Counted from the stretch's first letter, positions 1 through 64,000 are shown. The stretch is DNA of 64,000 nt from Candidatus Eiseniibacteriota bacterium (GCA_034440375.1 JAWXBZ010000105.1:2269-66268); one strand, 5' to 3'. The notes: generated from the sequence alone by a model not told the origin. Translations and numbers: made by a program.

Positions 1-1
1 C

Positions 2-2308
2 GATCTTGGCCCCGGCGAAGTCGTCGCGGTCGATGGCGGACGGATGTCGGTGCGGTTCCCCCGCAGCGATTCCGTCCTGCAGTTCGCCATCGAGGACCAC
101 GCCTTCGTCCCCCTTGTCCTCTCTCCCGGGGCCGATCCCGAGCGCTGGCATCTCGACTATTCCGATGATATTGCAGAACGGCTGATCCGCAAGGATGTCG
201 ATTCACTCCGTTCGTTTCGTAATCGTCTAGATTCGCTCCGCCTGCAGCGGATTCGGGAAGCGGGTGGCCTCGGCAGTTATCTCGGAGGCCGCATCGAGAT
301 TTTCCCGCACCAGCTTCACGTGGCCGAGTTGGCCTTCCGCGCCGACCCGGTGCGATGGCTCCTCGCCGACCAGGTCGGTCTCGGCAAGACGATCGAGGCC
401 TGCCTGATTCTTTCGCGCCTGCTGCGCGCCGGTCGCGCGGAGCGCGTCCTCATCGTGGCCCCCTCGACGCTGACGGTTCAGTGGCTCGGCGAGCTCTATC
501 GCAAGTTCCACCAGATTTTCGTGTTGCTCGATGTCGAACGACGTCAGGATGTTCGGAAGGATCATCCGGGCTTCAACGCGCTGGAAATTCATCCCCGCTC
601 CGTCATCGCGCTGGAGGATCTGGTATCCGACAACCAGGTCGGCAAGGAGGCCACCCTTGCAAATCTCGATTTGCTGGTTGTTGATGAGGCACACCGGCTG
701 GAACGCCGGCCGGGTCATCCTGGAAACGCCGCCTACCGGGCCATCGCACCGCTGGCCGCGGCCAGTCGTAATGTGCTGTTGCTCTCGGCCACGCCGCTCG
801 AAGCCGATGCGCACGGCTTCTATCGCCTGCTCGAGTTGCTCTGGCCGATTGAGTTTCCGTCGTGGGAACTGTTCGAAGCCAATCTCGCGGCCGGTGTGCC
901 GATCTACCCCTGCACCAGTTCGACGACCCGGGACGACATCGGTGGCTTGCCCCCGCGCGTGGCCGAGGCTGTTGACCTCCCTCCATGGCCGGCGCTCGAG
1001 GTGGCCGAAGCCGGGGCGCGGGCGATGCCGATTGGCAACGCCCTGGAAAAGAAGCGGCGCCTGGAAGCGCTGCAGGCTGCGCAGACCGAACCCCACGGCA
1101 CCCTGGACCCCCGGCTCCTCTGGATCGTGGAACGCGCGGCTCAATGGAAAAAACGCGGCGAGAAGAACCTGATTTTCGTCGCCAACCGGCCGGCGCTGGA
1201 CTTTCTGAAGCGCGAGCTGGAATTTCGCATCGGTCAGCGGGTGGCGGTGTTCCACGAGGACCTGACCCCCGGCCAGCGCGACATCGAAGTGGCCCAGTTC
1301 GCGCAGTCCGAGGGAGCGGGCCTCCTCATTTCAACCGAGTGTGGTGGCGAGGGGCGAAACTTCGAGTTCTGTCGGCGGCTGATCCTCTTTGACCTGCCGT
1401 GGAATCCGGCGCTGGTCGAACAACGGATCGGACGGCTTGACCGGATCAATCGGAAGCGCCCGGTGGAGATCGCCTACTTCCGCCCCGCCTCAGGCTTTGG
1501 CCGTCCGCTGGTGGAACTGTACGAGCACCTTGGCATGTTCCGTGAACCGCTCGGCGGCCTTGAGCGATCGCTCAGCCATGTCGAGGAAGCCATCGAAGCC
1601 GCCGCCCTCGGCGAGTCACCGCTCGACATTGATGCCGTGATTCGGGAAACCCTCGAAGCGCGGGAGCGGATGACGCGGGCCGTCTACCACCACCTTCACC
1701 AGAATCGCTACGGTCCGGAGTTGGCCCGATCGATCGTGGAACGCATTCCGCCGGAGCTCGAAAATTTGACCGAACAGGTCGTCGTATCCGCCTGCCAGCA
1801 GTTCGGCTTCGATGTGATCGACCGACCGGACCAGGACACCTGGTACGTCGAATTCGGCGGCACCGCCGTCATCGACCACCTGCCCGGTGCCAGCTCCGGC
1901 AGCCGCTGGCTCGGCACCTTCGACCGCGCCAACGCCGTTGCCAGGGAATCGATCGACTTCTTCGCCTCCGGCCACCCCCTCGTCGAGGGAATCCTGATGG
2001 AGCTGGAAGACGGCCACCGCGGCCAACTGGCGCTGCTCGAGGCCGCCGAAACAGGCCACTCGGCAATCGGCCTGATCGTCGTCCTGAAACGGGGACCCGA
2101 GTTCGACATTCACATCCTGGATGCCACAGGCCAGCCCCACCCGGAGTGGCACCGATTCCTCCTCGATGCGGGGGCCCGAGTCCGGGATCTGCACCCCGGC
2201 CACTGGGACCCACCCGAGGGGTACGACGACTGGGTGCGACAGGTTGTCCAGGTGGTTCGGCAGTCCGGAAAGCCGGTGGCGCTGGCGGGGTTTCAGCTGA
2301 CGGCTTGA
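2..2308 (+). CDS. rapA: Snf2-family helicase, RapA/HepA-like (5'-partial; reading frame is open to the window edge)
   Basis: Walker A DQVGLGKTIEA, DEAH box (LLVVDEAHRLE) and helicase C motifs (LISTECGGEGRNF, QRIGRLDR). The ORF has no in-frame stop upstream of the M at position 44. The layout resembles RNA-polymerase-associated RapA. Confidence 0.75.
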   Translation, partial: DLGPGEVVAVDGGRMSVRFPRSDSVLQFAIEDHAFVPLVLSPGADPERWHLDYSDDIAERLIRKDVDSLRSFRNRLDSLRLQRIREAGGLGSYLGGRIEIFPHQLHVAELAFRADPVRWLLADQVGLGKTIEACLILSRLLRAGRAERVLIVAPSTLTVQWLGELYRKFHQIFVLLDVERRQDVRKDHPGFNALEIHPRSVIALEDLVSDNQVGKEATLANLDLLVVDEAHRLERRPGHPGNAAYRAIAPLAAASRNVLLLSATPLEADAHGFYRLLELLWPIEFPSWELFEANLAAGVPIYPCTSSTTRDDIGGLPPRVAEAVDLPPWPALEVAEAGARAMPIGNALEKKRRLEALQAAQTEPHGTLDPRLLWIVERAAQWKKRGEKNLIFVANRPALDFLKRELEFRIGQRVAVFHEDLTPGQRDIEVAQFAQSEGAGLLISTECGGEGRNFEFCRRLILFDLPWNPALVEQRIGRLDRINRKRPVEIAYFRPASGFGRPLVELYEHLGMFREPLGGLERSLSHVEEAIEAAALGESPLDIDAVIRETLEARERMTRAVYHHLHQNRYGPELARSIVERIPPELENLTEQVVVSACQQFGFDVIDRPDQDTWYVEFGGTAVIDHLPGASSGSRWLGTFDRANAVARESIDFFASGHPLVEGILMELEDGHRGQLALLEAAETGHSAIGLIVVLKRGPEFDIHILDATGQPHPEWHRFLLDAGARVRDLHPGHWDPPEGYDDWVRQVVQVVRQSGKPVALAGFQLTA

Positions 2309-2330
2309 CAAAGTAGCTACCGGTAGCTAC
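2305..2330 (+). promoter_or_regulatory. Candidate TA promoter/operator: consensus -35 TTGACA followed by two copies of the self-complementary octamer GTAGCTAC
   Basis: TTGACA at 2305-2310; GTAGCTAC at 2313-2320 and again at 2323-2330, immediately before the antitoxin ATG at 2340. Read directly from the sequence; this is a typical autoregulatory operator arrangement for type II TA loci. Confidence 0.45.
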
Positions 2331-2339
2331 CTTAATTAC

Positions 2340-2630
2340 ATGAAGGCTGTCGGCATCAAGGTCCTCAAAAATCGACTCAGCGAGTACGTCAAGCAGGCGG
2401 CCGGCGGGGAGATCATCCTCGTGACCGATCGTGATCGCGTCGTCGCCGAGCTGGGTCCTCCTCGTGAGAACCGCCCTTCGCTCCTGACCGATGCGGTCCT
2501 CGCGGACGCGGCGCGTCGCGGGTTGTACACGCCCCCTGCGAACCCTGGTGGTATCCCGCCGGCAGGAATTCCGATCATGACGGCCGACGAGATGCTGAAG
2601 GGTCTGGATGAGGATCGGGAGGATCGCTGA
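2340..2630 (+). CDS. Phd/YefM-family type II antitoxin
   Basis: N-terminus MKAVGIKVLKNRLSEYVKQAAGGEIILVTDRDRVVAEL matches the Phd/YefM fold. It is 96 aa and sits immediately upstream of a PIN-domain gene. Confidence 0.7.
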   Translation: MKAVGIKVLKNRLSEYVKQAAGGEIILVTDRDRVVAELGPPRENRPSLLTDAVLADAARRGLYTPPANPGGIPPAGIPIMTADEMLKGLDEDREDR

Positions 2631-3019
2631 TCTATCTTGACACCTCGGTCGCCCTGGCGCATGTCCTCACGGAAGACCGGCGACCGCCGGCTTCCTTCTG
2701 GGCGAACAGCTTCGTCTCGAGCCGGCTGCTGCACTACGAGATCTGGACGAGGCTTCACCGGCTCGGACAGTCGAAGTCCAGCGGTCCTCGCACGCGCGCG
2801 CTTCTCGAAGTCGTAGGAATTCTGGAGATGACGCCGGAGATGCTGGAACCGGTTCTCGACGGCTTCGGTGACTCGGTAAGGACGCTGGACGCCATCCACC
2901 TCGCCAGCATGACCTGGATGCGCGATCAGCGCATGGCGTTCAAATTGGCCACGTATGACAAACGACTGGCCGCCGCAGCGGCAAAATTCGGGGTCGAGGT
3001 CATGTCGCCCGAGAGGTGA
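2627..3019 (+). CDS. vapC: VapC-like PIN-domain toxin, with no canonical start codon (possible CTG start overlapping the antitoxin TGA)
   Basis: Translation from 2627 gives LIYLDTSVALAHVL...DAIHLASMT..., a PIN fold with conserved acidic residues. An in-frame stop at 2609-2611 excludes any upstream ATG, so the only candidate start is CTG at 2627, overlapping the Phd stop as GCTGA. Confidence 0.55.
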   Translation: MIYLDTSVALAHVLTEDRRPPASFWANSFVSSRLLHYEIWTRLHRLGQSKSSGPRTRALLEVVGILEMTPEMLEPVLDGFGDSVRTLDAIHLASMTWMRDQRMAFKLATYDKRLAAAAAKFGVEVMSPER

Positions 3020-3099
3020 AATCCCGACCTTGGAGCAATCAGCTACCTACCGATTTACCTCGACAGAATCCCAGGCCGCCTGGATCGGCCCAACCGACC

Positions 3100-3489
3100 C
3101 TAAAAGATATTGAGCACGAGCTTCCCAGCCTCCGAGATCATTTCCTTGTCCCACGGCGGCTCCCACGTCAGTTCAACCGTGGCGCCGGCCAGGCCGGGGA
3201 TGGACCGGACCTTGGTTTCGACTTCGCCGGGGAGGCTGCCGGCCACGGGGCACATGGGTGAGGTAAGGGTCATCTGGACTTTGGCGGTGGCGTCGTCCTG
3301 GATGGCGATGTCGTAGATCATGCCGAGGTCGTAGATGTTGACGGGAATCTCGGGATCGTAAACCTCCTTGAGGAGGGCGACGACCTTCTCCTCGAGCACC
3401 TTCTTTTCGGCGGCGTCGAGCGGGGTCGTCACGACATCTGGCGTGGTCGGGTCGTTCGTGGTGACATTGGTGGGGGTTGGTTCGTTCAT
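3100..3489 (-). CDS. sufT: SufT / DUF59 (MIP18-family) Fe-S assembly protein
   Basis: EVYDPEIPVNIYDLGMIYDI...TLTSPMCPVAGSLP is characteristic of DUF59/SufT. GGAG lies 8 nt upstream of the ATG at 3489. It is the last gene of the suf operon. Confidence 0.7.
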   Translation of the reverse strand: MNEPTPTNVTTNDPTTPDVVTTPLDAAEKKVLEEKVVALLKEVYDPEIPVNIYDLGMIYDIAIQDDATAKVQMTLTSPMCPVAGSLPGEVETKVRSIPGLAGATVELTWEPPWDKEMISEAGKLVLNIF

Positions 3490-3493
3490 TTCG

Positions 3494-3943
3494 TCACTCC
3501 GTCGAAACGGGATCATTCTTCTGGTCGAGCGCGGCTTTCATGGTGTGCCAGGCCAACGTGGCGCACTTCACCCGCATCGGGAACTCGCGAACGCCGCCGA
3601 AGACGGCCAACTTGCCGAGTCCGGCAGAGTCCGGCTGGGGTCCCTGTTCCGTCACCAGGTCGTGAAACGTGGTGAAAAGGCGATTGGCTTCGTCGACTGT
3701 CTTTCCCTTGAGCGCCTCGGTCATGATCGAGGCGGAGGCCGTCGAGATGGCGCATCCCGAGCCTTCGAAAGCCACGTCGGTCACGACGCCGTCGGTCATC
3801 TTCAGGTAAACCTTCACCTTGTCGCCGCAGAGCGGGTTGTATCCATCGGCGTGTGCGGTGGCGTCCGGCAGATCGTGGAAGTTACGCGGCTTCTTATAGT
3901 GCTCCAGAATCGTGTCCTGGTATAGGTCGCGCAGATCGTTCAT
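3494..3943 (-). CDS. sufU: SufU / NifU-like Fe-S scaffold (IscU family)
   Basis: LYQDTILEHYKKPRNFH...YNPLCGDKV...GSGCAISTASASIMTE is the classic SufU/IscU signature with its three Cys residues. Confidence 0.85.
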   Translation of the reverse strand: MNDLRDLYQDTILEHYKKPRNFHDLPDATAHADGYNPLCGDKVKVYLKMTDGVVTDVAFEGSGCAISTASASIMTEALKGKTVDEANRLFTTFHDLVTEQGPQPDSAGLGKLAVFGGVREFPMRVKCATLAWHTMKAALDQKNDPVSTE

Positions 3944-5214
3944 CGAAACATCCGGACAACCTGGTCGAGTCCATGGACAAGATCATCGATGTCCTCGCGC
4001 GTGTTGTAGAGCGCCAGCGAGGCGCGGGCCGTGGCCGGCACCTTGAAGCGATCCATCACCGGCTGGGCGCAGTGGTGACCGGTCCGAATGGCGATGCCCG
4101 CCTGATCCAGGATCGTGCCGATGTCGTGCGGGTGGATGCCTTCCAGCGTGAACGACAGGACGCCGGCCTTGTGGCGGGCGGTGCCGATCAGCTTGAGCCC
4201 GGGCACCTTGAGGAGTTCGGCGGTGCCGTAGGCCAGCAGATCCTCCTCGTAGGCCGTCACCCTCTCGATGCCGACATTCTCAAGCCACTGGATGGCCGCG
4301 CCGAGACCGATTCCACCTTCGATGTTGGGCGTGCCGGCCTCGAACTTGAAGGGCGGCTTGTTGTAGACGGTGCCGTCGAACGAGACCGACAGGATCATGT
4401 CGCCGCCACCCTGCCAGGGCGGGAGCGAGTTCAGCCAGCTGGACTTGCCGTACAGGACACCGATGCCGGTGGGGCCGAACATCTTGTGACCGGAAAACGT
4501 ATAGAAGTCGACATCGAGGCTTTGCACATCCACCTTCATGTGCGGAACTGCCTGCGCGCCGTCCAGCAGCACCGGGATGCCGCGCGCGTGCGCCGTGGCC
4601 ACGATCTCACGAACCGGCATGATCGTGCCAAGCGCGTTCGAGACATGCGCCGTGGCCACGAGTCGTGTCCGCTCGTTCAGAAATCCAACATACTCGTCGA
4701 ACATGAACTCGCCGGCGTCGTTGATCGGAACGACCCGGAGCGTGGCACCGAGCTCGGCGCACAGAATCTGCCAGGGGACGATGTTCGAGTGGTGCTCGAG
4801 ATGGGAGATGACGATCTCGTCACCCTTGCCGATGCGTGTCCGGCCGTAGGTTTGCGCCACGAGGTTGATGGCCTCGGTCGTACCGCGGACGAAGACGATC
4901 TCTTCCAGGAACTCGGCATTGATGAAACGGCGGGCGGATTCACGGGCGGCTTCGTACTGACCGGTGGCCTGCTGGCTGAGCCAGTGGACGCCGCGGTGAA
5001 TGTTGGCGTTGATGTCGGTGTAGTAGCCGGTGATGGCGTCGATGACGGCCTGGGGTTTCTGGGACGTCGCGGCGTTGTCCAAATACACCAGGGGCCGACC
5101 GTTCACTGTTCTCGACAGGATCGGAAACTCGCGCTTGAGCGCGGCGGCGTCCAGCCCAGCCTGGCCCTTCGGGGATCCGGAATTGAGCGCGACGGTGGGC
5201 GCGGTGGAGGGCAC
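3940..5214 (-). CDS. sufS: Cysteine desulfurase SufS (class V aminotransferase)
   Basis: LDNAATSQKP, HLEHHSNIVPWQ, FSGHKMFGPTGIGVLYGK and RTGHHCAQP motifs. The likely GTG start at 5214 is preceded by GGAGGAGG and lies 3 bp after the sufD stop. The longer ORF reaching 5433 is a read-through artefact. Confidence 0.85.
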   Translation of the reverse strand: MPSTAPTVALNSGSPKGQAGLDAAALKREFPILSRTVNGRPLVYLDNAATSQKPQAVIDAITGYYTDINANIHRGVHWLSQQATGQYEAARESARRFINAEFLEEIVFVRGTTEAINLVAQTYGRTRIGKGDEIVISHLEHHSNIVPWQILCAELGATLRVVPINDAGEFMFDEYVGFLNERTRLVATAHVSNALGTIMPVREIVATAHARGIPVLLDGAQAVPHMKVDVQSLDVDFYTFSGHKMFGPTGIGVLYGKSSWLNSLPPWQGGGDMILSVSFDGTVYNKPPFKFEAGTPNIEGGIGLGAAIQWLENVGIERVTAYEEDLLAYGTAELLKVPGLKLIGTARHKAGVLSFTLEGIHPHDIGTILDQAGIAIRTGHHCAQPVMDRFKVPATARASLALYNTREDIDDLVHGLDQVVRMFR

Positions 5215-5216
5215 GG

Positions 5217-6557
5217 TCAGATAACCTCCTCCGTCACATCCTCTTCGCGCAGGCGGTGGACCAGGTAGTCGTTCAGGCGCTCGCGGAGGGCGGGTACCTG
5301 GATGCGGGCCACGATGTCGTTGGCGAAGGCATAAGTCAGCAGGTGTTGGGCCGCCACTTCGCCGATGCCGCGGGAACGGAGATAGAAGATCATGCTCTCG
5401 TCCAGCTGGCCGATGGTGGCGCCGTGCGTGCACTTGACGTCGTCGGCATAGATTTCGAGCTGGGGATTGGTGTTCACCAGCGCCGTGTTCGACAGCAACA
5501 GATTCTTGTTGGTCTGTTTGGAATCGGTCTTCTGGGCGTCCTTGCGGACCAGGATCCGGCCGTTGAACACGGTTTTGGAGTGATCATCCAGCACAGCCTT
5601 GTACATTTCGTGACTGGTGCAGTGAGGCACGGCGTGATCGATGCTGGTGTGGTTGTCGACCACCTGCCGACCCGTGATGACGGTGAGGCCGTTCATGGTC
5701 GAGTCGGCTCCTTCACCGCCAAGCACCACGCCCGTATCGTTGCGGGTCAGAAGGCCGCCAAACGTGACGGCGTGTGTGTTGGCCACGCCGGAACGACCCG
5801 CGTGCATGTCGACACGACCGGTGTGGAAGGATTCCTCGGATTCACGCTGGAGCCGGTAGTGATCCGCCAGCGCGTTGGGGCCGGCCACGATCTCGGTGAT
5901 GGAGTTGGTCCAGTACACGCCGCGCCGCCCGACGTAGCTTTCCACAACACGAACCTCGGCCGACTCCTCGGCTATGATCAGGTTCCGCAGGTGAACCACC
6001 GCCGGCTCCGTTCCGGAGGGCACCGTGACATGCAACAGGTGGACCGGCTTCTCCACGACAACACCCTTCGCCGCATGAACGACGAATCCGTCCTCGAAGA
6101 GCGCCGTATTGAGCGCCGCGAAGGCATGATTCTCCCAGCGGGCGTGACGGCCAAGGTGGGCCTCGATGAGCGCCGCGTGACTGGTGAGCGCCTCCGAAAG
6201 GGGAAGTACGGTAAGTCCGGCAGGCAGACCCGCCAGGTCCGACAGTTCGGGCGCCGGGCGGCCGTTGATGAACACCAGGCGGTGGACATCGCCTCCCAGG
6301 GTCAGGCGCTCGAGCGCCGACAGGTTCAATGACGCGCCGGCTGCTTCTTTCGCCGGTACGAAGTGGGTGCCATTCAGGACCTGCGTGTTGGTGAACCGCC
6401 AGTCCTCCTGGTGCGTCGTCGGCATGCCGAGTTCGGAGTAGCGGTCGATGGCCTTCTTCCGGAGGCCCGCCAGCCAATCCGGCATGCCTCCCTTTCGGGC
6501 CAACTCGTCGTGTCGGGTTCGGTAGTGATCGGTTTCGAGCGTCACTTCCATCATCAT
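5217..6557 (-). CDS. sufD: Fe-S cluster assembly protein SufD
   Basis: Position between sufC and sufS. The C-terminal SufB/SufD-type beta-helix region reads NTNPQLEIYADDVKCTHGATIGQLDE. Confidence 0.8.
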   Translation of the reverse strand: MMMEVTLETDHYRTRHDELARKGGMPDWLAGLRKKAIDRYSELGMPTTHQEDWRFTNTQVLNGTHFVPAKEAAGASLNLSALERLTLGGDVHRLVFINGRPAPELSDLAGLPAGLTVLPLSEALTSHAALIEAHLGRHARWENHAFAALNTALFEDGFVVHAAKGVVVEKPVHLLHVTVPSGTEPAVVHLRNLIIAEESAEVRVVESYVGRRGVYWTNSITEIVAGPNALADHYRLQRESEESFHTGRVDMHAGRSGVANTHAVTFGGLLTRNDTGVVLGGEGADSTMNGLTVITGRQVVDNHTSIDHAVPHCTSHEMYKAVLDDHSKTVFNGRILVRKDAQKTDSKQTNKNLLLSNTALVNTNPQLEIYADDVKCTHGATIGQLDESMIFYLRSRGIGEVAAQHLLTYAFANDIVARIQVPALRERLNDYLVHRLREEDVTEEVI

Positions 6558-6566
6558 TGCCCGCCC

Positions 6567-7322
6567 CTACCGTGCTGCCACGAGGTCGTCGAGCCAGCCG
6601 TACCCCTTGGCTTCGAGCTCGATGGCCAGGTTCTTGTCGCCCGACTTGATGATGCGGCCATCGGCCAGGACATGCACGAAGTCCGGCACGATGTAGTCGA
6701 GAAGACGCTGATAGTGCGTGATGACCAGGACGGCCCTGTCCGGACGACGGAGCGCATTCACCCCTTCGGCCACGATCTTCAGGGCATCAATGTCGAGGCC
6801 GGAATCCGTCTCATCGAGGATGGCCAGCTTTGGGTCGAGGACAGCCATCTGAAAGATTTCATTCCGCTTCTTCTCTCCGCCGGAGAACCCTTCGTTGACC
6901 GCGCGATTGATCAGCGCCTCGTCCATATGCACCAGGCGAGCCTTTTCCTTGACCATCGCCAGAAAATCCATGGCGTCGACGGCCGGCTCGCCACGGTACT
7001 TCTTCATGGCGTTCAACGCCGAGCGGAGGAAGTACGAGTTGGAAACGCCCGGAATTTCGACCGGGTACTGAAACGCGAGGAAGATGCCTTCACAGGCGCG
7101 GTCCTCGGGAGACATGTCCAGGAGGTCCTTGCCGAGGAAGCTCACTTCGCCCCCCTCGATGACGTAGCTGTCGCGGCCGGCCAGCACCTGGGCCAGCGTG
7201 CTCTTTCCCGAGCCGTTCGGGCCCATGATGGCATGAACCTCGCCCGGTTTCATGGTGAGGTTGATCCCCTTGAGGATGGTCTTGCCGCCAACCGAGGCGG
7301 AGAGGTTCTTGATCTCGAGCAT
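6567..7322 (-). CDS. sufC: Fe-S cluster assembly ATPase SufC
   Basis: MLEIKNLSASVGGKTILKGINL...GPNGSGKSTL Walker A, an LSGGEKKR signature and the ILDETDSGLD Walker B. Confidence 0.9.
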   Translation of the reverse strand: MLEIKNLSASVGGKTILKGINLTMKPGEVHAIMGPNGSGKSTLAQVLAGRDSYVIEGGEVSFLGKDLLDMSPEDRACEGIFLAFQYPVEIPGVSNSYFLRSALNAMKKYRGEPAVDAMDFLAMVKEKARLVHMDEALINRAVNEGFSGGEKKRNEIFQMAVLDPKLAILDETDSGLDIDALKIVAEGVNALRRPDRAVLVITHYQRLLDYIVPDFVHVLADGRIIKSGDKNLAIELEAKGYGWLDDLVAAR

Positions 7323-7354
7323 GATGGTCGATTCCCTTCGTAAACGGTGGCGGA

Positions 7355-8799
<1,445 letters not shown>

Positions 8800-8803
<4 letters not shown>

Positions 8804-9261
8804 GCGATCTCCCCGGTCAGCTTGCTTTCGGCCGACATCAGGTGCGGAAGGGGCACCGTCGGGCGGGCCATGTCCGCCAGGCTGATGCCACGAAGTGACT
8901 TGAGAACAGCGTTGTTGATACGACTCCAATTACCCCGCGAGGGGCACCGCTCCTCGTGGGCGCATTCACCAGCATGAACGCTGCAGGTGGTCAGCCCGAT
9001 CGGCCCGTCAATGGCCTCGATGATGGCCGCGACCGAAATGGACTCGGCCGGCCGGGCCAGGTGGTAACCACCATTGACCCCCCGGTGAGAAATCAGGAGC
9101 CCCCGATGAACCAGGGCCTTCAGGATTTTCCCGACCATGGGGAGGGAAATCCCGGTCTCGACCGACAGATCCCGGGCCGTGTAATCGCCTTCTATTGCGT
9201 CAGTTATGAAGTGACTCAACAAAACGATCGCGTAGTCGGCCTGCTTGGTGATGCGGAGCAA
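8800..9261 (-). CDS. Rrf2-family transcriptional regulator (IscR/SufR-like), putative suf operon repressor
   Basis: [17 protein letters not shown]... is an Rrf2 wHTH N-terminus, and the C-terminal Cys cluster [20 protein letters not shown] could bind Fe-S. A TTG at 9261 gives the canonical MRITKQ-type N-terminus. The alternative start is the ATG at 9348. Confidence 0.6.
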
Positions 9262-9311
9262 TCTGGCCTCCGTGAAACGATGGGCAACGGGACTAAAGTC
9301 AATATCAGACC

Positions 9312-9326
9312 AAAACAGTCTGTTTT
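9312..9326. promoter_or_regulatory. Perfect 7-1-7 inverted repeat AAAACAG-T-CTGTTTT, candidate Rrf2 operator
   Basis: Read directly from the sequence. It lies about 50 bp upstream of the proposed Rrf2 TTG start at the head of the rrf2-sufBCDSUT operon. Confidence 0.45.
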
Positions 9327-9401
9327 CAGAATAACAGTCGTCCCGCATCGGTTCAAGGTAAATTCTGGCGTGGAAAAGAGGTGGCCGGGCGTTATCTCCC
9401 G

Positions 9402-10013
9402 CTACTTGATCAGGCCCGCCTTCTCCAGTCGGGTCGTCAGCGTTTCGGACAGTTCAAGGATGTTTTCGTTCATGCTGCTGTGCTTGATCACCGGGGATCT
9501 GGCCGACCAGAGCAGCTTGCCCCCGGCATCGTACAGATTCGACTCGACCTGGACGGAGGTCTCCTTCGAGTAGTAGCCCGGTGCGGACACGGCCGAGGCG
9601 GCCGCGGAATAGAAATCCCAATAGCTGTAATAGTAGTTCGGCGGGGTGTAGTCGGTCATGCCCGGTCGGGTGACCGGCTCCTTGCCGACGGAGACGGCCC
9701 GGGTCGTCAGGATGCCGTCGAAGCCCTTCTCCCTGACCATCCCGGAAATGGCCACCTTGTCGGCCTCGTGGCCACCTGGAATGATTGGATGGCTCTGGGT
9801 CGCCACATTGCCATGAGCCGTCAGCGTGCTGGCGAAGGTGTCCTCGAAGCTGCGACGACTCGTCTGGTTATCGCTGACACCGATAATCAGGATATTTCCC
9901 AGGGGCCCGACGGCCGTTGGATCCTTCCAGTCATTCCTGACCTTGGTTCCGCCGCCGCAACCGACGAATCCGAGGAGGACGATCGCCGTGGCAATCAATC
10001 TGTCTACACGCAT
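9402..10013 (-). CDS. Hypothetical lipoprotein
   Basis: N-terminus MRVDRLIATAIVLLGFVGCGGG carries a lipobox. I see no recognisable catalytic motif. Confidence 0.5.
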   Translation of the reverse strand: MRVDRLIATAIVLLGFVGCGGGTKVRNDWKDPTAVGPLGNILIIGVSDNQTSRRSFEDTFASTLTAHGNVATQSHPIIPGGHEADKVAISGMVREKGFDGILTTRAVSVGKEPVTRPGMTDYTPPNYYYSYWDFYSAAASAVSAPGYYSKETSVQVESNLYDAGGKLLWSARSPVIKHSSMNENILELSETLTTRLEKAGLIK

Positions 10014-10139
10014 GGCCAGCCTGCCCTTCGGGTTGGATTTCAGGATAATGGCTCGAACGACACCATCGGGGTGAAATTTGACTTGAGACGACAGTATCAG
10101 ATGATCCATGAAGTCGGGAATCTTCGAGAATCCGGAGAT

Positions 10140-11840
10140 CTATCGGACCAGAACCACGCGCGTTGTCAGCGCTCCGAGCCGCGCGACGTACACCCCCGGC
10201 GAAAGGTCGTCCGACGGTCGCCATGTCCATCGGCCGTCGGCGTCCTTTTTTTCAACCCGGGCGACTCGTCGTCCGAGGACATCAAATATCTCCACCGGGC
10301 TTGCCGTTGGCGGAGCCTCGGACAGCTCGAATGCGAAAGGTCCCGGCGAGGGAGAATGCCAGGCCAGCAGCCGCGCCGGCCTCTGCGTCCCGGTCGGCGG
10401 CACGGCGCTCGGCAAGCTGAATTCGTAGGCACCCAGATCGATCGGACCCGAGATCGGCCGGGTCCGTGAGCCCTGGTGTTTCATGTAATGGCGAGCGATG
10501 GCATGTTCCGGCAGCGTCGCCGGAGCCGCCGCAATCCCCTGGTCGATGCCGGCGGATGTCGATGCCAGTTCGAAGTTGTCAAAGGCGGCATCCTGGAAGC
10601 CGGGATCGCTCCCCGTGATCTGACCGTTGTTGATGACGCTGGCGGCGGCGCTGTGGCTGTTGACCCAGCCGGTCTTGAACCAGTTCTGCGCGATCGTGAG
10701 CGTGCCGGTCTGGTCCAGCATGCCGAGGCGATTGCCGGTGGCGGTTACGGAGACAATGTTATTCCGTGCGTCAGCCGTTTCGGCACTGCTGGAGAGACGC
10801 AAGAGTGTGGTGTTGCCGCTCCGCCGGGAAACCACCGTGTTCTGAAAAAACCAGAGCGTCCCCTGTCGATAATGGCTCAGTATGCCGCTGTCCCCGCCGT
10901 AGTGGGCGATCTGGCTGTTGCCATCGCCATCCCGCTCGAGGAGCACGTTTCCATACACGAACGTATTGCGATAGTCCGGGTCGTCGTACACCTCGGGGAA
11001 ATCGGAATCGACCAGGTCAAGCTGGCGGTTGCCCCCTTCGATCCAGTTGTAGCGGATGACGCATCCGGCCGAGCGATCCTTGAGATTGTTGCCGCCGGCC
11101 CCGACCTTGAGCGGGCCGAACCAGTTGTACTGGAACGTGATGTTGTTGGTCTCCGTGTAGTTGTTGTGCTCAAAGATGGAGCTGACGTTGCCGTTGTCCT
11201 CGAACCGGCACCCCTCGACAAGCAGATCGGATGACAGGTAGGCACTGAAGAATCCGTTGGCGCAGTCATGAAATCGGCAACCGCGAATGACGAGGTGCTG
11301 CCCCTTTTCCACGTAGATGCCGGCGGCATTGCCGGCCCATGCGGTCAGGCCGCTTCGCCCGGTAAAGCTGTTCGGCGTGTGCGCCGCGCGAAGTTCCAAG
11401 TTTTCGATCACGATCCACGCCGGCATCGTGTCGGGAGGGTTGTTGGCCCCGCCGATCTTGATCAGACCGCGATTCTCCGACCAGAAATTGAGCTGGGTGC
11501 GCGTCGTGGCATTCAGTCCGGTGATGACCGGCAGATTACCCACCGCATCGGGAATGCCCGTCACGACGATGGGCTCTGCCTCGGTACCGACCCGGCAGAG
11601 AACCCACTTCTCCGCGTAGGGTGCGGGGCGGGCGTGAATCAGGACAGAGTCGCCGGGTGCGAGGCTCTCCCAGGGGACATCACCGATATTGAGGAATGGG
11701 TGGCCCGGTCCGACATGACGGGTGATTGCGGCAAGAGCGGAACTCACGATTCCCGCGGTCAGCATCAAGAGGCATGAGATCGAAAGTGAAAAACGAATCG
11801 AGCCGGGGCGGTTGCGAGTGGGCATGCTGCAAGAATGCAC
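10140..11840 (-). CDS. Secreted right-handed parallel beta-helix protein (pectate-lyase-fold) with a C-terminal T9SS type-A/FlgD-Ig-like sorting domain
   Basis: Signal peptide; beta-helix repeats (NNITFQYNWF, RYNWIEGGN, VYGNVLLE); C-terminal tail ...IFDVLGRRVARV...SPGVYVARL... Confidence 0.6.
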   Translation of the reverse strand: MHSCSMPTRNRPGSIRFSLSISCLLMLTAGIVSSALAAITRHVGPGHPFLNIGDVPWESLAPGDSVLIHARPAPYAEKWVLCRVGTEAEPIVVTGIPDAVGNLPVITGLNATTRTQLNFWSENRGLIKIGGANNPPDTMPAWIVIENLELRAAHTPNSFTGRSGLTAWAGNAAGIYVEKGQHLVIRGCRFHDCANGFFSAYLSSDLLVEGCRFEDNGNVSSIFEHNNYTETNNITFQYNWFGPLKVGAGGNNLKDRSAGCVIRYNWIEGGNRQLDLVDSDFPEVYDDPDYRNTFVYGNVLLERDGDGNSQIAHYGGDSGILSHYRQGTLWFFQNTVVSRRSGNTTLLRLSSSAETADARNNIVSVTATGNRLGMLDQTGTLTIAQNWFKTGWVNSHSAAASVINNGQITGSDPGFQDAAFDNFELASTSAGIDQGIAAAPATLPEHAIARHYMKHQGSRTRPISGPIDLGAYEFSLPSAVPPTGTQRPARLLAWHSPSPGPFAFELSEAPPTASPVEIFDVLGRRVARVEKKDADGRWTWRPSDDLSPGVYVARLGALTTRVVLVR

Positions 11841-11962
11841 CGGGCCACCCGGCCGTGTCCATGAACATCGACGGCCTCTCCTTGCGGGCCCGCCCCCCCT
11901 TTGGGTACCGTCCCGGTCGTTTCCTCCCGCCCGTCACGTCGCACTTCGCCCCGAGGTGATGA

Positions 11963-13378
11963 ATGCCGACCATTCCCGACTGGCTCACTCAACTCCTGGC
12001 AATTGGGATTCTCCTCGGAGCCATTGCCCTCGTCATCCTGAACCTTCCCAGGGTGGAGCTGGGCCACTCGCCCGCGTTCCTGAAACGGCGGTTCTGGAAT
12101 TGGTTTCCGCTTGGCCTGACCTACGCCTTTCTGTACATGGGTCGATATAACCTGACGGTCAGCAAGAATGCGCTCGGCGACCTGATGAGCACGGCGGATT
12201 TCGGGACTATTTTCTTCTGGGGAACGCTGACCTACGGGACGGCATTCGTCATCAACGGTCCCCTGACCGATCACTGGGGGGGGCGCCGCACCATTCTGAT
12301 CGCGGCAGCCGGCTCGGCTGTCTGCAATCTGTTGCTTGGCCTGGTCACCTGGCTGGTCATTGCCCGCGGATGGAATCCGCCGGGCGGCGGGCTCGTTCCG
12401 ATCTTTTCAGTGGTCTACGCCGCCAACATGTACTTCCAAAGCTTTGGGGCCGTATCGATCGTCAAGGTTAACGCCGCCTGGTTTCATGTTCGCGAGCGCG
12501 GGATCCTCGGGGGGCTTTTCGGCATCCTGATCTCGCTTGGACTCTATTTCGCCTACGACTGGAGCGGCTTCATCGTGAAGCATGCCCCGACCTACTGGGT
12601 CTTCATCGTGCCGGCCATCATCCTCACCGGCTTCTGGATCATCGACTACTTCATCATCCGCGACACGCCGGGCGAGGCCGGCCAGCCGGACTTTGATGTG
12701 GCCGATGCCTCTTCCTTCGATACCGGACCACCCCTGGGTTTGGCCGCGGTGGCGAAGAAGATGTTCACGAATCCGGTCATCGTCACGATTGCGCTGATCG
12801 AATTCTGCAGCGGCTTTCTCCGCAATGCCGTCATGCAGTGGTACATCATCTTTGCCAAGCAGGTCGGCATCGCCGAGTCATTCGTGCCGAAGAACTGGGG
12901 GCTGCTCCTCTGCGTGGCCGGCATCACCGGTGGCATGCTCGCGGGCGTCATCTCCGATTATGTTTTCCATTCACGACGCGGGCCGGTGGCCGCCTTCCTG
13001 TACGCCGGGCTGATGCTCGGCGCGGTCCTGGTCTATTTCATGTTGTCGAGCCCGCTGCTCGGCTTTGTCGCCGTCTTCATGTCGCTTTGCTTCATCGGGG
13101 TGCATGGCATGCTTTCCGGCACGGCCAGCATGGATTTCGGCGGGCGGAAGAACGCCGGGGTGGCGGTCGGGATCATTGACGGGCTGGTCTATCTCGGCAC
13201 GGCAATGCAGAGCCTGTTGCTCGGCAAGGTGCTTCCGCTGGGTGACGCCGCAAAGAATCCCGAAAATTGGAGGAACTGGCCACTGGCCATGATGCCGGTG
13301 GCCGTCATCGGGTTTCTTCTCTGCCTCCGCCTCTGGCACGCCCGGCCGAACAGCAGCAAGGCCGTCGCCGCTCACTGA
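11963..13378 (+). CDS. MFS transporter, organophosphate:Pi antiporter (GlpT/UhpT)-like
   Basis: About 12 predicted TM segments. The N-terminal motif YMGRYNLTVSKNALGD resembles the OPA-family YLTRKNF region. Confidence 0.55.
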   Translation: MPTIPDWLTQLLAIGILLGAIALVILNLPRVELGHSPAFLKRRFWNWFPLGLTYAFLYMGRYNLTVSKNALGDLMSTADFGTIFFWGTLTYGTAFVINGPLTDHWGGRRTILIAAAGSAVCNLLLGLVTWLVIARGWNPPGGGLVPIFSVVYAANMYFQSFGAVSIVKVNAAWFHVRERGILGGLFGILISLGLYFAYDWSGFIVKHAPTYWVFIVPAIILTGFWIIDYFIIRDTPGEAGQPDFDVADASSFDTGPPLGLAAVAKKMFTNPVIVTIALIEFCSGFLRNAVMQWYIIFAKQVGIAESFVPKNWGLLLCVAGITGGMLAGVISDYVFHSRRGPVAAFLYAGLMLGAVLVYFMLSSPLLGFVAVFMSLCFIGVHGMLSGTASMDFGGRKNAGVAVGIIDGLVYLGTAMQSLLLGKVLPLGDAAKNPENWRNWPLAMMPVAVIGFLLCLRLWHARPNSSKAVAAH

Positions 13379-14905
13379 CTAGGGCGTCGACAGGACGCCG
13401 AGCACCGCCTGCCGGATCTCCTCCTCGCCGATTGTCGGCGGCGGACCGCCCGTGCGAATGATCCGATAGATGAGCGTCCGCATCCCGCGGGCCGACTGCT
13501 CGAAGTAGATCGGGCGGAGCCGCGATTCGGCGGCCACCACGGCCGCATCACGGGCCAGGGGCAAGAGCTCGGGTCGGAAGCGTTCGGTGACCCAATCATG
13601 GACGACGAGGAAGTCACCACCCCTCGCCACGATCTCGTCCAGTATGGCGTCGTAGCCGCCGGCCGGCGTGAATCGCCCGATCGCCCCGGCGTAGTATGCG
13701 GTGTAGGGCTTCCGGTCGTAGACGATGGTGGCCGGTGTGCAAAGGGCCTTGAGCCAGGTCCCGGCCTCGACCAGTTCCGGGAAGTAGCCGTCTTCATTCA
13801 TCGTGTAGAGATCCCGGGAGAACCAGGCCGCGAACGTGATGGAGCCGACCAGCAGCAGGGTCAGGGCCAAACGTCCGGCCGGTCGCCGGACCCGTTCGAT
13901 CGTGACCAGGGAAAGAATCCAGAGGATCGGCAGGAACGGGAAAAGGTAGCGAACGCGCGCGCCGATGAACGTGAGCGGCAGGAGAATGATCTGCGACAGC
14001 CCCGCCAGCAGGAGCCATGTCGGGCCGAAAAGCCCGAGGGGTCCGAGCAGCAGCGGCAGGTACCCCGACTGCGCCCCCAGCTGGCGCAATACCTCGCCGG
14101 CCCTTTGAGGGTAGAGGCGGATGGTCTCGCCACCGAATCGTGCGAGTCGTTCGGAAACGCCCATGCCGACGACCTCGCCGCCGGCCTGTGCTTCGGCGGC
14201 TGTCCAGCTGCCGGCGGCGATGTTGAGTGACTTGGGAGAGAGCGTCCAACGGCCATCGGTGAGGCCCACGGCCACGACATACGGGATGACGATCAGCGCC
14301 GCGCCGGCCAGGAGGCGCACCCAACTCGCGGGGCGACGCCATTGCAGCAAGGCCACGATCAGGACGCCCAGGAGTCCTTCCGGCCGGATGACGTAGGACG
14401 CGCCGAACACCGCCCCGGCTGCCAGCCAGCGAGTGCGGGCCGAGAGGCCGATGCCCAGGAAGAAGAGCGCCAGGAAAGGCATGTCGGTCATCGTGGTCAG
14501 GGAGTAACGGATGGCCAGCGGGGTGACAGCCAGGGCCGCGGCCGGCAGAAGGCGCAACCGACGATCCCGGAGGAACGCGGCGCCCAGCCAGCCGGTGATC
14601 GGAATGAGCAGGGTGCCGGCCACGAGCGCCACGACGCGGGCCGCAAGCACCCAGTCCGGAATCAGGAAGTGCGCCAGCCAGATCAGCGCCGGGTAACCGT
14701 ACTGATGCACGGAGTCGATGCCCGGGCCACCCGCGAAAGCCTGAGCCATGCGGAGGTAGGCCGTACCATCGACGGATGGAATGGACTGGGTGGACCAGAG
14801 CGCCACTCGAATGGCGAGGCCGAGGAGCGCGACGGCGGCGAGGGCGAACCACTCCCTCCGATCGATGGATGGCGGGGGGACGGAATCAGTGCCTTTGGGC
14901 GTCAT
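13379..14905 (-). CDS. Glycosyltransferase family 39 (ArnT/PMT-like) integral membrane protein
   Basis: 508-aa polytopic membrane protein. The N-terminal region (DGTAYLRMAQAF...YGYPALIWL) is typical of GT-C/GT39 dolichyl/undecaprenyl-phosphate sugar transferases. Confidence 0.55.
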   Translation of the reverse strand: MTPKGTDSVPPPSIDRREWFALAAVALLGLAIRVALWSTQSIPSVDGTAYLRMAQAFAGGPGIDSVHQYGYPALIWLAHFLIPDWVLAARVVALVAGTLLIPITGWLGAAFLRDRRLRLLPAAALAVTPLAIRYSLTTMTDMPFLALFFLGIGLSARTRWLAAGAVFGASYVIRPEGLLGVLIVALLQWRRPASWVRLLAGAALIVIPYVVAVGLTDGRWTLSPKSLNIAAGSWTAAEAQAGGEVVGMGVSERLARFGGETIRLYPQRAGEVLRQLGAQSGYLPLLLGPLGLFGPTWLLLAGLSQIILLPLTFIGARVRYLFPFLPILWILSLVTIERVRRPAGRLALTLLLVGSITFAAWFSRDLYTMNEDGYFPELVEAGTWLKALCTPATIVYDRKPYTAYYAGAIGRFTPAGGYDAILDEIVARGGDFLVVHDWVTERFRPELLPLARDAAVVAAESRLRPIYFEQSARGMRTLIYRIIRTGGPPPTIGEEEIRQAVLGVLSTP

Positions 14906-15546
14906 GGTCGCGCATTATAGGCGGGCATCAGGGCCCGCGCCCTGATGGCGGCCGGCCGAACATGGCACCCATCGAGATGATCGTTGACCAGTCCCATGGC
15001 CTGCATGAAGGCATACATGGTCGTGGGTCCGACAAAACTCCACCCCCGTTTCTTGAGCTCTCGCGAGAGTGCCTTCGACTCATCGGACATCGTGACCTTG
15101 ACCAGCGCCGATCGTGTCAGGACGCTCGGTCGCGATGCGGGAGCGGGCTCGAACTGCCAGAAAAAGGGGGCGAGAGAGCCGCACTCTTCGGCCATCTCGA
15201 TGGCGCGGCGGGCATTGTTGATGGTGGATTCGATCTTGCCCCTGTGGCGGACAATGCCGGCGTTGGTGAGCAGCCGATCCACGCGACGCGGCGTGAAACG
15301 CGCGACGCGATTGAAGTCGAAGCCGTCGAAGGCTTCACGGAAGTTGTCGCGCTTCCTCAGGATTGTCAGCCAGGAGAGGCCCGCCTGAAATCCCTCCAGG
15401 CAGATCTTCTCAAAGAGACGCGTCTCGTCGGTAACCGGAAATCCCCACTCGCGGTCATGGTAGGCCGCGTAGTCCGGGCTTCCGGCACCCCACCAGCAGC
15501 GGGGCGCCCCATCCTCTCCCGTCACCAGGCCCCTGCTCTCGAACAC
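14902..15546 (-). CDS. tag: DNA-3-methyladenine glycosylase I
   Basis: RCWWGAGSPDYAAYHDREWGFPVTDETRLFEKICLEGFQAGLSW and the C-terminal FVGPTTMYAFMQAMGLVNDHLDGC match Tag closely. A GTG start after AGGAGGGGGG is proposed. Its stop region overlaps the GT39 gene by 4 bp. Confidence 0.8.
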   Translation of the reverse strand: MFESRGLVTGEDGAPRCWWGAGSPDYAAYHDREWGFPVTDETRLFEKICLEGFQAGLSWLTILRKRDNFREAFDGFDFNRVARFTPRRVDRLLTNAGIVRHRGKIESTINNARRAIEMAEECGSLAPFFWQFEPAPASRPSVLTRSALVKVTMSDESKALSRELKKRGWSFVGPTTMYAFMQAMGLVNDHLDGCHVRPAAIRARALMPAYNARP

Positions 15547-15731
15547 GCACCCCCCTCCTTTCTCTCTGCAATGGCCCGTATGCCGGTCCGCGTCGCGAAA
15601 GCCGGCGGACAATATCGTGTGAGTCACAAATCATTCAATCAGACTTAACTATTGACTCAAGCGGACCATCCCTCCGGACGATTACAAGGAGCAGATCCTC
15701 AGTACTGGCCATCGCCGGTCGATAAGATCGG

Positions 15732-16763
15732 GTGATGAGACCTCGCGAACCATTCGAGCTTTGGGGAGACCGTGTGAACCAATCACAGGCCCATTCCTCT
15801 GCGTCCGAGCGAACCGGACCCGCCATCGTGCTGAAGGCCGGCCGCCGGATCATGCGACAAAGCTGGGACAACTGGCTGCTGATGCTCATCACGCTCGTGA
15901 CGACGACGATCGGCCTTGGTGCCGCGGTCGGGAGCTTGCTGTTGGCGCGTGATCGGGCGCCGTGGCCCTGGAGCGGAAGCGAGTGGGTTCTGCTGGCCGG
16001 GCTGTCGATCATGGTTGGTCTGTTCGGATCGTACCTGACGGTACAGCGCCGCCGGCTCTTCAGCCTCCAGCTCGAACTCGAGGAGGCCCGCGAGGCCGCC
16101 ATTGGCTCCAAGTCACGCCACCATGCCCGGCTGATGGCCCTCAGCCGTGTCAGTCAGACGATGGCCAACGAGAACGACATCGAGTCGATCTTCGCCGGCA
16201 TGACCCAGCACTGCTTCAGCCTGTTCGAGTGCGATCGCGTGTCGGTGATGCTGGTCGACCGCCAGACCGGCGAACTTGTCGTGCGGGCTGCCATGGGACA
16301 CCAGGGCGCGTCGGAAATGATCGGAACGCGCCAGCAACCCGGCAAGGGTATCGCCGGCTGGGTGGCCCAGCATCGTGAATCCGTCATCCTGGGCCAGGTC
16401 GTCGAGCCGGGACGGTTCGAAGGCTTCGAACCGAGCAAGGGGGGTCTGACAGCGGCCATCGTGGTGCCCATCGTGGTCCGCGATGAACTGGTCGGCGTCA
16501 TGAGCCTTTCCAGTCGGAAGCCCGGCATTGAGTATTTCGATGAGGACCTGAAAGCTCTCGAGATATTCGCGGGGAACGCCGGGATCTGTCTGCGGCATAC
16601 GGAGCAGGCGGGGTGGCTGCTCCAGCGCGTCGAGCTATTGGAAAGTACGATCCGTCCGGCAGCGACAAGCCACGGGATCAGGTCGGTCAATTGTCTCCCG
16701 GCGGTGGGGACTGATAATGTCGAAGCGTGCGACACCGACGAACGGCTGCGACCGGCCTCCTGA
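15732..16763 (+). CDS. GAF-domain membrane protein
   Basis: Two N-terminal TM helices followed by a GAF-like region (ESIFAGMTQHCFSLFECDRVSVMLVD...GKGIAGWVA). Confidence 0.55.
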   Translation: MMRPREPFELWGDRVNQSQAHSSASERTGPAIVLKAGRRIMRQSWDNWLLMLITLVTTTIGLGAAVGSLLLARDRAPWPWSGSEWVLLAGLSIMVGLFGSYLTVQRRRLFSLQLELEEAREAAIGSKSRHHARLMALSRVSQTMANENDIESIFAGMTQHCFSLFECDRVSVMLVDRQTGELVVRAAMGHQGASEMIGTRQQPGKGIAGWVAQHRESVILGQVVEPGRFEGFEPSKGGLTAAIVVPIVVRDELVGVMSLSSRKPGIEYFDEDLKALEIFAGNAGICLRHTEQAGWLLQRVELLESTIRPAATSHGIRSVNCLPAVGTDNVEACDTDERLRPAS

Positions 16764-17284
16764 CGGCCGCCCTCTTCCTTATCCTCCAATCGCCGGGCGT
16801 AGCCACCTCCCCAGCCGCCCCCAGGCTAGAATCCTTCGGCAAGGTCCTGCAGCGTCATCGGGTCACACTCGGGCCGGATCAGCATGTCGTGATCGGCGAA
16901 ATCTTTCATGGACCCGGATCGGAACTTGAGTTTGGCCTGGTTGAAGGCCGCTGGCACGACCGCATCTACTATCGCGGCAGCCGCCGAATCCTGCAGGAGT
17001 GGGCAATTCCCGGACCCGGCCTTCCCGACAGCGCCCTCTCGTGGGGCCGGAGCTTCGCCGCCCTTTTCAGCACGCACGACACGCTCTTCGTCGAGCTCTA
17101 CCAGCCCGGTGACCCGGGCTGGGCCACGGGTGAGCGGGCCATGCGAATGGAAGCCCTTTTCCAGAAGTGGATTCGGGGCGACTTCAATCGGGGGGATTGG
17201 GCCGAAGCGGGGGCGCTGGGGATTCCTGCGCAGCGCTTCCAGGGGCCGCCGCCGGAACTTGTATGCCCCCTCGGCGGCGGGTGA
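16727..17284 (+). CDS. Hypothetical secreted protein
   Basis: ORF with an N-terminal signal peptide (TGLLTAALFLILQSPGVATSPAAP). No recognisable domain. Confidence 0.35.
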   Translation: MRHRRTAATGLLTAALFLILQSPGVATSPAAPRLESFGKVLQRHRVTLGPDQHVVIGEIFHGPGSELEFGLVEGRWHDRIYYRGSRRILQEWAIPGPGLPDSALSWGRSFAALFSTHDTLFVELYQPGDPGWATGERAMRMEALFQKWIRGDFNRGDWAEAGALGIPAQRFQGPPPELVCPLGGG

Positions 17285-17363
17285 TGAGGTCCCGTCCCGC
17301 CCGTGCGGCGGATTTCGGTCTTGATGGCAGAACCCGGTCTATACTGCCCGCCGGAGGAAACCC

Positions 17364-18584
17364 GTGGCCCGATCACTGCCATCACCATTTGAACCACCCT
17401 GTCGATTTCTGGTCACCACCGCGCTTGGTCTCGAGGGGTTGTTGCGCGAAGAGTTGATCGAGATGGGCTTTGCGCCGTCCGCCACGCCGGCCGGGGTGGC
17501 CGTTCTGACCGGCGACTGGGATACGGCGGCGCGGGTGTTGACCCGTTCGCGCATCGGCTCGCGCCTCCTTCTTTCGGTCCGCGAGTTTTCGGCGCGTACG
17601 GTCGACATGTTGTATGACCAGGTCCGGCGCATCGACTGGCCGGCTCTTTTTCCGCACACCCTGTCGATCGCGGTCAACGCGTACGGCACGACTGACAGCA
17701 CCGGATACAAGATTTCGTTTGCGCCGCTCAAGATCAAGGACGCCATCTGCGATGAATTCCGCAAGCATGGAGGGCCGCGCCCGGATGTCGACCGGATCAA
17801 TCCGGACGTCCGGCTGGCCGCCTTCTTTTTCAATGGGCGATGCGAACTGTCAATCGACGTGAGTGGCCAGCCGATGCATCGACGCGGCTACCGCGAGGAG
17901 GGCGCCGCCGCGCCGCTGCGCGAGAATCGAGCCGCCGGGCTTCTGCGCATGGCCGGTTATGACGGTTCGGCCCCGCTCTTCGATCCGTTTTGCGGCAGCG
18001 GCACCATTCCGATCGAAGCAGCGCTCATCGCGCGACGGCTGGCACCCGGCCTGCTCCGCCCCGTGGACAGCTATGCCGCGGTCCGATTCATTCCCGCGCT
18101 GACGACGGCCCTCGGAGCGGAACGGGCAGTGGCCACCGAAGAGAGTCTGCCCGCCGCCCCCCATCCAATCCTGGGCCGCGACATCGACGACAGCACGCTC
18201 TGCGTGGCGCGAAGCAACGCGCGAAAGGCCGGCGTGGACCGGGACGTCCGTTTCGAGCAAGGTGACGCACGCAACCTGAATGCCCGGGGCGGCTGGATCG
18301 TGAGCAATCCGCCGTATGGTGAACGACTGGCCGACCCGGAGGCCGCCAGGGCACTCATCTGCGAGTTCGTCCGGCGGGTCAAACACCATGGCACGGGAAC
18401 AAAGCTGGCGCTGGTGCTGCCGCGGGGGCCCCTTGAAAAGTCCGTCGGGCTGAAACCGGCCCGGCGCCTGCCGATCGAAAGCGGGCCGCTCGGGCTGCAG
18501 CTTCTTCTTTTCGACGTTTACGCGGGAACCCGTCGCGGCGGTTCTGTCGACGCCGCGACGGCGGAAACCACACAGGGAGACTGA
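17364..18584 (+). CDS. THUMP-domain class I SAM-dependent RNA methyltransferase (RlmL/RlmKL N-terminal-like)
   Basis: FDPFCGSGTIPIEAA (motif I) and SNPPYGERL (catalytic N/DPPY), with a THUMP-like N-terminal domain. Confidence 0.7.
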   Translation: MARSLPSPFEPPCRFLVTTALGLEGLLREELIEMGFAPSATPAGVAVLTGDWDTAARVLTRSRIGSRLLLSVREFSARTVDMLYDQVRRIDWPALFPHTLSIAVNAYGTTDSTGYKISFAPLKIKDAICDEFRKHGGPRPDVDRINPDVRLAAFFFNGRCELSIDVSGQPMHRRGYREEGAAAPLRENRAAGLLRMAGYDGSAPLFDPFCGSGTIPIEAALIARRLAPGLLRPVDSYAAVRFIPALTTALGAERAVATEESLPAAPHPILGRDIDDSTLCVARSNARKAGVDRDVRFEQGDARNLNARGGWIVSNPPYGERLADPEAARALICEFVRRVKHHGTGTKLALVLPRGPLEKSVGLKPARRLPIESGPLGLQLLLFDVYAGTRRGGSVDAATAETTQGD

Positions 18585-19291
18585 TGCCCGGGGAGCCGAT
18601 CGTCGCGGCGAGCGACGAATCGTTCCTGATCCGCCTTGGCGAGACCGTGACACCCGAAACGAATCGACGGGTTCAGGCGGTGACCGAACAACTCCTCCTG
18701 CAGGCACCGGGCTGGCTGCGCAACTGCCATCCCGGTTACGTCAATCTGCTGGTCGAGTTTGATTGCCTGGCGATTGATGCGGGAGAAGTGCGTCGTTACC
18801 TCTTGAAGCTCCTCGAGGCGACGACCAGCGCGACACCGCTCCCAGCGGCACGGCGCCTCGAAATCGCGGTCTTGTACGATGCCGAGTTCGGCCCGGACCT
18901 GGCCCACGTGGCCGCCCACCATGGCCTCACGACGGATGAGGTGATCCGGCGACACACGGCGCCCGACTACCATGTGCACTTTCTCGGATTCTGCCCCGGC
19001 TTCGCCTATCTCGGCGGACTCGATTCCGGCCTGGCAACCCCCCGACTGGCCTCGCCACGCATCCGCATCCCGGCAGGAAGCGTCGGAATCGGAGGCGAAC
19101 AGACCGGTGTCTACCCGGTGGCCTCCCCCGGCGGCTGGCGATTGATCGGCCGCACGCCGGTCAGGATTTTCGATCCGACGATCGAGCCGGCCGTCCTCCT
19201 CGCCATCGGCGACATCATCCGGTTTCGATCGATCACCAGGGTCGAGTTCAACGCGTGGCCCCCCGCTGCCGATCGTGGCACAGGGGGCTGA
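18584..19291 (+). CDS. pxpB: 5-oxoprolinase subunit B (PxpB/KipI, allophanate hydrolase subunit 1 family)
   Basis: GYVNLLVEFD, HFLGFCPGFAYLGGLD and PGGWRLIGRTP motifs. Confidence 0.8.
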   Translation: MPGEPIVAASDESFLIRLGETVTPETNRRVQAVTEQLLLQAPGWLRNCHPGYVNLLVEFDCLAIDAGEVRRYLLKLLEATTSATPLPAARRLEIAVLYDAEFGPDLAHVAAHHGLTTDEVIRRHTAPDYHVHFLGFCPGFAYLGGLDSGLATPRLASPRIRIPAGSVGIGGEQTGVYPVASPGGWRLIGRTPVRIFDPTIEPAVLLAIGDIIRFRSITRVEFNAWPPAADRGTGG

Positions 19292-20247
19292 TGATGAGTT
19301 TTCTTGTCGTGGAGCGGCCGGGAATCCTGACAACCATCCAGGATCCCGGGCGGCCCGGCCTGGCTCATCTCGGCATCTCGATGTCGGGTGCAGCAGACGA
19401 TTTATCGATGCGCCTGGCCAATCGGCTGGTCGGAAACGTTGATCGCGCCCCTGTCCTTGAGATGACGCTGATCGGCGGCCAGTACGCCTTTCACGGTCCG
19501 GCCCACATCGCCCTGACGGGAGCCCCGATGCCGCTCCGGCTGGCCGGAGCCCCCGTGCCCATGTGGCGAACGCTGGCCGTTCGCGCCGGCGAGCGACTGA
19601 CAATCGAAGGAACAGCCACCGGTGCCCGCGCCTACCTGGCTGTCCGGGGAGGCATCGACGTGACGCTCCTCTTTGGCAGTGCCTCGACACATCTCGTGAG
19701 CGGAGTGGGCGGCCTCGGCCGTGCCCTTCGGGCCGGCGACATGCTGGGCTTCGGCACCTCGGGTTTCGAGCGCCAGCCCCCGGCCGATGGCCCGCCCCCG
19801 GGCCTCGACCGGCTTATCGAGCGCCTGTCGGCGGATCGAGCGATCCGCATCACACCCGGCCCGCAGGCCGACTGGTTCACCGACGCGGCGCGGCAATCGA
19901 TGGCTCTCGATACCTGGACGGTTCACGACCACTCTGACCGAATGGGCATCCGCCTGATCGGGCGGGCGATCGAACGCCATCGGCTTGATGAGCTCCTGAC
20001 CGAGGGGGTGACGCTCGGGGCGATCCAGGTGCTGCCCGATGGCCAGACGGTTCTTCTCTTCGTGGAGCACCAGACCACCGGCGGCTACCCGAAGATCGCC
20101 AACCTCGCGGCCGTCGACCGGCACCGGGCCGGCCAGCTCCGGCCACAGGCCCGGGTTCGGTTCGAATGGATTGACTTTGGTAAGGCCAGGCAACAACTGC
20201 GGGAGCAGGAGGCGGCCCTCGAGGCCTGTCTTCCGGGGGTCGTGTGA
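19291..20247 (+). CDS. pxpC: 5-oxoprolinase subunit C (PxpC/KipA)
   Basis: The ATG at 19291 overlaps the pxpB stop (ATGA). The N-terminus MMSFLVVERPGILTTIQDPGRPG is typical of PxpC. Confidence 0.8.
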   Translation: MMSFLVVERPGILTTIQDPGRPGLAHLGISMSGAADDLSMRLANRLVGNVDRAPVLEMTLIGGQYAFHGPAHIALTGAPMPLRLAGAPVPMWRTLAVRAGERLTIEGTATGARAYLAVRGGIDVTLLFGSASTHLVSGVGGLGRALRAGDMLGFGTSGFERQPPADGPPPGLDRLIERLSADRAIRITPGPQADWFTDAARQSMALDTWTVHDHSDRMGIRLIGRAIERHRLDELLTEGVTLGAIQVLPDGQTVLLFVEHQTTGGYPKIANLAAVDRHRAGQLRPQARVRFEWIDFGKARQQLREQEAALEACLPGVV

Positions 20248-21047
20248 CGGCCAGCATGGATCTGAATGCCGACGTTGGCGAATCGCCATCCGCACTGGCG
20301 GACGGCTCGGAGGAGCGGCTGATCGCGATGGTCAGTTCGGTCAATGTCGCCTGCGGTGGTCATGCCGGCGATCACGCCTCGATGCACGCGGTGGTGATGC
20401 TGGCGATGCGTCACGGCGTCGCCGTCGGCGCACACCCGGCCTATCCGGATCGCCGGAACTTCGGCCGCCGCGAACTGGACATGAGCCACGTAGATCTCAC
20501 GGCATCGATCAAAAGGCAGGTGACCGACTTCGTGAACATCGCCGGCTCGCTGGGGACGACGATCCGACACATCAAGCCTCACGGGGCCCTCTACAACGCG
20601 GCGGCCCACGATCGGCCTGTGGCGGAATTGATCGGGCAGTGTCTCCTGCCGTGGCGCGGGCGTGTCCATCTGGTCGGCCTGGCCGGATCGATCATGCTCG
20701 AGGTCTGGGCATCCATGGGATTCCGGGTGGCCGCCGAGGCCTTCGCCGACCGTCGCTACGAGCCCGACGGCCGGCTGCGCTCGCGCGAGCATGACGATGC
20801 CCTGATCCACGACAAGGCGGATGCGGCGCGTCAGGCGATCCAGATTGCGGAGCAGGGCACCGTGCTTGCCCTCGACGGCTCGGTTCATGCGTGCCGCGCC
20901 GACACCATCTGCCTGCACGGTGACGCGGCGGGTGCGATGGAGCGGGTAATCGAAGTTCGGCGTGCCCTGGAAGCGGGGGGCATCCGAATCGCCGCGCCAT
21001 GGCCCGTATTCGGATCGCCCTTGAATACGCCCCCCGGTGTACCATGA
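20244..21047 (+). CDS. pxpA: 5-oxoprolinase subunit A (PxpA, LamB/YcsF family)
   Basis: DLNADVGES...VNVACGGHAGD...IKPHGALYN motifs. Either a GTG start at 20244 overlapping the pxpC stop, or the ATG at 20256. Confidence 0.8.
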   Translation: MTASMDLNADVGESPSALADGSEERLIAMVSSVNVACGGHAGDHASMHAVVMLAMRHGVAVGAHPAYPDRRNFGRRELDMSHVDLTASIKRQVTDFVNIAGSLGTTIRHIKPHGALYNAAAHDRPVAELIGQCLLPWRGRVHLVGLAGSIMLEVWASMGFRVAAEAFADRRYEPDGRLRSREHDDALIHDKADAARQAIQIAEQGTVLALDGSVHACRADTICLHGDAAGAMERVIEVRRALEAGGIRIAAPWPVFGSPLNTPPGVP

Positions 21048-21068
21048 CCTTCTCCCGGGGAGTACGCG

Positions 21069-24000
21069 ATGGCCGGAACACGTTTTAATGTCGTCGATGC
21101 GCGCCTGGCGCGCCCGAGATTGCCGCAGGTGCTGGAGCGTAGCCGGCTCCTCGATCAGATCCGTACCGGCCTTCTTGAATTTCCCCTGACACTGATCACG
21201 GCCGGCGCCGGCTACGGGAAAACCACCCTCATGGCGTCCGCGGCCGAACTCAACCCGGACGGCACCCTCTGGTACTCCCTCGGCGAGGAGGATGCCGACC
21301 TCACGCGATTCCTGCAGCACATCGCCGCGGCGCTCCAACGTCGCAATCGGCGGCATGGCCGGGGCTTGAGCGCCCTCCTGGGCGAAGGGGCGGTGGGTGC
21401 CCGATCGGCCACGGCCGCGGCCGGAGCGTTGCTGAACGACTTCGAGAGGATTCGCGAACCGCTGATCCTGGCCATCGACGATCTTCACCTGGTGAGCGGC
21501 TCGACCGAAATCAGCCAGTTCCTGGAAACGCTGGTCGAGAACAATCGCACCCTTGTCCACCTGATGCTGGCCACCCGGACCGAACCACCGCTTCCACTCG
21601 GCCGATTACGGGCAAGGCGAATGATATTCGAGCTGGGTTCCGCGGATCTGGCGTTCACGTCGGACGAGATGCGCTCACTTCTCGAGGAAGTCCATCATCG
21701 CCCCGTGTCCGAATCGGATCTGGAGTTTCTCACCCGATTCACGGAAGGATGGGTCACGCCGATCCAGCTGGCGCTTCAGGCGGGTCGCACGCTGGCTCCC
21801 CAGGACTTGCCGCGAGCGCTGGAGCGAGCCATGGCCTCCGGCGCGACGCTCCATGACTATCTGGCCGTCGAGATCCTGGATCGACAGTCGCCCGAATGGC
21901 GACGCTGGATCCTGGAGAGTTCGCCCTTCGAGGAGATCGAGCCCGATCTGCTTCGGTCGGTCCTTGGTGAGTCGGATCCGGAAGGACGCCTGCGCGAGCT
22001 GCTGCGAAAGAGCCTGATTCAGGCGTTTGAGAGTGATTCCGGGATCGTGTACCGGTACCACACGCTCCTGCGTGATCTGTTCATGCGGCGATTTCGCGCG
22101 GAGCTGCCGGAGGCCGATCGTGAAAAGCTCCACACGTCGGCAGCGGCCTGGTTTCGACGCCGGGGCGATCTGGTCGCGGCGGCACGGCAGCTGGCCTTCC
22201 TCGAGGATCGGACGGCGCTGGCGGAGTTTCTTCGCGCCGAGGCCCTGACGCTGCTCGACTCGGGGCAGTACCAGGCCCTGGCCCACTGGTTGGAACAGTT
22301 ACCCCCCGGGCTGCTTGACGAAGACCCCTGGCTCCGGTTGCGCCGGGGCGATGCCCGCCACTATCTCGGCGACTGGCCGGGCGCCGAGCTTGACTACGAA
22401 CGGGCCCAGGCCCTCTTCCAGGATCAGGGAGACACGAGCGGCGAAGCCTGGACGACCCTTGGCCTCGCGCGACTCTGGAATCTTCGGGGTCAATCCCGAC
22501 GGGCCGTGGAGGAAGGCGAGGCGGCTTTGGGCACGCTCACCGACTCGGGCGATCGCTCGTCGGAAGAGCTGGAGGTTCGGCTATTGAAGGTCGTTTCCGG
22601 TGCCCATTACTACCTGGGGCAGTATGCGGACGCCATTCGCCGACTCGATCGACTGGAGGAACTGGCACGAGGGCACGCGGAGCGACAGGCCGTCGTCTGG
22701 AACAATCGCGCGGTGGTGCACGCCAGCCAGGGCAACTTTCCGGCCGCTGCCGCGGCCTTTGAAAAGGGATTGCGGCGTCCCGGCGCCCGACAATCGCCGC
22801 GGGCCGCGCTTCACCTGTCGAATCTCGGACTCCTGCTGAACGAAATGGGGGATCCGGAGCGTGCCCGGCCGCTCTTCGATGAGGCGCTCCGTCGAGCCCG
22901 GCGCTGGCAGAATCGGAGTCACATCCTCTCGGCGCTGCTCGGGCAGGCGCACCTGAACTATCGGTTGGGAAACATGGAGGCGTGTCTTGCGCGCCTGCGG
23001 GAGGCGGATGAGCTCAACGAGGAGCTTCGGATCCCGCTCCTCAAGTCCGATGCCCTGGCCCTCCGATCGCGCGTCCTGGCAGAGGCCGGCCAGTTTGCGG
23101 CGGCGCGCGAGCTGCTGCGGAGCGGGCTTGCCGCCTACGGCCCGGCCACGCGCGATTCGCACTGGCTGCTGTACCGGGTGGAGGATGCCGTGCTCGACCT
23201 TCGTGCCGGACGGTTGGAGGAAGCCTATGCCGCCCTCACGGAACTGCGTCCAGTGGCCTTCGAACTCGAGGCACTCTTTCCCCGGATGCGACTTCTCTTC
23301 CACCGCGGCGAGGCGGCGCGCCAGCTGGGGCTCGATTCCGCCGAAGAGGAAATGTCCGAAGCCCTCGGCCTCGGCCGATCACTCGGATATGACGCCTTTC
23401 TGCGGGCCGAATTTCGGCGCGATACGGCGCCCTTCTTCTACCTTCTGCGGCGAGGCCGGGAATGCGAGTTCATCGCCCGGCTGGCAGCGGGCGCCGGCTC
23501 GACGCTCGAGCTGGAGATTCTCCAGATGGCCGGGGAGGAGTCGCTGCCGCCCGAAGCCGGACGCGCCATTCTTCAAATCCTGGGTGAAATCGGCGGTCCC
23601 TCAAGCCATCGGCGCATCAGTGCGTCCGCCTGGGCCGCGGACGGAGCGCTGGTCCGCTCGGCGCGCGCGGCCCTGGAGGCCATCGAACGGCGGCACCCCG
23701 AAAGCCGGACGCTGAAGTCCTCAGGCCTCCCTGGCCTGCGCCTGACAACGCTCGGCCCGCTGCACCTCTTTGGACCTCTCGGCGAGATCGAGCCGGCGCG
23801 GTGGCGGTCACAGCGGGCCCTGTCAATCTTCCTCTACCTGGCCATGCGGGGCGGGCGCGGGGTGCCCCGGGATCGCCTGGTCGAACTCTTCTGGCCGGGA
23901 CGGCAGCGGCGCAGTGCCCAGGGCAATTTTCATCCGACTCTCTCCTACATCCGGGGCGCCCTCCGCGACGTCAGCGAGGGTCAGGTCGTGGTCGTCCGGA

Positions 24001-24476
24001 ATGCGCTGTACCAGCTCGATCCCGACCTCCTCCTGACAATTGATGCCCATCGCTTCGAGGCCCTGGCTGTTGAAGGACGCACGAGGACCAAACCGGCGGA
24101 CCGGATCAAGACGCTGGAGGAGGCGGTAGCCCTGTATCAGGGCGATTTCCTGGATGGCCGCGATGAGCCCTGGACGGACGAAATCCGCACCCGACTGGCA
24201 CTTGGCTTCGAAAATGTGCTGGCGGCGCTGGCGGCGCTGCTGGTCCAGGGCAACGAGCCAGCCCGGGCCATTCCCGTCTGCCGGCGCCTCCTGGACCGGA
24301 GCCCCTACCGGGAAGAGGTTCACGTCCGCCTGATGGGGTGCTACAATCTGATTGGCGATCGTCATGCAATACTCGAGCATTACCGACGACTGACGCGCCT
24401 GCTTCGCGAGGACCTGGGATCCGAGCCGCTCCCGGAAACGACTCGCTCGTACGAATCCTTGATTGCCGCAACTTAA
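21069..24476 (+). CDS. Large ATP-dependent transcriptional regulator: MalT-like N-terminal P-loop ATPase, TPR-like repeat region and a C-terminal OmpR-type winged helix plus BTAD (SARP-type) module
   Basis: N-terminus RLARPRLPQVLERSRLLDQIRTGLLEFPLTLITAGAGYGKTTL resembles the MalT N-terminus, with a Walker B at LILAIDDLH. The C-terminal 250 aa has a wHTH (LRLTTLGPLHLFG...RALSIFLYLA...) followed by a BTAD (AVALYQGDFLDG...RLMGCYNLIGDRHAILEHYRRL). Confidence 0.7.
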   Translation: MAGTRFNVVDARLARPRLPQVLERSRLLDQIRTGLLEFPLTLITAGAGYGKTTLMASAAELNPDGTLWYSLGEEDADLTRFLQHIAAALQRRNRRHGRGLSALLGEGAVGARSATAAAGALLNDFERIREPLILAIDDLHLVSGSTEISQFLETLVENNRTLVHLMLATRTEPPLPLGRLRARRMIFELGSADLAFTSDEMRSLLEEVHHRPVSESDLEFLTRFTEGWVTPIQLALQAGRTLAPQDLPRALERAMASGATLHDYLAVEILDRQSPEWRRWILESSPFEEIEPDLLRSVLGESDPEGRLRELLRKSLIQAFESDSGIVYRYHTLLRDLFMRRFRAELPEADREKLHTSAAAWFRRRGDLVAAARQLAFLEDRTALAEFLRAEALTLLDSGQYQALAHWLEQLPPGLLDEDPWLRLRRGDARHYLGDWPGAELDYERAQALFQDQGDTSGEAWTTLGLARLWNLRGQSRRAVEEGEAALGTLTDSGDRSSEELEVRLLKVVSGAHYYLGQYADAIRRLDRLEELARGHAERQAVVWNNRAVVHASQGNFPAAAAAFEKGLRRPGARQSPRAALHLSNLGLLLNEMGDPERARPLFDEALRRARRWQNRSHILSALLGQAHLNYRLGNMEACLARLREADELNEELRIPLLKSDALALRSRVLAEAGQFAAARELLRSGLAAYGPATRDSHWLLYRVEDAVLDLRAGRLEEAYAALTELRPVAFELEALFPRMRLLFHRGEAARQLGLDSAEEEMSEALGLGRSLGYDAFLRAEFRRDTAPFFYLLRRGRECEFIARLAAGAGSTLELEILQMAGEESLPPEAGRAILQILGEIGGPSSHRRISASAWAADGALVRSARAALEAIERRHPESRTLKSSGLPGLRLTTLGPLHLFGPLGEIEPARWRSQRALSIFLYLAMRGGRGVPRDRLVELFWPGRQRRSAQGNFHPTLSYIRGALRDVSEGQVVVVRNALYQLDPDLLLTIDAHRFEALAVEGRTRTKPADRIKTLEEAVALYQGDFLDGRDEPWTDEIRTRLALGFENVLAALAALLVQGNEPARAIPVCRRLLDRSPYREEVHVRLMGCYNLIGDRHAILEHYRRLTRLLREDLGSEPLPETTRSYESLIAAT

Positions 24477-24488
24477 GGTGTCTAAAGG

Positions 24489-27062
24489 ATGAGATCGGGC
24501 AACGGCCGGACCGTGACCAGAATCCAGATTCCATTTCGCGCCATCGTCCTCCTGGCATGCGTCCTGCTGCCTGCTGCCCTTCCCGCCCCCGCAGTCGCCT
24601 CGGAACCCTGGATGTGGGATCAGGACGAGGACGGCATCGACGATCGACTGACGGCCACATTCCAGCAGGGGATTTCCGCCGCCTACGAGAATGGCGATCC
24701 GGAAGGCCGGCTGCGGTTCGACGTATCAACTCTGAACAACGCGCTCCAGTACGGCGGCTACATCCTGTATGACCACCCGCCGACCACGCTTGACAGCCTG
24801 GCCCTGGCAGGCGCCGGCGCCGAGGTCATCACGCGGTTCATCTCGGTGCCCTACATCCGCGTGCGGGCACTCTACCCGAGCCTGGTCGCCATTGCCGCCC
24901 AACCCGGCGTGGAGCGCGTCGAAGCGGTGACGCTGATGTTCCCCACCAACTGGAGGACCACCGGTGCCGTCGGCATCCGAGGTGGCGGAAGCGGCGCGGC
25001 TCCGGCACTTCACGAACTCGGTGGCCCCACCGGCAGTGGCTCGGTCGTGGCGATTCTCGATACGGGAATCAATGACACGCCGATCGGTGCCTATCCCGGC
25101 CATTCCGACATTGCCGGAAAAGTACTGGGGGGCAGCTCCTACTCCGGACCCGGCCCACTCGGTTACACGAACTGGGGATCCAGCGTCAATCCGGCCCAGT
25201 CGACGCCCGGCCTGTCGAGCTACCACGCCACCCACGTCGCGGGGACCATCGCCGGAGCCGGCCGCGACCGAACATTTGGCGGCATGGCGCCCGACGCGCG
25301 ACTGGTCGACGTCAAGGTGCTGGATGACTCTGGAACGGGGTACGGCCTGGCGGAGGGGCTTGAGTGGTGTCTCCAGAACCGGACCCGCGTCTGGGACCCC
25401 ACGCACACGGGCATCGACGTCATCAACCTGAGTCTCACCTCGATCGATCCCTCGGACGGTCAGGATTGTGTCTGCCGGCTGGTCAATGCCGCCGCCGCCA
25501 GTGGAATCGTTGTCGTGGCCGCCGCCGGCAATGATGGTCGTTGTAAATTCATCCCCGCGCCAGGTGCCGCGGATCAGGCCATCACCGTCGGTGCCCTCGA
25601 TCTGGATGTCGCATCGGCATCGAGCCGGCCGGCGCTCGCCACCTTTTCCAACGACGGTCCGCGAAACGACGACCTGGATGGCGGTCACGCCGACGAACTG
25701 AAACCCGACCTGGTGGCACCGGGCACCCAGATCGCCGCCGCCTGGGGCGCCCCGCTCGGCACGGGCCAGGGTTGGCGCCGGAGCAGCGGGACGAGCATGG
25801 CGGCTGCCACCGTTTCGGGCGTGGTGGCCCTGCTTCGCGAGACCAGCCCCACCGCGTCGCCCGATCAGATCCGAGAGATACTCCGCCGGACGGCCCGGCA
25901 CCGGACCGACACCACCCTCGGTTGTTCCATCGGCGCCGATCCGTACGGGATCGAGCCGGACTGGCGGGCCGGCTTCGGCTTCGGCGAACTGGATGCCCTC
26001 GCCGCCTGGGAAGAGCTGGTTCATGAGACAACCACCCAGTATGTAAACCTGTCAGCGGAGTTCCAGGCCGGTTCGGGTGAGATCGAATTCGCCTGGACCA
26101 CGCAGCGGGAGTCCGGAACCACCAGTTTCCTGGTCGAGCGGGCCGATGATCTGGGCGGCGCACCGGGAACATTCACGCCGGTTTCGCCGGCTGTTCCGGC
26201 GGTCGGCTTTTCCAATCTCGCCCTGGGCAACCGGACGACCTATCTCTGGTCCGACCCGGTGCCGGCCGGTCGCAAATTCTGGTACCGGGCGCGTACGCTG
26301 GGCGGCCCCACGACCATATCGTCGTCGATCCCGGCTCGAAGCGAGGACCCCATAGGGCGTGCGGAGATCACCTTCTGGCACAACCGCCCGGAACTCGATT
26401 GGACGATGCAGTTCGGTTCCGGTCCCTGGATTGCCCCGCCGGATTGGAGCTCACCCCTGGCGATCGACGCGGACCTGAACTCCGCAGCACCCTTGCCCAG
26501 CGCCGATCCCGAGGACAAGTACCAGGGGATCCTGGTTCGATCCCTCTATGCCAGCGACATCCCCGCGTGGCTCCTGCCTCCGTCTGCATCCCACCCCTGG
26601 TGGTTCGAAACCCTGGAAGGCAACTCGCCCGATCATTCGGGGCTGGTCACCGACTTCCGAATTGTGGTGGGGATGACTCTGTACCAGTCGTCAGACCCGA
26701 TGCCACAGTTGACCATCGAGGGTTCGCCCACCGTTGTTGTCATCCCGACGATCACCATCTCGGGGACGATGGCCAATGGGGCACCGGACGCCGGGCCCCG
26801 TTGGCTGCGCGTGCGGGTCAACCCGGCCCGTGGCCCGGTTCAACTGAACCTTCCGCCTGGCAGCGATGCCTCGACCCTGACCATTCTTGATATCCAGGGA
26901 CGCATCGTGCGCCGCTTGCCGATTCCGGCTACGGCTGGTGAGTCCGTCGTCACCTGGGACGGGAGCAATGAGTCCGGCGAGGAGACGCCCTCCGGCCGCT
27001 ATTTCGCTCGGCTCGACGATGGCACCACGCGACAGGTTGTGGGCGTGGTCCGGATTCGCTGA
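24489..27062 (+). CDS. Secreted S8-family serine peptidase (subtilisin-like) with a C-terminal T9SS type-A/FlgD-Ig-like domain
   Basis: Signal peptide; catalytic triad motifs VVAILDTGIND (Asp), HATHVAGTIAG (His) and SGTSMAAATVSGVVALL (Ser); C-terminal tail TLTILDIQGRIVRRL...SGRYFARL.... Confidence 0.8.
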   Translation: MRSGNGRTVTRIQIPFRAIVLLACVLLPAALPAPAVASEPWMWDQDEDGIDDRLTATFQQGISAAYENGDPEGRLRFDVSTLNNALQYGGYILYDHPPTTLDSLALAGAGAEVITRFISVPYIRVRALYPSLVAIAAQPGVERVEAVTLMFPTNWRTTGAVGIRGGGSGAAPALHELGGPTGSGSVVAILDTGINDTPIGAYPGHSDIAGKVLGGSSYSGPGPLGYTNWGSSVNPAQSTPGLSSYHATHVAGTIAGAGRDRTFGGMAPDARLVDVKVLDDSGTGYGLAEGLEWCLQNRTRVWDPTHTGIDVINLSLTSIDPSDGQDCVCRLVNAAAASGIVVVAAAGNDGRCKFIPAPGAADQAITVGALDLDVASASSRPALATFSNDGPRNDDLDGGHADELKPDLVAPGTQIAAAWGAPLGTGQGWRRSSGTSMAAATVSGVVALLRETSPTASPDQIREILRRTARHRTDTTLGCSIGADPYGIEPDWRAGFGFGELDALAAWEELVHETTTQYVNLSAEFQAGSGEIEFAWTTQRESGTTSFLVERADDLGGAPGTFTPVSPAVPAVGFSNLALGNRTTYLWSDPVPAGRKFWYRARTLGGPTTISSSIPARSEDPIGRAEITFWHNRPELDWTMQFGSGPWIAPPDWSSPLAIDADLNSAAPLPSADPEDKYQGILVRSLYASDIPAWLLPPSASHPWWFETLEGNSPDHSGLVTDFRIVVGMTLYQSSDPMPQLTIEGSPTVVVIPTITISGTMANGAPDAGPRWLRVRVNPARGPVQLNLPPGSDASTLTILDIQGRIVRRLPIPATAGESVVTWDGSNESGEETPSGRYFARLDDGTTRQVVGVVRIR

Positions 27063-27184
27063 TCAAACGAACCTGGCTGTTGCTACCCCTCCTGGATGCA
27101 TGAACGGATCCATGTTCAATCATTTTATGTAAGTTAATTGTTTTCAACAAGATGTGGCCTTCCGGCTTGAATTAAATCCCGGTT

Positions 27185-27206
27185 ACTCAATACCCACTCA
27201 ATACCC
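27185..27206 (+). promoter_or_regulatory. Perfect 11-bp tandem direct repeat ACTCAATACCC x2 in an AT-richer intergenic region
   Basis: Read directly from the sequence. It lies about 75 bp upstream of the ATG at 27282. Direct repeats with one-helical-turn periodicity are the usual binding-site architecture for OmpR/SARP-type winged-helix regulators, established for Streptomyces SARPs. Confidence 0.4.
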
Positions 27207-27281
27207 CCCCGACAAACTTCCTCCTGTCAGTCACCCAGAGCCGGATGGCTGGTCCGATGGCCCCACCGAGGAGGTTTCAAG

Positions 27282-27854
27282 ATGCATCGCTTGACGTGCA
27301 AGGCGAGTCGCGCCGCCCAAATCATCCCACTGGTCCTGGTGGCCGGGGCGATGGCGCTGTCGATTCAAGCATTTCGATCCGGATCAACCGACAACTCCGG
27401 AGTGACGCCCGCCCTTGTCACTCCGAATTACGAAGTCTCGACCTGCAACCTGCGTCATCCGATCGAAGCCCGGCTGGTGCCGCAGGGCGCAATGACCCGG
27501 GGCGGCACGGTGCGCGTGGCGCTCGAGGTTGAGGCCACGGTGTCCCTTTCCGCCGCCGAGGCCCGAATCCTCTCCAGCGGCGGGGCCACGATTCTCGGAC
27601 GTCAGCGGGCCGAACTCGGAACACTCGACGCCGGTGATGTCCGGCGCATCGAGTTCACCCTGCGTCTTCCGGAGAACGGCCGGCGGTTCGTTCTACAAGT
27701 TCTGACCACCGGCGAATCAACCACCGGCCCGATGAATCGTCTGGCGATGCTGAACATCCTGCCCGACGGCCCGGCCGATCCGGGGCAGGTCGTGACAACC
27801 CCCACCGGCGAATCGATCCGCCAGTACGCCTCGAGCGGGCGGAGGATCAACTGA
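27282..27854 (+). CDS. Hypothetical secreted protein
   Basis: Signal peptide (IIPLVLVAGAMALSIQA). The stop overlaps the downstream ATG (TGATG), indicating translational coupling with the large exoprotein gene. Confidence 0.45.
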   Translation: MHRLTCKASRAAQIIPLVLVAGAMALSIQAFRSGSTDNSGVTPALVTPNYEVSTCNLRHPIEARLVPQGAMTRGGTVRVALEVEATVSLSAAEARILSSGGATILGRQRAELGTLDAGDVRRIEFTLRLPENGRRFVLQVLTTGESTTGPMNRLAMLNILPDGPADPGQVVTTPTGESIRQYASSGRRIN

Positions 27855-30800
27855 TGCGCCTCCTCGATCGCCTCCGTCATGGGAAGGGCTGTCCGAACAA
27901 GTCCTTCGCCTACCTCATCGCCCTGATCATCCTGATCACGCTCGTCGCGACCCTCGTGCTCACCTCCTTCGTCACGTCCGCCGAGGCCGCCTTCACGGCC
28001 AGCGGCCGCTTCCTGTATGCCGACAAGCTCTGGGACAAGGACGGCTACACGGGTCAGGAACAGAACCTGCCCATCCGCCACGCGCGGGTCGAAATCGTCG
28101 ATGTTCCGTCGCTCCAGGTGATCGGATCCGGCGTTGCCGACGCCGACGGCAATTACTCGATCACGGTCACGCCACTGGCGCCGATCGTGCCGGTCAACGT
28201 GGTAGCTCGTGTCCTGACCGACGGGCGCACCGCCGGCTACGAAATTCGTATCGTCGACGAACTGACGCGCGGCCTGGGTGAGCCCGCCGTCATCGGCAAC
28301 ATTCACGCCGTCCTCAACGATCCGGTCCTGAATCACAACCAGGCCCAGCCGCTCAATTTCGGCACGTTTCTACTCGAGGATCCGGACGGCACGGGTGTGG
28401 CCCAGGCCTTCAACATCTTTGACTGTGCCGTGGATTACTTCGACTGGATGGCCCAGCCGGGCCTCTTGAACCGGCTGCCGAATGCCACCGAATACGTCAT
28501 TTTTGCGTGGTCGCCGACCAGCTCCAATGAGGGTTCCAACTACAGCGGCCACGCAATTCTTCTGGCATCCCCAGGCCAGGGGAACGACACGGACGCCTGG
28601 TCCGACACGGTCATCCTCCATGAAACCGGCCACTGGTTCGATGACTTTTTCTCGAGGTCGGACAATCCTGGCGGCCCGCACGGGATAGGTGACAACAACG
28701 CCAATGTGCTGCTGGCCTATGGTGAAGGTGTGGCCACGTTTCACTGCGCCAAGGTCCGCAAGCTCCGGGCCACCACCCGCCTGAACCTGATCGCACAGCC
28801 GATCGACAGCCACGTCAGCATCTACGGCGACCTGATGATTCCGCCCGATTCGATGATGGCCGGCGGCCTGTCGTTCTCCTACGACTTCGAGACCGGCGTC
28901 GTCTTCCAGCCGGGCCTGCCGCCGGGTGGCTTCTTTATCGGCCAGCGGGGCAGCGCCAACGAAACAAACGTTACCTCGGCCCAGTGGGACCTGGTGGACG
29001 ACGCAGGAACCCCGGATGAAACCCCGGGCGTCGACGACGATCAGGTTGGTGTCAACGATGCCATCCCGTTCGCGATCGAGCGCATCTGGTTGCCCGGCCT
29101 CCCAGCCGGCAATGCGGTCACGATCGAGGACTATTACCAGGGGTGGTACGCCCAGAACGGCGCCAATTTCATGCGCGCCGGCGTGGACGACATCTTCTTC
29201 AACCTGTCGCTGATGGAGTTCTACCCCGACTCGTACGAGCCGGATGGCACCGCGGCGCAGGCAACTTCGATTGCGCCACTGGCCTACTCCGTGACGACTG
29301 GCGCGCACCTGGTCATCAGCGAGATCGACCTCGGCGCCCAGGATGCCGTGGAGGTCTTCAACCCGTCCGACGCCGCGATCGACATGACCGGCTGGCAGAT
29401 CCAGGTGTACGTCAATGGCGACGCCGCCCCGGTGGTCAGCCGCATCTACACGTTTCCAGCCTTCACGCTCGATCCGGGTGAGGCCGTGGCGCTGCTCGAG
29501 CGCGGCGATCCGCTGAACAACGGCGCGCACCACCTCTACGGCGGCAGCACCGTGCCCAACTCGTGGAACGCCTCATGGAACTACGGCCTCGACGGGGCCG
29601 TCGTCCTGCGGGATGCGTCCAGCCAGGCCGTGGACTTTGTGAGCTGGCGACATGGGAACGGCACCCCGAACAGCACCCCGGTACCGTCGGGCACGGCCTT
29701 CACCGGCCTCCTCGACAGTCCCCCAGCGGCATCCAACCTGGCGCGTGACATCAACGGCACGGATACCGATGCCGCGGCCGATTTCACCCCAGAGGACGGC
29801 ACGCTGGCCTCGGCCAACGGCACCTTCTCACGGCATCAGACTCTGTTCGACCTGGGCGATGCCGACCTGATCCGTTTCGACGCCGTGGCCGGCATGCGCT
29901 ACGGCTTCGAGGTCCGGGCATTTTTCAGCGCCAGCGATCCGTTCGTCGAGCTCCTCTCACCGACGGGCGCGATCCTCGGGTCGAACGACAACTCGGACCC
30001 CGGCATCCGGGACGCCCGCATCGATCTCTTCGCCGGAACGACCGGCACTTACTATCTCAAAGTGCGCCACGTCGGTCCGCACACCGACTGGGCGGCCTAC
30101 AACGTGGCGGCCTTCCAGCGTCCGCCGAGCACGACGCTGCTGGCTCCTGGTGGCATCACGGCCACGGCCCAGAATGTCAACAACATCAACGATCCGGTCC
30201 ACCTGGACTGGCTGAACGGGGCGCCCTACGACTCGGTGCGGCTGTATCGCAACGGGGCGCTGCTCCAGACACTCCCGGGCTCCTCGACCAGCTACGACGA
30301 CCTGGCCGACCGCGGTGTGTATACCTATGAAGTTTCGGGTGTCGGCGGGTTGAGCGAAACCGCCAGGGCCTCGACCAACGAATACGCCGGTGTCATCGGC
30401 TGCTTTGTTTCCGAGGACTTCGAGCAGGGGAACGCCAACGACTGGATCAGCCCCCCCAACACATGGGGCGTCACGGCGCTGGCGGAGGGGGGCGTGTTCG
30501 GTTACACGGACAGCCCGGTCGGCACCTCTCGCGGTTGTGCCGGCGTCCTGGAAAGTTGCACCACCTCCACCCCGACCGTCCTCCGAGTCCCGGTTCGGCT
30601 CCCGCCCAATTCGCACCTCATGTTCGACCAGATCTGCATCACCGAACATTGCGCACCGACGCCATGCGATCTCGGCATCGTCGAGATCTCCACGGACGAG
30701 GGAACCAGCTGGACGGAAATCGCCCGCTACGATCAGGCCAGCGATCCGGCCTGGACCGACAATGTGGCTGATCCGACCGACTGGCGGCCCGCGGATCTCT

Positions 30801-31237
30801 CACTGGACGATTTCATCGGACAGCAGATCCTGGTCCGTTTCCGGGTTCAGACAGATCCGCTGGCGGAGCTGGACGGCTGGTATCTCGACAATGTCCGGGT
30901 CAACGAGGGTGATTGCACGCTGGCCGCCGTCGGGCCGGCGGCCGGTGCCGCGGGCCTCACCGGTTTGATGGCACCGTATCCCAATCCAATGACCGGCACC
31001 GCCCGGTTCGCGTTCCAACTGGCCACACCGGTGACAAACGTCTCGATGTCGGTTTATGACATCTCGGGTCGCCTCGTCCGCCGTGAGTCACTCGGCCATC
31101 TCGATACCGGCACGCACGCCTGGCTCTGGGACGGTCGCGGCGATTCCGGAAGCGAGACAGCCAACGGTGTCTACTTTGCCCGGCTCGAAGCCGCCGGCAA
31201 ATCGTTCACGCAGAAGGTTCTTAAAGTCACGCGGTAG
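27854..31237 (+). CDS. Large secreted multidomain protein: HExxH zincin-like segment, lamin-tail domain, pre-peptidase C-terminal domain and a C-terminal T9SS type-A/FlgD-Ig-like domain
   Basis: N-terminal TM/signal anchor. VILHETGHWFDD is an HExxH motif. HLVISEIDLGAQDAVEVFNPSDAAIDMTGWQIQV is a lamin-tail domain. DADLIRFDAVAGMRYGFEV...GTYYLKVRH is a PPC-like domain. C-terminal tail VSMSVYDISGRLVRR...NGVYFARL. Confidence 0.6.
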   Translation: MRLLDRLRHGKGCPNKSFAYLIALIILITLVATLVLTSFVTSAEAAFTASGRFLYADKLWDKDGYTGQEQNLPIRHARVEIVDVPSLQVIGSGVADADGNYSITVTPLAPIVPVNVVARVLTDGRTAGYEIRIVDELTRGLGEPAVIGNIHAVLNDPVLNHNQAQPLNFGTFLLEDPDGTGVAQAFNIFDCAVDYFDWMAQPGLLNRLPNATEYVIFAWSPTSSNEGSNYSGHAILLASPGQGNDTDAWSDTVILHETGHWFDDFFSRSDNPGGPHGIGDNNANVLLAYGEGVATFHCAKVRKLRATTRLNLIAQPIDSHVSIYGDLMIPPDSMMAGGLSFSYDFETGVVFQPGLPPGGFFIGQRGSANETNVTSAQWDLVDDAGTPDETPGVDDDQVGVNDAIPFAIERIWLPGLPAGNAVTIEDYYQGWYAQNGANFMRAGVDDIFFNLSLMEFYPDSYEPDGTAAQATSIAPLAYSVTTGAHLVISEIDLGAQDAVEVFNPSDAAIDMTGWQIQVYVNGDAAPVVSRIYTFPAFTLDPGEAVALLERGDPLNNGAHHLYGGSTVPNSWNASWNYGLDGAVVLRDASSQAVDFVSWRHGNGTPNSTPVPSGTAFTGLLDSPPAASNLARDINGTDTDAAADFTPEDGTLASANGTFSRHQTLFDLGDADLIRFDAVAGMRYGFEVRAFFSASDPFVELLSPTGAILGSNDNSDPGIRDARIDLFAGTTGTYYLKVRHVGPHTDWAAYNVAAFQRPPSTTLLAPGGITATAQNVNNINDPVHLDWLNGAPYDSVRLYRNGALLQTLPGSSTSYDDLADRGVYTYEVSGVGGLSETARASTNEYAGVIGCFVSEDFEQGNANDWISPPNTWGVTALAEGGVFGYTDSPVGTSRGCAGVLESCTTSTPTVLRVPVRLPPNSHLMFDQICITEHCAPTPCDLGIVEISTDEGTSWTEIARYDQASDPAWTDNVADPTDWRPADLSLDDFIGQQILVRFRVQTDPLAELDGWYLDNVRVNEGDCTLAAVGPAAGAAGLTGLMAPYPNPMTGTARFAFQLATPVTNVSMSVYDISGRLVRRESLGHLDTGTHAWLWDGRGDSGSETANGVYFARLEAAGKSFTQKVLKVTR

Positions 31238-31288
31238 GTTTCACCTCGCGACGTCGGGGGTCTGACGGTCACGGCTCTGGCCGGCAGG

Positions 31289-31309
31289 CCCCCGGCTCGC
31301 GGGGGTTTA
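31289..31309. terminator. GC hairpin (CCCCCG-GCTCG-CGGGGG) followed by TTTA, lying between convergent genes
   Basis: Read from the sequence. The hairpin has a 6-bp stem and the T tract is weak. Confidence 0.3.
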
Positions 31310-31924
31310 TCGAGATGGCGAAACTGGGTGGAAAACAAGGATGTCGGCGGCATCCCTGAGCAGGTCAATCCGTTGGACCTCGACCCGAAGCGCCGCCATT
31401 CCCGTTTTCAAATGGATGTCGGCCAGAAGCTTTGCCTCGTTGCCCGGCTGCAGCAATTCGAGATGGTCATAGATCATCGGCGTCGACTGCAGCGAGTCCT
31501 TCCAGGGGCGCAACTCGATGGCAGCCACCATCCCGACAACGACTCCGTTAACGACGAGTATCTCCATCATGCTGACACTACCGTTGGCAACCCCGTTAAG
31601 AAGGCCGAGTCCAATGACGATGAACAGGTAGGTGAGATCTCGAATGCGGATCTGTTCCGTGCGATATCGCAGGATGCCGAACACGCCGAACAGCGCCAGC
31701 GCAAAACCGAGCTCGGTCGGCACCTTGCGTAGCAGAAGACACAGGAAGAGCGTCACCACGTTGAACAGGTAGTAGGTGAATACGTACTCACGATTTCGGT
31801 ACAGGCGGTAGTAGATCAGGCGAATCACGACGCTCGCGAACGCAAGATCAAGCACAAACCGCACCAGCAACTTGCTCATTTCGGACCAATCCGCGAAAAT
31901 ATCACCACCAGGAATCGTGTTCAT
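31307..31924 (-). CDS. DUF4956-domain membrane protein
   Basis: Multi-TM protein (YVFTYYLFNVVTLFLCLLL, LGFALALFGVFGILRYRTE) with a C-terminal soluble region. It overlaps the VTC gene stop by 4 bp. Confidence 0.55.
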   Translation of the reverse strand: MNTIPGGDIFADWSEMSKLLVRFVLDLAFASVVIRLIYYRLYRNREYVFTYYLFNVVTLFLCLLLRKVPTELGFALALFGVFGILRYRTEQIRIRDLTYLFIVIGLGLLNGVANGSVSMMEILVVNGVVVGMVAAIELRPWKDSLQSTPMIYDHLELLQPGNEAKLLADIHLKTGMAALRVEVQRIDLLRDAADILVFHPVSPSR

Positions 31925-32733
31925 TCCGCTCGTCCTTCCAGTGCCCGGAGGCCGGGCAACAATGCGTTCAGGCGCACACCGGGATGGGTCAAGGCAATCC
32001 CGGTGCAGTACTTGCTCGTCCAGCCTGGCCGGCAACCGGACTCCCTCAGCGCCGACATGACCGGGGTTCCACGTCCGTATGGCCACTGCTTCACCTCAAC
32101 GATGACGATGCCGGACAGCGATGCGTGGCGCTGCCCCATTTCCATTCGTACATCGAAATCAAGGGTCACGCGCTCGCAAGTCTCAAGGCCCAGGAGTGTC
32201 AGCCGCCGAAAGTGAGTCCAGACCTGAGGGAGAACACCCCGGTCAATCCCGGTGTGGATGGCCACGAAGTCCTGGTCATCAGCGCTCAACTCGTTGCCGC
32301 CAAACGGATGCTCGCGGGAGAGCTTGGTCGTTTTCAATTTGCTCCGCCGTGTCTTGACTTCGAGCATCGTCAGGCTGCGATCCGGGTAGTGCCGAACGCG
32401 TGCCTTGTGCCGCACCCGGCGGCCGCGCCGATGCGCGTGGAAGAAATCGAGCTCCGGGGTGTCGAAGTACAGCGTCTGGTAAGTCGCGACGAGCTCGGTA
32501 CCGGCGGTCAGCACGGCGTAATCCCCCGTGATCGCGCGGACGAGGTCGGCCGCTGACGCCGGAGACAGGACAAACTTGGTGTCCGTCCGTCGCCGCAGCT
32601 CACGCCGGGCAATGAGTTCCGGCGTCGCCACCGGAAAACAGCTGAGCAGGGCCTGCCACTCCCCGCCTGCCATCGAAGCAGCCTTAGTATCTGACCTGGG
32701 TCCAGGCATAGAACTTGTCATCCTGTCGCGCAC
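31921..32733 (-). CDS. VTC-domain (CYTH-like, polyphosphate-polymerase-type) protein
   Basis: YFDTPELDFFHAHRRGRRVRHKARVRHY...LEVKTR...VIVEVK matches the bacterial VTC/CYTH tunnel-fold domain. The start is uncertain; the ATG at 32733 or an internal start are both possible. Confidence 0.6.
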   Translation of the reverse strand: MRDRMTSSMPGPRSDTKAASMAGGEWQALLSCFPVATPELIARRELRRRTDTKFVLSPASAADLVRAITGDYAVLTAGTELVATYQTLYFDTPELDFFHAHRRGRRVRHKARVRHYPDRSLTMLEVKTRRSKLKTTKLSREHPFGGNELSADDQDFVAIHTGIDRGVLPQVWTHFRRLTLLGLETCERVTLDFDVRMEMGQRHASLSGIVIVEVKQWPYGRGTPVMSALRESGCRPGWTSKYCTGIALTHPGVRLNALLPGLRALEGRAE

Positions 32734-33820
32734 CGTCCCTCAACTCGCGAAGCTCGTAGTTCAGCATCAGGCGCCATGGTTTCTTCGGAAGCCCGTAATA
32801 GGCGCCGAGAGTCCAGCGCTTGAAGTCATCATCAAGCGTGTCGTATCGAACGATGGGGCCGACCTGGGCCTCCGTCTTGCCGACCAGGTTCACGTAGTAA
32901 CCCGACGGATCGTTCATCTCGCCGGTCTCCACGATCTCGTCCGAGCCACGCACGTATTCGGCGCTGATGAAGAATCGCGGGTGGTCGAGTTCCACGTCGA
33001 CACCAAGTCGTTTGAACTTGATCTGCATTTTCTCCTCCCCCAGCAGAAGATCGGCCGGCTCAATGAAATCACCGGAAGCCCCGGAGACTCCGAACCTTGC
33101 CGTCAGGTTTTCCGGGTCGGATTTCCATCGAAGCCCGACGCGCCCCCACAGGCTCATGCGCGCCGTATTGTCCTCCTGCACATTCAATCCGGCGCCGTTG
33201 ACGATGGTGATGGTATCCTCAAAACGGAACCCTTTCGGCCCGAGTTTGACGTTGCCCATCAGGCCGATCCCAATATCCCGCAGATTGACACCGCGCGACA
33301 GGGCGTCGGACAGCTCCGTTCGATTCACCGCGTACAGATTGGTGGATGACTCCGTGTTTTCGTATCCGAACTGCGTTTTCTGCTGGCCGACCCGAATGTC
33401 GTGTCGGGGAATCACTTTGAAATCGACGTACGCATCCCGGAGTATTCCCGTGACTTCCGGAGCTCGTGGATCGATCTCGATGTTGTAGGAGAGCCACTCG
33501 GAAATGTCGCCCTTGACGCCGATACGGACCCTTTGAACACGATAATTGTCGTTGTCGACTAAGGGGTCGTCGCCGGTCATCAATGAATACTTGTAGTGAA
33601 TCTGCATGAACCCGAAAACTTCCGGAGGCTTCAACCCCCGTCGTTTCGATGACCTGGGCTGGTCCGCCGCGCCGGAAATCTTCGGGTCGACGCGGGTGGA
33701 ATCGACTGCGCCGACGGAACTGTCCATCTGCGCATGACCGACTCCGCACCACAACACGATCACGCTGGCCGCGATGGTCGCCGTCCTTCGCATTGGATTG
33801 ATCGAACGCGTCAAGGACAT
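32684..33820 (-). CDS. Phosphate-selective porin O/P family outer-membrane protein
   Basis: Signal peptide MSLTRSINPMRRTATIAASVIVLWCGVGHAQ, a beta-barrel pattern with a C-terminal aromatic residue (...YAWTQVRY), and similarity to the OprO/OprP family. Confidence 0.6.
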   Translation of the reverse strand: MSLTRSINPMRRTATIAASVIVLWCGVGHAQMDSSVGAVDSTRVDPKISGAADQPRSSKRRGLKPPEVFGFMQIHYKYSLMTGDDPLVDNDNYRVQRVRIGVKGDISEWLSYNIEIDPRAPEVTGILRDAYVDFKVIPRHDIRVGQQKTQFGYENTESSTNLYAVNRTELSDALSRGVNLRDIGIGLMGNVKLGPKGFRFEDTITIVNGAGLNVQEDNTARMSLWGRVGLRWKSDPENLTARFGVSGASGDFIEPADLLLGEEKMQIKFKRLGVDVELDHPRFFISAEYVRGSDEIVETGEMNDPSGYYVNLVGKTEAQVGPIVRYDTLDDDFKRWTLGAYYGLPKKPWRLMLNYELRELRDGARQDDKFYAWTQVRY

Positions 33821-34034
33821 GAAGCGCACCTCCGGAAAAGGACGACTGCCAGGCCATGTGTCACCGAACGACACCCCCGGAGGCTCGCAATCAATCTGCG
33901 GCCCGGCCGAAAAATCAACGCGAGCATGTGTCAGGGGCAAGAAAGGAACACACCGCCGCCCGGTTTGTGACATGGATGATTCCGCGGGTGAACCGGGGCC
34001 CCTGGTGCCGGAAGGGTGATACATTTGCCAGTCC

Positions 34035-34622
34035 ATGGTCACACGAACCCAACGGGGCCGGGAGGCCCGAGTCGAGCCCCCCTATCTCCGGGACGCCGAG
34101 CTTTTGAAAGCCTGCCGACTGGGAGATGACGCCGCGTGGCGTGAACTGATGCGTCGCTACCGCGATCTCATCTATTCGATCCCGAGGCGGTACGGGCTCG
34201 ATGCGGACGACACGGCCGATGTCTTTCAGATTGTCATTGCCGCCCTCTGGAAGGGTCTGGCCGAGCTCCGTTCGGAGAAGGCGCTGACGCGATGGATCCA
34301 GGTGACCACCCGGCGCCAGAGTCAGCGCCAGGCGGAAAAGATTCGGCGGCATGCCTCCGTGGACGTACTGGCTCGACAGCCGGACCCGGATTTGCTCGTG
34401 TCCGAGAGGCTCCATGCGGCCGAATCGGCCCACCGCGTCCGGCGGGAGCTGGATCGGCTTGGGAGTCGTTGTCGGGAGATCCTGACCCTCCTGTACATGG
34501 AAGAGCCTCCCATGGGATATGACGAGGTTGCGCGGCGCATGGGATTGCCCCGCGGTTCGATCGGCCCAACGCGGGGCCGTTGCCTGGACAAGCTTCGGGC
34601 ACTCATGGGAAAAGACTTGTGA
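34035..34622 (+). CDS. RNA polymerase ECF-type sigma-70 factor
   Basis: Region 2 (RELMRRYRDLIYSIPRRYGLDADDTADVFQ) and region 4 (ILTLLYMEEPPMGYDEVARRMGLPRGSIGPTRGRCLDKLR). Confidence 0.8.
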   Translation: MVTRTQRGREARVEPPYLRDAELLKACRLGDDAAWRELMRRYRDLIYSIPRRYGLDADDTADVFQIVIAALWKGLAELRSEKALTRWIQVTTRRQSQRQAEKIRRHASVDVLARQPDPDLLVSERLHAAESAHRVRRELDRLGSRCREILTLLYMEEPPMGYDEVARRMGLPRGSIGPTRGRCLDKLRALMGKDL

Positions 34623-34677
34623 GGAAGTATCCGATCGGGGGCCGGCGGTACCTTCCGGCTGGTAATGGGAGGAGACC

Positions 34678-35313
34678 ATGTCCGTGAAAAGGATTGACGT
34701 CGGCGCAAAGACCGGGCACCCGGAAACGGGTGAGCTGCTGGATCAGCTTGAAGGACGGCTGGCTTTGGACCGACTCCGGGAAGTTGCGACGCACGTGCTG
34801 GCCTGCCGACGCTGCCAAAGGTCGATTGAGGAGCTGAAGCGCGTAACCAACTCGCTCGGCGCATCGACACTGGAGTCGCCCCCGGAGTGGCTGGCGAACT
34901 GGGCGGACGATCGGCCGCGGGATCAGCCGAAAAAGGTTCCGAAGGGTCTGATGCCAATCCTGAGGCTGGTCCTCGATTCATGGCGTCTCGAACCGCTGGG
35001 GGCTCGCGGGGTCGCCCCTTCCAGCCGCCGTCTCCTCTATCGGGCCGGCTCGGTCGATCTGGATATTGAACTAGACCTGGGACGCGCGGGCCGGACGGCC
35101 ACGGTTCGGGGCCAGATTCTTGATGCCACCGTGACCGGTGGGCGACAGTTCTCGGAAGGGCACGTTCGGTTACTCGCCGGCCGGCGGCTCGTGGTCAAGG
35201 TGCCGCTCGGCACCCGGGGAGACTTCCGGCTGAGCGACGTGCCCCGCCGCGTCTACCACCTGAATATCGCGGCGGCCGGATTCCGGGTTCGAGTCGATTC
35301 ATTCGAGATATGA
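34678..35313 (+). CDS. Putative zinc-binding (ZAS-type) anti-sigma factor, soluble
   Basis: H-x3-C-x2-C motif (HVLACRRCQ) near the N-terminus, immediately downstream of the ECF sigma gene. No evident TM helix. The stop overlaps the next gene's start (ATGA). Confidence 0.55.
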   Translation: MSVKRIDVGAKTGHPETGELLDQLEGRLALDRLREVATHVLACRRCQRSIEELKRVTNSLGASTLESPPEWLANWADDRPRDQPKKVPKGLMPILRLVLDSWRLEPLGARGVAPSSRRLLYRAGSVDLDIELDLGRAGRTATVRGQILDATVTGGRQFSEGHVRLLAGRRLVVKVPLGTRGDFRLSDVPRRVYHLNIAAAGFRVRVDSFEI

Positions 35314-38111
35314 CCCTGTCCGTTCGCGTCGGCGCGCTGGAGCGCGACCTCTTGAACAGCCGGGGTGATGCCATCCGACCGGCCCATTTCAAAAAATACC
35401 TGGCCTCGCTCCAGCGGACCACGCGTCGCGATCCATTGAAAGCTGAGTCCGCATCGAGCCGGGCCATGCTGGTTGCCCGGGCCGTGGGCGATGGCGTCGC
35501 GCTGGCGCATCTGCAGCGGGCACGGGCCCACGCGCGTCGCGCGAGTAACCGATGGCCGGAGGCGGCCTCGGACTATCGCGCGGCTCTCAAGCGATTTCAG
35601 GATCTGGATCGGGCGGACGAATGCGCGTTCACCCGTATCGGCCTGATTGATGCCCTCATGTACCTCGGGCGCTACGAGGATGCCCTGTTTGAGGCGCACG
35701 CGGCGCGACGAACGGTCCAAAGGCTTGGCGATCCGATTCGCGGCGCCCGCATCGAAAACAACATCGGAAACATTCACCATCGGCGCGATGACCTCGAAAC
35801 GGCCATCCAATGGTATGACCGCGCGCGGCGGACATTTCGGCGGCGGCACGACGACTCCGCGCTGGCATTGGTTGAGTTCAACCGCGGAAACGTGCTCGGG
35901 CCGATGGGGCGCACCGCCGAGGCGCGGATCGCCTACGAAACCGCCGGGGCCATTTTTTCCCGGCAGGGCTTCACGGACCGGACGGCCCAGGTGCGGTACA
36001 ACCTGGCCTACCTTCGCTTTCTCGAAAACCGGTTGCCGGAGGCTCTCGAGGAGTTGGAGCAGGTCCGCGTGACCTTTCAGGCGACGGGCGATGAACGTCA
36101 CCTCGGCCTGACGCGACTCGATGAGTCTGAGATCCTTCTCCGCCTGAATCTTTGGGATGACGCCGGAGAAGCGGCTACCGAAGCCATCCGCCGGCTGAAG
36201 GCACTCGGTCTCGACTACGAGCGGGCGAAAGCCCTCACGTTCCTGGCCCTGGCCACGGCCCGTCGAGGCGATCCGTCGGAGGCGGCGGGCCTGCTGGACT
36301 CGGCCCGCGAACTTTTCAAGACGGAAAAAAACCGCTGGTGGGTCGGTGAGACCAGCCTTCAGCTGGCCCGATTGGCTGTCGGTCGAGGTGCCTGGTCAGA
36401 GGCACGGCTGGAAGCGCAGCGGGCACGCCGGACGTTCGCCCGAAGAATATCCAACGAAGCGCTGGGGCGGGCCCTGCTGATCGAAGCGGAGGCGGCCCGC
36501 GGAGCCGGCCGCAGGGCCCAAGCCGGGCGCACGCTGGAGGCGGCGCTTCAGGCCGCCCGGCGGAGTCGCTCGCCCTGGCTCACGGCGGAAGTTCGCGAGT
36601 TGGCGGGACTCCTGGCACTTGACCGGGGCGATGCTGCGACGGCACGGCGCCACTTCAACCAGGCCATCAAGGCCATTGAACAGCTTCGTGCATTGCTCTC
36701 CGGTGACGACCTCCGGGCGGGGTTTCTGCGCGAGCGGGATCGCCCCTATCTGGAATTGGCCCGTCTCGAACTCGTGGCCGGCCGGCCGCGACAGGCGTTC
36801 GAACTATTCGAACGCGGGCGGGCGCGGGCCCTGCTCGACCTCCTGACGGACATGCCGGCGGGAAAGCGGGCACCAGGCAAGGGTCGCAGGAAATTGGAGA
36901 CACGAGCCAGGCACCTGCTGTCGGAATTGGGGCGCCGTTATCACGAAGACGACGTCGCCGAATCGTCCGGCCAACGACAGTGGACCAGCGCCGGAATATC
37001 CGAAGCGCGGGAATCGCTCGAGGCGGAAGCGGCCCGGCTTCTGCGTCGCGTGGATCAAAGCCCTGGTTCGATCGCCGGGCGGCGTCCCGGTCTCGGCGAG
37101 GTGCAACGTCTCCTTCGTCCCGGCGAAACCCTTCTTTCTTTCCACGAAATCGGCGGCCGGGTCGGGGTATTTCGGATTACCCGGACCCGCTTCGACTCGG
37201 TGCCGGACCTGGCCGGCGCGGCCGACATCGAGAGGCTGGCGGAATCGCTGCGATTTCAGTGGGGGCGGTTCCGCTTCGATGCGGAATTACTGGCACGCCA
37301 CGGCGCTCAGTTGGAAAGCATGGCCCGGAGCGATCTTCGGCGCCTTCATGAGCTCTTGATCTCACCCTTTGATTCTCCCTCGGAGAAGGGGCCGCTGATC
37401 ATCGTTCCGACGGCTGGACTTCGCTCGGTCCCTTTTTCCGCACTCGACGACGGAACGGCGTGTCTGGCCCGGAGGCGGGCCATCGTCGTGTCGCCCAGTG
37501 CGGCGGTCTGGAGCCGTTGCCGGACCCACGAGACGGGCGATGGGGGCCTTGAGAGGGCCGTGCTCATTGGTATCCCCGACAAGCGGGCTCCGCAGGTTGC
37601 CGACGAAATACGGGAGTTGGCCGGGCGGCTACCGGGTGCCCGGGTATTCCTCGGTTCGGAGGCAACGGCGCACCAATTTCTGGCATCCCTGCCGAAGGCC
37701 TCGATCTTGCATGTAGCCACGCATGGCATGTTCCGTACCGATCGCCCGAACCTGTCGGGAGTCCGACTGTCCGATCGATGGGTCTACGGCTATGAAGTTG
37801 CCCGGGGAATGATGCGGGCCCGCCTGGTCGTGCTATCGGCCTGCGTGACCGGGCTTTCCGCCGCCTGGGCCGGCGGCGATTGGATGGGCCTGGCCCGATC
37901 CTTTCTGACCGCGGGAGCCCGCCGGGTTCTGGTAGGCCTCTGGGATGTCGATGACGATGCCACCCGGCAATTGATGGGACATTTTTACCGCTTTCTGATC
38001 AACGAAGGGCATCTGCCGGCGGAAGCGCTGGCCCGGGCCCAGGCCGAAATGGCGTCCAGCGGCTGGCACCCGTACTACTGGTCCGGCTTTTCGCTCATGG
38101 GAGATCTGTGA
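35310..38111 (+). CDS. TPR-repeat CHAT-domain protein (caspase-like His/Cys peptidase)
   Basis: About 600 aa of TPR-like repeats followed by a CHAT domain (LIIVPTAGLRSVPFSAL...ASILHVATHGMFR...ARLVVLSACVTGL...WSGF) with a His/Cys dyad. Confidence 0.75.
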   Translation: MTLSVRVGALERDLLNSRGDAIRPAHFKKYLASLQRTTRRDPLKAESASSRAMLVARAVGDGVALAHLQRARAHARRASNRWPEAASDYRAALKRFQDLDRADECAFTRIGLIDALMYLGRYEDALFEAHAARRTVQRLGDPIRGARIENNIGNIHHRRDDLETAIQWYDRARRTFRRRHDDSALALVEFNRGNVLGPMGRTAEARIAYETAGAIFSRQGFTDRTAQVRYNLAYLRFLENRLPEALEELEQVRVTFQATGDERHLGLTRLDESEILLRLNLWDDAGEAATEAIRRLKALGLDYERAKALTFLALATARRGDPSEAAGLLDSARELFKTEKNRWWVGETSLQLARLAVGRGAWSEARLEAQRARRTFARRISNEALGRALLIEAEAARGAGRRAQAGRTLEAALQAARRSRSPWLTAEVRELAGLLALDRGDAATARRHFNQAIKAIEQLRALLSGDDLRAGFLRERDRPYLELARLELVAGRPRQAFELFERGRARALLDLLTDMPAGKRAPGKGRRKLETRARHLLSELGRRYHEDDVAESSGQRQWTSAGISEARESLEAEAARLLRRVDQSPGSIAGRRPGLGEVQRLLRPGETLLSFHEIGGRVGVFRITRTRFDSVPDLAGAADIERLAESLRFQWGRFRFDAELLARHGAQLESMARSDLRRLHELLISPFDSPSEKGPLIIVPTAGLRSVPFSALDDGTACLARRRAIVVSPSAAVWSRCRTHETGDGGLERAVLIGIPDKRAPQVADEIRELAGRLPGARVFLGSEATAHQFLASLPKASILHVATHGMFRTDRPNLSGVRLSDRWVYGYEVARGMMRARLVVLSACVTGLSAAWAGGDWMGLARSFLTAGARRVLVGLWDVDDDATRQLMGHFYRFLINEGHLPAEALARAQAEMASSGWHPYYWSGFSLMGDL

Positions 38112-38204
38112 TGCGCCGTGACGATTGGGCTGGCCACCGGCCGGGGGGGGCCTGTACTCTTTGATTCCCGCCAAGGACTCATGCCGCCGAAAGGGAATTC
38201 TGTC

Positions 38205-39548
38205 ATGACATTCTCATTTCCCACCGCGCGGGCCGCGCTTTCGCTTGGCATCGGTCTGGCCCTGGCACTCCCGGGCTGCGGCCAGGACACTCTCGAGGAA
38301 TCGCCCCGGGTTGACAGTTACGCCGCCAGAACCGGCGGCCTCCTGACCGACGACTTCGACAGTGACGAAATCCTGGCGATCGTGGACCCAAATTTCGACC
38401 CCGGCACCATCGCCATCGAACACGGGCTGCTGCTGGTCGATGAACTGCCGGACGGACTCTCGACACGCTTTCGAGTGCCAGCCGGGGGCGTCCTGGCGCA
38501 GGAGGAAGCCGAACTGGCGCTCGATCCGCGCGTTCTCGGCGTCGACAGGAACCTCTTCGTCATCGACACCGAGACGCGACAATCGAGCATGGCCTTCGAC
38601 GAGGGCAATTTTGTGGAAGGCGCCGTCGGTGACCAGGGCTTTCTGCGCCTGCTCCACGTGGCCCGGGCGCACGATCGCACCCGGGGCGATGGGGTGGTCG
38701 TTGCCATTCTTGATACGGGAATAGACTTCAGCCATCCGGCCCTGGCCGGGCACATTCATCCGGCGAGTCGTGACTTCCTCGACGGCGACACCGACGCCTC
38801 CGAATCCCCCAACGGCATTGATGACGATGGCGATGGATTCATCGACGAGGCCCTGGGTCATGGCACGCATGTGGCCGGACTCGTCCGCCTGGTGGCCCCG
38901 GAAGCCAAAATCATGGTCCTTCGGGTCCTGGACGCCGATGGGCGGGGCCCGGCCTGGGGCGTAGCGCAGGCAATCGAATATGCCGCTGATCAGGGCGCGT
39001 CGATCATCAACATGAGCCTCGGCATGTTGAGCAAACCCGAGATCATGGATGAGGCTCTCAGCTACGCGGCCGACCGGGGTGTGATCATGGTCGGCTCGAT
39101 CGGCAACTGGGGGGCGGAGGATCCGGAGGAGTACCCTTCGTCCAGCAGCTCGGTCTGGGCTGTCGTCGCCACGGATCACGAGGATCGGGCCGCCACGTTC
39201 ACGAGCTATTCCAGCCACGCCGCGATCGCCGCCCCGGGAACCCTGATCCGCAGCGCCCACTATGGCGGCGGCTCGGCCGTCTGGAGCGGCACGTCGATGG
39301 CCTCACCGCTGGTGGCGGGCACTGCGGCGCTTCTCCTCTCCATTCACGCCGATTGGACGCCCGCCATGGTCCTGGCGCGTATCCAGTCCACCGCCCGGCC
39401 GGTTACTCCCCTGCATTCGGAACAGATTGGCGAACTGGGCGCCGGCCGGATCGACGTGGGAGCAGCCCTCGCGGCCGATCAGCACGACGGCACCGCAAAC
39501 GACGATGGCGAGGGCGAGGTGTACTGGAATCGTCGAACCCGGCGCTGA
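38205..39548 (+). CDS. S8-family serine peptidase lipoprotein
   Basis: Lipobox LALALPGCGQ; VVVAILDTGID (Asp), HGTHVAGLV (His), GTSMASPLVAGTAALL (Ser). It lies 7-90 bp downstream of the CHAT gene, depending on which start is used. Confidence 0.8.
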   Translation: MTFSFPTARAALSLGIGLALALPGCGQDTLEESPRVDSYAARTGGLLTDDFDSDEILAIVDPNFDPGTIAIEHGLLLVDELPDGLSTRFRVPAGGVLAQEEAELALDPRVLGVDRNLFVIDTETRQSSMAFDEGNFVEGAVGDQGFLRLLHVARAHDRTRGDGVVVAILDTGIDFSHPALAGHIHPASRDFLDGDTDASESPNGIDDDGDGFIDEALGHGTHVAGLVRLVAPEAKIMVLRVLDADGRGPAWGVAQAIEYAADQGASIINMSLGMLSKPEIMDEALSYAADRGVIMVGSIGNWGAEDPEEYPSSSSSVWAVVATDHEDRAATFTSYSSHAAIAAPGTLIRSAHYGGGSAVWSGTSMASPLVAGTAALLLSIHADWTPAMVLARIQSTARPVTPLHSEQIGELGAGRIDVGAALAADQHDGTANDDGEGEVYWNRRTRR

Positions 39549-39591
39549 GCCAGGGCGGGGGCTGACACCCCGCTGACCCCAATTTAGCAGG

Positions 39592-39620
39592 AGCCCGCTC
39601 CGGAGCGGGCTTTTTCTTGC
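39592..39620 (+). terminator. Rho-independent terminator
   Basis: AGCCCGCT-CCGG-AGCGGGCT hairpin followed by TTTTTCTT, directly after the subtilase stop. Confidence 0.7.
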
Positions 39621-39707
39621 CCGATTGTGTATCCCGTGTCCACCGGACCGTACCTTGCCTCCATGCATCGCAATGAGGCGTATCCGTTCCGGAACGGTGA
39701 CCGAAAA

Positions 39708-40919
39708 ATGGCACGGCGAATTGCCGCCTACTCGCACGATACCGTCGGACTCGGGCACCTGCGCCGCACCCTGACCATCACCCGCCATCTCGGGGCACGG
39801 CGCCCCGACTTGAACTCGCTCATCATCTCCGGTTCCCCATTCGTCCAGGCGATGGGTTCCTATGATCGAATCGATTTCCTCAAACTCCCCGCGGCGAAGA
39901 AAATTCGGAACGGGCACTACGAAGCCCGGTACCTCGGCCTCGACTTTGATCACTTCAACCGGTTTCGATCAGGCGTCATCGACGAGGGGCTCCGGGCTTT
40001 CGAGCCCGATCTCCTGATCATTGACAAGACGCCGGGGGGGATGAACGGCGAATTGCTTCCCTGTTTGCGGCGCCTTCGGGAGACCGGCGCGCGGACGCGG
40101 GTGGTCCTTGGTCTGCGCGATATCCTGGACGAGGCGCCGAACCAGCGTGCCGAGTGGACGGCCACCGGCGACTGGCAGACGCTCGACGAACTCTATGATG
40201 CGATCTGGATCTACGGCTCGGCGGACGTTTTCAACCCGGTTACCGAGTACGGCTTCAGCGATACCATGGCCGCGCGCACGTCTTTTCTGGGCTACCTCCC
40301 AAAGTACAACGGAATTCGGCCCGTCGAGGCCATCCGGGCTGAACTTGACGCAAAGGATCAGCCGCTCCTGGTCTTGAGCCCCGGCGGCGGCGAGGACGGT
40401 TACGAACTTCTGTCACTCTTTCTCGAAGCGAGGGACGGGGGCTTCCTTCCGACCGGACACCTGCCGGTCCTGGTCACCGGACCAGGCATGCCGGAAGCGC
40501 GCGTGGCCGAACTCCGGCATCGCCTCGGCGCCAACGGCCGATTGCTGGAGTTCAGCGATCATTTCACGTCAATTCTGGCGGCCGCCGACCTGGTGATCAC
40601 CATGGGTGGCTACAACACGCTCACCGAAGCGCTCTGCCTTGGCAAGCGGGTGGTCTCGGTTCCCCGCGTGCGCCCGAGGCGCGAGCAGTGGATACGGGCA
40701 CAGCGATTCGCCGAGCGCGGGCTGCTGACAATGGTCGAGCCGGACGGTGCCTCCCCGGCCACACTCGGCGCCGCGATCCGTCATGAACTCGGCCGCGACG
40801 TGAGCACCGGATGCCTCCCGCTCGATTTCGGGGGCCTGGAACGGCTGGACGACGAATATGCCCGCCTCTTCGACAATGAGATGCCGGCCCTTCAAAGCGA
40901 GTCCGGAGCAACGCGATGA
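39708..40919 (+). CDS. GT-B glycosyltransferase, GT28/MGDG-synthase-like (Glyco_tran_28_C-type)
   Basis: N-terminus RIAAYSHDTVGLGHLRRTLTI and C-terminal ADLVITMGGYNTLTEALCLGKRVVSVPR motif. The ATG at 39708 is preferred over the one at 39627. Confidence 0.55.
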   Translation: MARRIAAYSHDTVGLGHLRRTLTITRHLGARRPDLNSLIISGSPFVQAMGSYDRIDFLKLPAAKKIRNGHYEARYLGLDFDHFNRFRSGVIDEGLRAFEPDLLIIDKTPGGMNGELLPCLRRLRETGARTRVVLGLRDILDEAPNQRAEWTATGDWQTLDELYDAIWIYGSADVFNPVTEYGFSDTMAARTSFLGYLPKYNGIRPVEAIRAELDAKDQPLLVLSPGGGEDGYELLSLFLEARDGGFLPTGHLPVLVTGPGMPEARVAELRHRLGANGRLLEFSDHFTSILAAADLVITMGGYNTLTEALCLGKRVVSVPRVRPRREQWIRAQRFAERGLLTMVEPDGASPATLGAAIRHELGRDVSTGCLPLDFGGLERLDDEYARLFDNEMPALQSESGATR

Positions 40920-42244
40920 CGACGCCCGCGACAACACACGCTCCGCTTTGCGTGGCCTACCTCGTCAAGACCTGGCCGCGCCTCTCGGAGACATTTGTCC
41001 TGAACGAGATTCTGGCGCTGGAGGCGCGCGGCGCCATCGTCACGATCCTGGCCCTGAAGCGCCCGGCGGAGCGTCGCTTCCACGAGAAACTGGCGCGTGT
41101 GCGCGGGGACGTGTTGTACGCGCCGGAGGTACGGCCGAATCAAGTCCTTTCCTTCCTCGCATCGCAGCACAAACACCTGGCCGGGGCGGAAGTGCTTCTA
41201 TCGCGGCACTTCTGGACGTCCCTGGATCAGGCGGACGATGAGGGCCTGGAGTCGCTGATTCCCGCGATCGCATTTCTGCCGGTGGTTGTCGAACGGCAAA
41301 TCGACCACCTTCATGCCCATTTCGCCACCTCGGCCGCCGCCACGGCCATGCGGCTGGCATCGCTCGCCGGAATCGGTTGGTCAATGACGGCCCACGCCAA
41401 GGATATTTTCCACCAATCGGTTTCAAGTGACCGCCTGCGCGAGAAGGTGGCGTCGTCACGCTTCACCGTGGCCGTGAGCGACTGGAGCGCCGACTTCCTG
41501 CGCGACGTCGTCGGTCACCCGGCCGCATCAAACGTGCGGCGGCTGTACAACGGTCTCGATCTGACTGAATTTCCGACGCCGCGGTTCGGGGGGGCCGGCA
41601 CGGAAACAGCGGCCTGCCTGCCGGAACTCCCGGTCACTCCGGGGCGGATTCTTTCCGTGGGTCGCCTCGTGCCGAAGAAAGGCTTCGGCACTCTGCTTCT
41701 GGCGGCGCGTCGACTCATCGATCAAGGCCACGACATTCACGTCGACCTCGTTGGTGACGGCGAACTGCGCGTCGAACTGGAGCGTCGCATCCACGAGCTC
41801 AACCTCGACGCGAGAGTCCACCTGCTTGGCGCGCAGTCCCACGATGCCGTCCGGCAGCTCATGCAATCGTCGACGCTGTTCGCGCTCCCGGCCGAAGTGG
41901 CGGAGGACGGCAATCGTGATGGATTACCCGTCGTGGTCGTGGAGGCCATGGCATCGGGACTTCCGGTCCTCTCAACGCCAGTGGTCGGCATCCCCGAGGC
42001 GGTCCTCGATGGGATCACCGGCCGCCTTGTCCCGGAAAGGGATCCGATCGCCTTGGCCGGCGCAATAGCCGAACTCCTCGCCGATCGCGCGGGTGCCGCG
42101 CGGCTGGCGGAGGCCGGCCGGCGACGCGTGGACGAGCACTTCGACGGCGCGCGTTCGGCGGCCACGCTTCACGAGTGGTTCCAGGGGGCCGTACGACTGG
42201 AGGCGGCGAAACCGAAATCGATGATGGAGGCGGTCGGTCGATGA
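40916..42244 (+). CDS. Glycosyltransferase family 4
   Basis: GRLVPKKGFGTLLLA...EDGNRDGLPVVVVEAMASGLPVLST (GT4 E-x7-E region). The start overlaps the preceding gene's stop. Confidence 0.7.
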   Translation: MTTPATTHAPLCVAYLVKTWPRLSETFVLNEILALEARGAIVTILALKRPAERRFHEKLARVRGDVLYAPEVRPNQVLSFLASQHKHLAGAEVLLSRHFWTSLDQADDEGLESLIPAIAFLPVVVERQIDHLHAHFATSAAATAMRLASLAGIGWSMTAHAKDIFHQSVSSDRLREKVASSRFTVAVSDWSADFLRDVVGHPAASNVRRLYNGLDLTEFPTPRFGGAGTETAACLPELPVTPGRILSVGRLVPKKGFGTLLLAARRLIDQGHDIHVDLVGDGELRVELERRIHELNLDARVHLLGAQSHDAVRQLMQSSTLFALPAEVAEDGNRDGLPVVVVEAMASGLPVLSTPVVGIPEAVLDGITGRLVPERDPIALAGAIAELLADRAGAARLAEAGRRRVDEHFDGARSAATLHEWFQGAVRLEAAKPKSMMEAVGR

Positions 42245-43410
42245 ACTGGCTCGTCCTCGCAAACGACTTCGGCGTCCCATGGCACGGCACCAAGGGGGCC
42301 TCGATTCACCTCCGATCGATGGCCGAAGCCCTGGCCACCGGCGTCGACTCCGTCGAGGTGGCGGTGCGGCGCCTCGGCCGGCCGACCGCCGGAAATCCTG
42401 GCCATGGGCGAGTCATTCTGACCGGGCTCGCAACCACGGAACCGCCGACCAATCCGGCGTTCGATCCCGATCGGATGAACGCGGAATTGCTTGCGTGGAT
42501 CCTGGAGCGGCATCGCCACTCTCCGTTCGATGCCATCTACGAGCGCTATGCCCTTTGGACGGTGGCGGGACTCGATGCCGCCCGAAAGCTCGGCATTCCC
42601 CATCTACTTGAAGTCAACGCGCCGCTGGTGGACGAGGCCTCCCGCTGGCGGAACCTGGAACTCACGGTGACCGCCCGGGCGGCGGAACATCGCCTGGCCA
42701 TGGACGGTGATCATCTTCTGGCGGTGTCGTCACCGATCGCACGACATCTGCTCCGACTTGGCGCCAATCCCGACCGAATTCATGTTGAAGGCAACGGCGT
42801 GGCAGATGCGTTCCTCCGCGTGGAACGGCGCCACGAAGCCGGTACCTCTCCTTTCGTGGTGGGATTCGCCGGCAGTTTGAAACCATGGCACGGACTGTCG
42901 ACGCTGGTTTCGGCATTCGATCGACTCGGCGGCGCCGCCTCGGGTTGGCGGCTCCGCATCGTCGGCGAGGGTCCCATGGCAGAATGGCTGCGCGCGGCTG
43001 CAGAGACGCGTGAGGGGGTCGTCCTCACCGGCCCAATGCCGCACGAGTCGATTCCCGGCGAACTGGCCCGAATGGATGCCGGCGCCGCGCTCTACGAAGA
43101 GGTCGGCGAGGGGTACTTCTCGCCGCTCAAGGTGGCCGAGTACCAGGCGGCAGGGCTCCCCGTGGTGGCCTCGGGCGGCGCCGGGGTCCGTGAGATGATC
43201 ACGCATGGCAACGACGGCCTCCTGGTCCAGGAAGGCGATGTGGCCGGGGCCGCCACGGCCTTCGAACGGATTCGCTTCGAATCAAACCTTTCGGCCACGC
43301 TCGCGGCGGCCGGCCGATGCCGCGCGGCGGCCCGCACCTGGTCTGCCATCGCCGCACGTTGTCGCACACTGGCCTCGGGTCAGTCGCCCTGCGCAGAGAT
43401 CGGTCGATGA
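42241..43410 (+). CDS. Glycosyltransferase family 4
   Basis: FVVGFAGSLKPWHGL...SPLKVAEYQAAGLPVVAS motifs; ATGA overlap with the preceding gene. Confidence 0.65.
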   Translation: MNWLVLANDFGVPWHGTKGASIHLRSMAEALATGVDSVEVAVRRLGRPTAGNPGHGRVILTGLATTEPPTNPAFDPDRMNAELLAWILERHRHSPFDAIYERYALWTVAGLDAARKLGIPHLLEVNAPLVDEASRWRNLELTVTARAAEHRLAMDGDHLLAVSSPIARHLLRLGANPDRIHVEGNGVADAFLRVERRHEAGTSPFVVGFAGSLKPWHGLSTLVSAFDRLGGAASGWRLRIVGEGPMAEWLRAAAETREGVVLTGPMPHESIPGELARMDAGAALYEEVGEGYFSPLKVAEYQAAGLPVVASGGAGVREMITHGNDGLLVQEGDVAGAATAFERIRFESNLSATLAAAGRCRAAARTWSAIAARCRTLASGQSPCAEIGR

Positions 43411-46025
43411 CGACCAGAGCGGCCCTGTCGAAGCCTTCCAGGACGCTCGTTGAAGACCGGCTGTCACACCTCGAGGAAGTCCTTGATGCGGGAGCCGTCG
43501 GGCGTGCCCTCTTCGATCACCTCGGAGGAGCCGGGTTCAAACCCAATGGGGCCCGCGTCACCTATCTGAATCACAAACCGGCGGTCGGGGCCCTGATCGG
43601 GTATCAATTCGACTTGATCGGGCGCGATGAACCGCTGCGGGCGGCCGGCCGGCTCGTTCCGGCGGCGCGGCTTGGCGCGGTACGGATTGCACTCGAAAGC
43701 TGGGCCCTTCGCCACCCGGGGGCACAGGTCATCCACCTTCATCCGTGGCCACTGGTGGTCACACTCTATCCGCATGACCGACACCTTCCGGGACTTTCCG
43801 TGCTGGGCCAGAAGGGAAAGTTCAAGCGCCATGTGGACGCGATGGGGATCGGCGCCGGCTTTGAAGGGGGCCGCGTCAGCGGCGGGCGGACGACACGCCG
43901 GCTTCTCACCTGGAAACCCGGGCGCCGGGCCGTCCTCTGCGCCGACCTCGTCTTCGTGGACAGTACGGGTCGGCACCTGGGCGAACGGGCCGTCATCGTC
44001 AAAGCCTACGCGGACAGCACCGGGCGCGAAACACGCGAGTGGATGACGGCGCTTCAGGCCATCGGCGACCTGCCGAAGCCGCTCAGGCTGGCCATTCCGC
44101 TGGCCTGGGACGATTCCCGAAAGATCCTCTATCAGGAACGACTGGCCGGCGAGCCGCTCCTGGAATCGACAACAGCTGTGGAGGCGGCGCGAACCGCGGG
44201 GCGATGCCTTGGCGGGCTTCATGGGATTTCGCCCATGAGGGGTGCACCCGGATCGACAAGACAAGTCCGGTCGGCACCCAGCGTTCTCGGTCAGGTGCGC
44301 GCCGTCTCCTGTCATTTTTCGGAGATCCTTCGGGAGATTGGAGCAGGAGCTGGCGGCCGACTCGGTCAACAACTGGACGGACTGGTAACGCGCCTCGATC
44401 AAACGATCGGCGACACCGAATGCGGTTCCCCTGACGATCTCAGAGTCATCCACGGCGATTTCCACGCCGGACAGATTCTGATCGAGAAGGATCGAATCGG
44501 CCTCATCGATCTGGACGAGATGCGGGCCGGGGATCCCCGCCTCGATCTGGCCACGTTTCGGGCCCATCTCACGTCCCAGGCGCTGGCGGGGCTGATGCCG
44601 ATGGAGCGGGCGACAGCCATCGACAACGCCTTCCGGGACGGGTACCGCGACGGGTGCGGCACTCTTCGGGGTCAGGGCTGGTTCGATGCCGCCGGGTTGG
44701 CGCTCCTGACGCTGGAACCGTATCGTCGGCGCGATCCGAACTGGGAGGCGACAACGGCAAGGATCATCGAATCAGCCGAGGCACTCGTGGCGCCGACCCC
44801 GGCTCGTCGACCCCGGGCGCCGCACGATGCCGAATCAATGGTCGAGCGGCTTCTGGATCGAGACGGGGCCCTTTCCCTCCTGAACGGTCTCCTCGAGGCT
44901 CGTGGTTCCACTACCCGGCTTCTCGAGGTTCGAAAAGGGGGGCTCAAGGTCAAGAATGAACGGCTGGAAGGAACCTTTGACGTTGTCGTCAAGACGGCCG
45001 CGACTGGAAATGGACACCGGCCGATCACCCATCTCGGCATCGCATTGCCACACGACCATCAAGGTTCGGACGATCAGTTGAGCCTCCATCTCTCGCCCGA
45101 GGATCCGGCCCTGCCGATGTCATGGATCGAGTCGCCCCAAACACGGTTCCGCACGGCGACTCTTCTCGGTCCTGGCCGCCCGGAGTTCCGGCTCGTGCGC
45201 CATCGACACGGCTCTCGCGCGGCCTGGCAGGCGGTTGCGCCGGGCCCGGGCAGGCCGGCCGTTGCCCTCAAGCTGCGACGCCGCTCTCCGCGTTGGTTCG
45301 TAACCGGGGCGGATGAACTTGTTCCGTGGACAGTCCGGCTGCCGTCGCCGCGCAGAACCTTTGCCACGGCACAGGAGTGGGTCGGCGGCCCTTCGCTGCA
45401 CGAACGGATCATGACCGTCGGGGCCACCTCGTCGGAACTGGGCCGGGTGGGTCAGCTCGTCGGTCGTTTTCACCGCGAGGCGCGACTCGTCCCCGCCGGC
45501 CGAACGGGCGTGGTGAACACGAGGACGCTCGGCAACGAGCTCGAATCGCTTGCACGTCAACTGGCCACGATGCCGGTGGCGCCCGATGAGTTGATCAACG
45601 GCGTCGCCTCCCGGCTGGATCAGGCTCGTAAACGGTTACCAGGAGCGGTCCGATCCATCGCCGCCCTGCATGGCGATCTACACGATCGGCAGGTGTTACT
45701 CGAGGGGGATCGACCGGTTGTCATCGACTGCGACATGGCCTCTCCCGGGGAGGCGGAACTGGACGTTGGCAATTTTCTGGCTCACCTCGTGCTCCGGGCC
45801 GTGCAGCTCGGGAAGGATCCGACTCACATTTCCAGCGGGGCCGGTGTCTTTCGCCGGGCCGCGGAGGATGCCTCGCTCCGCCCGCTGGACAGGGACAGAC
45901 TCATCGCACATGTCGCCTGCTCCCTCCTTCGCCTGGTGCTTCTCTATCGACTCAGGATCGGGGGACGCCGTTTCGGCCCGGCGCTCCTGGCGGCGCACGA
46001 CGTAGCCGGAGATTGGGTGACATGA
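43407..46025 (+). CDS. Tandem double phosphotransferase (two APH/choline-kinase-like protein kinase-fold domains)
   Basis: Two Brenner-type motifs: VIHGDFHAGQILIEKDRIGLIDLDEMRAGDPRLDLA and ALHGDLHDRQVLLEGDRPVVIDCDMASPGEAELDVGNFLAHL. ATGA overlap with the upstream GT4 gene. Confidence 0.6.
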   Translation: MTTRAALSKPSRTLVEDRLSHLEEVLDAGAVGRALFDHLGGAGFKPNGARVTYLNHKPAVGALIGYQFDLIGRDEPLRAAGRLVPAARLGAVRIALESWALRHPGAQVIHLHPWPLVVTLYPHDRHLPGLSVLGQKGKFKRHVDAMGIGAGFEGGRVSGGRTTRRLLTWKPGRRAVLCADLVFVDSTGRHLGERAVIVKAYADSTGRETREWMTALQAIGDLPKPLRLAIPLAWDDSRKILYQERLAGEPLLESTTAVEAARTAGRCLGGLHGISPMRGAPGSTRQVRSAPSVLGQVRAVSCHFSEILREIGAGAGGRLGQQLDGLVTRLDQTIGDTECGSPDDLRVIHGDFHAGQILIEKDRIGLIDLDEMRAGDPRLDLATFRAHLTSQALAGLMPMERATAIDNAFRDGYRDGCGTLRGQGWFDAAGLALLTLEPYRRRDPNWEATTARIIESAEALVAPTPARRPRAPHDAESMVERLLDRDGALSLLNGLLEARGSTTRLLEVRKGGLKVKNERLEGTFDVVVKTAATGNGHRPITHLGIALPHDHQGSDDQLSLHLSPEDPALPMSWIESPQTRFRTATLLGPGRPEFRLVRHRHGSRAAWQAVAPGPGRPAVALKLRRRSPRWFVTGADELVPWTVRLPSPRRTFATAQEWVGGPSLHERIMTVGATSSELGRVGQLVGRFHREARLVPAGRTGVVNTRTLGNELESLARQLATMPVAPDELINGVASRLDQARKRLPGAVRSIAALHGDLHDRQVLLEGDRPVVIDCDMASPGEAELDVGNFLAHLVLRAVQLGKDPTHISSGAGVFRRAAEDASLRPLDRDRLIAHVACSLLRLVLLYRLRIGGRRFGPALLAAHDVAGDWVT

Positions 46026-47797
46026 CCGGCCGGCGCGCGCGCACAATCATGCCCATCATCGCCCGGACCACCGGCTTCCTCTACCTGGTTGGTGGAGCGT
46101 GCGTCTCGATCGCATCCGGGCCGGCTCCTTCGTTGAGCGACCTCCGGCCGGGTGACTGGGTCGAAGTCAGTGTGACACCCGCTGCCTCTGGCGGCTGGCA
46201 GGGCAACGAGGTCGATCTGAAGGATCACAGCGGAATAGCCGGAGGGTCACTGACCGGCACACTCCAAACGATGGCGGACGGCAGACGGTCGATCCTGGGT
46301 CACCCCATGGCCATTTCGGCCAGTACAGCGATCAAGGACACCGCGGGCCTGAACATCGCCGCGAGCGCCCTGCTCGACGGGCTCATCGTCGAAGCGCAAA
46401 TCCAGTCGGAAGGCGACGGATGGAGCGCGCTGAAGCTCAAAGTAAGGCCCGACGATGTCGAATGGGAAATAGAGGGGTCCCTGGAGGCCGTGGTTCCAGG
46501 TGATCCGACGGTGCTGCGTGTCCTCGGCTTCGACATTCGCACCACACCCGACACGATTGTCCGGCGTCGTGCCCGGAAGGCGACTCAAATCCCGGGCGTC
46601 GATGACGACGATGTCCGACCATCCCGCGCGATTGCCGTGGGGCCGTACCAGGTCGGAATGGTGGCTGGCCTGGAATTCGACCCGCGCCGCAACTATGACA
46701 TCAACAGCGCCCGCGACCGCAATCTCTCGCTGCTCGACATGTCGGCCCTGATCGAGGCGACCGCCCGTTCGGGTGACCGTTGGCGGTCCTTCATCAAAGG
46801 GGGTTACCGCCGACAGGAGGTGTTGCTCGACGAGCGCGGTACCCGAGCCGGCAGCCAGCGCTGGCAACTCGAGGAGGCCTGGATTGCCCGATCCGGGTTC
46901 CTCCACCCGGACCTGGCAATCCAGGTTGGGCGGCAGGACTTCGACGAGGCCCACGAGTGGCTCTACGACGAAAACCTGGATGCGATTCGACTCCACTGGC
47001 TTCCCGTCGGAGCTCACGCCACCGCGTCTCTGAGCACGCGACTCGATGACAATGACCCGACTTCCCACGATCTCTGGAACGGGTTGGTCACACTTGACTG
47101 GACCATGAATCCTGACCGGGCCTTCGGCCTGGTGGTGCTATCGAGGTACCCCATCGCCGGCGCGCCATTGCCCACGCGGACGTGGATTGGGGCCCGGGCC
47201 CTCCGGATTCGAATTGGCCGATTCCGGGGATGGGGCGATGTCTCCGTCCTGCGAGGCCATGCGGGTGTCTCGAAGATCCGCGCCCAGGCCGCTCATCTGT
47301 CGACCAGCTTTCTCCTGTCCCGGGCGGGCCGGTTGACCCTCAACGCGGCCTGGGCACGCGGTTCCGGGGACAACGATCCGGCCGACGGGATCGACGGCAC
47401 GTATCGCCAGACGGGCTTTCATGACAACAATGATCGATTCGGCGGTGTGACCGGCTTTCGCTACTACGGGGAGATGCTGAGGCCGGAGCTGTCAAATCTT
47501 TCCGTTGTCACACTCGGCTTCGGGAGTCGCCCAACGCCGAGCAGCTCCATCGACCTCGTCTATCACCACTACCGACAGGTTCATGCGGCTCCCTACCTGT
47601 CCGAGTCGAACCTCGATGCGAATCCTCTTGGCCTCAACCCCGATCTCGGACACGAAATCGACCTGATCATCGGTATCCGGGAGTTTTCGAATATGCGCCT
47701 GGAGGGGGTGATAGCTGCCTTCTTCGCGGGCCCTGCCTTTCTTGTCGACTCGGAGACGGCCGTCAACAGCCGCCTCCAGGTCGATGTGAGTTTCTGA
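46013..47797 (+). CDS. Putative outer-membrane beta-barrel protein
   Basis: N-terminal signal-like segment, amphipathic beta pattern, and a C-terminal ...LQVDVSF ending in Phe, which is an OMP signature. No identifiable family. Confidence 0.4.
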   Translation: MGDMTGRRARTIMPIIARTTGFLYLVGGACVSIASGPAPSLSDLRPGDWVEVSVTPAASGGWQGNEVDLKDHSGIAGGSLTGTLQTMADGRRSILGHPMAISASTAIKDTAGLNIAASALLDGLIVEAQIQSEGDGWSALKLKVRPDDVEWEIEGSLEAVVPGDPTVLRVLGFDIRTTPDTIVRRRARKATQIPGVDDDDVRPSRAIAVGPYQVGMVAGLEFDPRRNYDINSARDRNLSLLDMSALIEATARSGDRWRSFIKGGYRRQEVLLDERGTRAGSQRWQLEEAWIARSGFLHPDLAIQVGRQDFDEAHEWLYDENLDAIRLHWLPVGAHATASLSTRLDDNDPTSHDLWNGLVTLDWTMNPDRAFGLVVLSRYPIAGAPLPTRTWIGARALRIRIGRFRGWGDVSVLRGHAGVSKIRAQAAHLSTSFLLSRAGRLTLNAAWARGSGDNDPADGIDGTYRQTGFHDNNDRFGGVTGFRYYGEMLRPELSNLSVVTLGFGSRPTPSSSIDLVYHHYRQVHAAPYLSESNLDANPLGLNPDLGHEIDLIIGIREFSNMRLEGVIAAFFAGPAFLVDSETAVNSRLQVDVSF

Positions 47798-47815
47798 AGT
47801 TGTCCACACATCAAG

Positions 47816-49576
47816 ATGAGGATTCCGACCATGCCCGCTGAAATGACTCGAATCGGACGCCGCACGCCAGCGGCCCTTCTGTGCTTCGGAACGGCTCTGA
47901 TTTTGTCCGTCGGTCCGGCCTCGGCCTGGACGATTTCCGGGCATGTCACGAACTCCAACGGTCAGAACGCCGTGGATGTCGACCTCGACTTTGAGGATCG
48001 AAGCACCGGAACGATCCTCGACACACCGGGCGACAGGACGGACGCATTCGGCAACTACAGCGTGACCGTTCCAACCGGTGACTACCGGATCTACTTCAAT
48101 GCCACGCCGGCCTCACACCTGTTCGACGGCAGTGTGGACGCGACAATCACCTCAGATAGGACGATTGACATGGTCTTGAATGTTGGGACGTACGTCAGTG
48201 GCGACGTGGTCGACATGGATGGCTTCGGCCTCGCCTTCGTCGACCTGAATTTCTACGATGTTTCCAGTGGCGCCAACCTCGGGTACGCGGGCGACGACTC
48301 CGACGCTTTTGGAAACTTCGCGGTGCTGGTCGATCCGGGCCTGACCTTCGACATCCTCTTCCGGCCGGCGATCGGCGACCCGCATTGCGCGCGCCAGATC
48401 GAGAACGTCGCGGTCGGCACGTCGGACATCGTTCTGCCCCCGGTGGTCCTGGAAAGCGGCGCGTTTGTCTCAGGAAGCGTCCACCGCACGGACAACGGCA
48501 ACCCGGTGGTCGATGCCGATATCGACGCCACGAATACTCTGACTGGTGAACGTCGGACCCGGCTCGGCTTAGACAACACGGACGGATCAGGAGCCTTTCA
48601 GGTCGTGCTGCCCGCCGGCACCTGGGACATCACAGCCACTCCCCCGGCCGGGCAGGGGCTGGCGGCGGAAATCGTTCCCGCTGTGGTCGTCAGCGGCTCC
48701 GTCTCGACCGGCACGATCCAGCTGCCCGTCGGCTACAGCATCACGGGCACCGTCCTTGGCCCGGGGAACGCGCCGCAGTCGGATGCCAACGTCGATCCTG
48801 TGCATGTCGTGCGCCGTATCGAGATGCCGACGTCAGGCGACCACACGACCCCCTCCGGGCAGTACGCCATGATCCTGGCGGCGGCGACGTACGATTTCCT
48901 GGTCTGGCCGCCCCCGGGAGCGCCGCTGGCGGTCGGTGTTCTGCGCAATCGAAGCGTGACCGGGGCTGCCACCCTGCCGACCGTCAACTTGTCCGGCGGT
49001 GTCGTCATCCAGGGCACCGCGAAGACCCCCTCGGGTCTGCCGGTCCGCGATGCCGACATCAACGCCGAGCAGCTGGCCGATGCGTTCGTTTACCCCACCC
49101 GTGACGACAATACCAACGGGTCCGGGGTCTACGCGATCCGTGTGCCGGCGGGATCGTATCGACTCATCGCCCGTCCCCCCGTCGGGAGCGGGCTGGTGGC
49201 CGATACGGTTGTCGTGGCTGCGACATCAAACCAGACGGTCCACTTCACGTTCGGCGTGACGACGCCCAGTGGCGTCGGGGACAGCCGCCCTCCGTCCCGC
49301 CTGGCGCTGGCCACGGAACACGATATCGCCGCCGGAGCCGTGGCCTTCCGGTTCTCACTGCCACCGGGCCAGGCCATGCCGACAACCCTCCGGATCTACT
49401 CCGCTGATGGCCGCCTGCGCCGGACACTGATCGACGAAGTTATGGACGGCGGATCCCACCTCACAAGGTGGGACGGGCGGGACGGCTCCGGTCGTCGCCT
49501 CCCGTCGGGAATGTACTTCGTCCGACTGGCATCGGCTTCCGACGCAGTTAACGCCCGGGCTGTCCTGGTGGAATGA
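47816..49576 (+). CDS. Secreted protein with repeated CarboxypepD_reg-like (transthyretin-fold) domains and a C-terminal T9SS type-A/FlgD-Ig-like domain
   Basis: Signal peptide, then four or more repeats of the form GxV.D..G.P...A.VD........T.DGNY.V.VP.G.Y.I. C-terminal tail TLRIYSADGRLRRTL...SGMYFVRL. Confidence 0.6.
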   Translation: MRIPTMPAEMTRIGRRTPAALLCFGTALILSVGPASAWTISGHVTNSNGQNAVDVDLDFEDRSTGTILDTPGDRTDAFGNYSVTVPTGDYRIYFNATPASHLFDGSVDATITSDRTIDMVLNVGTYVSGDVVDMDGFGLAFVDLNFYDVSSGANLGYAGDDSDAFGNFAVLVDPGLTFDILFRPAIGDPHCARQIENVAVGTSDIVLPPVVLESGAFVSGSVHRTDNGNPVVDADIDATNTLTGERRTRLGLDNTDGSGAFQVVLPAGTWDITATPPAGQGLAAEIVPAVVVSGSVSTGTIQLPVGYSITGTVLGPGNAPQSDANVDPVHVVRRIEMPTSGDHTTPSGQYAMILAAATYDFLVWPPPGAPLAVGVLRNRSVTGAATLPTVNLSGGVVIQGTAKTPSGLPVRDADINAEQLADAFVYPTRDDNTNGSGVYAIRVPAGSYRLIARPPVGSGLVADTVVVAATSNQTVHFTFGVTTPSGVGDSRPPSRLALATEHDIAAGAVAFRFSLPPGQAMPTTLRIYSADGRLRRTLIDEVMDGGSHLTRWDGRDGSGRRLPSGMYFVRLASASDAVNARAVLVE

Positions 49577-51312
49577 TGTCGAGACCCCGGCACTACCTCT
49601 TTGAACTGTTTCTGGCAGCCATGATCGTGGCCGGCGGTAACTCGTTTGCCCTGGCCGGTGACCCGGAGGCGCCGAGGCTTCGTGGCACGGTCGTGGACCA
49701 CAACGGCGCCCCGATCTACAAGGCGGATCTGGACTTTTACGAACCGGGTACCCGCAACCGTGTCGACCCGACTCCGCCGGGCCGCGATCCGGACTCGGAC
49801 AAGACCGACCTGGACGGGCAATACTCGATAAAGGTGGCTCCTGCCACCTACGACATCCGATACCAACCACCGTTGGGCCGTTCCGACCTGGCCACGGTCG
49901 TCGTCGAGGGTGTCCGCATCACGGCAGACACGACACTCGACGTGAGGCTCCCGCGAGGCCATGTCGTGACCGGCCGCATCACCACCCGTGGCGGTGAGGC
50001 GGTCGAAGGGGTCGACATCGACGTCCTCGACCCGATTACCGGACGGCATCTGCCAACGCCCGGCGACAAGACCGGCACGGGCGGTGCCTACCGGGTGATC
50101 ATCGTTCCAGGCACCTACACTTTCACCTTTACACCGCCGTCCGGAGCCCGCCTGGTCGCCGTCGTCCTGACGCGCGTGGCGATCACGGCCGCCACGCGGC
50201 TCGATGCCGCCCTTCCACCCGGGTATTTTCTGGTTGGGCGACTCCTTGGACCGGACGGCGCGCCGGTCACCGGCGCTGACCTCGACGTCGATGACTCGAC
50301 AAGCGGGGAGCGGATCCGGACACCGGATGACAGCACCGATCCGAACGGCCGCTTCCGAATCGTCGTTCCCGCCGGCCCGATCGATCTGATCCTCAATCCG
50401 CCGCCGGGCCGGGAAATGGCGGCAAACATCGTGAGAAGTATCATTCTGACCGGAGACCGTGATCTCGGGGATCTCAGCTTCGAGACTGGAGCAAACCTAT
50501 CGGCGATCATACTCGGCCCCGACGGCCTGCCCCTTTCGGGCGCGCGCGCGCTGTTCCACGAGGAAAGCACCGGCCTCCGTTACCCGGCCCCGGGCTCCAC
50601 CAGCGGTTTGGATGGACGACTGAGCGTCCGCCTGCCTCTCGGCTCGTGGATCGTCCGCGTCGCGCCACCGATTGGAGCGGCGTTCGACACTCTCGACGCC
50701 GGTACGCTGCGGCTCGACCGACCCGGGGAAGCCATCTGGCAGTTCGACGCCGGCGAGTTCCGCCGGCTGACCATCGGCCTCCTCAACGCCTTGACTCGGC
50801 TCGAAGGAACAGTTGAGCTCTGGCGATCGCCACGGTCGGGCAGACCACTCGTGGCCCTGTCGGTGGGCGGTGACCGACCCGCCGAACTGACGCTGTCTCC
50901 CGGTCGATACGATCTGGTGGCCCGTGCCGGGTCCGCCTACCTTCCGGATTCAATAACGATAGTCGATCTATCAATTTCGGCTGACACCACGCTGACGTTC
51001 GACTTTCTGGCTCGGACGCCCCCACCCACGCCGCAAACCGCGGTCGCTCTCGGCCGATCAACACCAAGCCCATTCGCGAGTACCACGCGCATGACGGCGA
51101 TGGCGACATCCGGGACCCGGGCAACCCTCTTCGTTTTCGACGTATCCGGGCGGCTGGTTCGTGAATTCCCTCTCGAATTCGCCACCACAAGTCAGGATGT
51201 CGAATGGAACGGCCGCGATATGAGTGGCGCACCGGTCCCGGCCGGTGTTTACTTCCTTCGACTGTTCACTCCCACCTCCGTGGCCATCGGCCGCGTGGTC
51301 AAACGTCCATGA
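49573..51312 (+). CDS. Paralog of the preceding gene: CarboxypepD_reg-repeat secreted protein with the same C-terminal domain
   Basis: Same repeat architecture (GTVVDHNGAPIYKADLDFYE..., TGRITTRGGEAVEGVDIDVLD...). C-terminal tail TLFVFDVSGRLVREF...AGVYFLRL. Its start overlaps the upstream gene's stop. Confidence 0.6.
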   Translation: MMSRPRHYLFELFLAAMIVAGGNSFALAGDPEAPRLRGTVVDHNGAPIYKADLDFYEPGTRNRVDPTPPGRDPDSDKTDLDGQYSIKVAPATYDIRYQPPLGRSDLATVVVEGVRITADTTLDVRLPRGHVVTGRITTRGGEAVEGVDIDVLDPITGRHLPTPGDKTGTGGAYRVIIVPGTYTFTFTPPSGARLVAVVLTRVAITAATRLDAALPPGYFLVGRLLGPDGAPVTGADLDVDDSTSGERIRTPDDSTDPNGRFRIVVPAGPIDLILNPPPGREMAANIVRSIILTGDRDLGDLSFETGANLSAIILGPDGLPLSGARALFHEESTGLRYPAPGSTSGLDGRLSVRLPLGSWIVRVAPPIGAAFDTLDAGTLRLDRPGEAIWQFDAGEFRRLTIGLLNALTRLEGTVELWRSPRSGRPLVALSVGGDRPAELTLSPGRYDLVARAGSAYLPDSITIVDLSISADTTLTFDFLARTPPPTPQTAVALGRSTPSPFASTTRMTAMATSGTRATLFVFDVSGRLVREFPLEFATTSQDVEWNGRDMSGAPVPAGVYFLRLFTPTSVAIGRVVKRP

Positions 51313-53051
51313 AGTCGCCACCGGGATTGCCCCTCACCACCCTCATCGACACGATTCGCCCACCAGCCCGCCGGGCCTGGAAAATTATCCTGGCCGGCAT
51401 GGTAGCCATGCTCGGTGTCTCGGCCATGAAGCTTTTGATCCCCTGGCCAATGAAGCTGATCGTCGATCAGGTCCTCATTCCCACCGCCGGCCGATCCCGG
51501 CTGGATTGGCTTCCGGCCGACGCAACTTCGTCCCTCACGGTGCTCTGTCTCGGGCTCATCGCCATCTACCTCGTCAAGGGGTGGCTCTTCTCACGGCAGG
51601 AAATCGCCATGGCCCGGGCGGGGCGGGTGATGATCCTGGCTCTTCGCTCCCGGCTATTCGGGAAAATTCTCGAGCTGCCTCCCGCTTTCCATTACCGGCG
51701 AAAATCCGGTGACCTTCTCACTCGATTGATGACCGATGTGAACCAGATCAAGGATCTGGTTTTCGGCGTCGGGTTCAACGCGATCGGTGACGTGGTCACC
51801 GTCATCGGGATGCTGGCCATCCTGACCTGGTATGACCCGATCCTTGCCCTGGTGGCGATGGTCGCCGGACCGATCGTCCTGATTCCCTCGCGAGTCTTCT
51901 CGCGCAGGATCCGTGGCGTGGCGCGCGAACAAAGAAAGCGGCAGGGCGAGTTGGCCGGATCCGTCAACGAAGTCCTCCGCTCCCTGCGCGTCGTGCAAAC
52001 CTTCGATCGGGCGGATGCCCACCAGAGGGCCTTCGATCAAAAAGATGCGGGGCAATTGGATGCCGATGTTCGGATGACGCGTCTTCAGACCAATCTCTTC
52101 CGGGTCGTTGAGATGGGTGTTGCCGTCGGATCGGCGCTGATCCTCTGGCTCGGCGCCCGTCGGGTACTGGCCGGGCAGCTGAGCCCGGGTGACCTGATCG
52201 TCTTCACGCAATACGTCCGCACCATGTACCGGCCGTTTCAGGACATGGCCAAGCTGGCCGGCCGGTGGAACAAGGCATTGGCCTCGGCCGAACGAATCGC
52301 CGACATCCTGGTCACGCCCGACACCCTCCCCGACCCGGTTCGGCCAACGCCTCTCGGGCGCGCCCGCGGTGATGTTGAATTCCAGAACGTCACGTTCGCC
52401 TACGAGGGTCGCACGGCCGTCCTGAACAACCTCAATTTCACCGTGGCGGCGGGTGAATCCGTGGCTCTCGTCGGTCCCAGCGGCATTGGCAAATCAACGA
52501 TGTCGAGCCTGATCCTTCGCCTTCATGATCCCCAGGCAGGCTCGGTACGACTCGATGGCGTTGACGTCCGCCACTACCTCAAGGCGGATCTTCGACGCCA
52601 GGTGGCCGTGGTCTTCCAGGAGCCCTGGCTCTTTGGAGTCAGCGTCCGGGACAACATCGCGTACGGGCGCGAGGGAGCAACTGAAACCGAAATCGAGGCT
52701 GCCGCCCGTGCCGCGCGTGCCCACGACTTCATCCTTGACCTCCCGGAAGGATATGACTCGGTGCTGGGAGAACATGGCGCCACATTGTCCGCCGGGCAGC
52801 GACAGCGGCTGGCCATCGCGCGGGCCCTGCTCCGGGATGCGCCGATCCTGATCCTCGACGAGCCGATGACCGGACTCGACGAGGGAAGCCGGCGGGAGGT
52901 TGCCGATGCGCTTGGCACACTGCGTCGCGGGCGGACGACGATCCTGATCACGCACGATCTGGAGGACCTCGACGGCATCGACCGGATCCTCCGCCTTGAC
53001 GGGGCGAACGGCCTCCACGAAACGGAAAGCTACGCTTTCAACCGCTCGTAA
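51309..53051 (+). CDS. ABC transporter, fused permease/ATP-binding exporter (MsbA-like)
   Basis: Six-TM N-terminal domain; Walker A GPSGIGKST, signature LSAGQRQRLAIARAL, Walker B ILILDEP. ATGA overlap with the preceding exoprotein gene. Confidence 0.8.
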   Translation: MKSPPGLPLTTLIDTIRPPARRAWKIILAGMVAMLGVSAMKLLIPWPMKLIVDQVLIPTAGRSRLDWLPADATSSLTVLCLGLIAIYLVKGWLFSRQEIAMARAGRVMILALRSRLFGKILELPPAFHYRRKSGDLLTRLMTDVNQIKDLVFGVGFNAIGDVVTVIGMLAILTWYDPILALVAMVAGPIVLIPSRVFSRRIRGVAREQRKRQGELAGSVNEVLRSLRVVQTFDRADAHQRAFDQKDAGQLDADVRMTRLQTNLFRVVEMGVAVGSALILWLGARRVLAGQLSPGDLIVFTQYVRTMYRPFQDMAKLAGRWNKALASAERIADILVTPDTLPDPVRPTPLGRARGDVEFQNVTFAYEGRTAVLNNLNFTVAAGESVALVGPSGIGKSTMSSLILRLHDPQAGSVRLDGVDVRHYLKADLRRQVAVVFQEPWLFGVSVRDNIAYGREGATETEIEAAARAARAHDFILDLPEGYDSVLGEHGATLSAGQRQRLAIARALLRDAPILILDEPMTGLDEGSRREVADALGTLRRGRTTILITHDLEDLDGIDRILRLDGANGLHETESYAFNRS

Positions 53052-53563
53052 AACTCCTTCCGAAGCTTCGCCACCTTGGGTGCAATGACCGCCTGGCAGT
53101 AGGGCTGATTGCTGTTCCGGGCGTAGTAGTCCTGGTGAGTCTCCTCGGCCTTGTAAAACGTTTCGAGCGGCTCGATCGTGGTGACGATCGGATCCGGCCA
53201 GAGACGCCGGGCCTCGATATCCTTCCGGACACGGTCTGCCGTGGCCCGCTGCGTCTCGTCGCGATACAGGATGATCGAACGGTACTGGGTTCCCGTGTCG
53301 TGCCCCTGGCGGTTCAAGGTTGTCGGGTCGTGCAGCGTGAAGAAAATGACAAGGAGGTCCGTAAGTTCGATCACCAGAGGATCGAACGACACATCGACAA
53401 CCTCGGCGTGGCCGGTTGTCCCCTCGCAGACCTCGCGATAGCCCGGATTCCTGACCTGACCGCCGGCATAGCCCGATTCGACCCGCTCAACGCCCTTCAA
53501 GTCCTTGAAGACCGCCTCAAGGCACCAGAAGCAGCCGCCGCCAAGTGTGATTCGCTCGCTCAT
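53030..53563 (-). CDS. msrA: Peptide methionine sulfoxide reductase MsrA
   Basis: ITLGGGCFWCLEAVF...GYAGG...GHAEVV...HDPTTLNRQGHDTGTQYRS matches MsrA closely. Confidence 0.9.
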   Translation of the reverse strand: MSERITLGGGCFWCLEAVFKDLKGVERVESGYAGGQVRNPGYREVCEGTTGHAEVVDVSFDPLVIELTDLLVIFFTLHDPTTLNRQGHDTGTQYRSIILYRDETQRATADRVRKDIEARRLWPDPIVTTIEPLETFYKAEETHQDYYARNSNQPYCQAVIAPKVAKLRKEFYERLKA

Positions 53564-53587
53564 CCTTGTCCTCCCCAGGTTGGTTCA

Positions 53588-55234
53588 ATGGTAGAGTCTA
53601 ACCCGTTTCCTTCTTCACCCCCGACACGACCTGTCCCGAACGGAGAACCGTTGTCCGACGTAACACTACCCCTGTTCGCAGGGCGACTGGCCGATCCGGA
53701 ACAGGTGCTGCAGCAAGTCTTCGGTTTTACCGAGTTTCGGCCGGGCCAGCGCCGGATCATCGATGCGGTTCTGGCGGGCCGGGATGCCATCGGCGTCATG
53801 CCCACCGGCGCCGGCAAGTCACTCACGTTTCAGGTTCCGGCCCGCATCCTGCCCGGCGCCGTTCTGGTCGTCTCCCCGTTGATCTCGCTGATGAAGGATC
53901 AGGTCGACGCGATGATCCGATACGGATACTCGGCAGCGGTCCTCAATTCCAGCATCGACTTTGATGCCCGCCGCGAGGTTCTGGCGCGTCTTCGCCGGGG
54001 GGAACTGCATCTTTTGTACGTGGCCCCGGAGGGAATCGAGGGATCGCTCCGCCAATTGATCGCCGAGTGCCACATTTCCCTGGTGGTCGTTGACGAAGCG
54101 CACTGCATCAGCCACTGGGGACACGAGTTCCGGCCGGCCTATCGCAAGTTGAAGGGATTGAAGGAACAGCTCGGCAACATCCCGGTCCTGGCCCTGACGG
54201 CCACCGCCACGCGCCGGGTGGCGGCCGATATCCTGGCCCAGCTTGGCATGTCCAGGCCCGACGGGTTCCGCGGGTCGTTCTTCCGACCCAATCTCAAGAT
54301 CACCGCCCAGAAGAAAGGCGAGGGGCGCAACACACGCCAGGACATCCTGGGGATCATCCGTCGCCACGACGGCATGAGCGGCATCGTCTACTGCCTCAGC
54401 CGCAAGGGCGTGGACGCCCTGACCGCCTGGCTGCGCGAACAGGGGATCCGTGCCCTGCCGTACCACGCCGGCCTGCCGGACGACGAGCGCCGCCGGAGCC
54501 AGGACGCCTTCGCTCGGGATGAGGCGGATGTCATCGTGGCCACGGTCGCGTTCGGCATGGGGATCGACAAGAGCAACATCCGCTTCGTCATCCACCGCGA
54601 CATGCCCAAGAGCGTCGAAGCCTGGTACCAGGAAATGGGACGCGCCGGCCGCGACGGCCTGCCGAGCGATTGCGTCCTCATGTACTCCTGGTCGGACGTG
54701 ATCGGCTACGAGTCATTTCTCAATAACGTCGAGGACGAAACGCTCCGCGAGGAAACGCGCAGGAAGACCGTGGAGATGTTCCGCCTCGTCGACCAGGGGG
54801 GCTGTCGTCATCAGAAGCTGGTGGCCTGCTTCGAGGACTCCATCGATCCCTGCGGGGATTCGTGCGATGTCTGCAAGGGGGGCACGGTGGCCGACCTCAT
54901 CACGCAAGGTCCAGTGCGTACAGGGCGCAAGGTCCAGGCGGTCCGATCGGGCCCGTCGATCGACGGCCGATCAACCGGGGCCGCCACCCCCCGCTCCACC
55001 CTGCCCACCGATGTCGACCCCGGGCTCTTCGAGCGCCTCCGCGCCCTCCGTCGCCGCATCGCCGACCGCGAAAACGTGCCGGCCTATATCGTCTTCAGCG
55101 ACGCCGTGCTCACCGCCCTGGCCGACCGCCGGCCCGCCACCCCGGAGGAGATGCTGGCAACGCCCGGCATCGGCCCGGCCAAGCTGGCTCGCTATGGCGG
55201 GGAGTTCCTGGAGTTGTTGAACGGGGCGGAATAA
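53588..55234 (+). CDS. recQ: ATP-dependent DNA helicase RecQ
   Basis: FGFTEFRPGQRRIIDAVLAGRDAIGVMPTGAGKSL, DEAHCISHWGHEFRPAY, a zinc-binding Cys cluster (CRHQKLVACFED...CGDSCDVC) and a C-terminal HRDC-like region. The start at 53588 is tentative. Confidence 0.8.
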   Translation: MVESNPFPSSPPTRPVPNGEPLSDVTLPLFAGRLADPEQVLQQVFGFTEFRPGQRRIIDAVLAGRDAIGVMPTGAGKSLTFQVPARILPGAVLVVSPLISLMKDQVDAMIRYGYSAAVLNSSIDFDARREVLARLRRGELHLLYVAPEGIEGSLRQLIAECHISLVVVDEAHCISHWGHEFRPAYRKLKGLKEQLGNIPVLALTATATRRVAADILAQLGMSRPDGFRGSFFRPNLKITAQKKGEGRNTRQDILGIIRRHDGMSGIVYCLSRKGVDALTAWLREQGIRALPYHAGLPDDERRRSQDAFARDEADVIVATVAFGMGIDKSNIRFVIHRDMPKSVEAWYQEMGRAGRDGLPSDCVLMYSWSDVIGYESFLNNVEDETLREETRRKTVEMFRLVDQGGCRHQKLVACFEDSIDPCGDSCDVCKGGTVADLITQGPVRTGRKVQAVRSGPSIDGRSTGAATPRSTLPTDVDPGLFERLRALRRRIADRENVPAYIVFSDAVLTALADRRPATPEEMLATPGIGPAKLARYGGEFLELLNGAE

Positions 55235-55285
55235 GGCCGACAGGGGGCGCCGCCTCGTTGACGGATCCGCCATGCCTTTGATCCA

Positions 55286-55834
55286 TCAGTTCGTCGCTCC
55301 GCCGGCCCTCGTCCAGACCCACTCCTCCGAGGCCGGCTTGCCGTTCATGGTCCCCTCGATACGGGCATGCAATCGCTTCTCGTCGTCCAGCCAGTAGAGT
55401 ATCCGTTGCGGAAAGTCATGTTCGAGATTCTCGAACACCACCCGGGTGACGCCCATGTCCTTGACGGCAAAGGCTGTCTGCGGTGCGCCGCGCGGACTGG
55501 AGAAATAGGTCACACGGCCGTCGGGGCCGATTCCTATGCGCAGGAACTCGAACGACACCATTCGATTGCCCTTGACGTCCTTGTGCATGCCGACCAGCCC
55601 GCCACCCCCGGTTCCGGTCCAGTGCTCCTCGCTTGTCATGCCTCCGTCCGTGCCAACCCAGTAACCGGTCATCCAGCCAAGCGCGTCAATTCCCCACGAG
55701 ACGCCCTCCCGCGGTGGCGCCGTCGGCTTGGTAGCCTCGGCTGCCCGGCCGGCCCACATCATCGCGACCACTCCGAAAACTGCCATCGCCAGCCGTGCGC
55801 CCGGCCCGATCACTTTCGAGTTCCTCATCATCAC
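55286..55834 (-). CDS. Hypothetical secreted protein (DUF-type, no catalytic motif)
   Basis: Signal peptide MMMRNSKVIGPGARLAMAVFGVVAMMWA; 182 aa. Confidence 0.4.
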   Translation of the reverse strand: MMMRNSKVIGPGARLAMAVFGVVAMMWAGRAAEATKPTAPPREGVSWGIDALGWMTGYWVGTDGGMTSEEHWTGTGGGGLVGMHKDVKGNRMVSFEFLRIGIGPDGRVTYFSSPRGAPQTAFAVKDMGVTRVVFENLEHDFPQRILYWLDDEKRLHARIEGTMNGKPASEEWVWTRAGGATN

Positions 55835-55842
55835 TCCCCCCT

Positions 55843-56547
55843 CTAGAACGGATTGGTGGCGAACACCGAAAATTCGGGGATAAAGCCCCGATCGTCGATC
55901 TCGAGGGCCCCCACGATGGCCCGGGCGATTTCCTCGCTGCGAAGTTTTTTCTCATTGTAAGGGCGCCCTGCACCACCCGCGGCCACGCTGAAGTTGGTCT
56001 GGACTTCGCTTGGATTGACCAGCGTGACCCGGATGTTGTGACGGCGCAATTCGTCGCGCCAGCAGTCGGTCATGCCGCGCAGGGCGAACTTGGTGCCGCA
56101 GTAGGTCGTGCCGTTGGCAAATCCCTTCAGTCCGGCGGTAGAGGCGATGTTGATGATATTGCCGGAAGCCTGGCGGATCATGTGCGGCGCCACGGCCTGC
56201 GTCATGAGCAGGACCCCCGTCACATTGGTGGCAAACGTCCGCTCGAAGTCTTCGAGCCGGATCTCGATCAACGGGCCAAACGTACCGAAGCCCGCATTGT
56301 TCACGAGCAGGTCGATACCCCCGAATTCAGCCATGACCGAATCAACCACGCGTTGTACGTCCCCTGGCTTCGATACGTCGCCGGCAAAAGGCGTCGCCCC
56401 GATCTCACGGGCCGCCACCTGCAGCTTTTCGATATTGCGCGCCATGAGGGTCACGCGGGCCCCCTTGTCAATCAACAGCCGGCCAAGCGCCAGCCCGATT
56501 CCATCGCTTCCGCCCGTGATGAGCGCGCGAGCTCCCTTCAAGTCCAT
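55843..56547 (-). CDS. SDR-family short-chain dehydrogenase/reductase
   Basis: TGGSDGIGLALG (NAD(P)-binding), NNAG, and the catalytic ...S...YCGTKFAL (YxxxK). Confidence 0.85.
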   Translation of the reverse strand: MDLKGARALITGGSDGIGLALGRLLIDKGARVTLMARNIEKLQVAAREIGATPFAGDVSKPGDVQRVVDSVMAEFGGIDLLVNNAGFGTFGPLIEIRLEDFERTFATNVTGVLLMTQAVAPHMIRQASGNIINIASTAGLKGFANGTTYCGTKFALRGMTDCWRDELRRHNIRVTLVNPSEVQTNFSVAAGGAGRPYNEKKLRSEEIARAIVGALEIDDRGFIPEFSVFATNPF

Positions 56548-56757
56548 GCTCTTCTCCCTGGAAAGTGCCCTGATACATTCAGTTCGCCAGATTACGCCCC
56601 GAAGCCGCCAGGCTCAATGCGGTATATCGCAAAATCACACTATAATGAGCGGCTCACGCGGGGTGGACCGGTCACCCGTGTCGAGAAAATTTCCATTCTT
56701 GACCATAAGATCAAGTGGATAATAGGGTTAGATTGCAACAGGCTAACAGATTAGTCG

Positions 56758-56787
56758 TTGCCACGCCCGGTCAGATGCACGTATAAT
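56758..56787 (+). promoter_or_regulatory. Candidate sigma-70 promoter (TTGCCA-N18-TATAAT) for the downstream NHL-repeat gene
   Basis: The hexamers were read from an AT-richer 320-bp intergenic region. The ATG at 56870 is about 80 bp downstream. Confidence 0.35.
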
Positions 56788-56869
56788 AAGTGACCGGCTG
56801 GTTGTATCTCCTGGTTCCGGCCGATAATCCACAAGTAATGAGCTGATAACAATCGTTCGCGGAGGATCC

Positions 56870-58057
56870 ATGCCCGACTGGCGCCTGCTGAACAACATTC
56901 GGTGCAACATCCTTTGGGGCGTCCCGGCAAGCCTTCTCCTTTTTTCAGCGCTGGTCGGCGGCGGTTGCTCTTCCGACGACACCCCCGGCGTCGAACCGGG
57001 CCTGGATGGCGTCGCCTACGTCGTCGCCGGCACAGCCGGCGAAAGCGGTAACGTGGGTGATGGTGGCCCCGCCACCGAGGCCCTCCTGTACTGGCCGATC
57101 GACGTGGCTGTTCTCCCGGCTGGCGAACTCGTTGTCGTGGACTGGAACAATCATTGCCTGCGTAGGATCGATGCCAACGGGATCATCCATCTCTTCATCG
57201 GTTCCGGCCGCCTGGGTGACTCCAAAACGGGCCAGATGCTCGAGATCAAGTTCAACCACCCCACCGATTTCAAGATTGGGCCGGACGGGACCTACTACGT
57301 AGCCGCCTTCCATAACTGGGCCGTCCGTCGGATCGATCCGACCACCGGTCAGGCCACCACGCCCATCGGCAACTCCATCAAGGGCTTCGGTGGTGACGGC
57401 GGGCCGGCCAACGCGGCGCAGTTCAACCTCCCCGGCAGCCTCGTCTTCGATCCGACCGGGAACCTTTACATCACCGACCAGGGAAACATGCGGATCCGCA
57501 TGGTCAATGCCGGTGGCACCGTATCGACGATCGCCGGCTCAACGTTCGGATTCGAGGACGGCCAGGGCAGCAACGCCAAGTTCGGCTTCGAGGGGGATCA
57601 GGCCACGACCGGTTCGGGGCCCCGAAGTGGCTGCATCGATATTTCGGCCGACGGCCTGTATCTCTACGTGGCGGACACCCTGAACAACCGCATCCGGCGC
57701 ATCGAACTCAGCACCGGCATGGTGTCCACCATCGCCGGAACTGGCGCCACCGGCAACCTGGGCGATAACGGACCGGCGCTTGCGGCCACGCTGAACGGCC
57801 CCAGTGACGTCACCTGTGCGGCGAATGGCGACATCTACTTCTCCGACCGGTACAGCCACGTCATCCGCAAGATCAACACCGCCGGGACGATCACCCGGGT
57901 GGTCGGTACCGGCGCGAAGGGTGTCTCTCCGAACGGAACGCCGGCCCTGGAGACAAAGCTCAACGAACCACTCGGCCTGACGTTCGACAACGCCACCAAC
58001 ACGCTCTACATCGCCGACCAGTACAACCACCAGGTATTGAAGGTGAAAAATCCATGA
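56870..58057 (+). CDS. NHL-repeat (six-bladed beta-propeller) lipoprotein
   Basis: Lipobox LVGGGCSSDD. Repeated NHL-type blades (LYWPIDVAV...GELVVVDWNNHCLRRID; LPGSLVFDPTGNLYITDQGNMRIRMV; NGPSDVTCAANGDIYFSDRYSHVIRKI). Confidence 0.7.
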   Translation: MPDWRLLNNIRCNILWGVPASLLLFSALVGGGCSSDDTPGVEPGLDGVAYVVAGTAGESGNVGDGGPATEALLYWPIDVAVLPAGELVVVDWNNHCLRRIDANGIIHLFIGSGRLGDSKTGQMLEIKFNHPTDFKIGPDGTYYVAAFHNWAVRRIDPTTGQATTPIGNSIKGFGGDGGPANAAQFNLPGSLVFDPTGNLYITDQGNMRIRMVNAGGTVSTIAGSTFGFEDGQGSNAKFGFEGDQATTGSGPRSGCIDISADGLYLYVADTLNNRIRRIELSTGMVSTIAGTGATGNLGDNGPALAATLNGPSDVTCAANGDIYFSDRYSHVIRKINTAGTITRVVGTGAKGVSPNGTPALETKLNEPLGLTFDNATNTLYIADQYNHQVLKVKNP

Positions 58058-59184
58058 TGACTCGATACGCGATTGCCTTGATGACCGCGGCGATTCTCGT
58101 CGGCTGCGGCAGTGACACGTCGACCGGCCCACGGGTCGAGATGGACGGCGTCCTCTACAACGTGGCCGGCGTCGCCGGTGAACCGGGCGGCGGCCGTGAT
58201 GGTGTCCAGGCGACGGCGTCGCGCCTTTATTGGCCTCAGGACCTGGTTGTCGATGCTGCCGGCGAGATCATCGTGGCCGACTGGAACAACCATGTGATCC
58301 GCGCCATCAGCACCGACGGCAAAATTCGCCGAATCATGGGTTCGGGAATTCACGGTGATGACAGCAACGGTGCGGCACTCGAGGTCAACCTGAACCATCC
58401 CGACGGAGTCGCCATCGGACCCGACGGTAACGTCTACATTTCGGGGTGGCACAACTGGAAGATCAAGATGTGGGATGTCGCGACGGGCCTCATCTCGTCG
58501 GTTGTCGGCAGCGACAATGGCTTCAGCGGTGATGGCGGACTGGCTACCGAGGCCGCCATCTCGCTTCCGAGCAGCGTCGTCTGGGACCACAGCCATAACA
58601 TGTACATCTCGGACCAGGGGAACAACCGGATCCGCAAGATCAATACCAATGGCATCATCCGGACATTTGCGGGGGCCGGCAGGGGTTTCACTGACGGCGT
58701 CGGCCCGGGGGTGAAGTTCGCCTTCCCGAATGGAACCGACGCCTATCCGGGCGGCCGTATCGACGTCAGCGCGGACGGGCGCTATCTCTACGTTGCCGAT
58801 ACCGAGAACCACCGGGTTCGCCGCATCGAGCTCGCCACACAGGTCGTCACGACCATCGGCGGCGACGGCAGCGGCGCGTACACCGGCGACGGTGGCCAGG
58901 CCACTCTGGCCCGATTCAACTACCCCACCGATATTGCCTGCACGCCGGAAGGGGACATTTTCGTGGCCGACGCCAGGAACCATGCCGTCCGAATGATTGC
59001 GGCTGACGGCCAGGTGACCACGGTGGCCGGCACCGGCATCCGCGGTGTTTCGGGTGACGCTACCCTGGCCACGGAGGCCAATCTGGATACCCCGTCAGCC
59101 CTCTACTATCACGTGGCAACGAGGACCCTCTACATCTCCGACACCTACAATTGCCAGATCAAGAAGGTGAGGTTCCCCGCTTAG
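58054..59184 (+). CDS. NHL-repeat lipoprotein, paralog of the preceding gene
   Basis: Lipobox LVGCGSD. Blades LYWPQDLVVDAAGEIIVADWNNHVIRAIS and NYPTDIACTPEGDIFVADARNHAVRMI. ATGA overlap with the upstream paralog. Confidence 0.7.
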   Translation: MMTRYAIALMTAAILVGCGSDTSTGPRVEMDGVLYNVAGVAGEPGGGRDGVQATASRLYWPQDLVVDAAGEIIVADWNNHVIRAISTDGKIRRIMGSGIHGDDSNGAALEVNLNHPDGVAIGPDGNVYISGWHNWKIKMWDVATGLISSVVGSDNGFSGDGGLATEAAISLPSSVVWDHSHNMYISDQGNNRIRKINTNGIIRTFAGAGRGFTDGVGPGVKFAFPNGTDAYPGGRIDVSADGRYLYVADTENHRVRRIELATQVVTTIGGDGSGAYTGDGGQATLARFNYPTDIACTPEGDIFVADARNHAVRMIAADGQVTTVAGTGIRGVSGDATLATEANLDTPSALYYHVATRTLYISDTYNCQIKKVRFPA

Positions 59185-59204
59185 CACTTCAGAGTTCCAG
59201 CATC

Positions 59205-59243
59205 GGGCCGGCGGCGACTTCGATCGCGCCGGCCCTTTTTCTT
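59205..59243 (+). terminator. Rho-independent terminator
   Basis: GGGCCGGCG...CGCCGGCCC stem (9 bp) followed by TTTTTCTT, 20 bp after the NHL gene's stop. Confidence 0.55.
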
Positions 59244-59254
59244 GGCCTGCGGCA

Positions 59255-59725
59255 CTACCGGGCGCCCTCAATGATCCAGGTCCGGACCAGTTCCAGATCG
59301 CCCGGCGTCAGAGAGGCGCGATTGTCCGGCATCCGATCGCCACGGATGCCCCCTCGCCCCTCCAGCTTCCAGAAGAGATAGCTGGAGTCGGGCAGCCCCG
59401 GTTTGATGGCGCAGATACGGAGGGCGGTGGCCTCTTCCCCCGCCTCGAACAGATCGGCATGCGTGCCGGTCAAGTACCGGGAGCGGGTCCCGAGACGGCT
59501 GTGGCATCCCGCGGTGTTGCACGAGTAGCGATCGATCAACGGCGCGATATCCGCCGCGTAGGTCACGGAGGCCGGAAGGCTGGTGTCGGCCACGCTTGTG
59601 CAATCGGGGGGCGGGCCGGGTGTCGTGGAGCCGGAACCGCACGACTGGAATGCCAGCGCGAGGCCGAGCATCGCCGCGGCACTCAAGAAAAACGGGGTCC
59701 GGTGGGAGTGAATCAGAAGCGGCAA
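59255..59725 (-). CDS. Small lipoprotein with a PSCyt1-like (planctomycete-type cytochrome c-like) domain carrying a C-x4-CH motif
   Basis: Lipobox LAFQSCGSG. ...DIAPLIDRYSCNTAGCHS...RMPDN...LTPGDLELVRTWIIEGA resembles the PSCyt1 pattern (F..DI.PIL...C..CH ... L..WI..GA), but with two extra residues between the Cys pair. Confidence 0.45.
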   Translation of the reverse strand: MPLLIHSHRTPFFLSAAAMLGLALAFQSCGSGSTTPGPPPDCTSVADTSLPASVTYAADIAPLIDRYSCNTAGCHSRLGTRSRYLTGTHADLFEAGEEATALRICAIKPGLPDSSYLFWKLEGRGGIRGDRMPDNRASLTPGDLELVRTWIIEGAR

Positions 59726-60804
59726 ACGCGGACGCGGTTGTTGTACGTATCGGCAATCCAGAGATCACCGCTGGCATCGAATGCCAGGGCCGAGGGGTAA
59801 TCAAGTTCCGCCTCGAGCGCCGGCCCGCCATCACCGCCAAAGCCCCGCAGGCCGGTGCCGGCAACGGTCGTTATCACGCCATCGGACGCCACACGCCGGA
59901 TCCGGTTGTTGCCCGAATCGGCGATGTAAATCGCACCGTCCGGTCCAGGAATCGCGTCGTAGGGATCGGAGAGTCCGGCTGCGGCGCCCGGGCCACCATC
60001 CCCCTCTGAGCCCGGCTGGCCGGTGCCCGCCACGGCATGAATGATGCCGGCGGCATCGATACGCCGCACCGCATGATTGCCTGTGTCGCAGATGTAAAGA
60101 TCGCCCGTGGCCTGGTTCAGGCGAAGTCGATAAGGGTGCCGGAGTCTGGCCGCCGCCGCCGGACCGCCGTCGCCGGCATGGCCCGCAAGGCCGGTGCCGG
60201 CGATGGTCGTTACGCGGCCATTCGCATCGATCCGTCGAATCCGGTGATTGCTGGTATCGGCCACGTAAATCGGGCTGCCGCCGGTGGCCACCGCCACGCC
60301 GCACGGCTCGTCGAATGAGGCTTCCAGCGCGGGGACGTTTTCGTCGCCTACGCCGTGCTCGGCCCGTCCGGCCACGATGAAGGCCCGCCCGTTGGGGTTG
60401 CAATAAAGGATTCGGGGCTCGTGGTTACCGGCCAGGTAAAAGCCGCCGAGCCCATCGCGGGCCATCGAGAAGGTGTGGTGCAAGGGTGTCTCGAGGGCGG
60501 GCCGGTCATCGATGACCGCGGCCTCGGCCCCCGTTCCCATGATCGTGCGGAGGCGATTGTCCGAGTCCAGCCGGCGGATCCGGAAGTTGTTCCAATCGAG
60601 GATGAGCAGTCGCCCGCTCTCGTCAAACCCAAGGTCAATCGGCAGAAAGAGCGCCGCCTGATGGGGAGGGGCGCCTTCGCCGCGATAGGCCGGCACACCC
60701 GTTCCCACGACGCTGCAGATCGAGCCGGGGTCCGTGCATGTGACCTGTTCGACGCCGGCCGGATCCTTGCCGCAGCCACTGGCCAGGAGAAGAACCAGCG
60801 CCAT
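59713..60804 (-). CDS. NHL-repeat lipoprotein
   Basis: Lipobox MALVLLLASGCGKD. Blades LFLPIDLGFDESGRLLILDWNNFRIRRLD and LSDPYDAIPGPDGAIYIADSGNNRIRRV. The start at 60804 avoids overlap with the upstream gene. Confidence 0.65.
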   Translation of the reverse strand: MALVLLLASGCGKDPAGVEQVTCTDPGSICSVVGTGVPAYRGEGAPPHQAALFLPIDLGFDESGRLLILDWNNFRIRRLDSDNRLRTIMGTGAEAAVIDDRPALETPLHHTFSMARDGLGGFYLAGNHEPRILYCNPNGRAFIVAGRAEHGVGDENVPALEASFDEPCGVAVATGGSPIYVADTSNHRIRRIDANGRVTTIAGTGLAGHAGDGGPAAAARLRHPYRLRLNQATGDLYICDTGNHAVRRIDAAGIIHAVAGTGQPGSEGDGGPGAAAGLSDPYDAIPGPDGAIYIADSGNNRIRRVASDGVITTVAGTGLRGFGGDGGPALEAELDYPSALAFDASGDLWIADTYNNRVRVCRF

Positions 60805-60845
60805 GACTCGTGGCAGGATCGGCCATTGCGATAAATGAAATTCCC

Positions 60846-61376
60846 TCACTCCGGCGCCCCGTTCGTGATCCATTCCTCGATGACATCGATCTCGCCGTCC
60901 GAGAGGTAAGGCCCGCCATTCGGCATTCGACGCCCCTTGGTCGCCGGCACGCCCCGAAGCTTTTGAATCAGGAAACTGTTGTCGGGATCATTGGGATCGA
61001 CCCGGAGCAGCCCCTCGAGCTGGGCATCGCGCGTCGTTGGGACCACACCCACGAGATTCTGGTGGGACATGCCGGCCTCGAGGACAAGTCCGGCCTCACC
61101 CTGCGCCGAACTGTGGCAATTGCTGGTGGCGCAGGTCGGCGTGAAAATCTCGGCCTGGATACTGGCCATGGTCGGCTCGACCGTCACCGGTGGGGGTTTG
61201 CTGTCCCCGCCGCAGGCGGCCAGTGCAATACTGATGAGCAATCCGACCGCCACCACAACCTGTTGCCATGAAACAATTTGAGAGAGAGAGCGAGGCAAGA
61301 TCCGATCCTCCGCAGCCAACTGGTGATGCCCCCCTTGAGGACTTACCGTCTGTAATGATAGCTGAAGTCGCCGCAC
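60846..61376 (-). CDS. Small lipoprotein with a PSCyt1-like domain (C-x4-CH), paralog of the 59255-59725 protein
   Basis: LAACGGDS lipobox; ...IQAEIFTPTCATSNCHS...RRMPNG...LSDGEIDVIEEWITNGAPE. The exact start is uncertain. Confidence 0.45.
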   Translation of the reverse strand: MRRLQLSLQTVSPQGGHHQLAAEDRILPRSLSQIVSWQQVVVAVGLLISIALAACGGDSKPPPVTVEPTMASIQAEIFTPTCATSNCHSSAQGEAGLVLEAGMSHQNLVGVVPTTRDAQLEGLLRVDPNDPDNSFLIQKLRGVPATKGRRMPNGGPYLSDGEIDVIEEWITNGAPE

Positions 61377-61411
61377 CCCGGAATCATTGGCTCAGACGTT
61401 GTTGCCGGCCG

Positions 61412-61897
61412 TCAATCGGAAGCACCAGGTCCGGGGGCTTGTCCCAGGCGTCTCGTCAACACGCGATCCAGCGCATTGGCAAAGGCCTGCCGGTCCCGCG
61501 AATGAAAGGATGGCGGGCCCCCCGTAATCTGGCCGGCTCCCCGCAGGTCATACATCAGATCCCGCGACGACAGGATCTCTCCCACATTTTCGGGCGTGTA
61601 CTCCCGCCCCCGCGGGTCGATCACCGCCAGCCCACGGCCAACCAGGAGCGCCGCCAGCGGGATGTCGGCCGTGATGGCGATGTCCGCCGCTTCGGCATGA
61701 TCCACGATGTACTGATCGGCCACATCCGCCCCGCCCTCAACGAGGACGCTCGTGACCATGGGGCTGGCGGCGGGAAGCGGCATTCCCTGATTGGCTACCA
61801 GGATCGTCTGCAGTCCGATGCGTTTCGCCGCCCGGAAGATGACATCCTTGACCTCGCGGGGCATGGCATCGGCGTCGATCCAGAGTTTCAGCGGCAC
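61412..61897 (-). CDS. YaiI/UPF0178 (DUF188) family protein
   Basis: The N-terminus MPLKLWIDADAMPREVKDVI matches the UPF0178 signature (IWVDADACP). It overlaps the upstream M13 peptidase gene's stop. Confidence 0.7.
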   Translation of the reverse strand: MPLKLWIDADAMPREVKDVIFRAAKRIGLQTILVANQGMPLPAASPMVTSVLVEGGADVADQYIVDHAEAADIAITADIPLAALLVGRGLAVIDPRGREYTPENVGEILSSRDLMYDLRGAGQITGGPPSFHSRDRQAFANALDRVLTRRLGQAPGPGASD

Positions 61898-63960
61898 TAC
61901 CAGATGCGGACCCGTTCCTCCGGCGCCAGGAACATCGCATCGCCCGACTTCAGGTTGAATGCCTCGTAGAAGGCGTCGACATTGCGGAGGGTGCCGTTGA
62001 CGCGGAATTCGTTGGGGCTGTGGGGGTCCGAGGTGATGACCGTGGCCATCAGGGCGTCCCGCATCTTTCCCTGCCAGATCTGGGCGTAGCCGAGGAAGAA
62101 GCGCTGGTCGCCGGTCAGTCCGTCGATCACCGGCGCCTCCTTTCCCTTCAGGCTGAGATGGTAGGCGTGGTAGGCGATTTCGAGTCCGCCCAGGTCGCCG
62201 ATGTTTTCCCCCAGGGTCAGTTCACCATTGACGTTCATGCCTTCGAGCGGGCTGAAGGCTGAGTACTGCTTGACCAGCATGTCGGCGCGCTGCTTGAAGC
62301 GCTCGGCGTCGGCCTCGGTCCACCAGTCGGTCAGGACACCGTTTCCGTCCGATTTGCGCCCCTGATCGTCGAATCCGTGGCCGATCTCATGGCCGATGAC
62401 GGCCCCGATACCACCGTAATTGACGGCATCATCCGCGACGGCATCGAAGAAGGGGGGCTGCAGAATCGCGGCCGGGAAAACAATCTCGTTCATCGAGGGA
62501 TTGTAGTAGGCGTTGACCGTTTGAGGCGTGAGAAACCACTCATCGAGATCGACCGGCTTGTCGAGTTTGGACAGTTCAAAATCATAGTCGAGTTCGCGCG
62601 ACCGGTTCACGTTACCGAGCAAGTCGCCTTTCCGGACGTCCAGGGCGAAGTAGTCACGCCACTTCTTCGGGTAACCGATCTTGACGTTGAACTTGGCCAG
62701 CTTTTCATGCGCCTTGACCTTGGTTTCGGCGCTCATCCACTCGAGCGTGTCGATTCGCTCGGCCATGGCCGCGATGAGATTGTTGACCAGTTCGTCCACC
62801 CGGGACTTGGCCTCCGGCGTGAAGTGCCGCTCGACATACAGTCGACCGACCGCTTCCCCAAGGGTGCCGTTGATGAGCTGGGTTCCACGGCGCCACCGCT
62901 CCCGTTTCTGCTTTGCTCCGGTCACGGCGGTGGAGAAGAACGTGAAGTTGGCGTCATCGACCGACTCGGGCAAAAAGGCGGCATTGTTCCGCAGCAGGGC
63001 GGTGGCCACGAAGTCCTGCCACACCTCGACCGGGGTTTCGGAGAATACCTTTCCCATGCCGGCTATCGCGCTTGGCATCATGACGATGTAGTCGGGCTGC
63101 TGATCTAGCTCAAGTCCGGCCAGATAGGGCGCCCAGGGAAATTTCGGGGCGAGTACTTCCATTTCCTTCCGGCTCATCTTGTTGTAGGTCTTTTCGACGT
63201 CGCGGGTTTCCTCCGCGGGCCAGTGCGCCTTGGCCAGCGCCGTTTCAAGCGTCAGGATGGCCCCGGCACGACGCGCCGGCTCGGACCGACCGGCAAAGGT
63301 CAGCAGCTTGACCAGGTAAGCCTGATACGCCTCGCGCGCATTCGCGAAACGGGGATTCTCCCTGTCCAGGTAGTAGTCACGATCCGGCAGCGCCAGCCCA
63401 CCCTGCCCCAGATGGGGCCGATAGTGGGCTGGATCCTTCGAATCCTGTTGGATGGAAAAATTGAACGGCGTCGTGGCACCGAGCCGGGAGAACTCCGCCA
63501 GGAGTGCCGCCACATCGTCATGCGACTTTGCCTTCTTGATCTTTTCCAGGTCCGCGGACATCGGTTCGAGCCCCCTGGCTTCCCGCGTCTTGTCGTCGAC
63601 GAAGTCGTTGTACATGTCACCGATTTTCTGCGACAAGCTTCCGGGCTTCACATCCGGCATCGCCGCCGCCTCGGATACGATGGCCTTCACGTTGTTTTCC
63701 GACCGAAGAAAGAGATGCACGAACGGACCGTAGCTCGCCAGGTCGGCCGGGATCTCAAAAGTGTCGAGCCACTGCCCGTTGGCATGACGAAAGAAGTCGT
63801 CCTGCGGGCGGACCGATGTTTTCCGGTTCTTGAGATCAACTCCGAATTCGCCCAGTTCAGGGGTGGCGGCGGAGGCGGCGTGATTCGGGGCCATGAGAAC
63901 GGTCAGTCCGAGCAGCGCCGACAAGTGACGGACACGAGATGGATGGGACAAATTGAACAT
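61897..63960 (-). CDS. M13-family zinc metallopeptidase (neprilysin/PepO-like), secreted
   Basis: Signal peptide; VIGHEIGHGFDDQGRKSDGNG (HExxH), a downstream E (third zinc ligand) and a C-terminal ...NVDAFYEAFNLKSGDAMFLAPEERVRIW typical of the M13 family. Confidence 0.85.
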   Translation of the reverse strand: MFNLSHPSRVRHLSALLGLTVLMAPNHAASAATPELGEFGVDLKNRKTSVRPQDDFFRHANGQWLDTFEIPADLASYGPFVHLFLRSENNVKAIVSEAAAMPDVKPGSLSQKIGDMYNDFVDDKTREARGLEPMSADLEKIKKAKSHDDVAALLAEFSRLGATTPFNFSIQQDSKDPAHYRPHLGQGGLALPDRDYYLDRENPRFANAREAYQAYLVKLLTFAGRSEPARRAGAILTLETALAKAHWPAEETRDVEKTYNKMSRKEMEVLAPKFPWAPYLAGLELDQQPDYIVMMPSAIAGMGKVFSETPVEVWQDFVATALLRNNAAFLPESVDDANFTFFSTAVTGAKQKRERWRRGTQLINGTLGEAVGRLYVERHFTPEAKSRVDELVNNLIAAMAERIDTLEWMSAETKVKAHEKLAKFNVKIGYPKKWRDYFALDVRKGDLLGNVNRSRELDYDFELSKLDKPVDLDEWFLTPQTVNAYYNPSMNEIVFPAAILQPPFFDAVADDAVNYGGIGAVIGHEIGHGFDDQGRKSDGNGVLTDWWTEADAERFKQRADMLVKQYSAFSPLEGMNVNGELTLGENIGDLGGLEIAYHAYHLSLKGKEAPVIDGLTGDQRFFLGYAQIWQGKMRDALMATVITSDPHSPNEFRVNGTLRNVDAFYEAFNLKSGDAMFLAPEERVRIW

Positions 63961-64000
63961 GAGATCAAGGCTCCTTCTGGGGCGCGATGCTGTCCACAGG

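Follow-up and report, generated by a model that had tools for sequence, protein, structure and literature searches.

FoxE of Rhodobacter ferrooxidans SW2 is a diheme c-type cytochrome and putative Fe(II) oxidase, encoded by the foxEYZ operon. It carries two domains per chain, both with CxxCH motifs, it is not a lipoprotein, and each domain supplies its Met as a ligand to the heme of its partner domain. FoxY, encoded next to it, has been reported as a PQQ-containing propeller and compared with cytochrome cd1 nitrite reductase. A second related domain is the planctomycete cytochrome c domain PSCyt1 (PF07635), also with the CxxCH spacing, which forms the N-terminus of PSCyt2/PSD1 (DUF1549/DUF1553) proteins; an association of PSCyt domains with DUF1501 has been published (PMC3542564). 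The wider spacing, CX4CH, is likewise accepted as a site of heme c attachment (PMC11492766). Sites with this spacing before the proximal His occur in multiheme cytochromes (cytochrome c3 type, Desulfuromonadia), which have unrelated folds and mostly bis-His ligation. NHL propellers are combined with a redox-active module in plant SOQ1 and human NHLRC2, where this module is a fused thioredoxin-like domain.

The locus described here lies in a 64-kb stretch of DNA from an uncultured member of Eisenbacteria, which was analysed as a whole and is referred to as the window. It comprises five genes encoding three NHL propeller lipoproteins (NHL1, NHL2 and NHL3) and two small lipoproteins predicted to be cytochromes (cytA and cytB), as listed in Table 1. 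Unlike FoxE, the latter are two separate single-domain lipoproteins with a CX4CH motif, and their neighbours are NHL propellers rather than FoxY; no FoxZ-type (inner-membrane) transporter was found in the cluster or in the genes directly flanking it. In contrast to SOQ1 and NHLRC2, the putative redox partner of the propellers is encoded separately. The cluster plausibly represents a so far undescribed periplasmic redox module. With a probability of roughly 0.55, cytA and cytB are lipid-anchored heme cytochromes of the FoxE/PSCyt1 fold that work as electron carriers together with a specialised clade of NHL proteins, a reading that currently stands as a well-supported annotation joined to a testable hypothesis.

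Table 1. Genes and candidate regulatory signals of the NHL-cytochrome cluster (positions within the window)
Feature	Position	Strand	Remarks
Sigma-70-like promoter candidate, TTGCCA / 18 nt / TATAAT	56758..56787	+	Upstream of NHL1; consensus match only
NHL1, predicted six-bladed NHL-repeat propeller lipoprotein, 395 aa	56870..58057	+	Lipobox LVGGGC, Cys33
NHL2, predicted NHL propeller lipoprotein, 376 aa	58054..59184	+	Lipobox ILVGC, Cys18
Intrinsic-terminator-like hairpin	59205..59243	+	After NHL2, between the convergent operons; read from sequence
cytA, small lipoprotein, predicted monoheme c-type cytochrome	59255..59725	-	CNTAGCH 59501-59521, Met-Pro 59327-59332
NHL3, predicted NHL propeller lipoprotein	59713..60873 (ATG 60873 or ATG 60804)	-	Lipobox LLASGC; start uncertain
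cytB, small lipoprotein, predicted monoheme c-type cytochrome	60846..61376	-	CATSNCH 61113-61133, Met-Pro 60921-60926

The open reading frames coincide with those delimited in the sequence-only reading, and are arranged as an NHL1-NHL2 operon converging on a cytB-NHL3-cytA operon. The minus strand had been interpreted as a duplicated module; it is instead a single operon containing two old, diverged cytochrome paralogues (BLASTP E 1e-12, 26% identity; hhalign probability 99.4%). Likewise, four NHL paralogues had been counted, of which tblastn recovered only three in the 64-kb window. The NHL2 start overlaps the NHL1 stop (ATGA), and the promoter candidate matches 11 of 12 consensus positions. 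The hairpin between the operons consists of a perfect 9-bp GC stem and a 13-nt loop, followed by TTTTTCTT; it was missed by the terminator scan because its loop exceeds 8 nt. The cytA start at TTG 59725 overlaps the NHL3 end by 13 nt (the NCBI annotation begins at ATG 59671), and cytB probably has a shorter form starting at TTG 61298 with GGAGGA upstream.

All five proteins are predicted to carry a signal peptide that terminates at a lipobox Cys, and the same holds for the 23 NHL proteins of related clusters. This includes NHL2, taken earlier for a non-lipoprotein: it begins with MMTRYAIALMTAAILVGC, followed by GSD, and its lipobox is closer to the canonical form than those of NHL1 and NHL3. 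The corresponding sequences of the small proteins are LAAC in cytB and FQSC in cytA, whose orthologues have canonical lipoboxes.

The C-x4-CH motifs noticed originally are present in both small proteins (CNTAGCH in cytA, CATSNCH in cytB), each followed by an M-P pair. Among 84 homologues the C..CH and M-P elements are invariant, so the motif cannot be put down to coincidence; a W-I pair and the lipobox Cys are likewise invariant or nearly so. The spacing between the Cys residues is CX4CH in 66 of these proteins, CX2CH in 14 and in one further protein with two such motifs, CX5CH in two and CX3CH in one. cytA has two more Cys (C42 and C105), kept in its subfamily. The best solved relative by both sequence profile and fold is FoxE (PDB 5mab), although the identity is only about 25%. 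At the sequence level, the invariant Met of R-M-P corresponds to the RMP Met residues in FoxE, which, judging by their spacing from each CxxCH, appear to be its reported axial ligands. A profile built from cytA alone found no cytochrome in the PDB, and the Foldseek search with the cytB model gave no significant match (best E 0.7). Overall, cytA and cytB are very probably c-type cytochromes whose motif for heme attachment is unusual yet conserved. Compared with the CX4CH sites of multiheme cytochromes, theirs belong to a FoxE-like domain predicted to hold a single heme and provided with a conserved Met.

Several features could also suit small proteins without heme, acting as purely structural partners or chaperones of the propellers, with the Cys pair engaged in a disulfide or metal site: the spacing departs from the canonical CxxCH, neither cytA nor cytB has a significant match in Pfam or NCBIfam, and a Pfam scan of about 40 larger genes in the 64-kb window revealed no cytochrome c maturation genes. 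However, the two Cys are separated by anything from 2 to 5 residues, yet the His directly following the second one and the distal Met-Pro never change, a pattern that neither a disulfide nor a metal site demands, and both sequence and fold match a solved heme protein with the ligand residues aligned. A heme-free role is very improbable.

The resemblance to PSCyt1 pointed out previously holds in so far as a cytochrome-c-like domain of the PSCyt1/FoxE kind is concerned, but does not extend to formal membership in PF07635. In the profile search cytB scored 16.7 bits (E 0.011), below the gathering threshold of 22, and cytA gave no match; 16 of 26 family members showed weak matches (E < 0.1, best 2.7e-6). 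Moreover, cytA and cytB differ from PSCyt1 proteins in having CX4CH and in being standalone proteins (138-176 aa; lipoproteins of about 120 residues) with no PSCyt2/PSD1 domains. The pairing with DUF1501 typical of PSCyt1 is absent from the window cluster, where the partners are NHL proteins; it is seen only in Burkholderiales relatives, in which a family member comes after DUF1800-DUF1501, in parallel with the published PSCyt-DUF1501 link.

The wider cytochrome family is large, the profile matching about 30,000 representative clusters, although it also covers a C-terminal extension of some members. Many of its members are small lipoproteins that stand alone, and thus the standalone state of cytA and cytB is not the peculiarity it had been considered to be. 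Complete domains of the 149 best representatives contain CX2CH 142 times and CX4CH 101 times, often in the same protein. If heme is bound, this huge family of 'hypothetical' proteins would become recognisable as periplasmic electron carriers. Half or more of the domains examined have CX4CH in place of CxxCH, and these would escape both Pfam-based annotation and cytochrome censuses restricted to CxxCH.

As for the large proteins, all three pass the Pfam NHL (PF01436) cut-off of 20 bits by a wide range, in agreement with their initial identification: NHL1 scores 86.4 bits (TEN_NHL 102 bits), NHL2 84.5 bits (SGL 41 bits) and NHL3 93.7 bits. NHL1 and NHL2 share 47% identity. According to its AF2 model (pLDDT 95.9; 24 strands, as expected for six blades), NHL3 is a six-bladed propeller. 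Its top Foldseek match is the NHL domain of a bacterial teneurin-like protein (9ifo; TM 0.86, 43% identity), and other close structures are teneurins, SOQ1 (TM 0.79-0.80) and NHLRC2 (TM 0.77-0.78).

An N-terminal Cys pair is conserved in NHL3. The combination D46/H99/H117/D272 is present in 22 of the 23 NHL proteins of these clusters, in contrast to only 0-18% of generic NHL homologues, and the conserved His residues of the NHL proteins (H98, H99 and H117) all lie in blade 2. In the alignment with SOQ1 the residues at the H99 and H117 positions are not His. Among the structures nearest to NHL3 are domains that serve in binding or as scaffolds (teneurins, TRIM71), and not known redox enzymes.

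A partnership of the small proteins with the propellers, proposed in the sequence-only reading, gains support from overlapping or abutting genes and from loci beyond the close relatives in which NHL3 is again accompanied by a small heme lipoprotein. The whole cluster is syntenic in two other loci, L004 and L100. In L004 the orthologues of NHL1 are 66-68% identical and that of NHL2 is 74% identical, while L100 has an NHL gene at the position corresponding to NHL1. Since both loci share the flanking genes of the window (DUF188, SDR, RecQ), they are not independent evidence. Orthologues of cytA (47-80% identity) come after NHL3 orthologues in L004, L100 and L093/L094; the latter pair has different flanking genes, and its cytA orthologue, with 49% identity, retains CX4CH. 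In L004, L094 and L100 the genes run into each other at their start and stop codons by 1-13 nt, as they do in the window if the longer reading frames are used.

Orthologues of NHL3 in differing contexts are 52-56% identical, and a heme protein accompanies them in 6 of 8 contexts. In L092, L093 and L104 it is a cytochrome-P460-like lipoprotein, encoded after the NHL3 orthologue. These clusters resemble that of the window in having an NHL3 orthologue, a tandem pair of NHL lipoproteins with the same Asp/His signature and a small lipoprotein with a heme c motif, but the heme protein belongs to another family (PF16694) with CxxCH near the C-terminus. In L092 and L093 a homologue of outer-membrane barrels lies between the NHL genes, the L093 copy matching Phenol_MetA_deg.

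Across the wider cytochrome family, NHL neighbours were found at only one of 88 loci; the neighbours at the other 87 include DUF1501/DUF1800, DUF5777, porin-like proteins, Gcw_chp and Cu2_monoox_C. Co-occurrence of the two kinds of genes, named earlier as a check, recurs in the contexts of the NHL3 clade and is the exception in the family at large. This distribution would also be expected if cytA and cytB were true cytochromes serving another periplasmic acceptor or donor, their adjacency to the NHL genes being synteny inherited within the lineage; the flanking genes shared by L004, L100 and the window, and the NHL3 orthologues with no heme protein in the L089 and L102 contexts, point the same way. 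Against such an accidental association, the adjacency of NHL3 and cytA is kept at 49-55% identity between different flanks in L093/L094, a different family of heme lipoproteins stands beside the NHL genes in L092 and L104, and the start and stop codons overlap. The lack of any functional tie is rather unlikely.

According to the preferred reading, in which carriers and propellers work together, cytA and cytB would be Sec-exported, lipid-anchored monoheme c-type cytochromes, with heme covalently held through the widened C-x4-C-H, the His as proximal ligand and the Met of R-M-P as distal ligand. As the Met residues of FoxE ligate the heme of the other domain, His/Met ligation within one monomer is not guaranteed. 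The cytochromes would be co-transcribed with NHL3, with NHL1 and NHL2 supplied from the convergent operon, and would deliver electrons to, or accept them from, the ligand or substrate of the propellers, at a putative site made up of the conserved Asp/His/His/Asp on the channel face. In favour of a carrier role, the CX4CH domain is joined to a PHM/DBH-type copper monooxygenase domain in Leadbetterella (L079), and in Burkholderiales it comes after DUF1800-DUF1501. Heme attachment, the direction of electron flow and physical contact with the propellers belong to the part of this scheme that we infer. If it is true, the recurrent pairing of an NHL clade with heme lipoproteins would be the first redox-linked role for bacterial NHL propellers, which are usually seen as binding domains. 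A bolder version, which we consider doubtful, is that the NHL proteins are unrecognised periplasmic lipid-anchored metalloenzymes (Asp46/His99/His117/Asp272) whose catalysis relies on electron exchange with small heme c lipoproteins that can replace one another, FoxE-like ones with CX4CH as well as P460-like ones; cytA and cytB might then be paired in the manner of the two FoxE domains, the Met of one subunit binding the heme of its partner.

The similarity to FoxE, a putative Fe(II) oxidase encoded beside the propeller FoxY, could suggest a role of the module in Fe(II) oxidation or in some other electron transfer outside the cell or at the outer membrane, the cytochromes being catalytic and the NHL lipoproteins serving as surface scaffolds. 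In other phyla the cytochrome adjoins outer-membrane beta-barrels (DUF5777, Gcw_chp, porin-like), and the barrel homologue between the NHL genes of L092 and L093 fits this as well. The window cluster, however, contains no outer-membrane barrel, the identity to FoxE is low, and the FoxY propeller is reported to be of the PQQ and not of the NHL type. In addition, this cytochrome domain occurs elsewhere in fusion with a copper monooxygenase and in association with DUF1501, which is indicative of a generic electron carrier rather than an iron-specific one. This reading is improbable.

In Bacteroidota the cytochrome family is fused or adjacent to the PHM/DBH-type Cu2_monoox_C domain. The animal PAL lyase is an NHL-type propeller, its Zn site being formed by three His from different blades together with catalytic Tyr and Arg. 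The cluster might on these grounds be a bacterial counterpart of peptidylglycine alpha-amidating monooxygenase, with the NHL proteins as PAL-type lyases and the cytochromes replacing ascorbate. No copper monooxygenase gene is present in or near the window cluster or the orthologous clusters, though, and the residues conserved in the propellers are two His of one blade and two Asp, with no three invariant His drawn from different blades, making this extremely unlikely. The analogy with PAL-type lyases drawn earlier is without specific support: PAL is absent among the 60 listed of 67 PDB sequence matches for NHL3 and among its 50 best Foldseek matches, the nearest structures being the teneurin-like, SOQ1 and NHLRC2 ones. 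Within these matches NHL3 shows no similarity to PAL beyond that generic to NHL proteins, and the cluster is most probably not a peptide-amidating lyase system. The fusion itself, exemplified by Leadbetterella (L079), where the same CX4CH domain is joined to a PHM/DBH-type copper monooxygenase domain, hints at how bacteria may reduce such enzymes without ascorbate.

The window is part of a Candidatus Eisenbacteria metagenome-assembled genome, and its cluster region contains five genes arranged in two convergent operons (see the table), three of which encode NHL-repeat beta-propeller proteins (NHL1, NHL2 and NHL3) and two of which, cytA and cytB, encode small cysteine-containing proteins predicted to be monoheme c-type cytochromes. 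This gene anatomy is well supported. Neighbouring genes of the minus-strand operon overlap if the longer ORF starts are taken, and the products of cytB, NHL3 and cytA share 99-100% identity with the consecutive NCBI entries SGI90_07710, SGI90_07705 and SGI90_07700, all three annotated as hypothetical. The hairpin separating the two operons was passed over by the terminator scan because its loop is too long.

Genes and predicted regulatory elements of the NHL-cytochrome cluster (window positions)
Feature	Position	Strand	Remarks
Promoter-like site	56758-56787		Upstream of NHL1-NHL2; consensus match, 11 of 12 positions
NHL1	56870-58057	+	ORF, plus-strand operon
NHL2	58054-59184	+	ORF; overlaps NHL1 in ATGA
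Hairpin	59205-59243		After NHL2, between the convergent operons; perfect 9-bp GC stem, 13-nt loop, T-run
cytA	59255-59725	-	ORF; alternative start 59671
NHL3	59713-60873	-	ORF; NCBI-annotated start 60804 instead
cytB	60846-61376	-	ORF; probable start TTG 61298 after GGAGGA

The assignment of the three large proteins to the NHL family is well supported, each of them scoring 84-94 bits against the Pfam NHL model with a cut-off of 20, as the sequence-only reading had anticipated. That reading counted four NHL paralogues, but a tblastn search of the 64-kb window with all three proteins recovered just these three genes and no fourth. It also took NHL2 for a non-lipoprotein; yet all three propellers carry an N-terminal signal peptide with a lipobox cysteine, the signal peptide of NHL2 ending in AAILVGC|GSD. 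The structural model of NHL3 is a confident propeller (pLDDT 95.9) with 24 strands, consistent with six blades. Its closest solved structure is the NHL domain of a bacterial teneurin-like protein (TM 0.86, 43% identity), with animal teneurins, plant SOQ1 and human NHLRC2 also close; in the latter two the propeller is joined with a thioredoxin-like redox domain. The proposed analogy with peptidyl-alpha-hydroxyglycine alpha-amidating lyase lacks specific support, since this enzyme is absent from the 50 best structure matches and the 60 listed sequence matches (of 67) of NHL3.

The products of cytA and cytB are true paralogues (26% identity, E 1e-12; hhalign probability 99.4%), a relationship that is well supported. 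They contain the motifs CNTAGCH (cytA) and CATSNCH (cytB), followed about 60 residues on by R-M-P and then by W-I-x-x-G-A. A homologue search with cytB retrieved 82 relatives, mostly lipoproteins of 135-165 residues without a Pfam domain. In the resulting alignment of 84 sequences the second cysteine, the following histidine, Met-Pro and Trp-Ile are all invariant, and the first cysteine and the lipobox cysteine are nearly so; the Cys/His motif noted in the sequence-only reading is a conserved feature of the family. The spacing is CX4CH in 66 sequences, CX2CH in 14 (plus one protein with two such motifs), CX5CH in two and CX3CH in one. A heme c site would be expected to show just this combination of two fixed cysteines with a variable loop between them, a fixed histidine after the second and a fixed methionine as predicted distal ligand, and CX4CH is an accepted, albeit rarer, form of the heme c attachment site (PMC11492766).

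The family profile matches both heme domains of the diheme cytochrome FoxE (PDB 5mab; E 3.3e-5), with the C..CH, RMP and WI..GA landmarks aligned. Axial methionine ligands of heme have been reported in FoxE (PMC10654088), and the distance of the RMP methionines from each CxxCH suggests that they are these ligands. A profile built from cytA only found no match in PDB, so the tie of cytA to cytochromes goes via the cytB family. The earlier description of the small proteins as PSCyt1-like holds in kind, since 16 of 26 family members gave weak PSCyt1 matches (best 2.7e-6), but not as formal membership: cytB remained below the Pfam threshold (16.7 bits vs 22), cytA had no Pfam match, and NCBIfam returned nothing significant for either. 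Overall, it is well supported that the small proteins are members of a cytochrome c domain family of the FoxE/PSCyt1 type in which a CX4CH variant is conserved, heme binding being predicted from these sequence features.

A search of 1.84 billion representative proteins with the family profile yielded 30,360 matches at E <= 1e-3, of which 1,409 reach E <= 1e-30; proteins with two to eight domain copies are numerous. The profile also spans a C-terminal extension of some members, so that the weak matches need not all be cytochrome domains. Among domains with the full signature in the 149 best matches, CX2CH occurred 142 times and CX4CH 101 times, so the latter is a common variant and is not peculiar to the window. 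Another 12-sequence alignment gave 80 loci in a genome scan, but its search pattern included the CX4C spacing and so biases their spacing counts; the two counts given above were used instead. The literature found on PSCyt1, CX4CH, and Eisenbacteria with cytochrome contained no description of this cytochrome family or of NHL-cytochrome clusters; as far as we could find, this common variant of the domain is seemingly undescribed.

Viewed from the cytochrome side, NHL genes are neighbours in only one of 88 loci, ruling out NHL proteins as general partners of the whole family; metagenomes scanned with the cytA alignment yielded only five loci, two of them new and lacking NHL genes. A different picture emerged from eight contexts of NHL3 relatives. 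In the window and the Eisenbacteria-like contigs L004 and L100 the whole cluster is syntenic, but the synteny extends to the flanking genes and is therefore weaker evidence. The flanks differ in contigs L093/L094/L096, counted as one context. Here a cytA orthologue (49% identity, CTAIGCH) lies directly after an NHL3 orthologue (54% identity), and behind it come an outer-membrane barrel, two further NHL lipoproteins and a CxxCH lipoprotein resembling cytochrome P460 (30.2 bits vs a cut-off of 27). Contigs L092 and L104 likewise combine NHL genes with a P460-like lipoprotein. The P460-like genes (L092:9840-10337, L093:10529-10942, L104:5537-6016) directly follow tandem NHL lipoprotein genes in three lineages other than that of the window, encode a C-terminal CxxCH and occupy the place held by the FoxE-like cytochromes in the window, where neither a P460-like gene nor an outer-membrane barrel was found. 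In the contexts examined in L089 and L102, NHL genes are present with no heme protein.

Thus in six of the eight contexts, a small and non-random sample, the NHL clade is accompanied by a small heme c lipoprotein of exchangeable family, a pattern that would fit a generic redox partner. A functional link between the cytochromes and a distinct NHL clade is moderately supported. Since in FoxE each methionine ligates the heme of the other domain (PMC10654088), it is possible, by analogy, that cytA and cytB pair as a split FoxE. No cytochrome c maturation genes were found in the 64-kb window, of which about 40 of the larger genes were scanned with Pfam.

Residues D46, H99, H117 and D272 (mature NHL3 numbering) are kept in 22 of 23 cluster NHL proteins, a set covering all paralogue groups and lineages (window 59713-60873 and 56870-59184; L004, L089, L092, L093, L100, L102 and L104), whereas generic NHL homologues of comparable overall identity have them in only 0-18% of cases; in SOQ1 the residues matching H99 and H117 are not histidines. 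According to the secondary structure of NHL3, D46 and D272 are the third residues of the innermost strands of blades 1 and 5, and H99 and H117 belong to blade 2 loops that, going by the usual layout of propellers, point to the top of the channel. This conservation and placement in the model suggest a candidate metal or substrate site.

Just upstream of the cluster, two of the related contigs carry genes for an ECF sigma factor and for a large Ser/Thr kinase containing WD40 or TPR repeats (L004:1146-4896, L092:1637-4907). No such pair was seen among the scanned genes beside the cluster in the window, where DUF188 and an M13 peptidase are on that side.

The neighbours of the cytochrome family vary by lineage. 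The Burkholderiales gene order DUF1800-DUF1501-cytochrome, conserved with CX4CH in the metagenome-assembled genomes L001, L002, L003, L008, L011 and L025 and adjoining GFO_IDH_MocA, DUF993 and AP_endonuc_2 genes in L001, L002 and L008, is akin to the DUF1501-PSCyt modules known from Planctomycetes and Verrucomicrobia and mirrors the association published for the Planctomycetes-Verrucomicrobia-Chlamydiae superphylum (PMC3542564). In Thermoanaerobaculia (L014, L016, L019, L039, L046, L061, L083 and others) one or two paralogous proteins of about 450 residues, of no known family and without Pfam match, precede the cytochrome, and a DUF5777 membrane beta-barrel follows it. In Woeseiaceae, two cytochrome domains flank a middle domain within proteins of 400-450 residues, which adjoin porin-like and Gcw_chp proteins. 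Two-domain lipoproteins (CX4CH+CX4CH or CX4CH+CX2CH) are found at L013:5803-7074, L041:5857-7080 and about 35 other Woeseiaceae/Gammaproteobacteria loci, a subset of which adjoin ECF sigma/anti-sigma genes, an S8 protease, and porin-like or Gcw_chp barrels; relatives of about 285 residues end in a CopC-like domain.

In Bacteroidota the cytochrome occurs with a PHM/DBH-type copper monooxygenase domain. A Leadbetterella metagenome-assembled genome (L079:5308-6672) has both the CX4CH domain and the monooxygenase domain in one polypeptide, with Cu2_monoox_C above threshold, and in Pseudarcicella hirudinis (L005:6001-7384) the CX4CH cytochrome gene overlaps a Cu2_monoox_C gene. Such fused or overlapping arrangements may provide a bacterial copper monooxygenase with a built-in electron donor. 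The Leadbetterella fusion and the variety of partners argue that the cytochrome domain would act as a portable electron-transfer module. Another contig, L099 (JGI contig Ga0315338_1000559), carries four cytochrome-family genes within about 6 kb and no NHL neighbour.

Elsewhere in the window, at 3940-8929 (minus strand), 21069-24476 and 35310-38111 (both plus strand), are a Suf iron-sulfur assembly operon (SufS, SufD, SufC and SufB), a large BTAD-AAA-TPR regulator, and a TPR-CHAT gene followed by an S8 protease, with no apparent link to the cluster. A FlgD_ig domain ends the large secreted proteins encoded at 24489-27062, 27854-31237, 47816-49576 and 49573-51312, which together comprise an S8 protease, an LTD/MAM protein with an additional weak Por_Secre_tail match, and two CarboxypepD_reg proteins. 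Neighbouring proteins in L093 and L100 bear this tail as well, and it may serve for C-terminal sorting or anchoring as a domain typical of the lineage.
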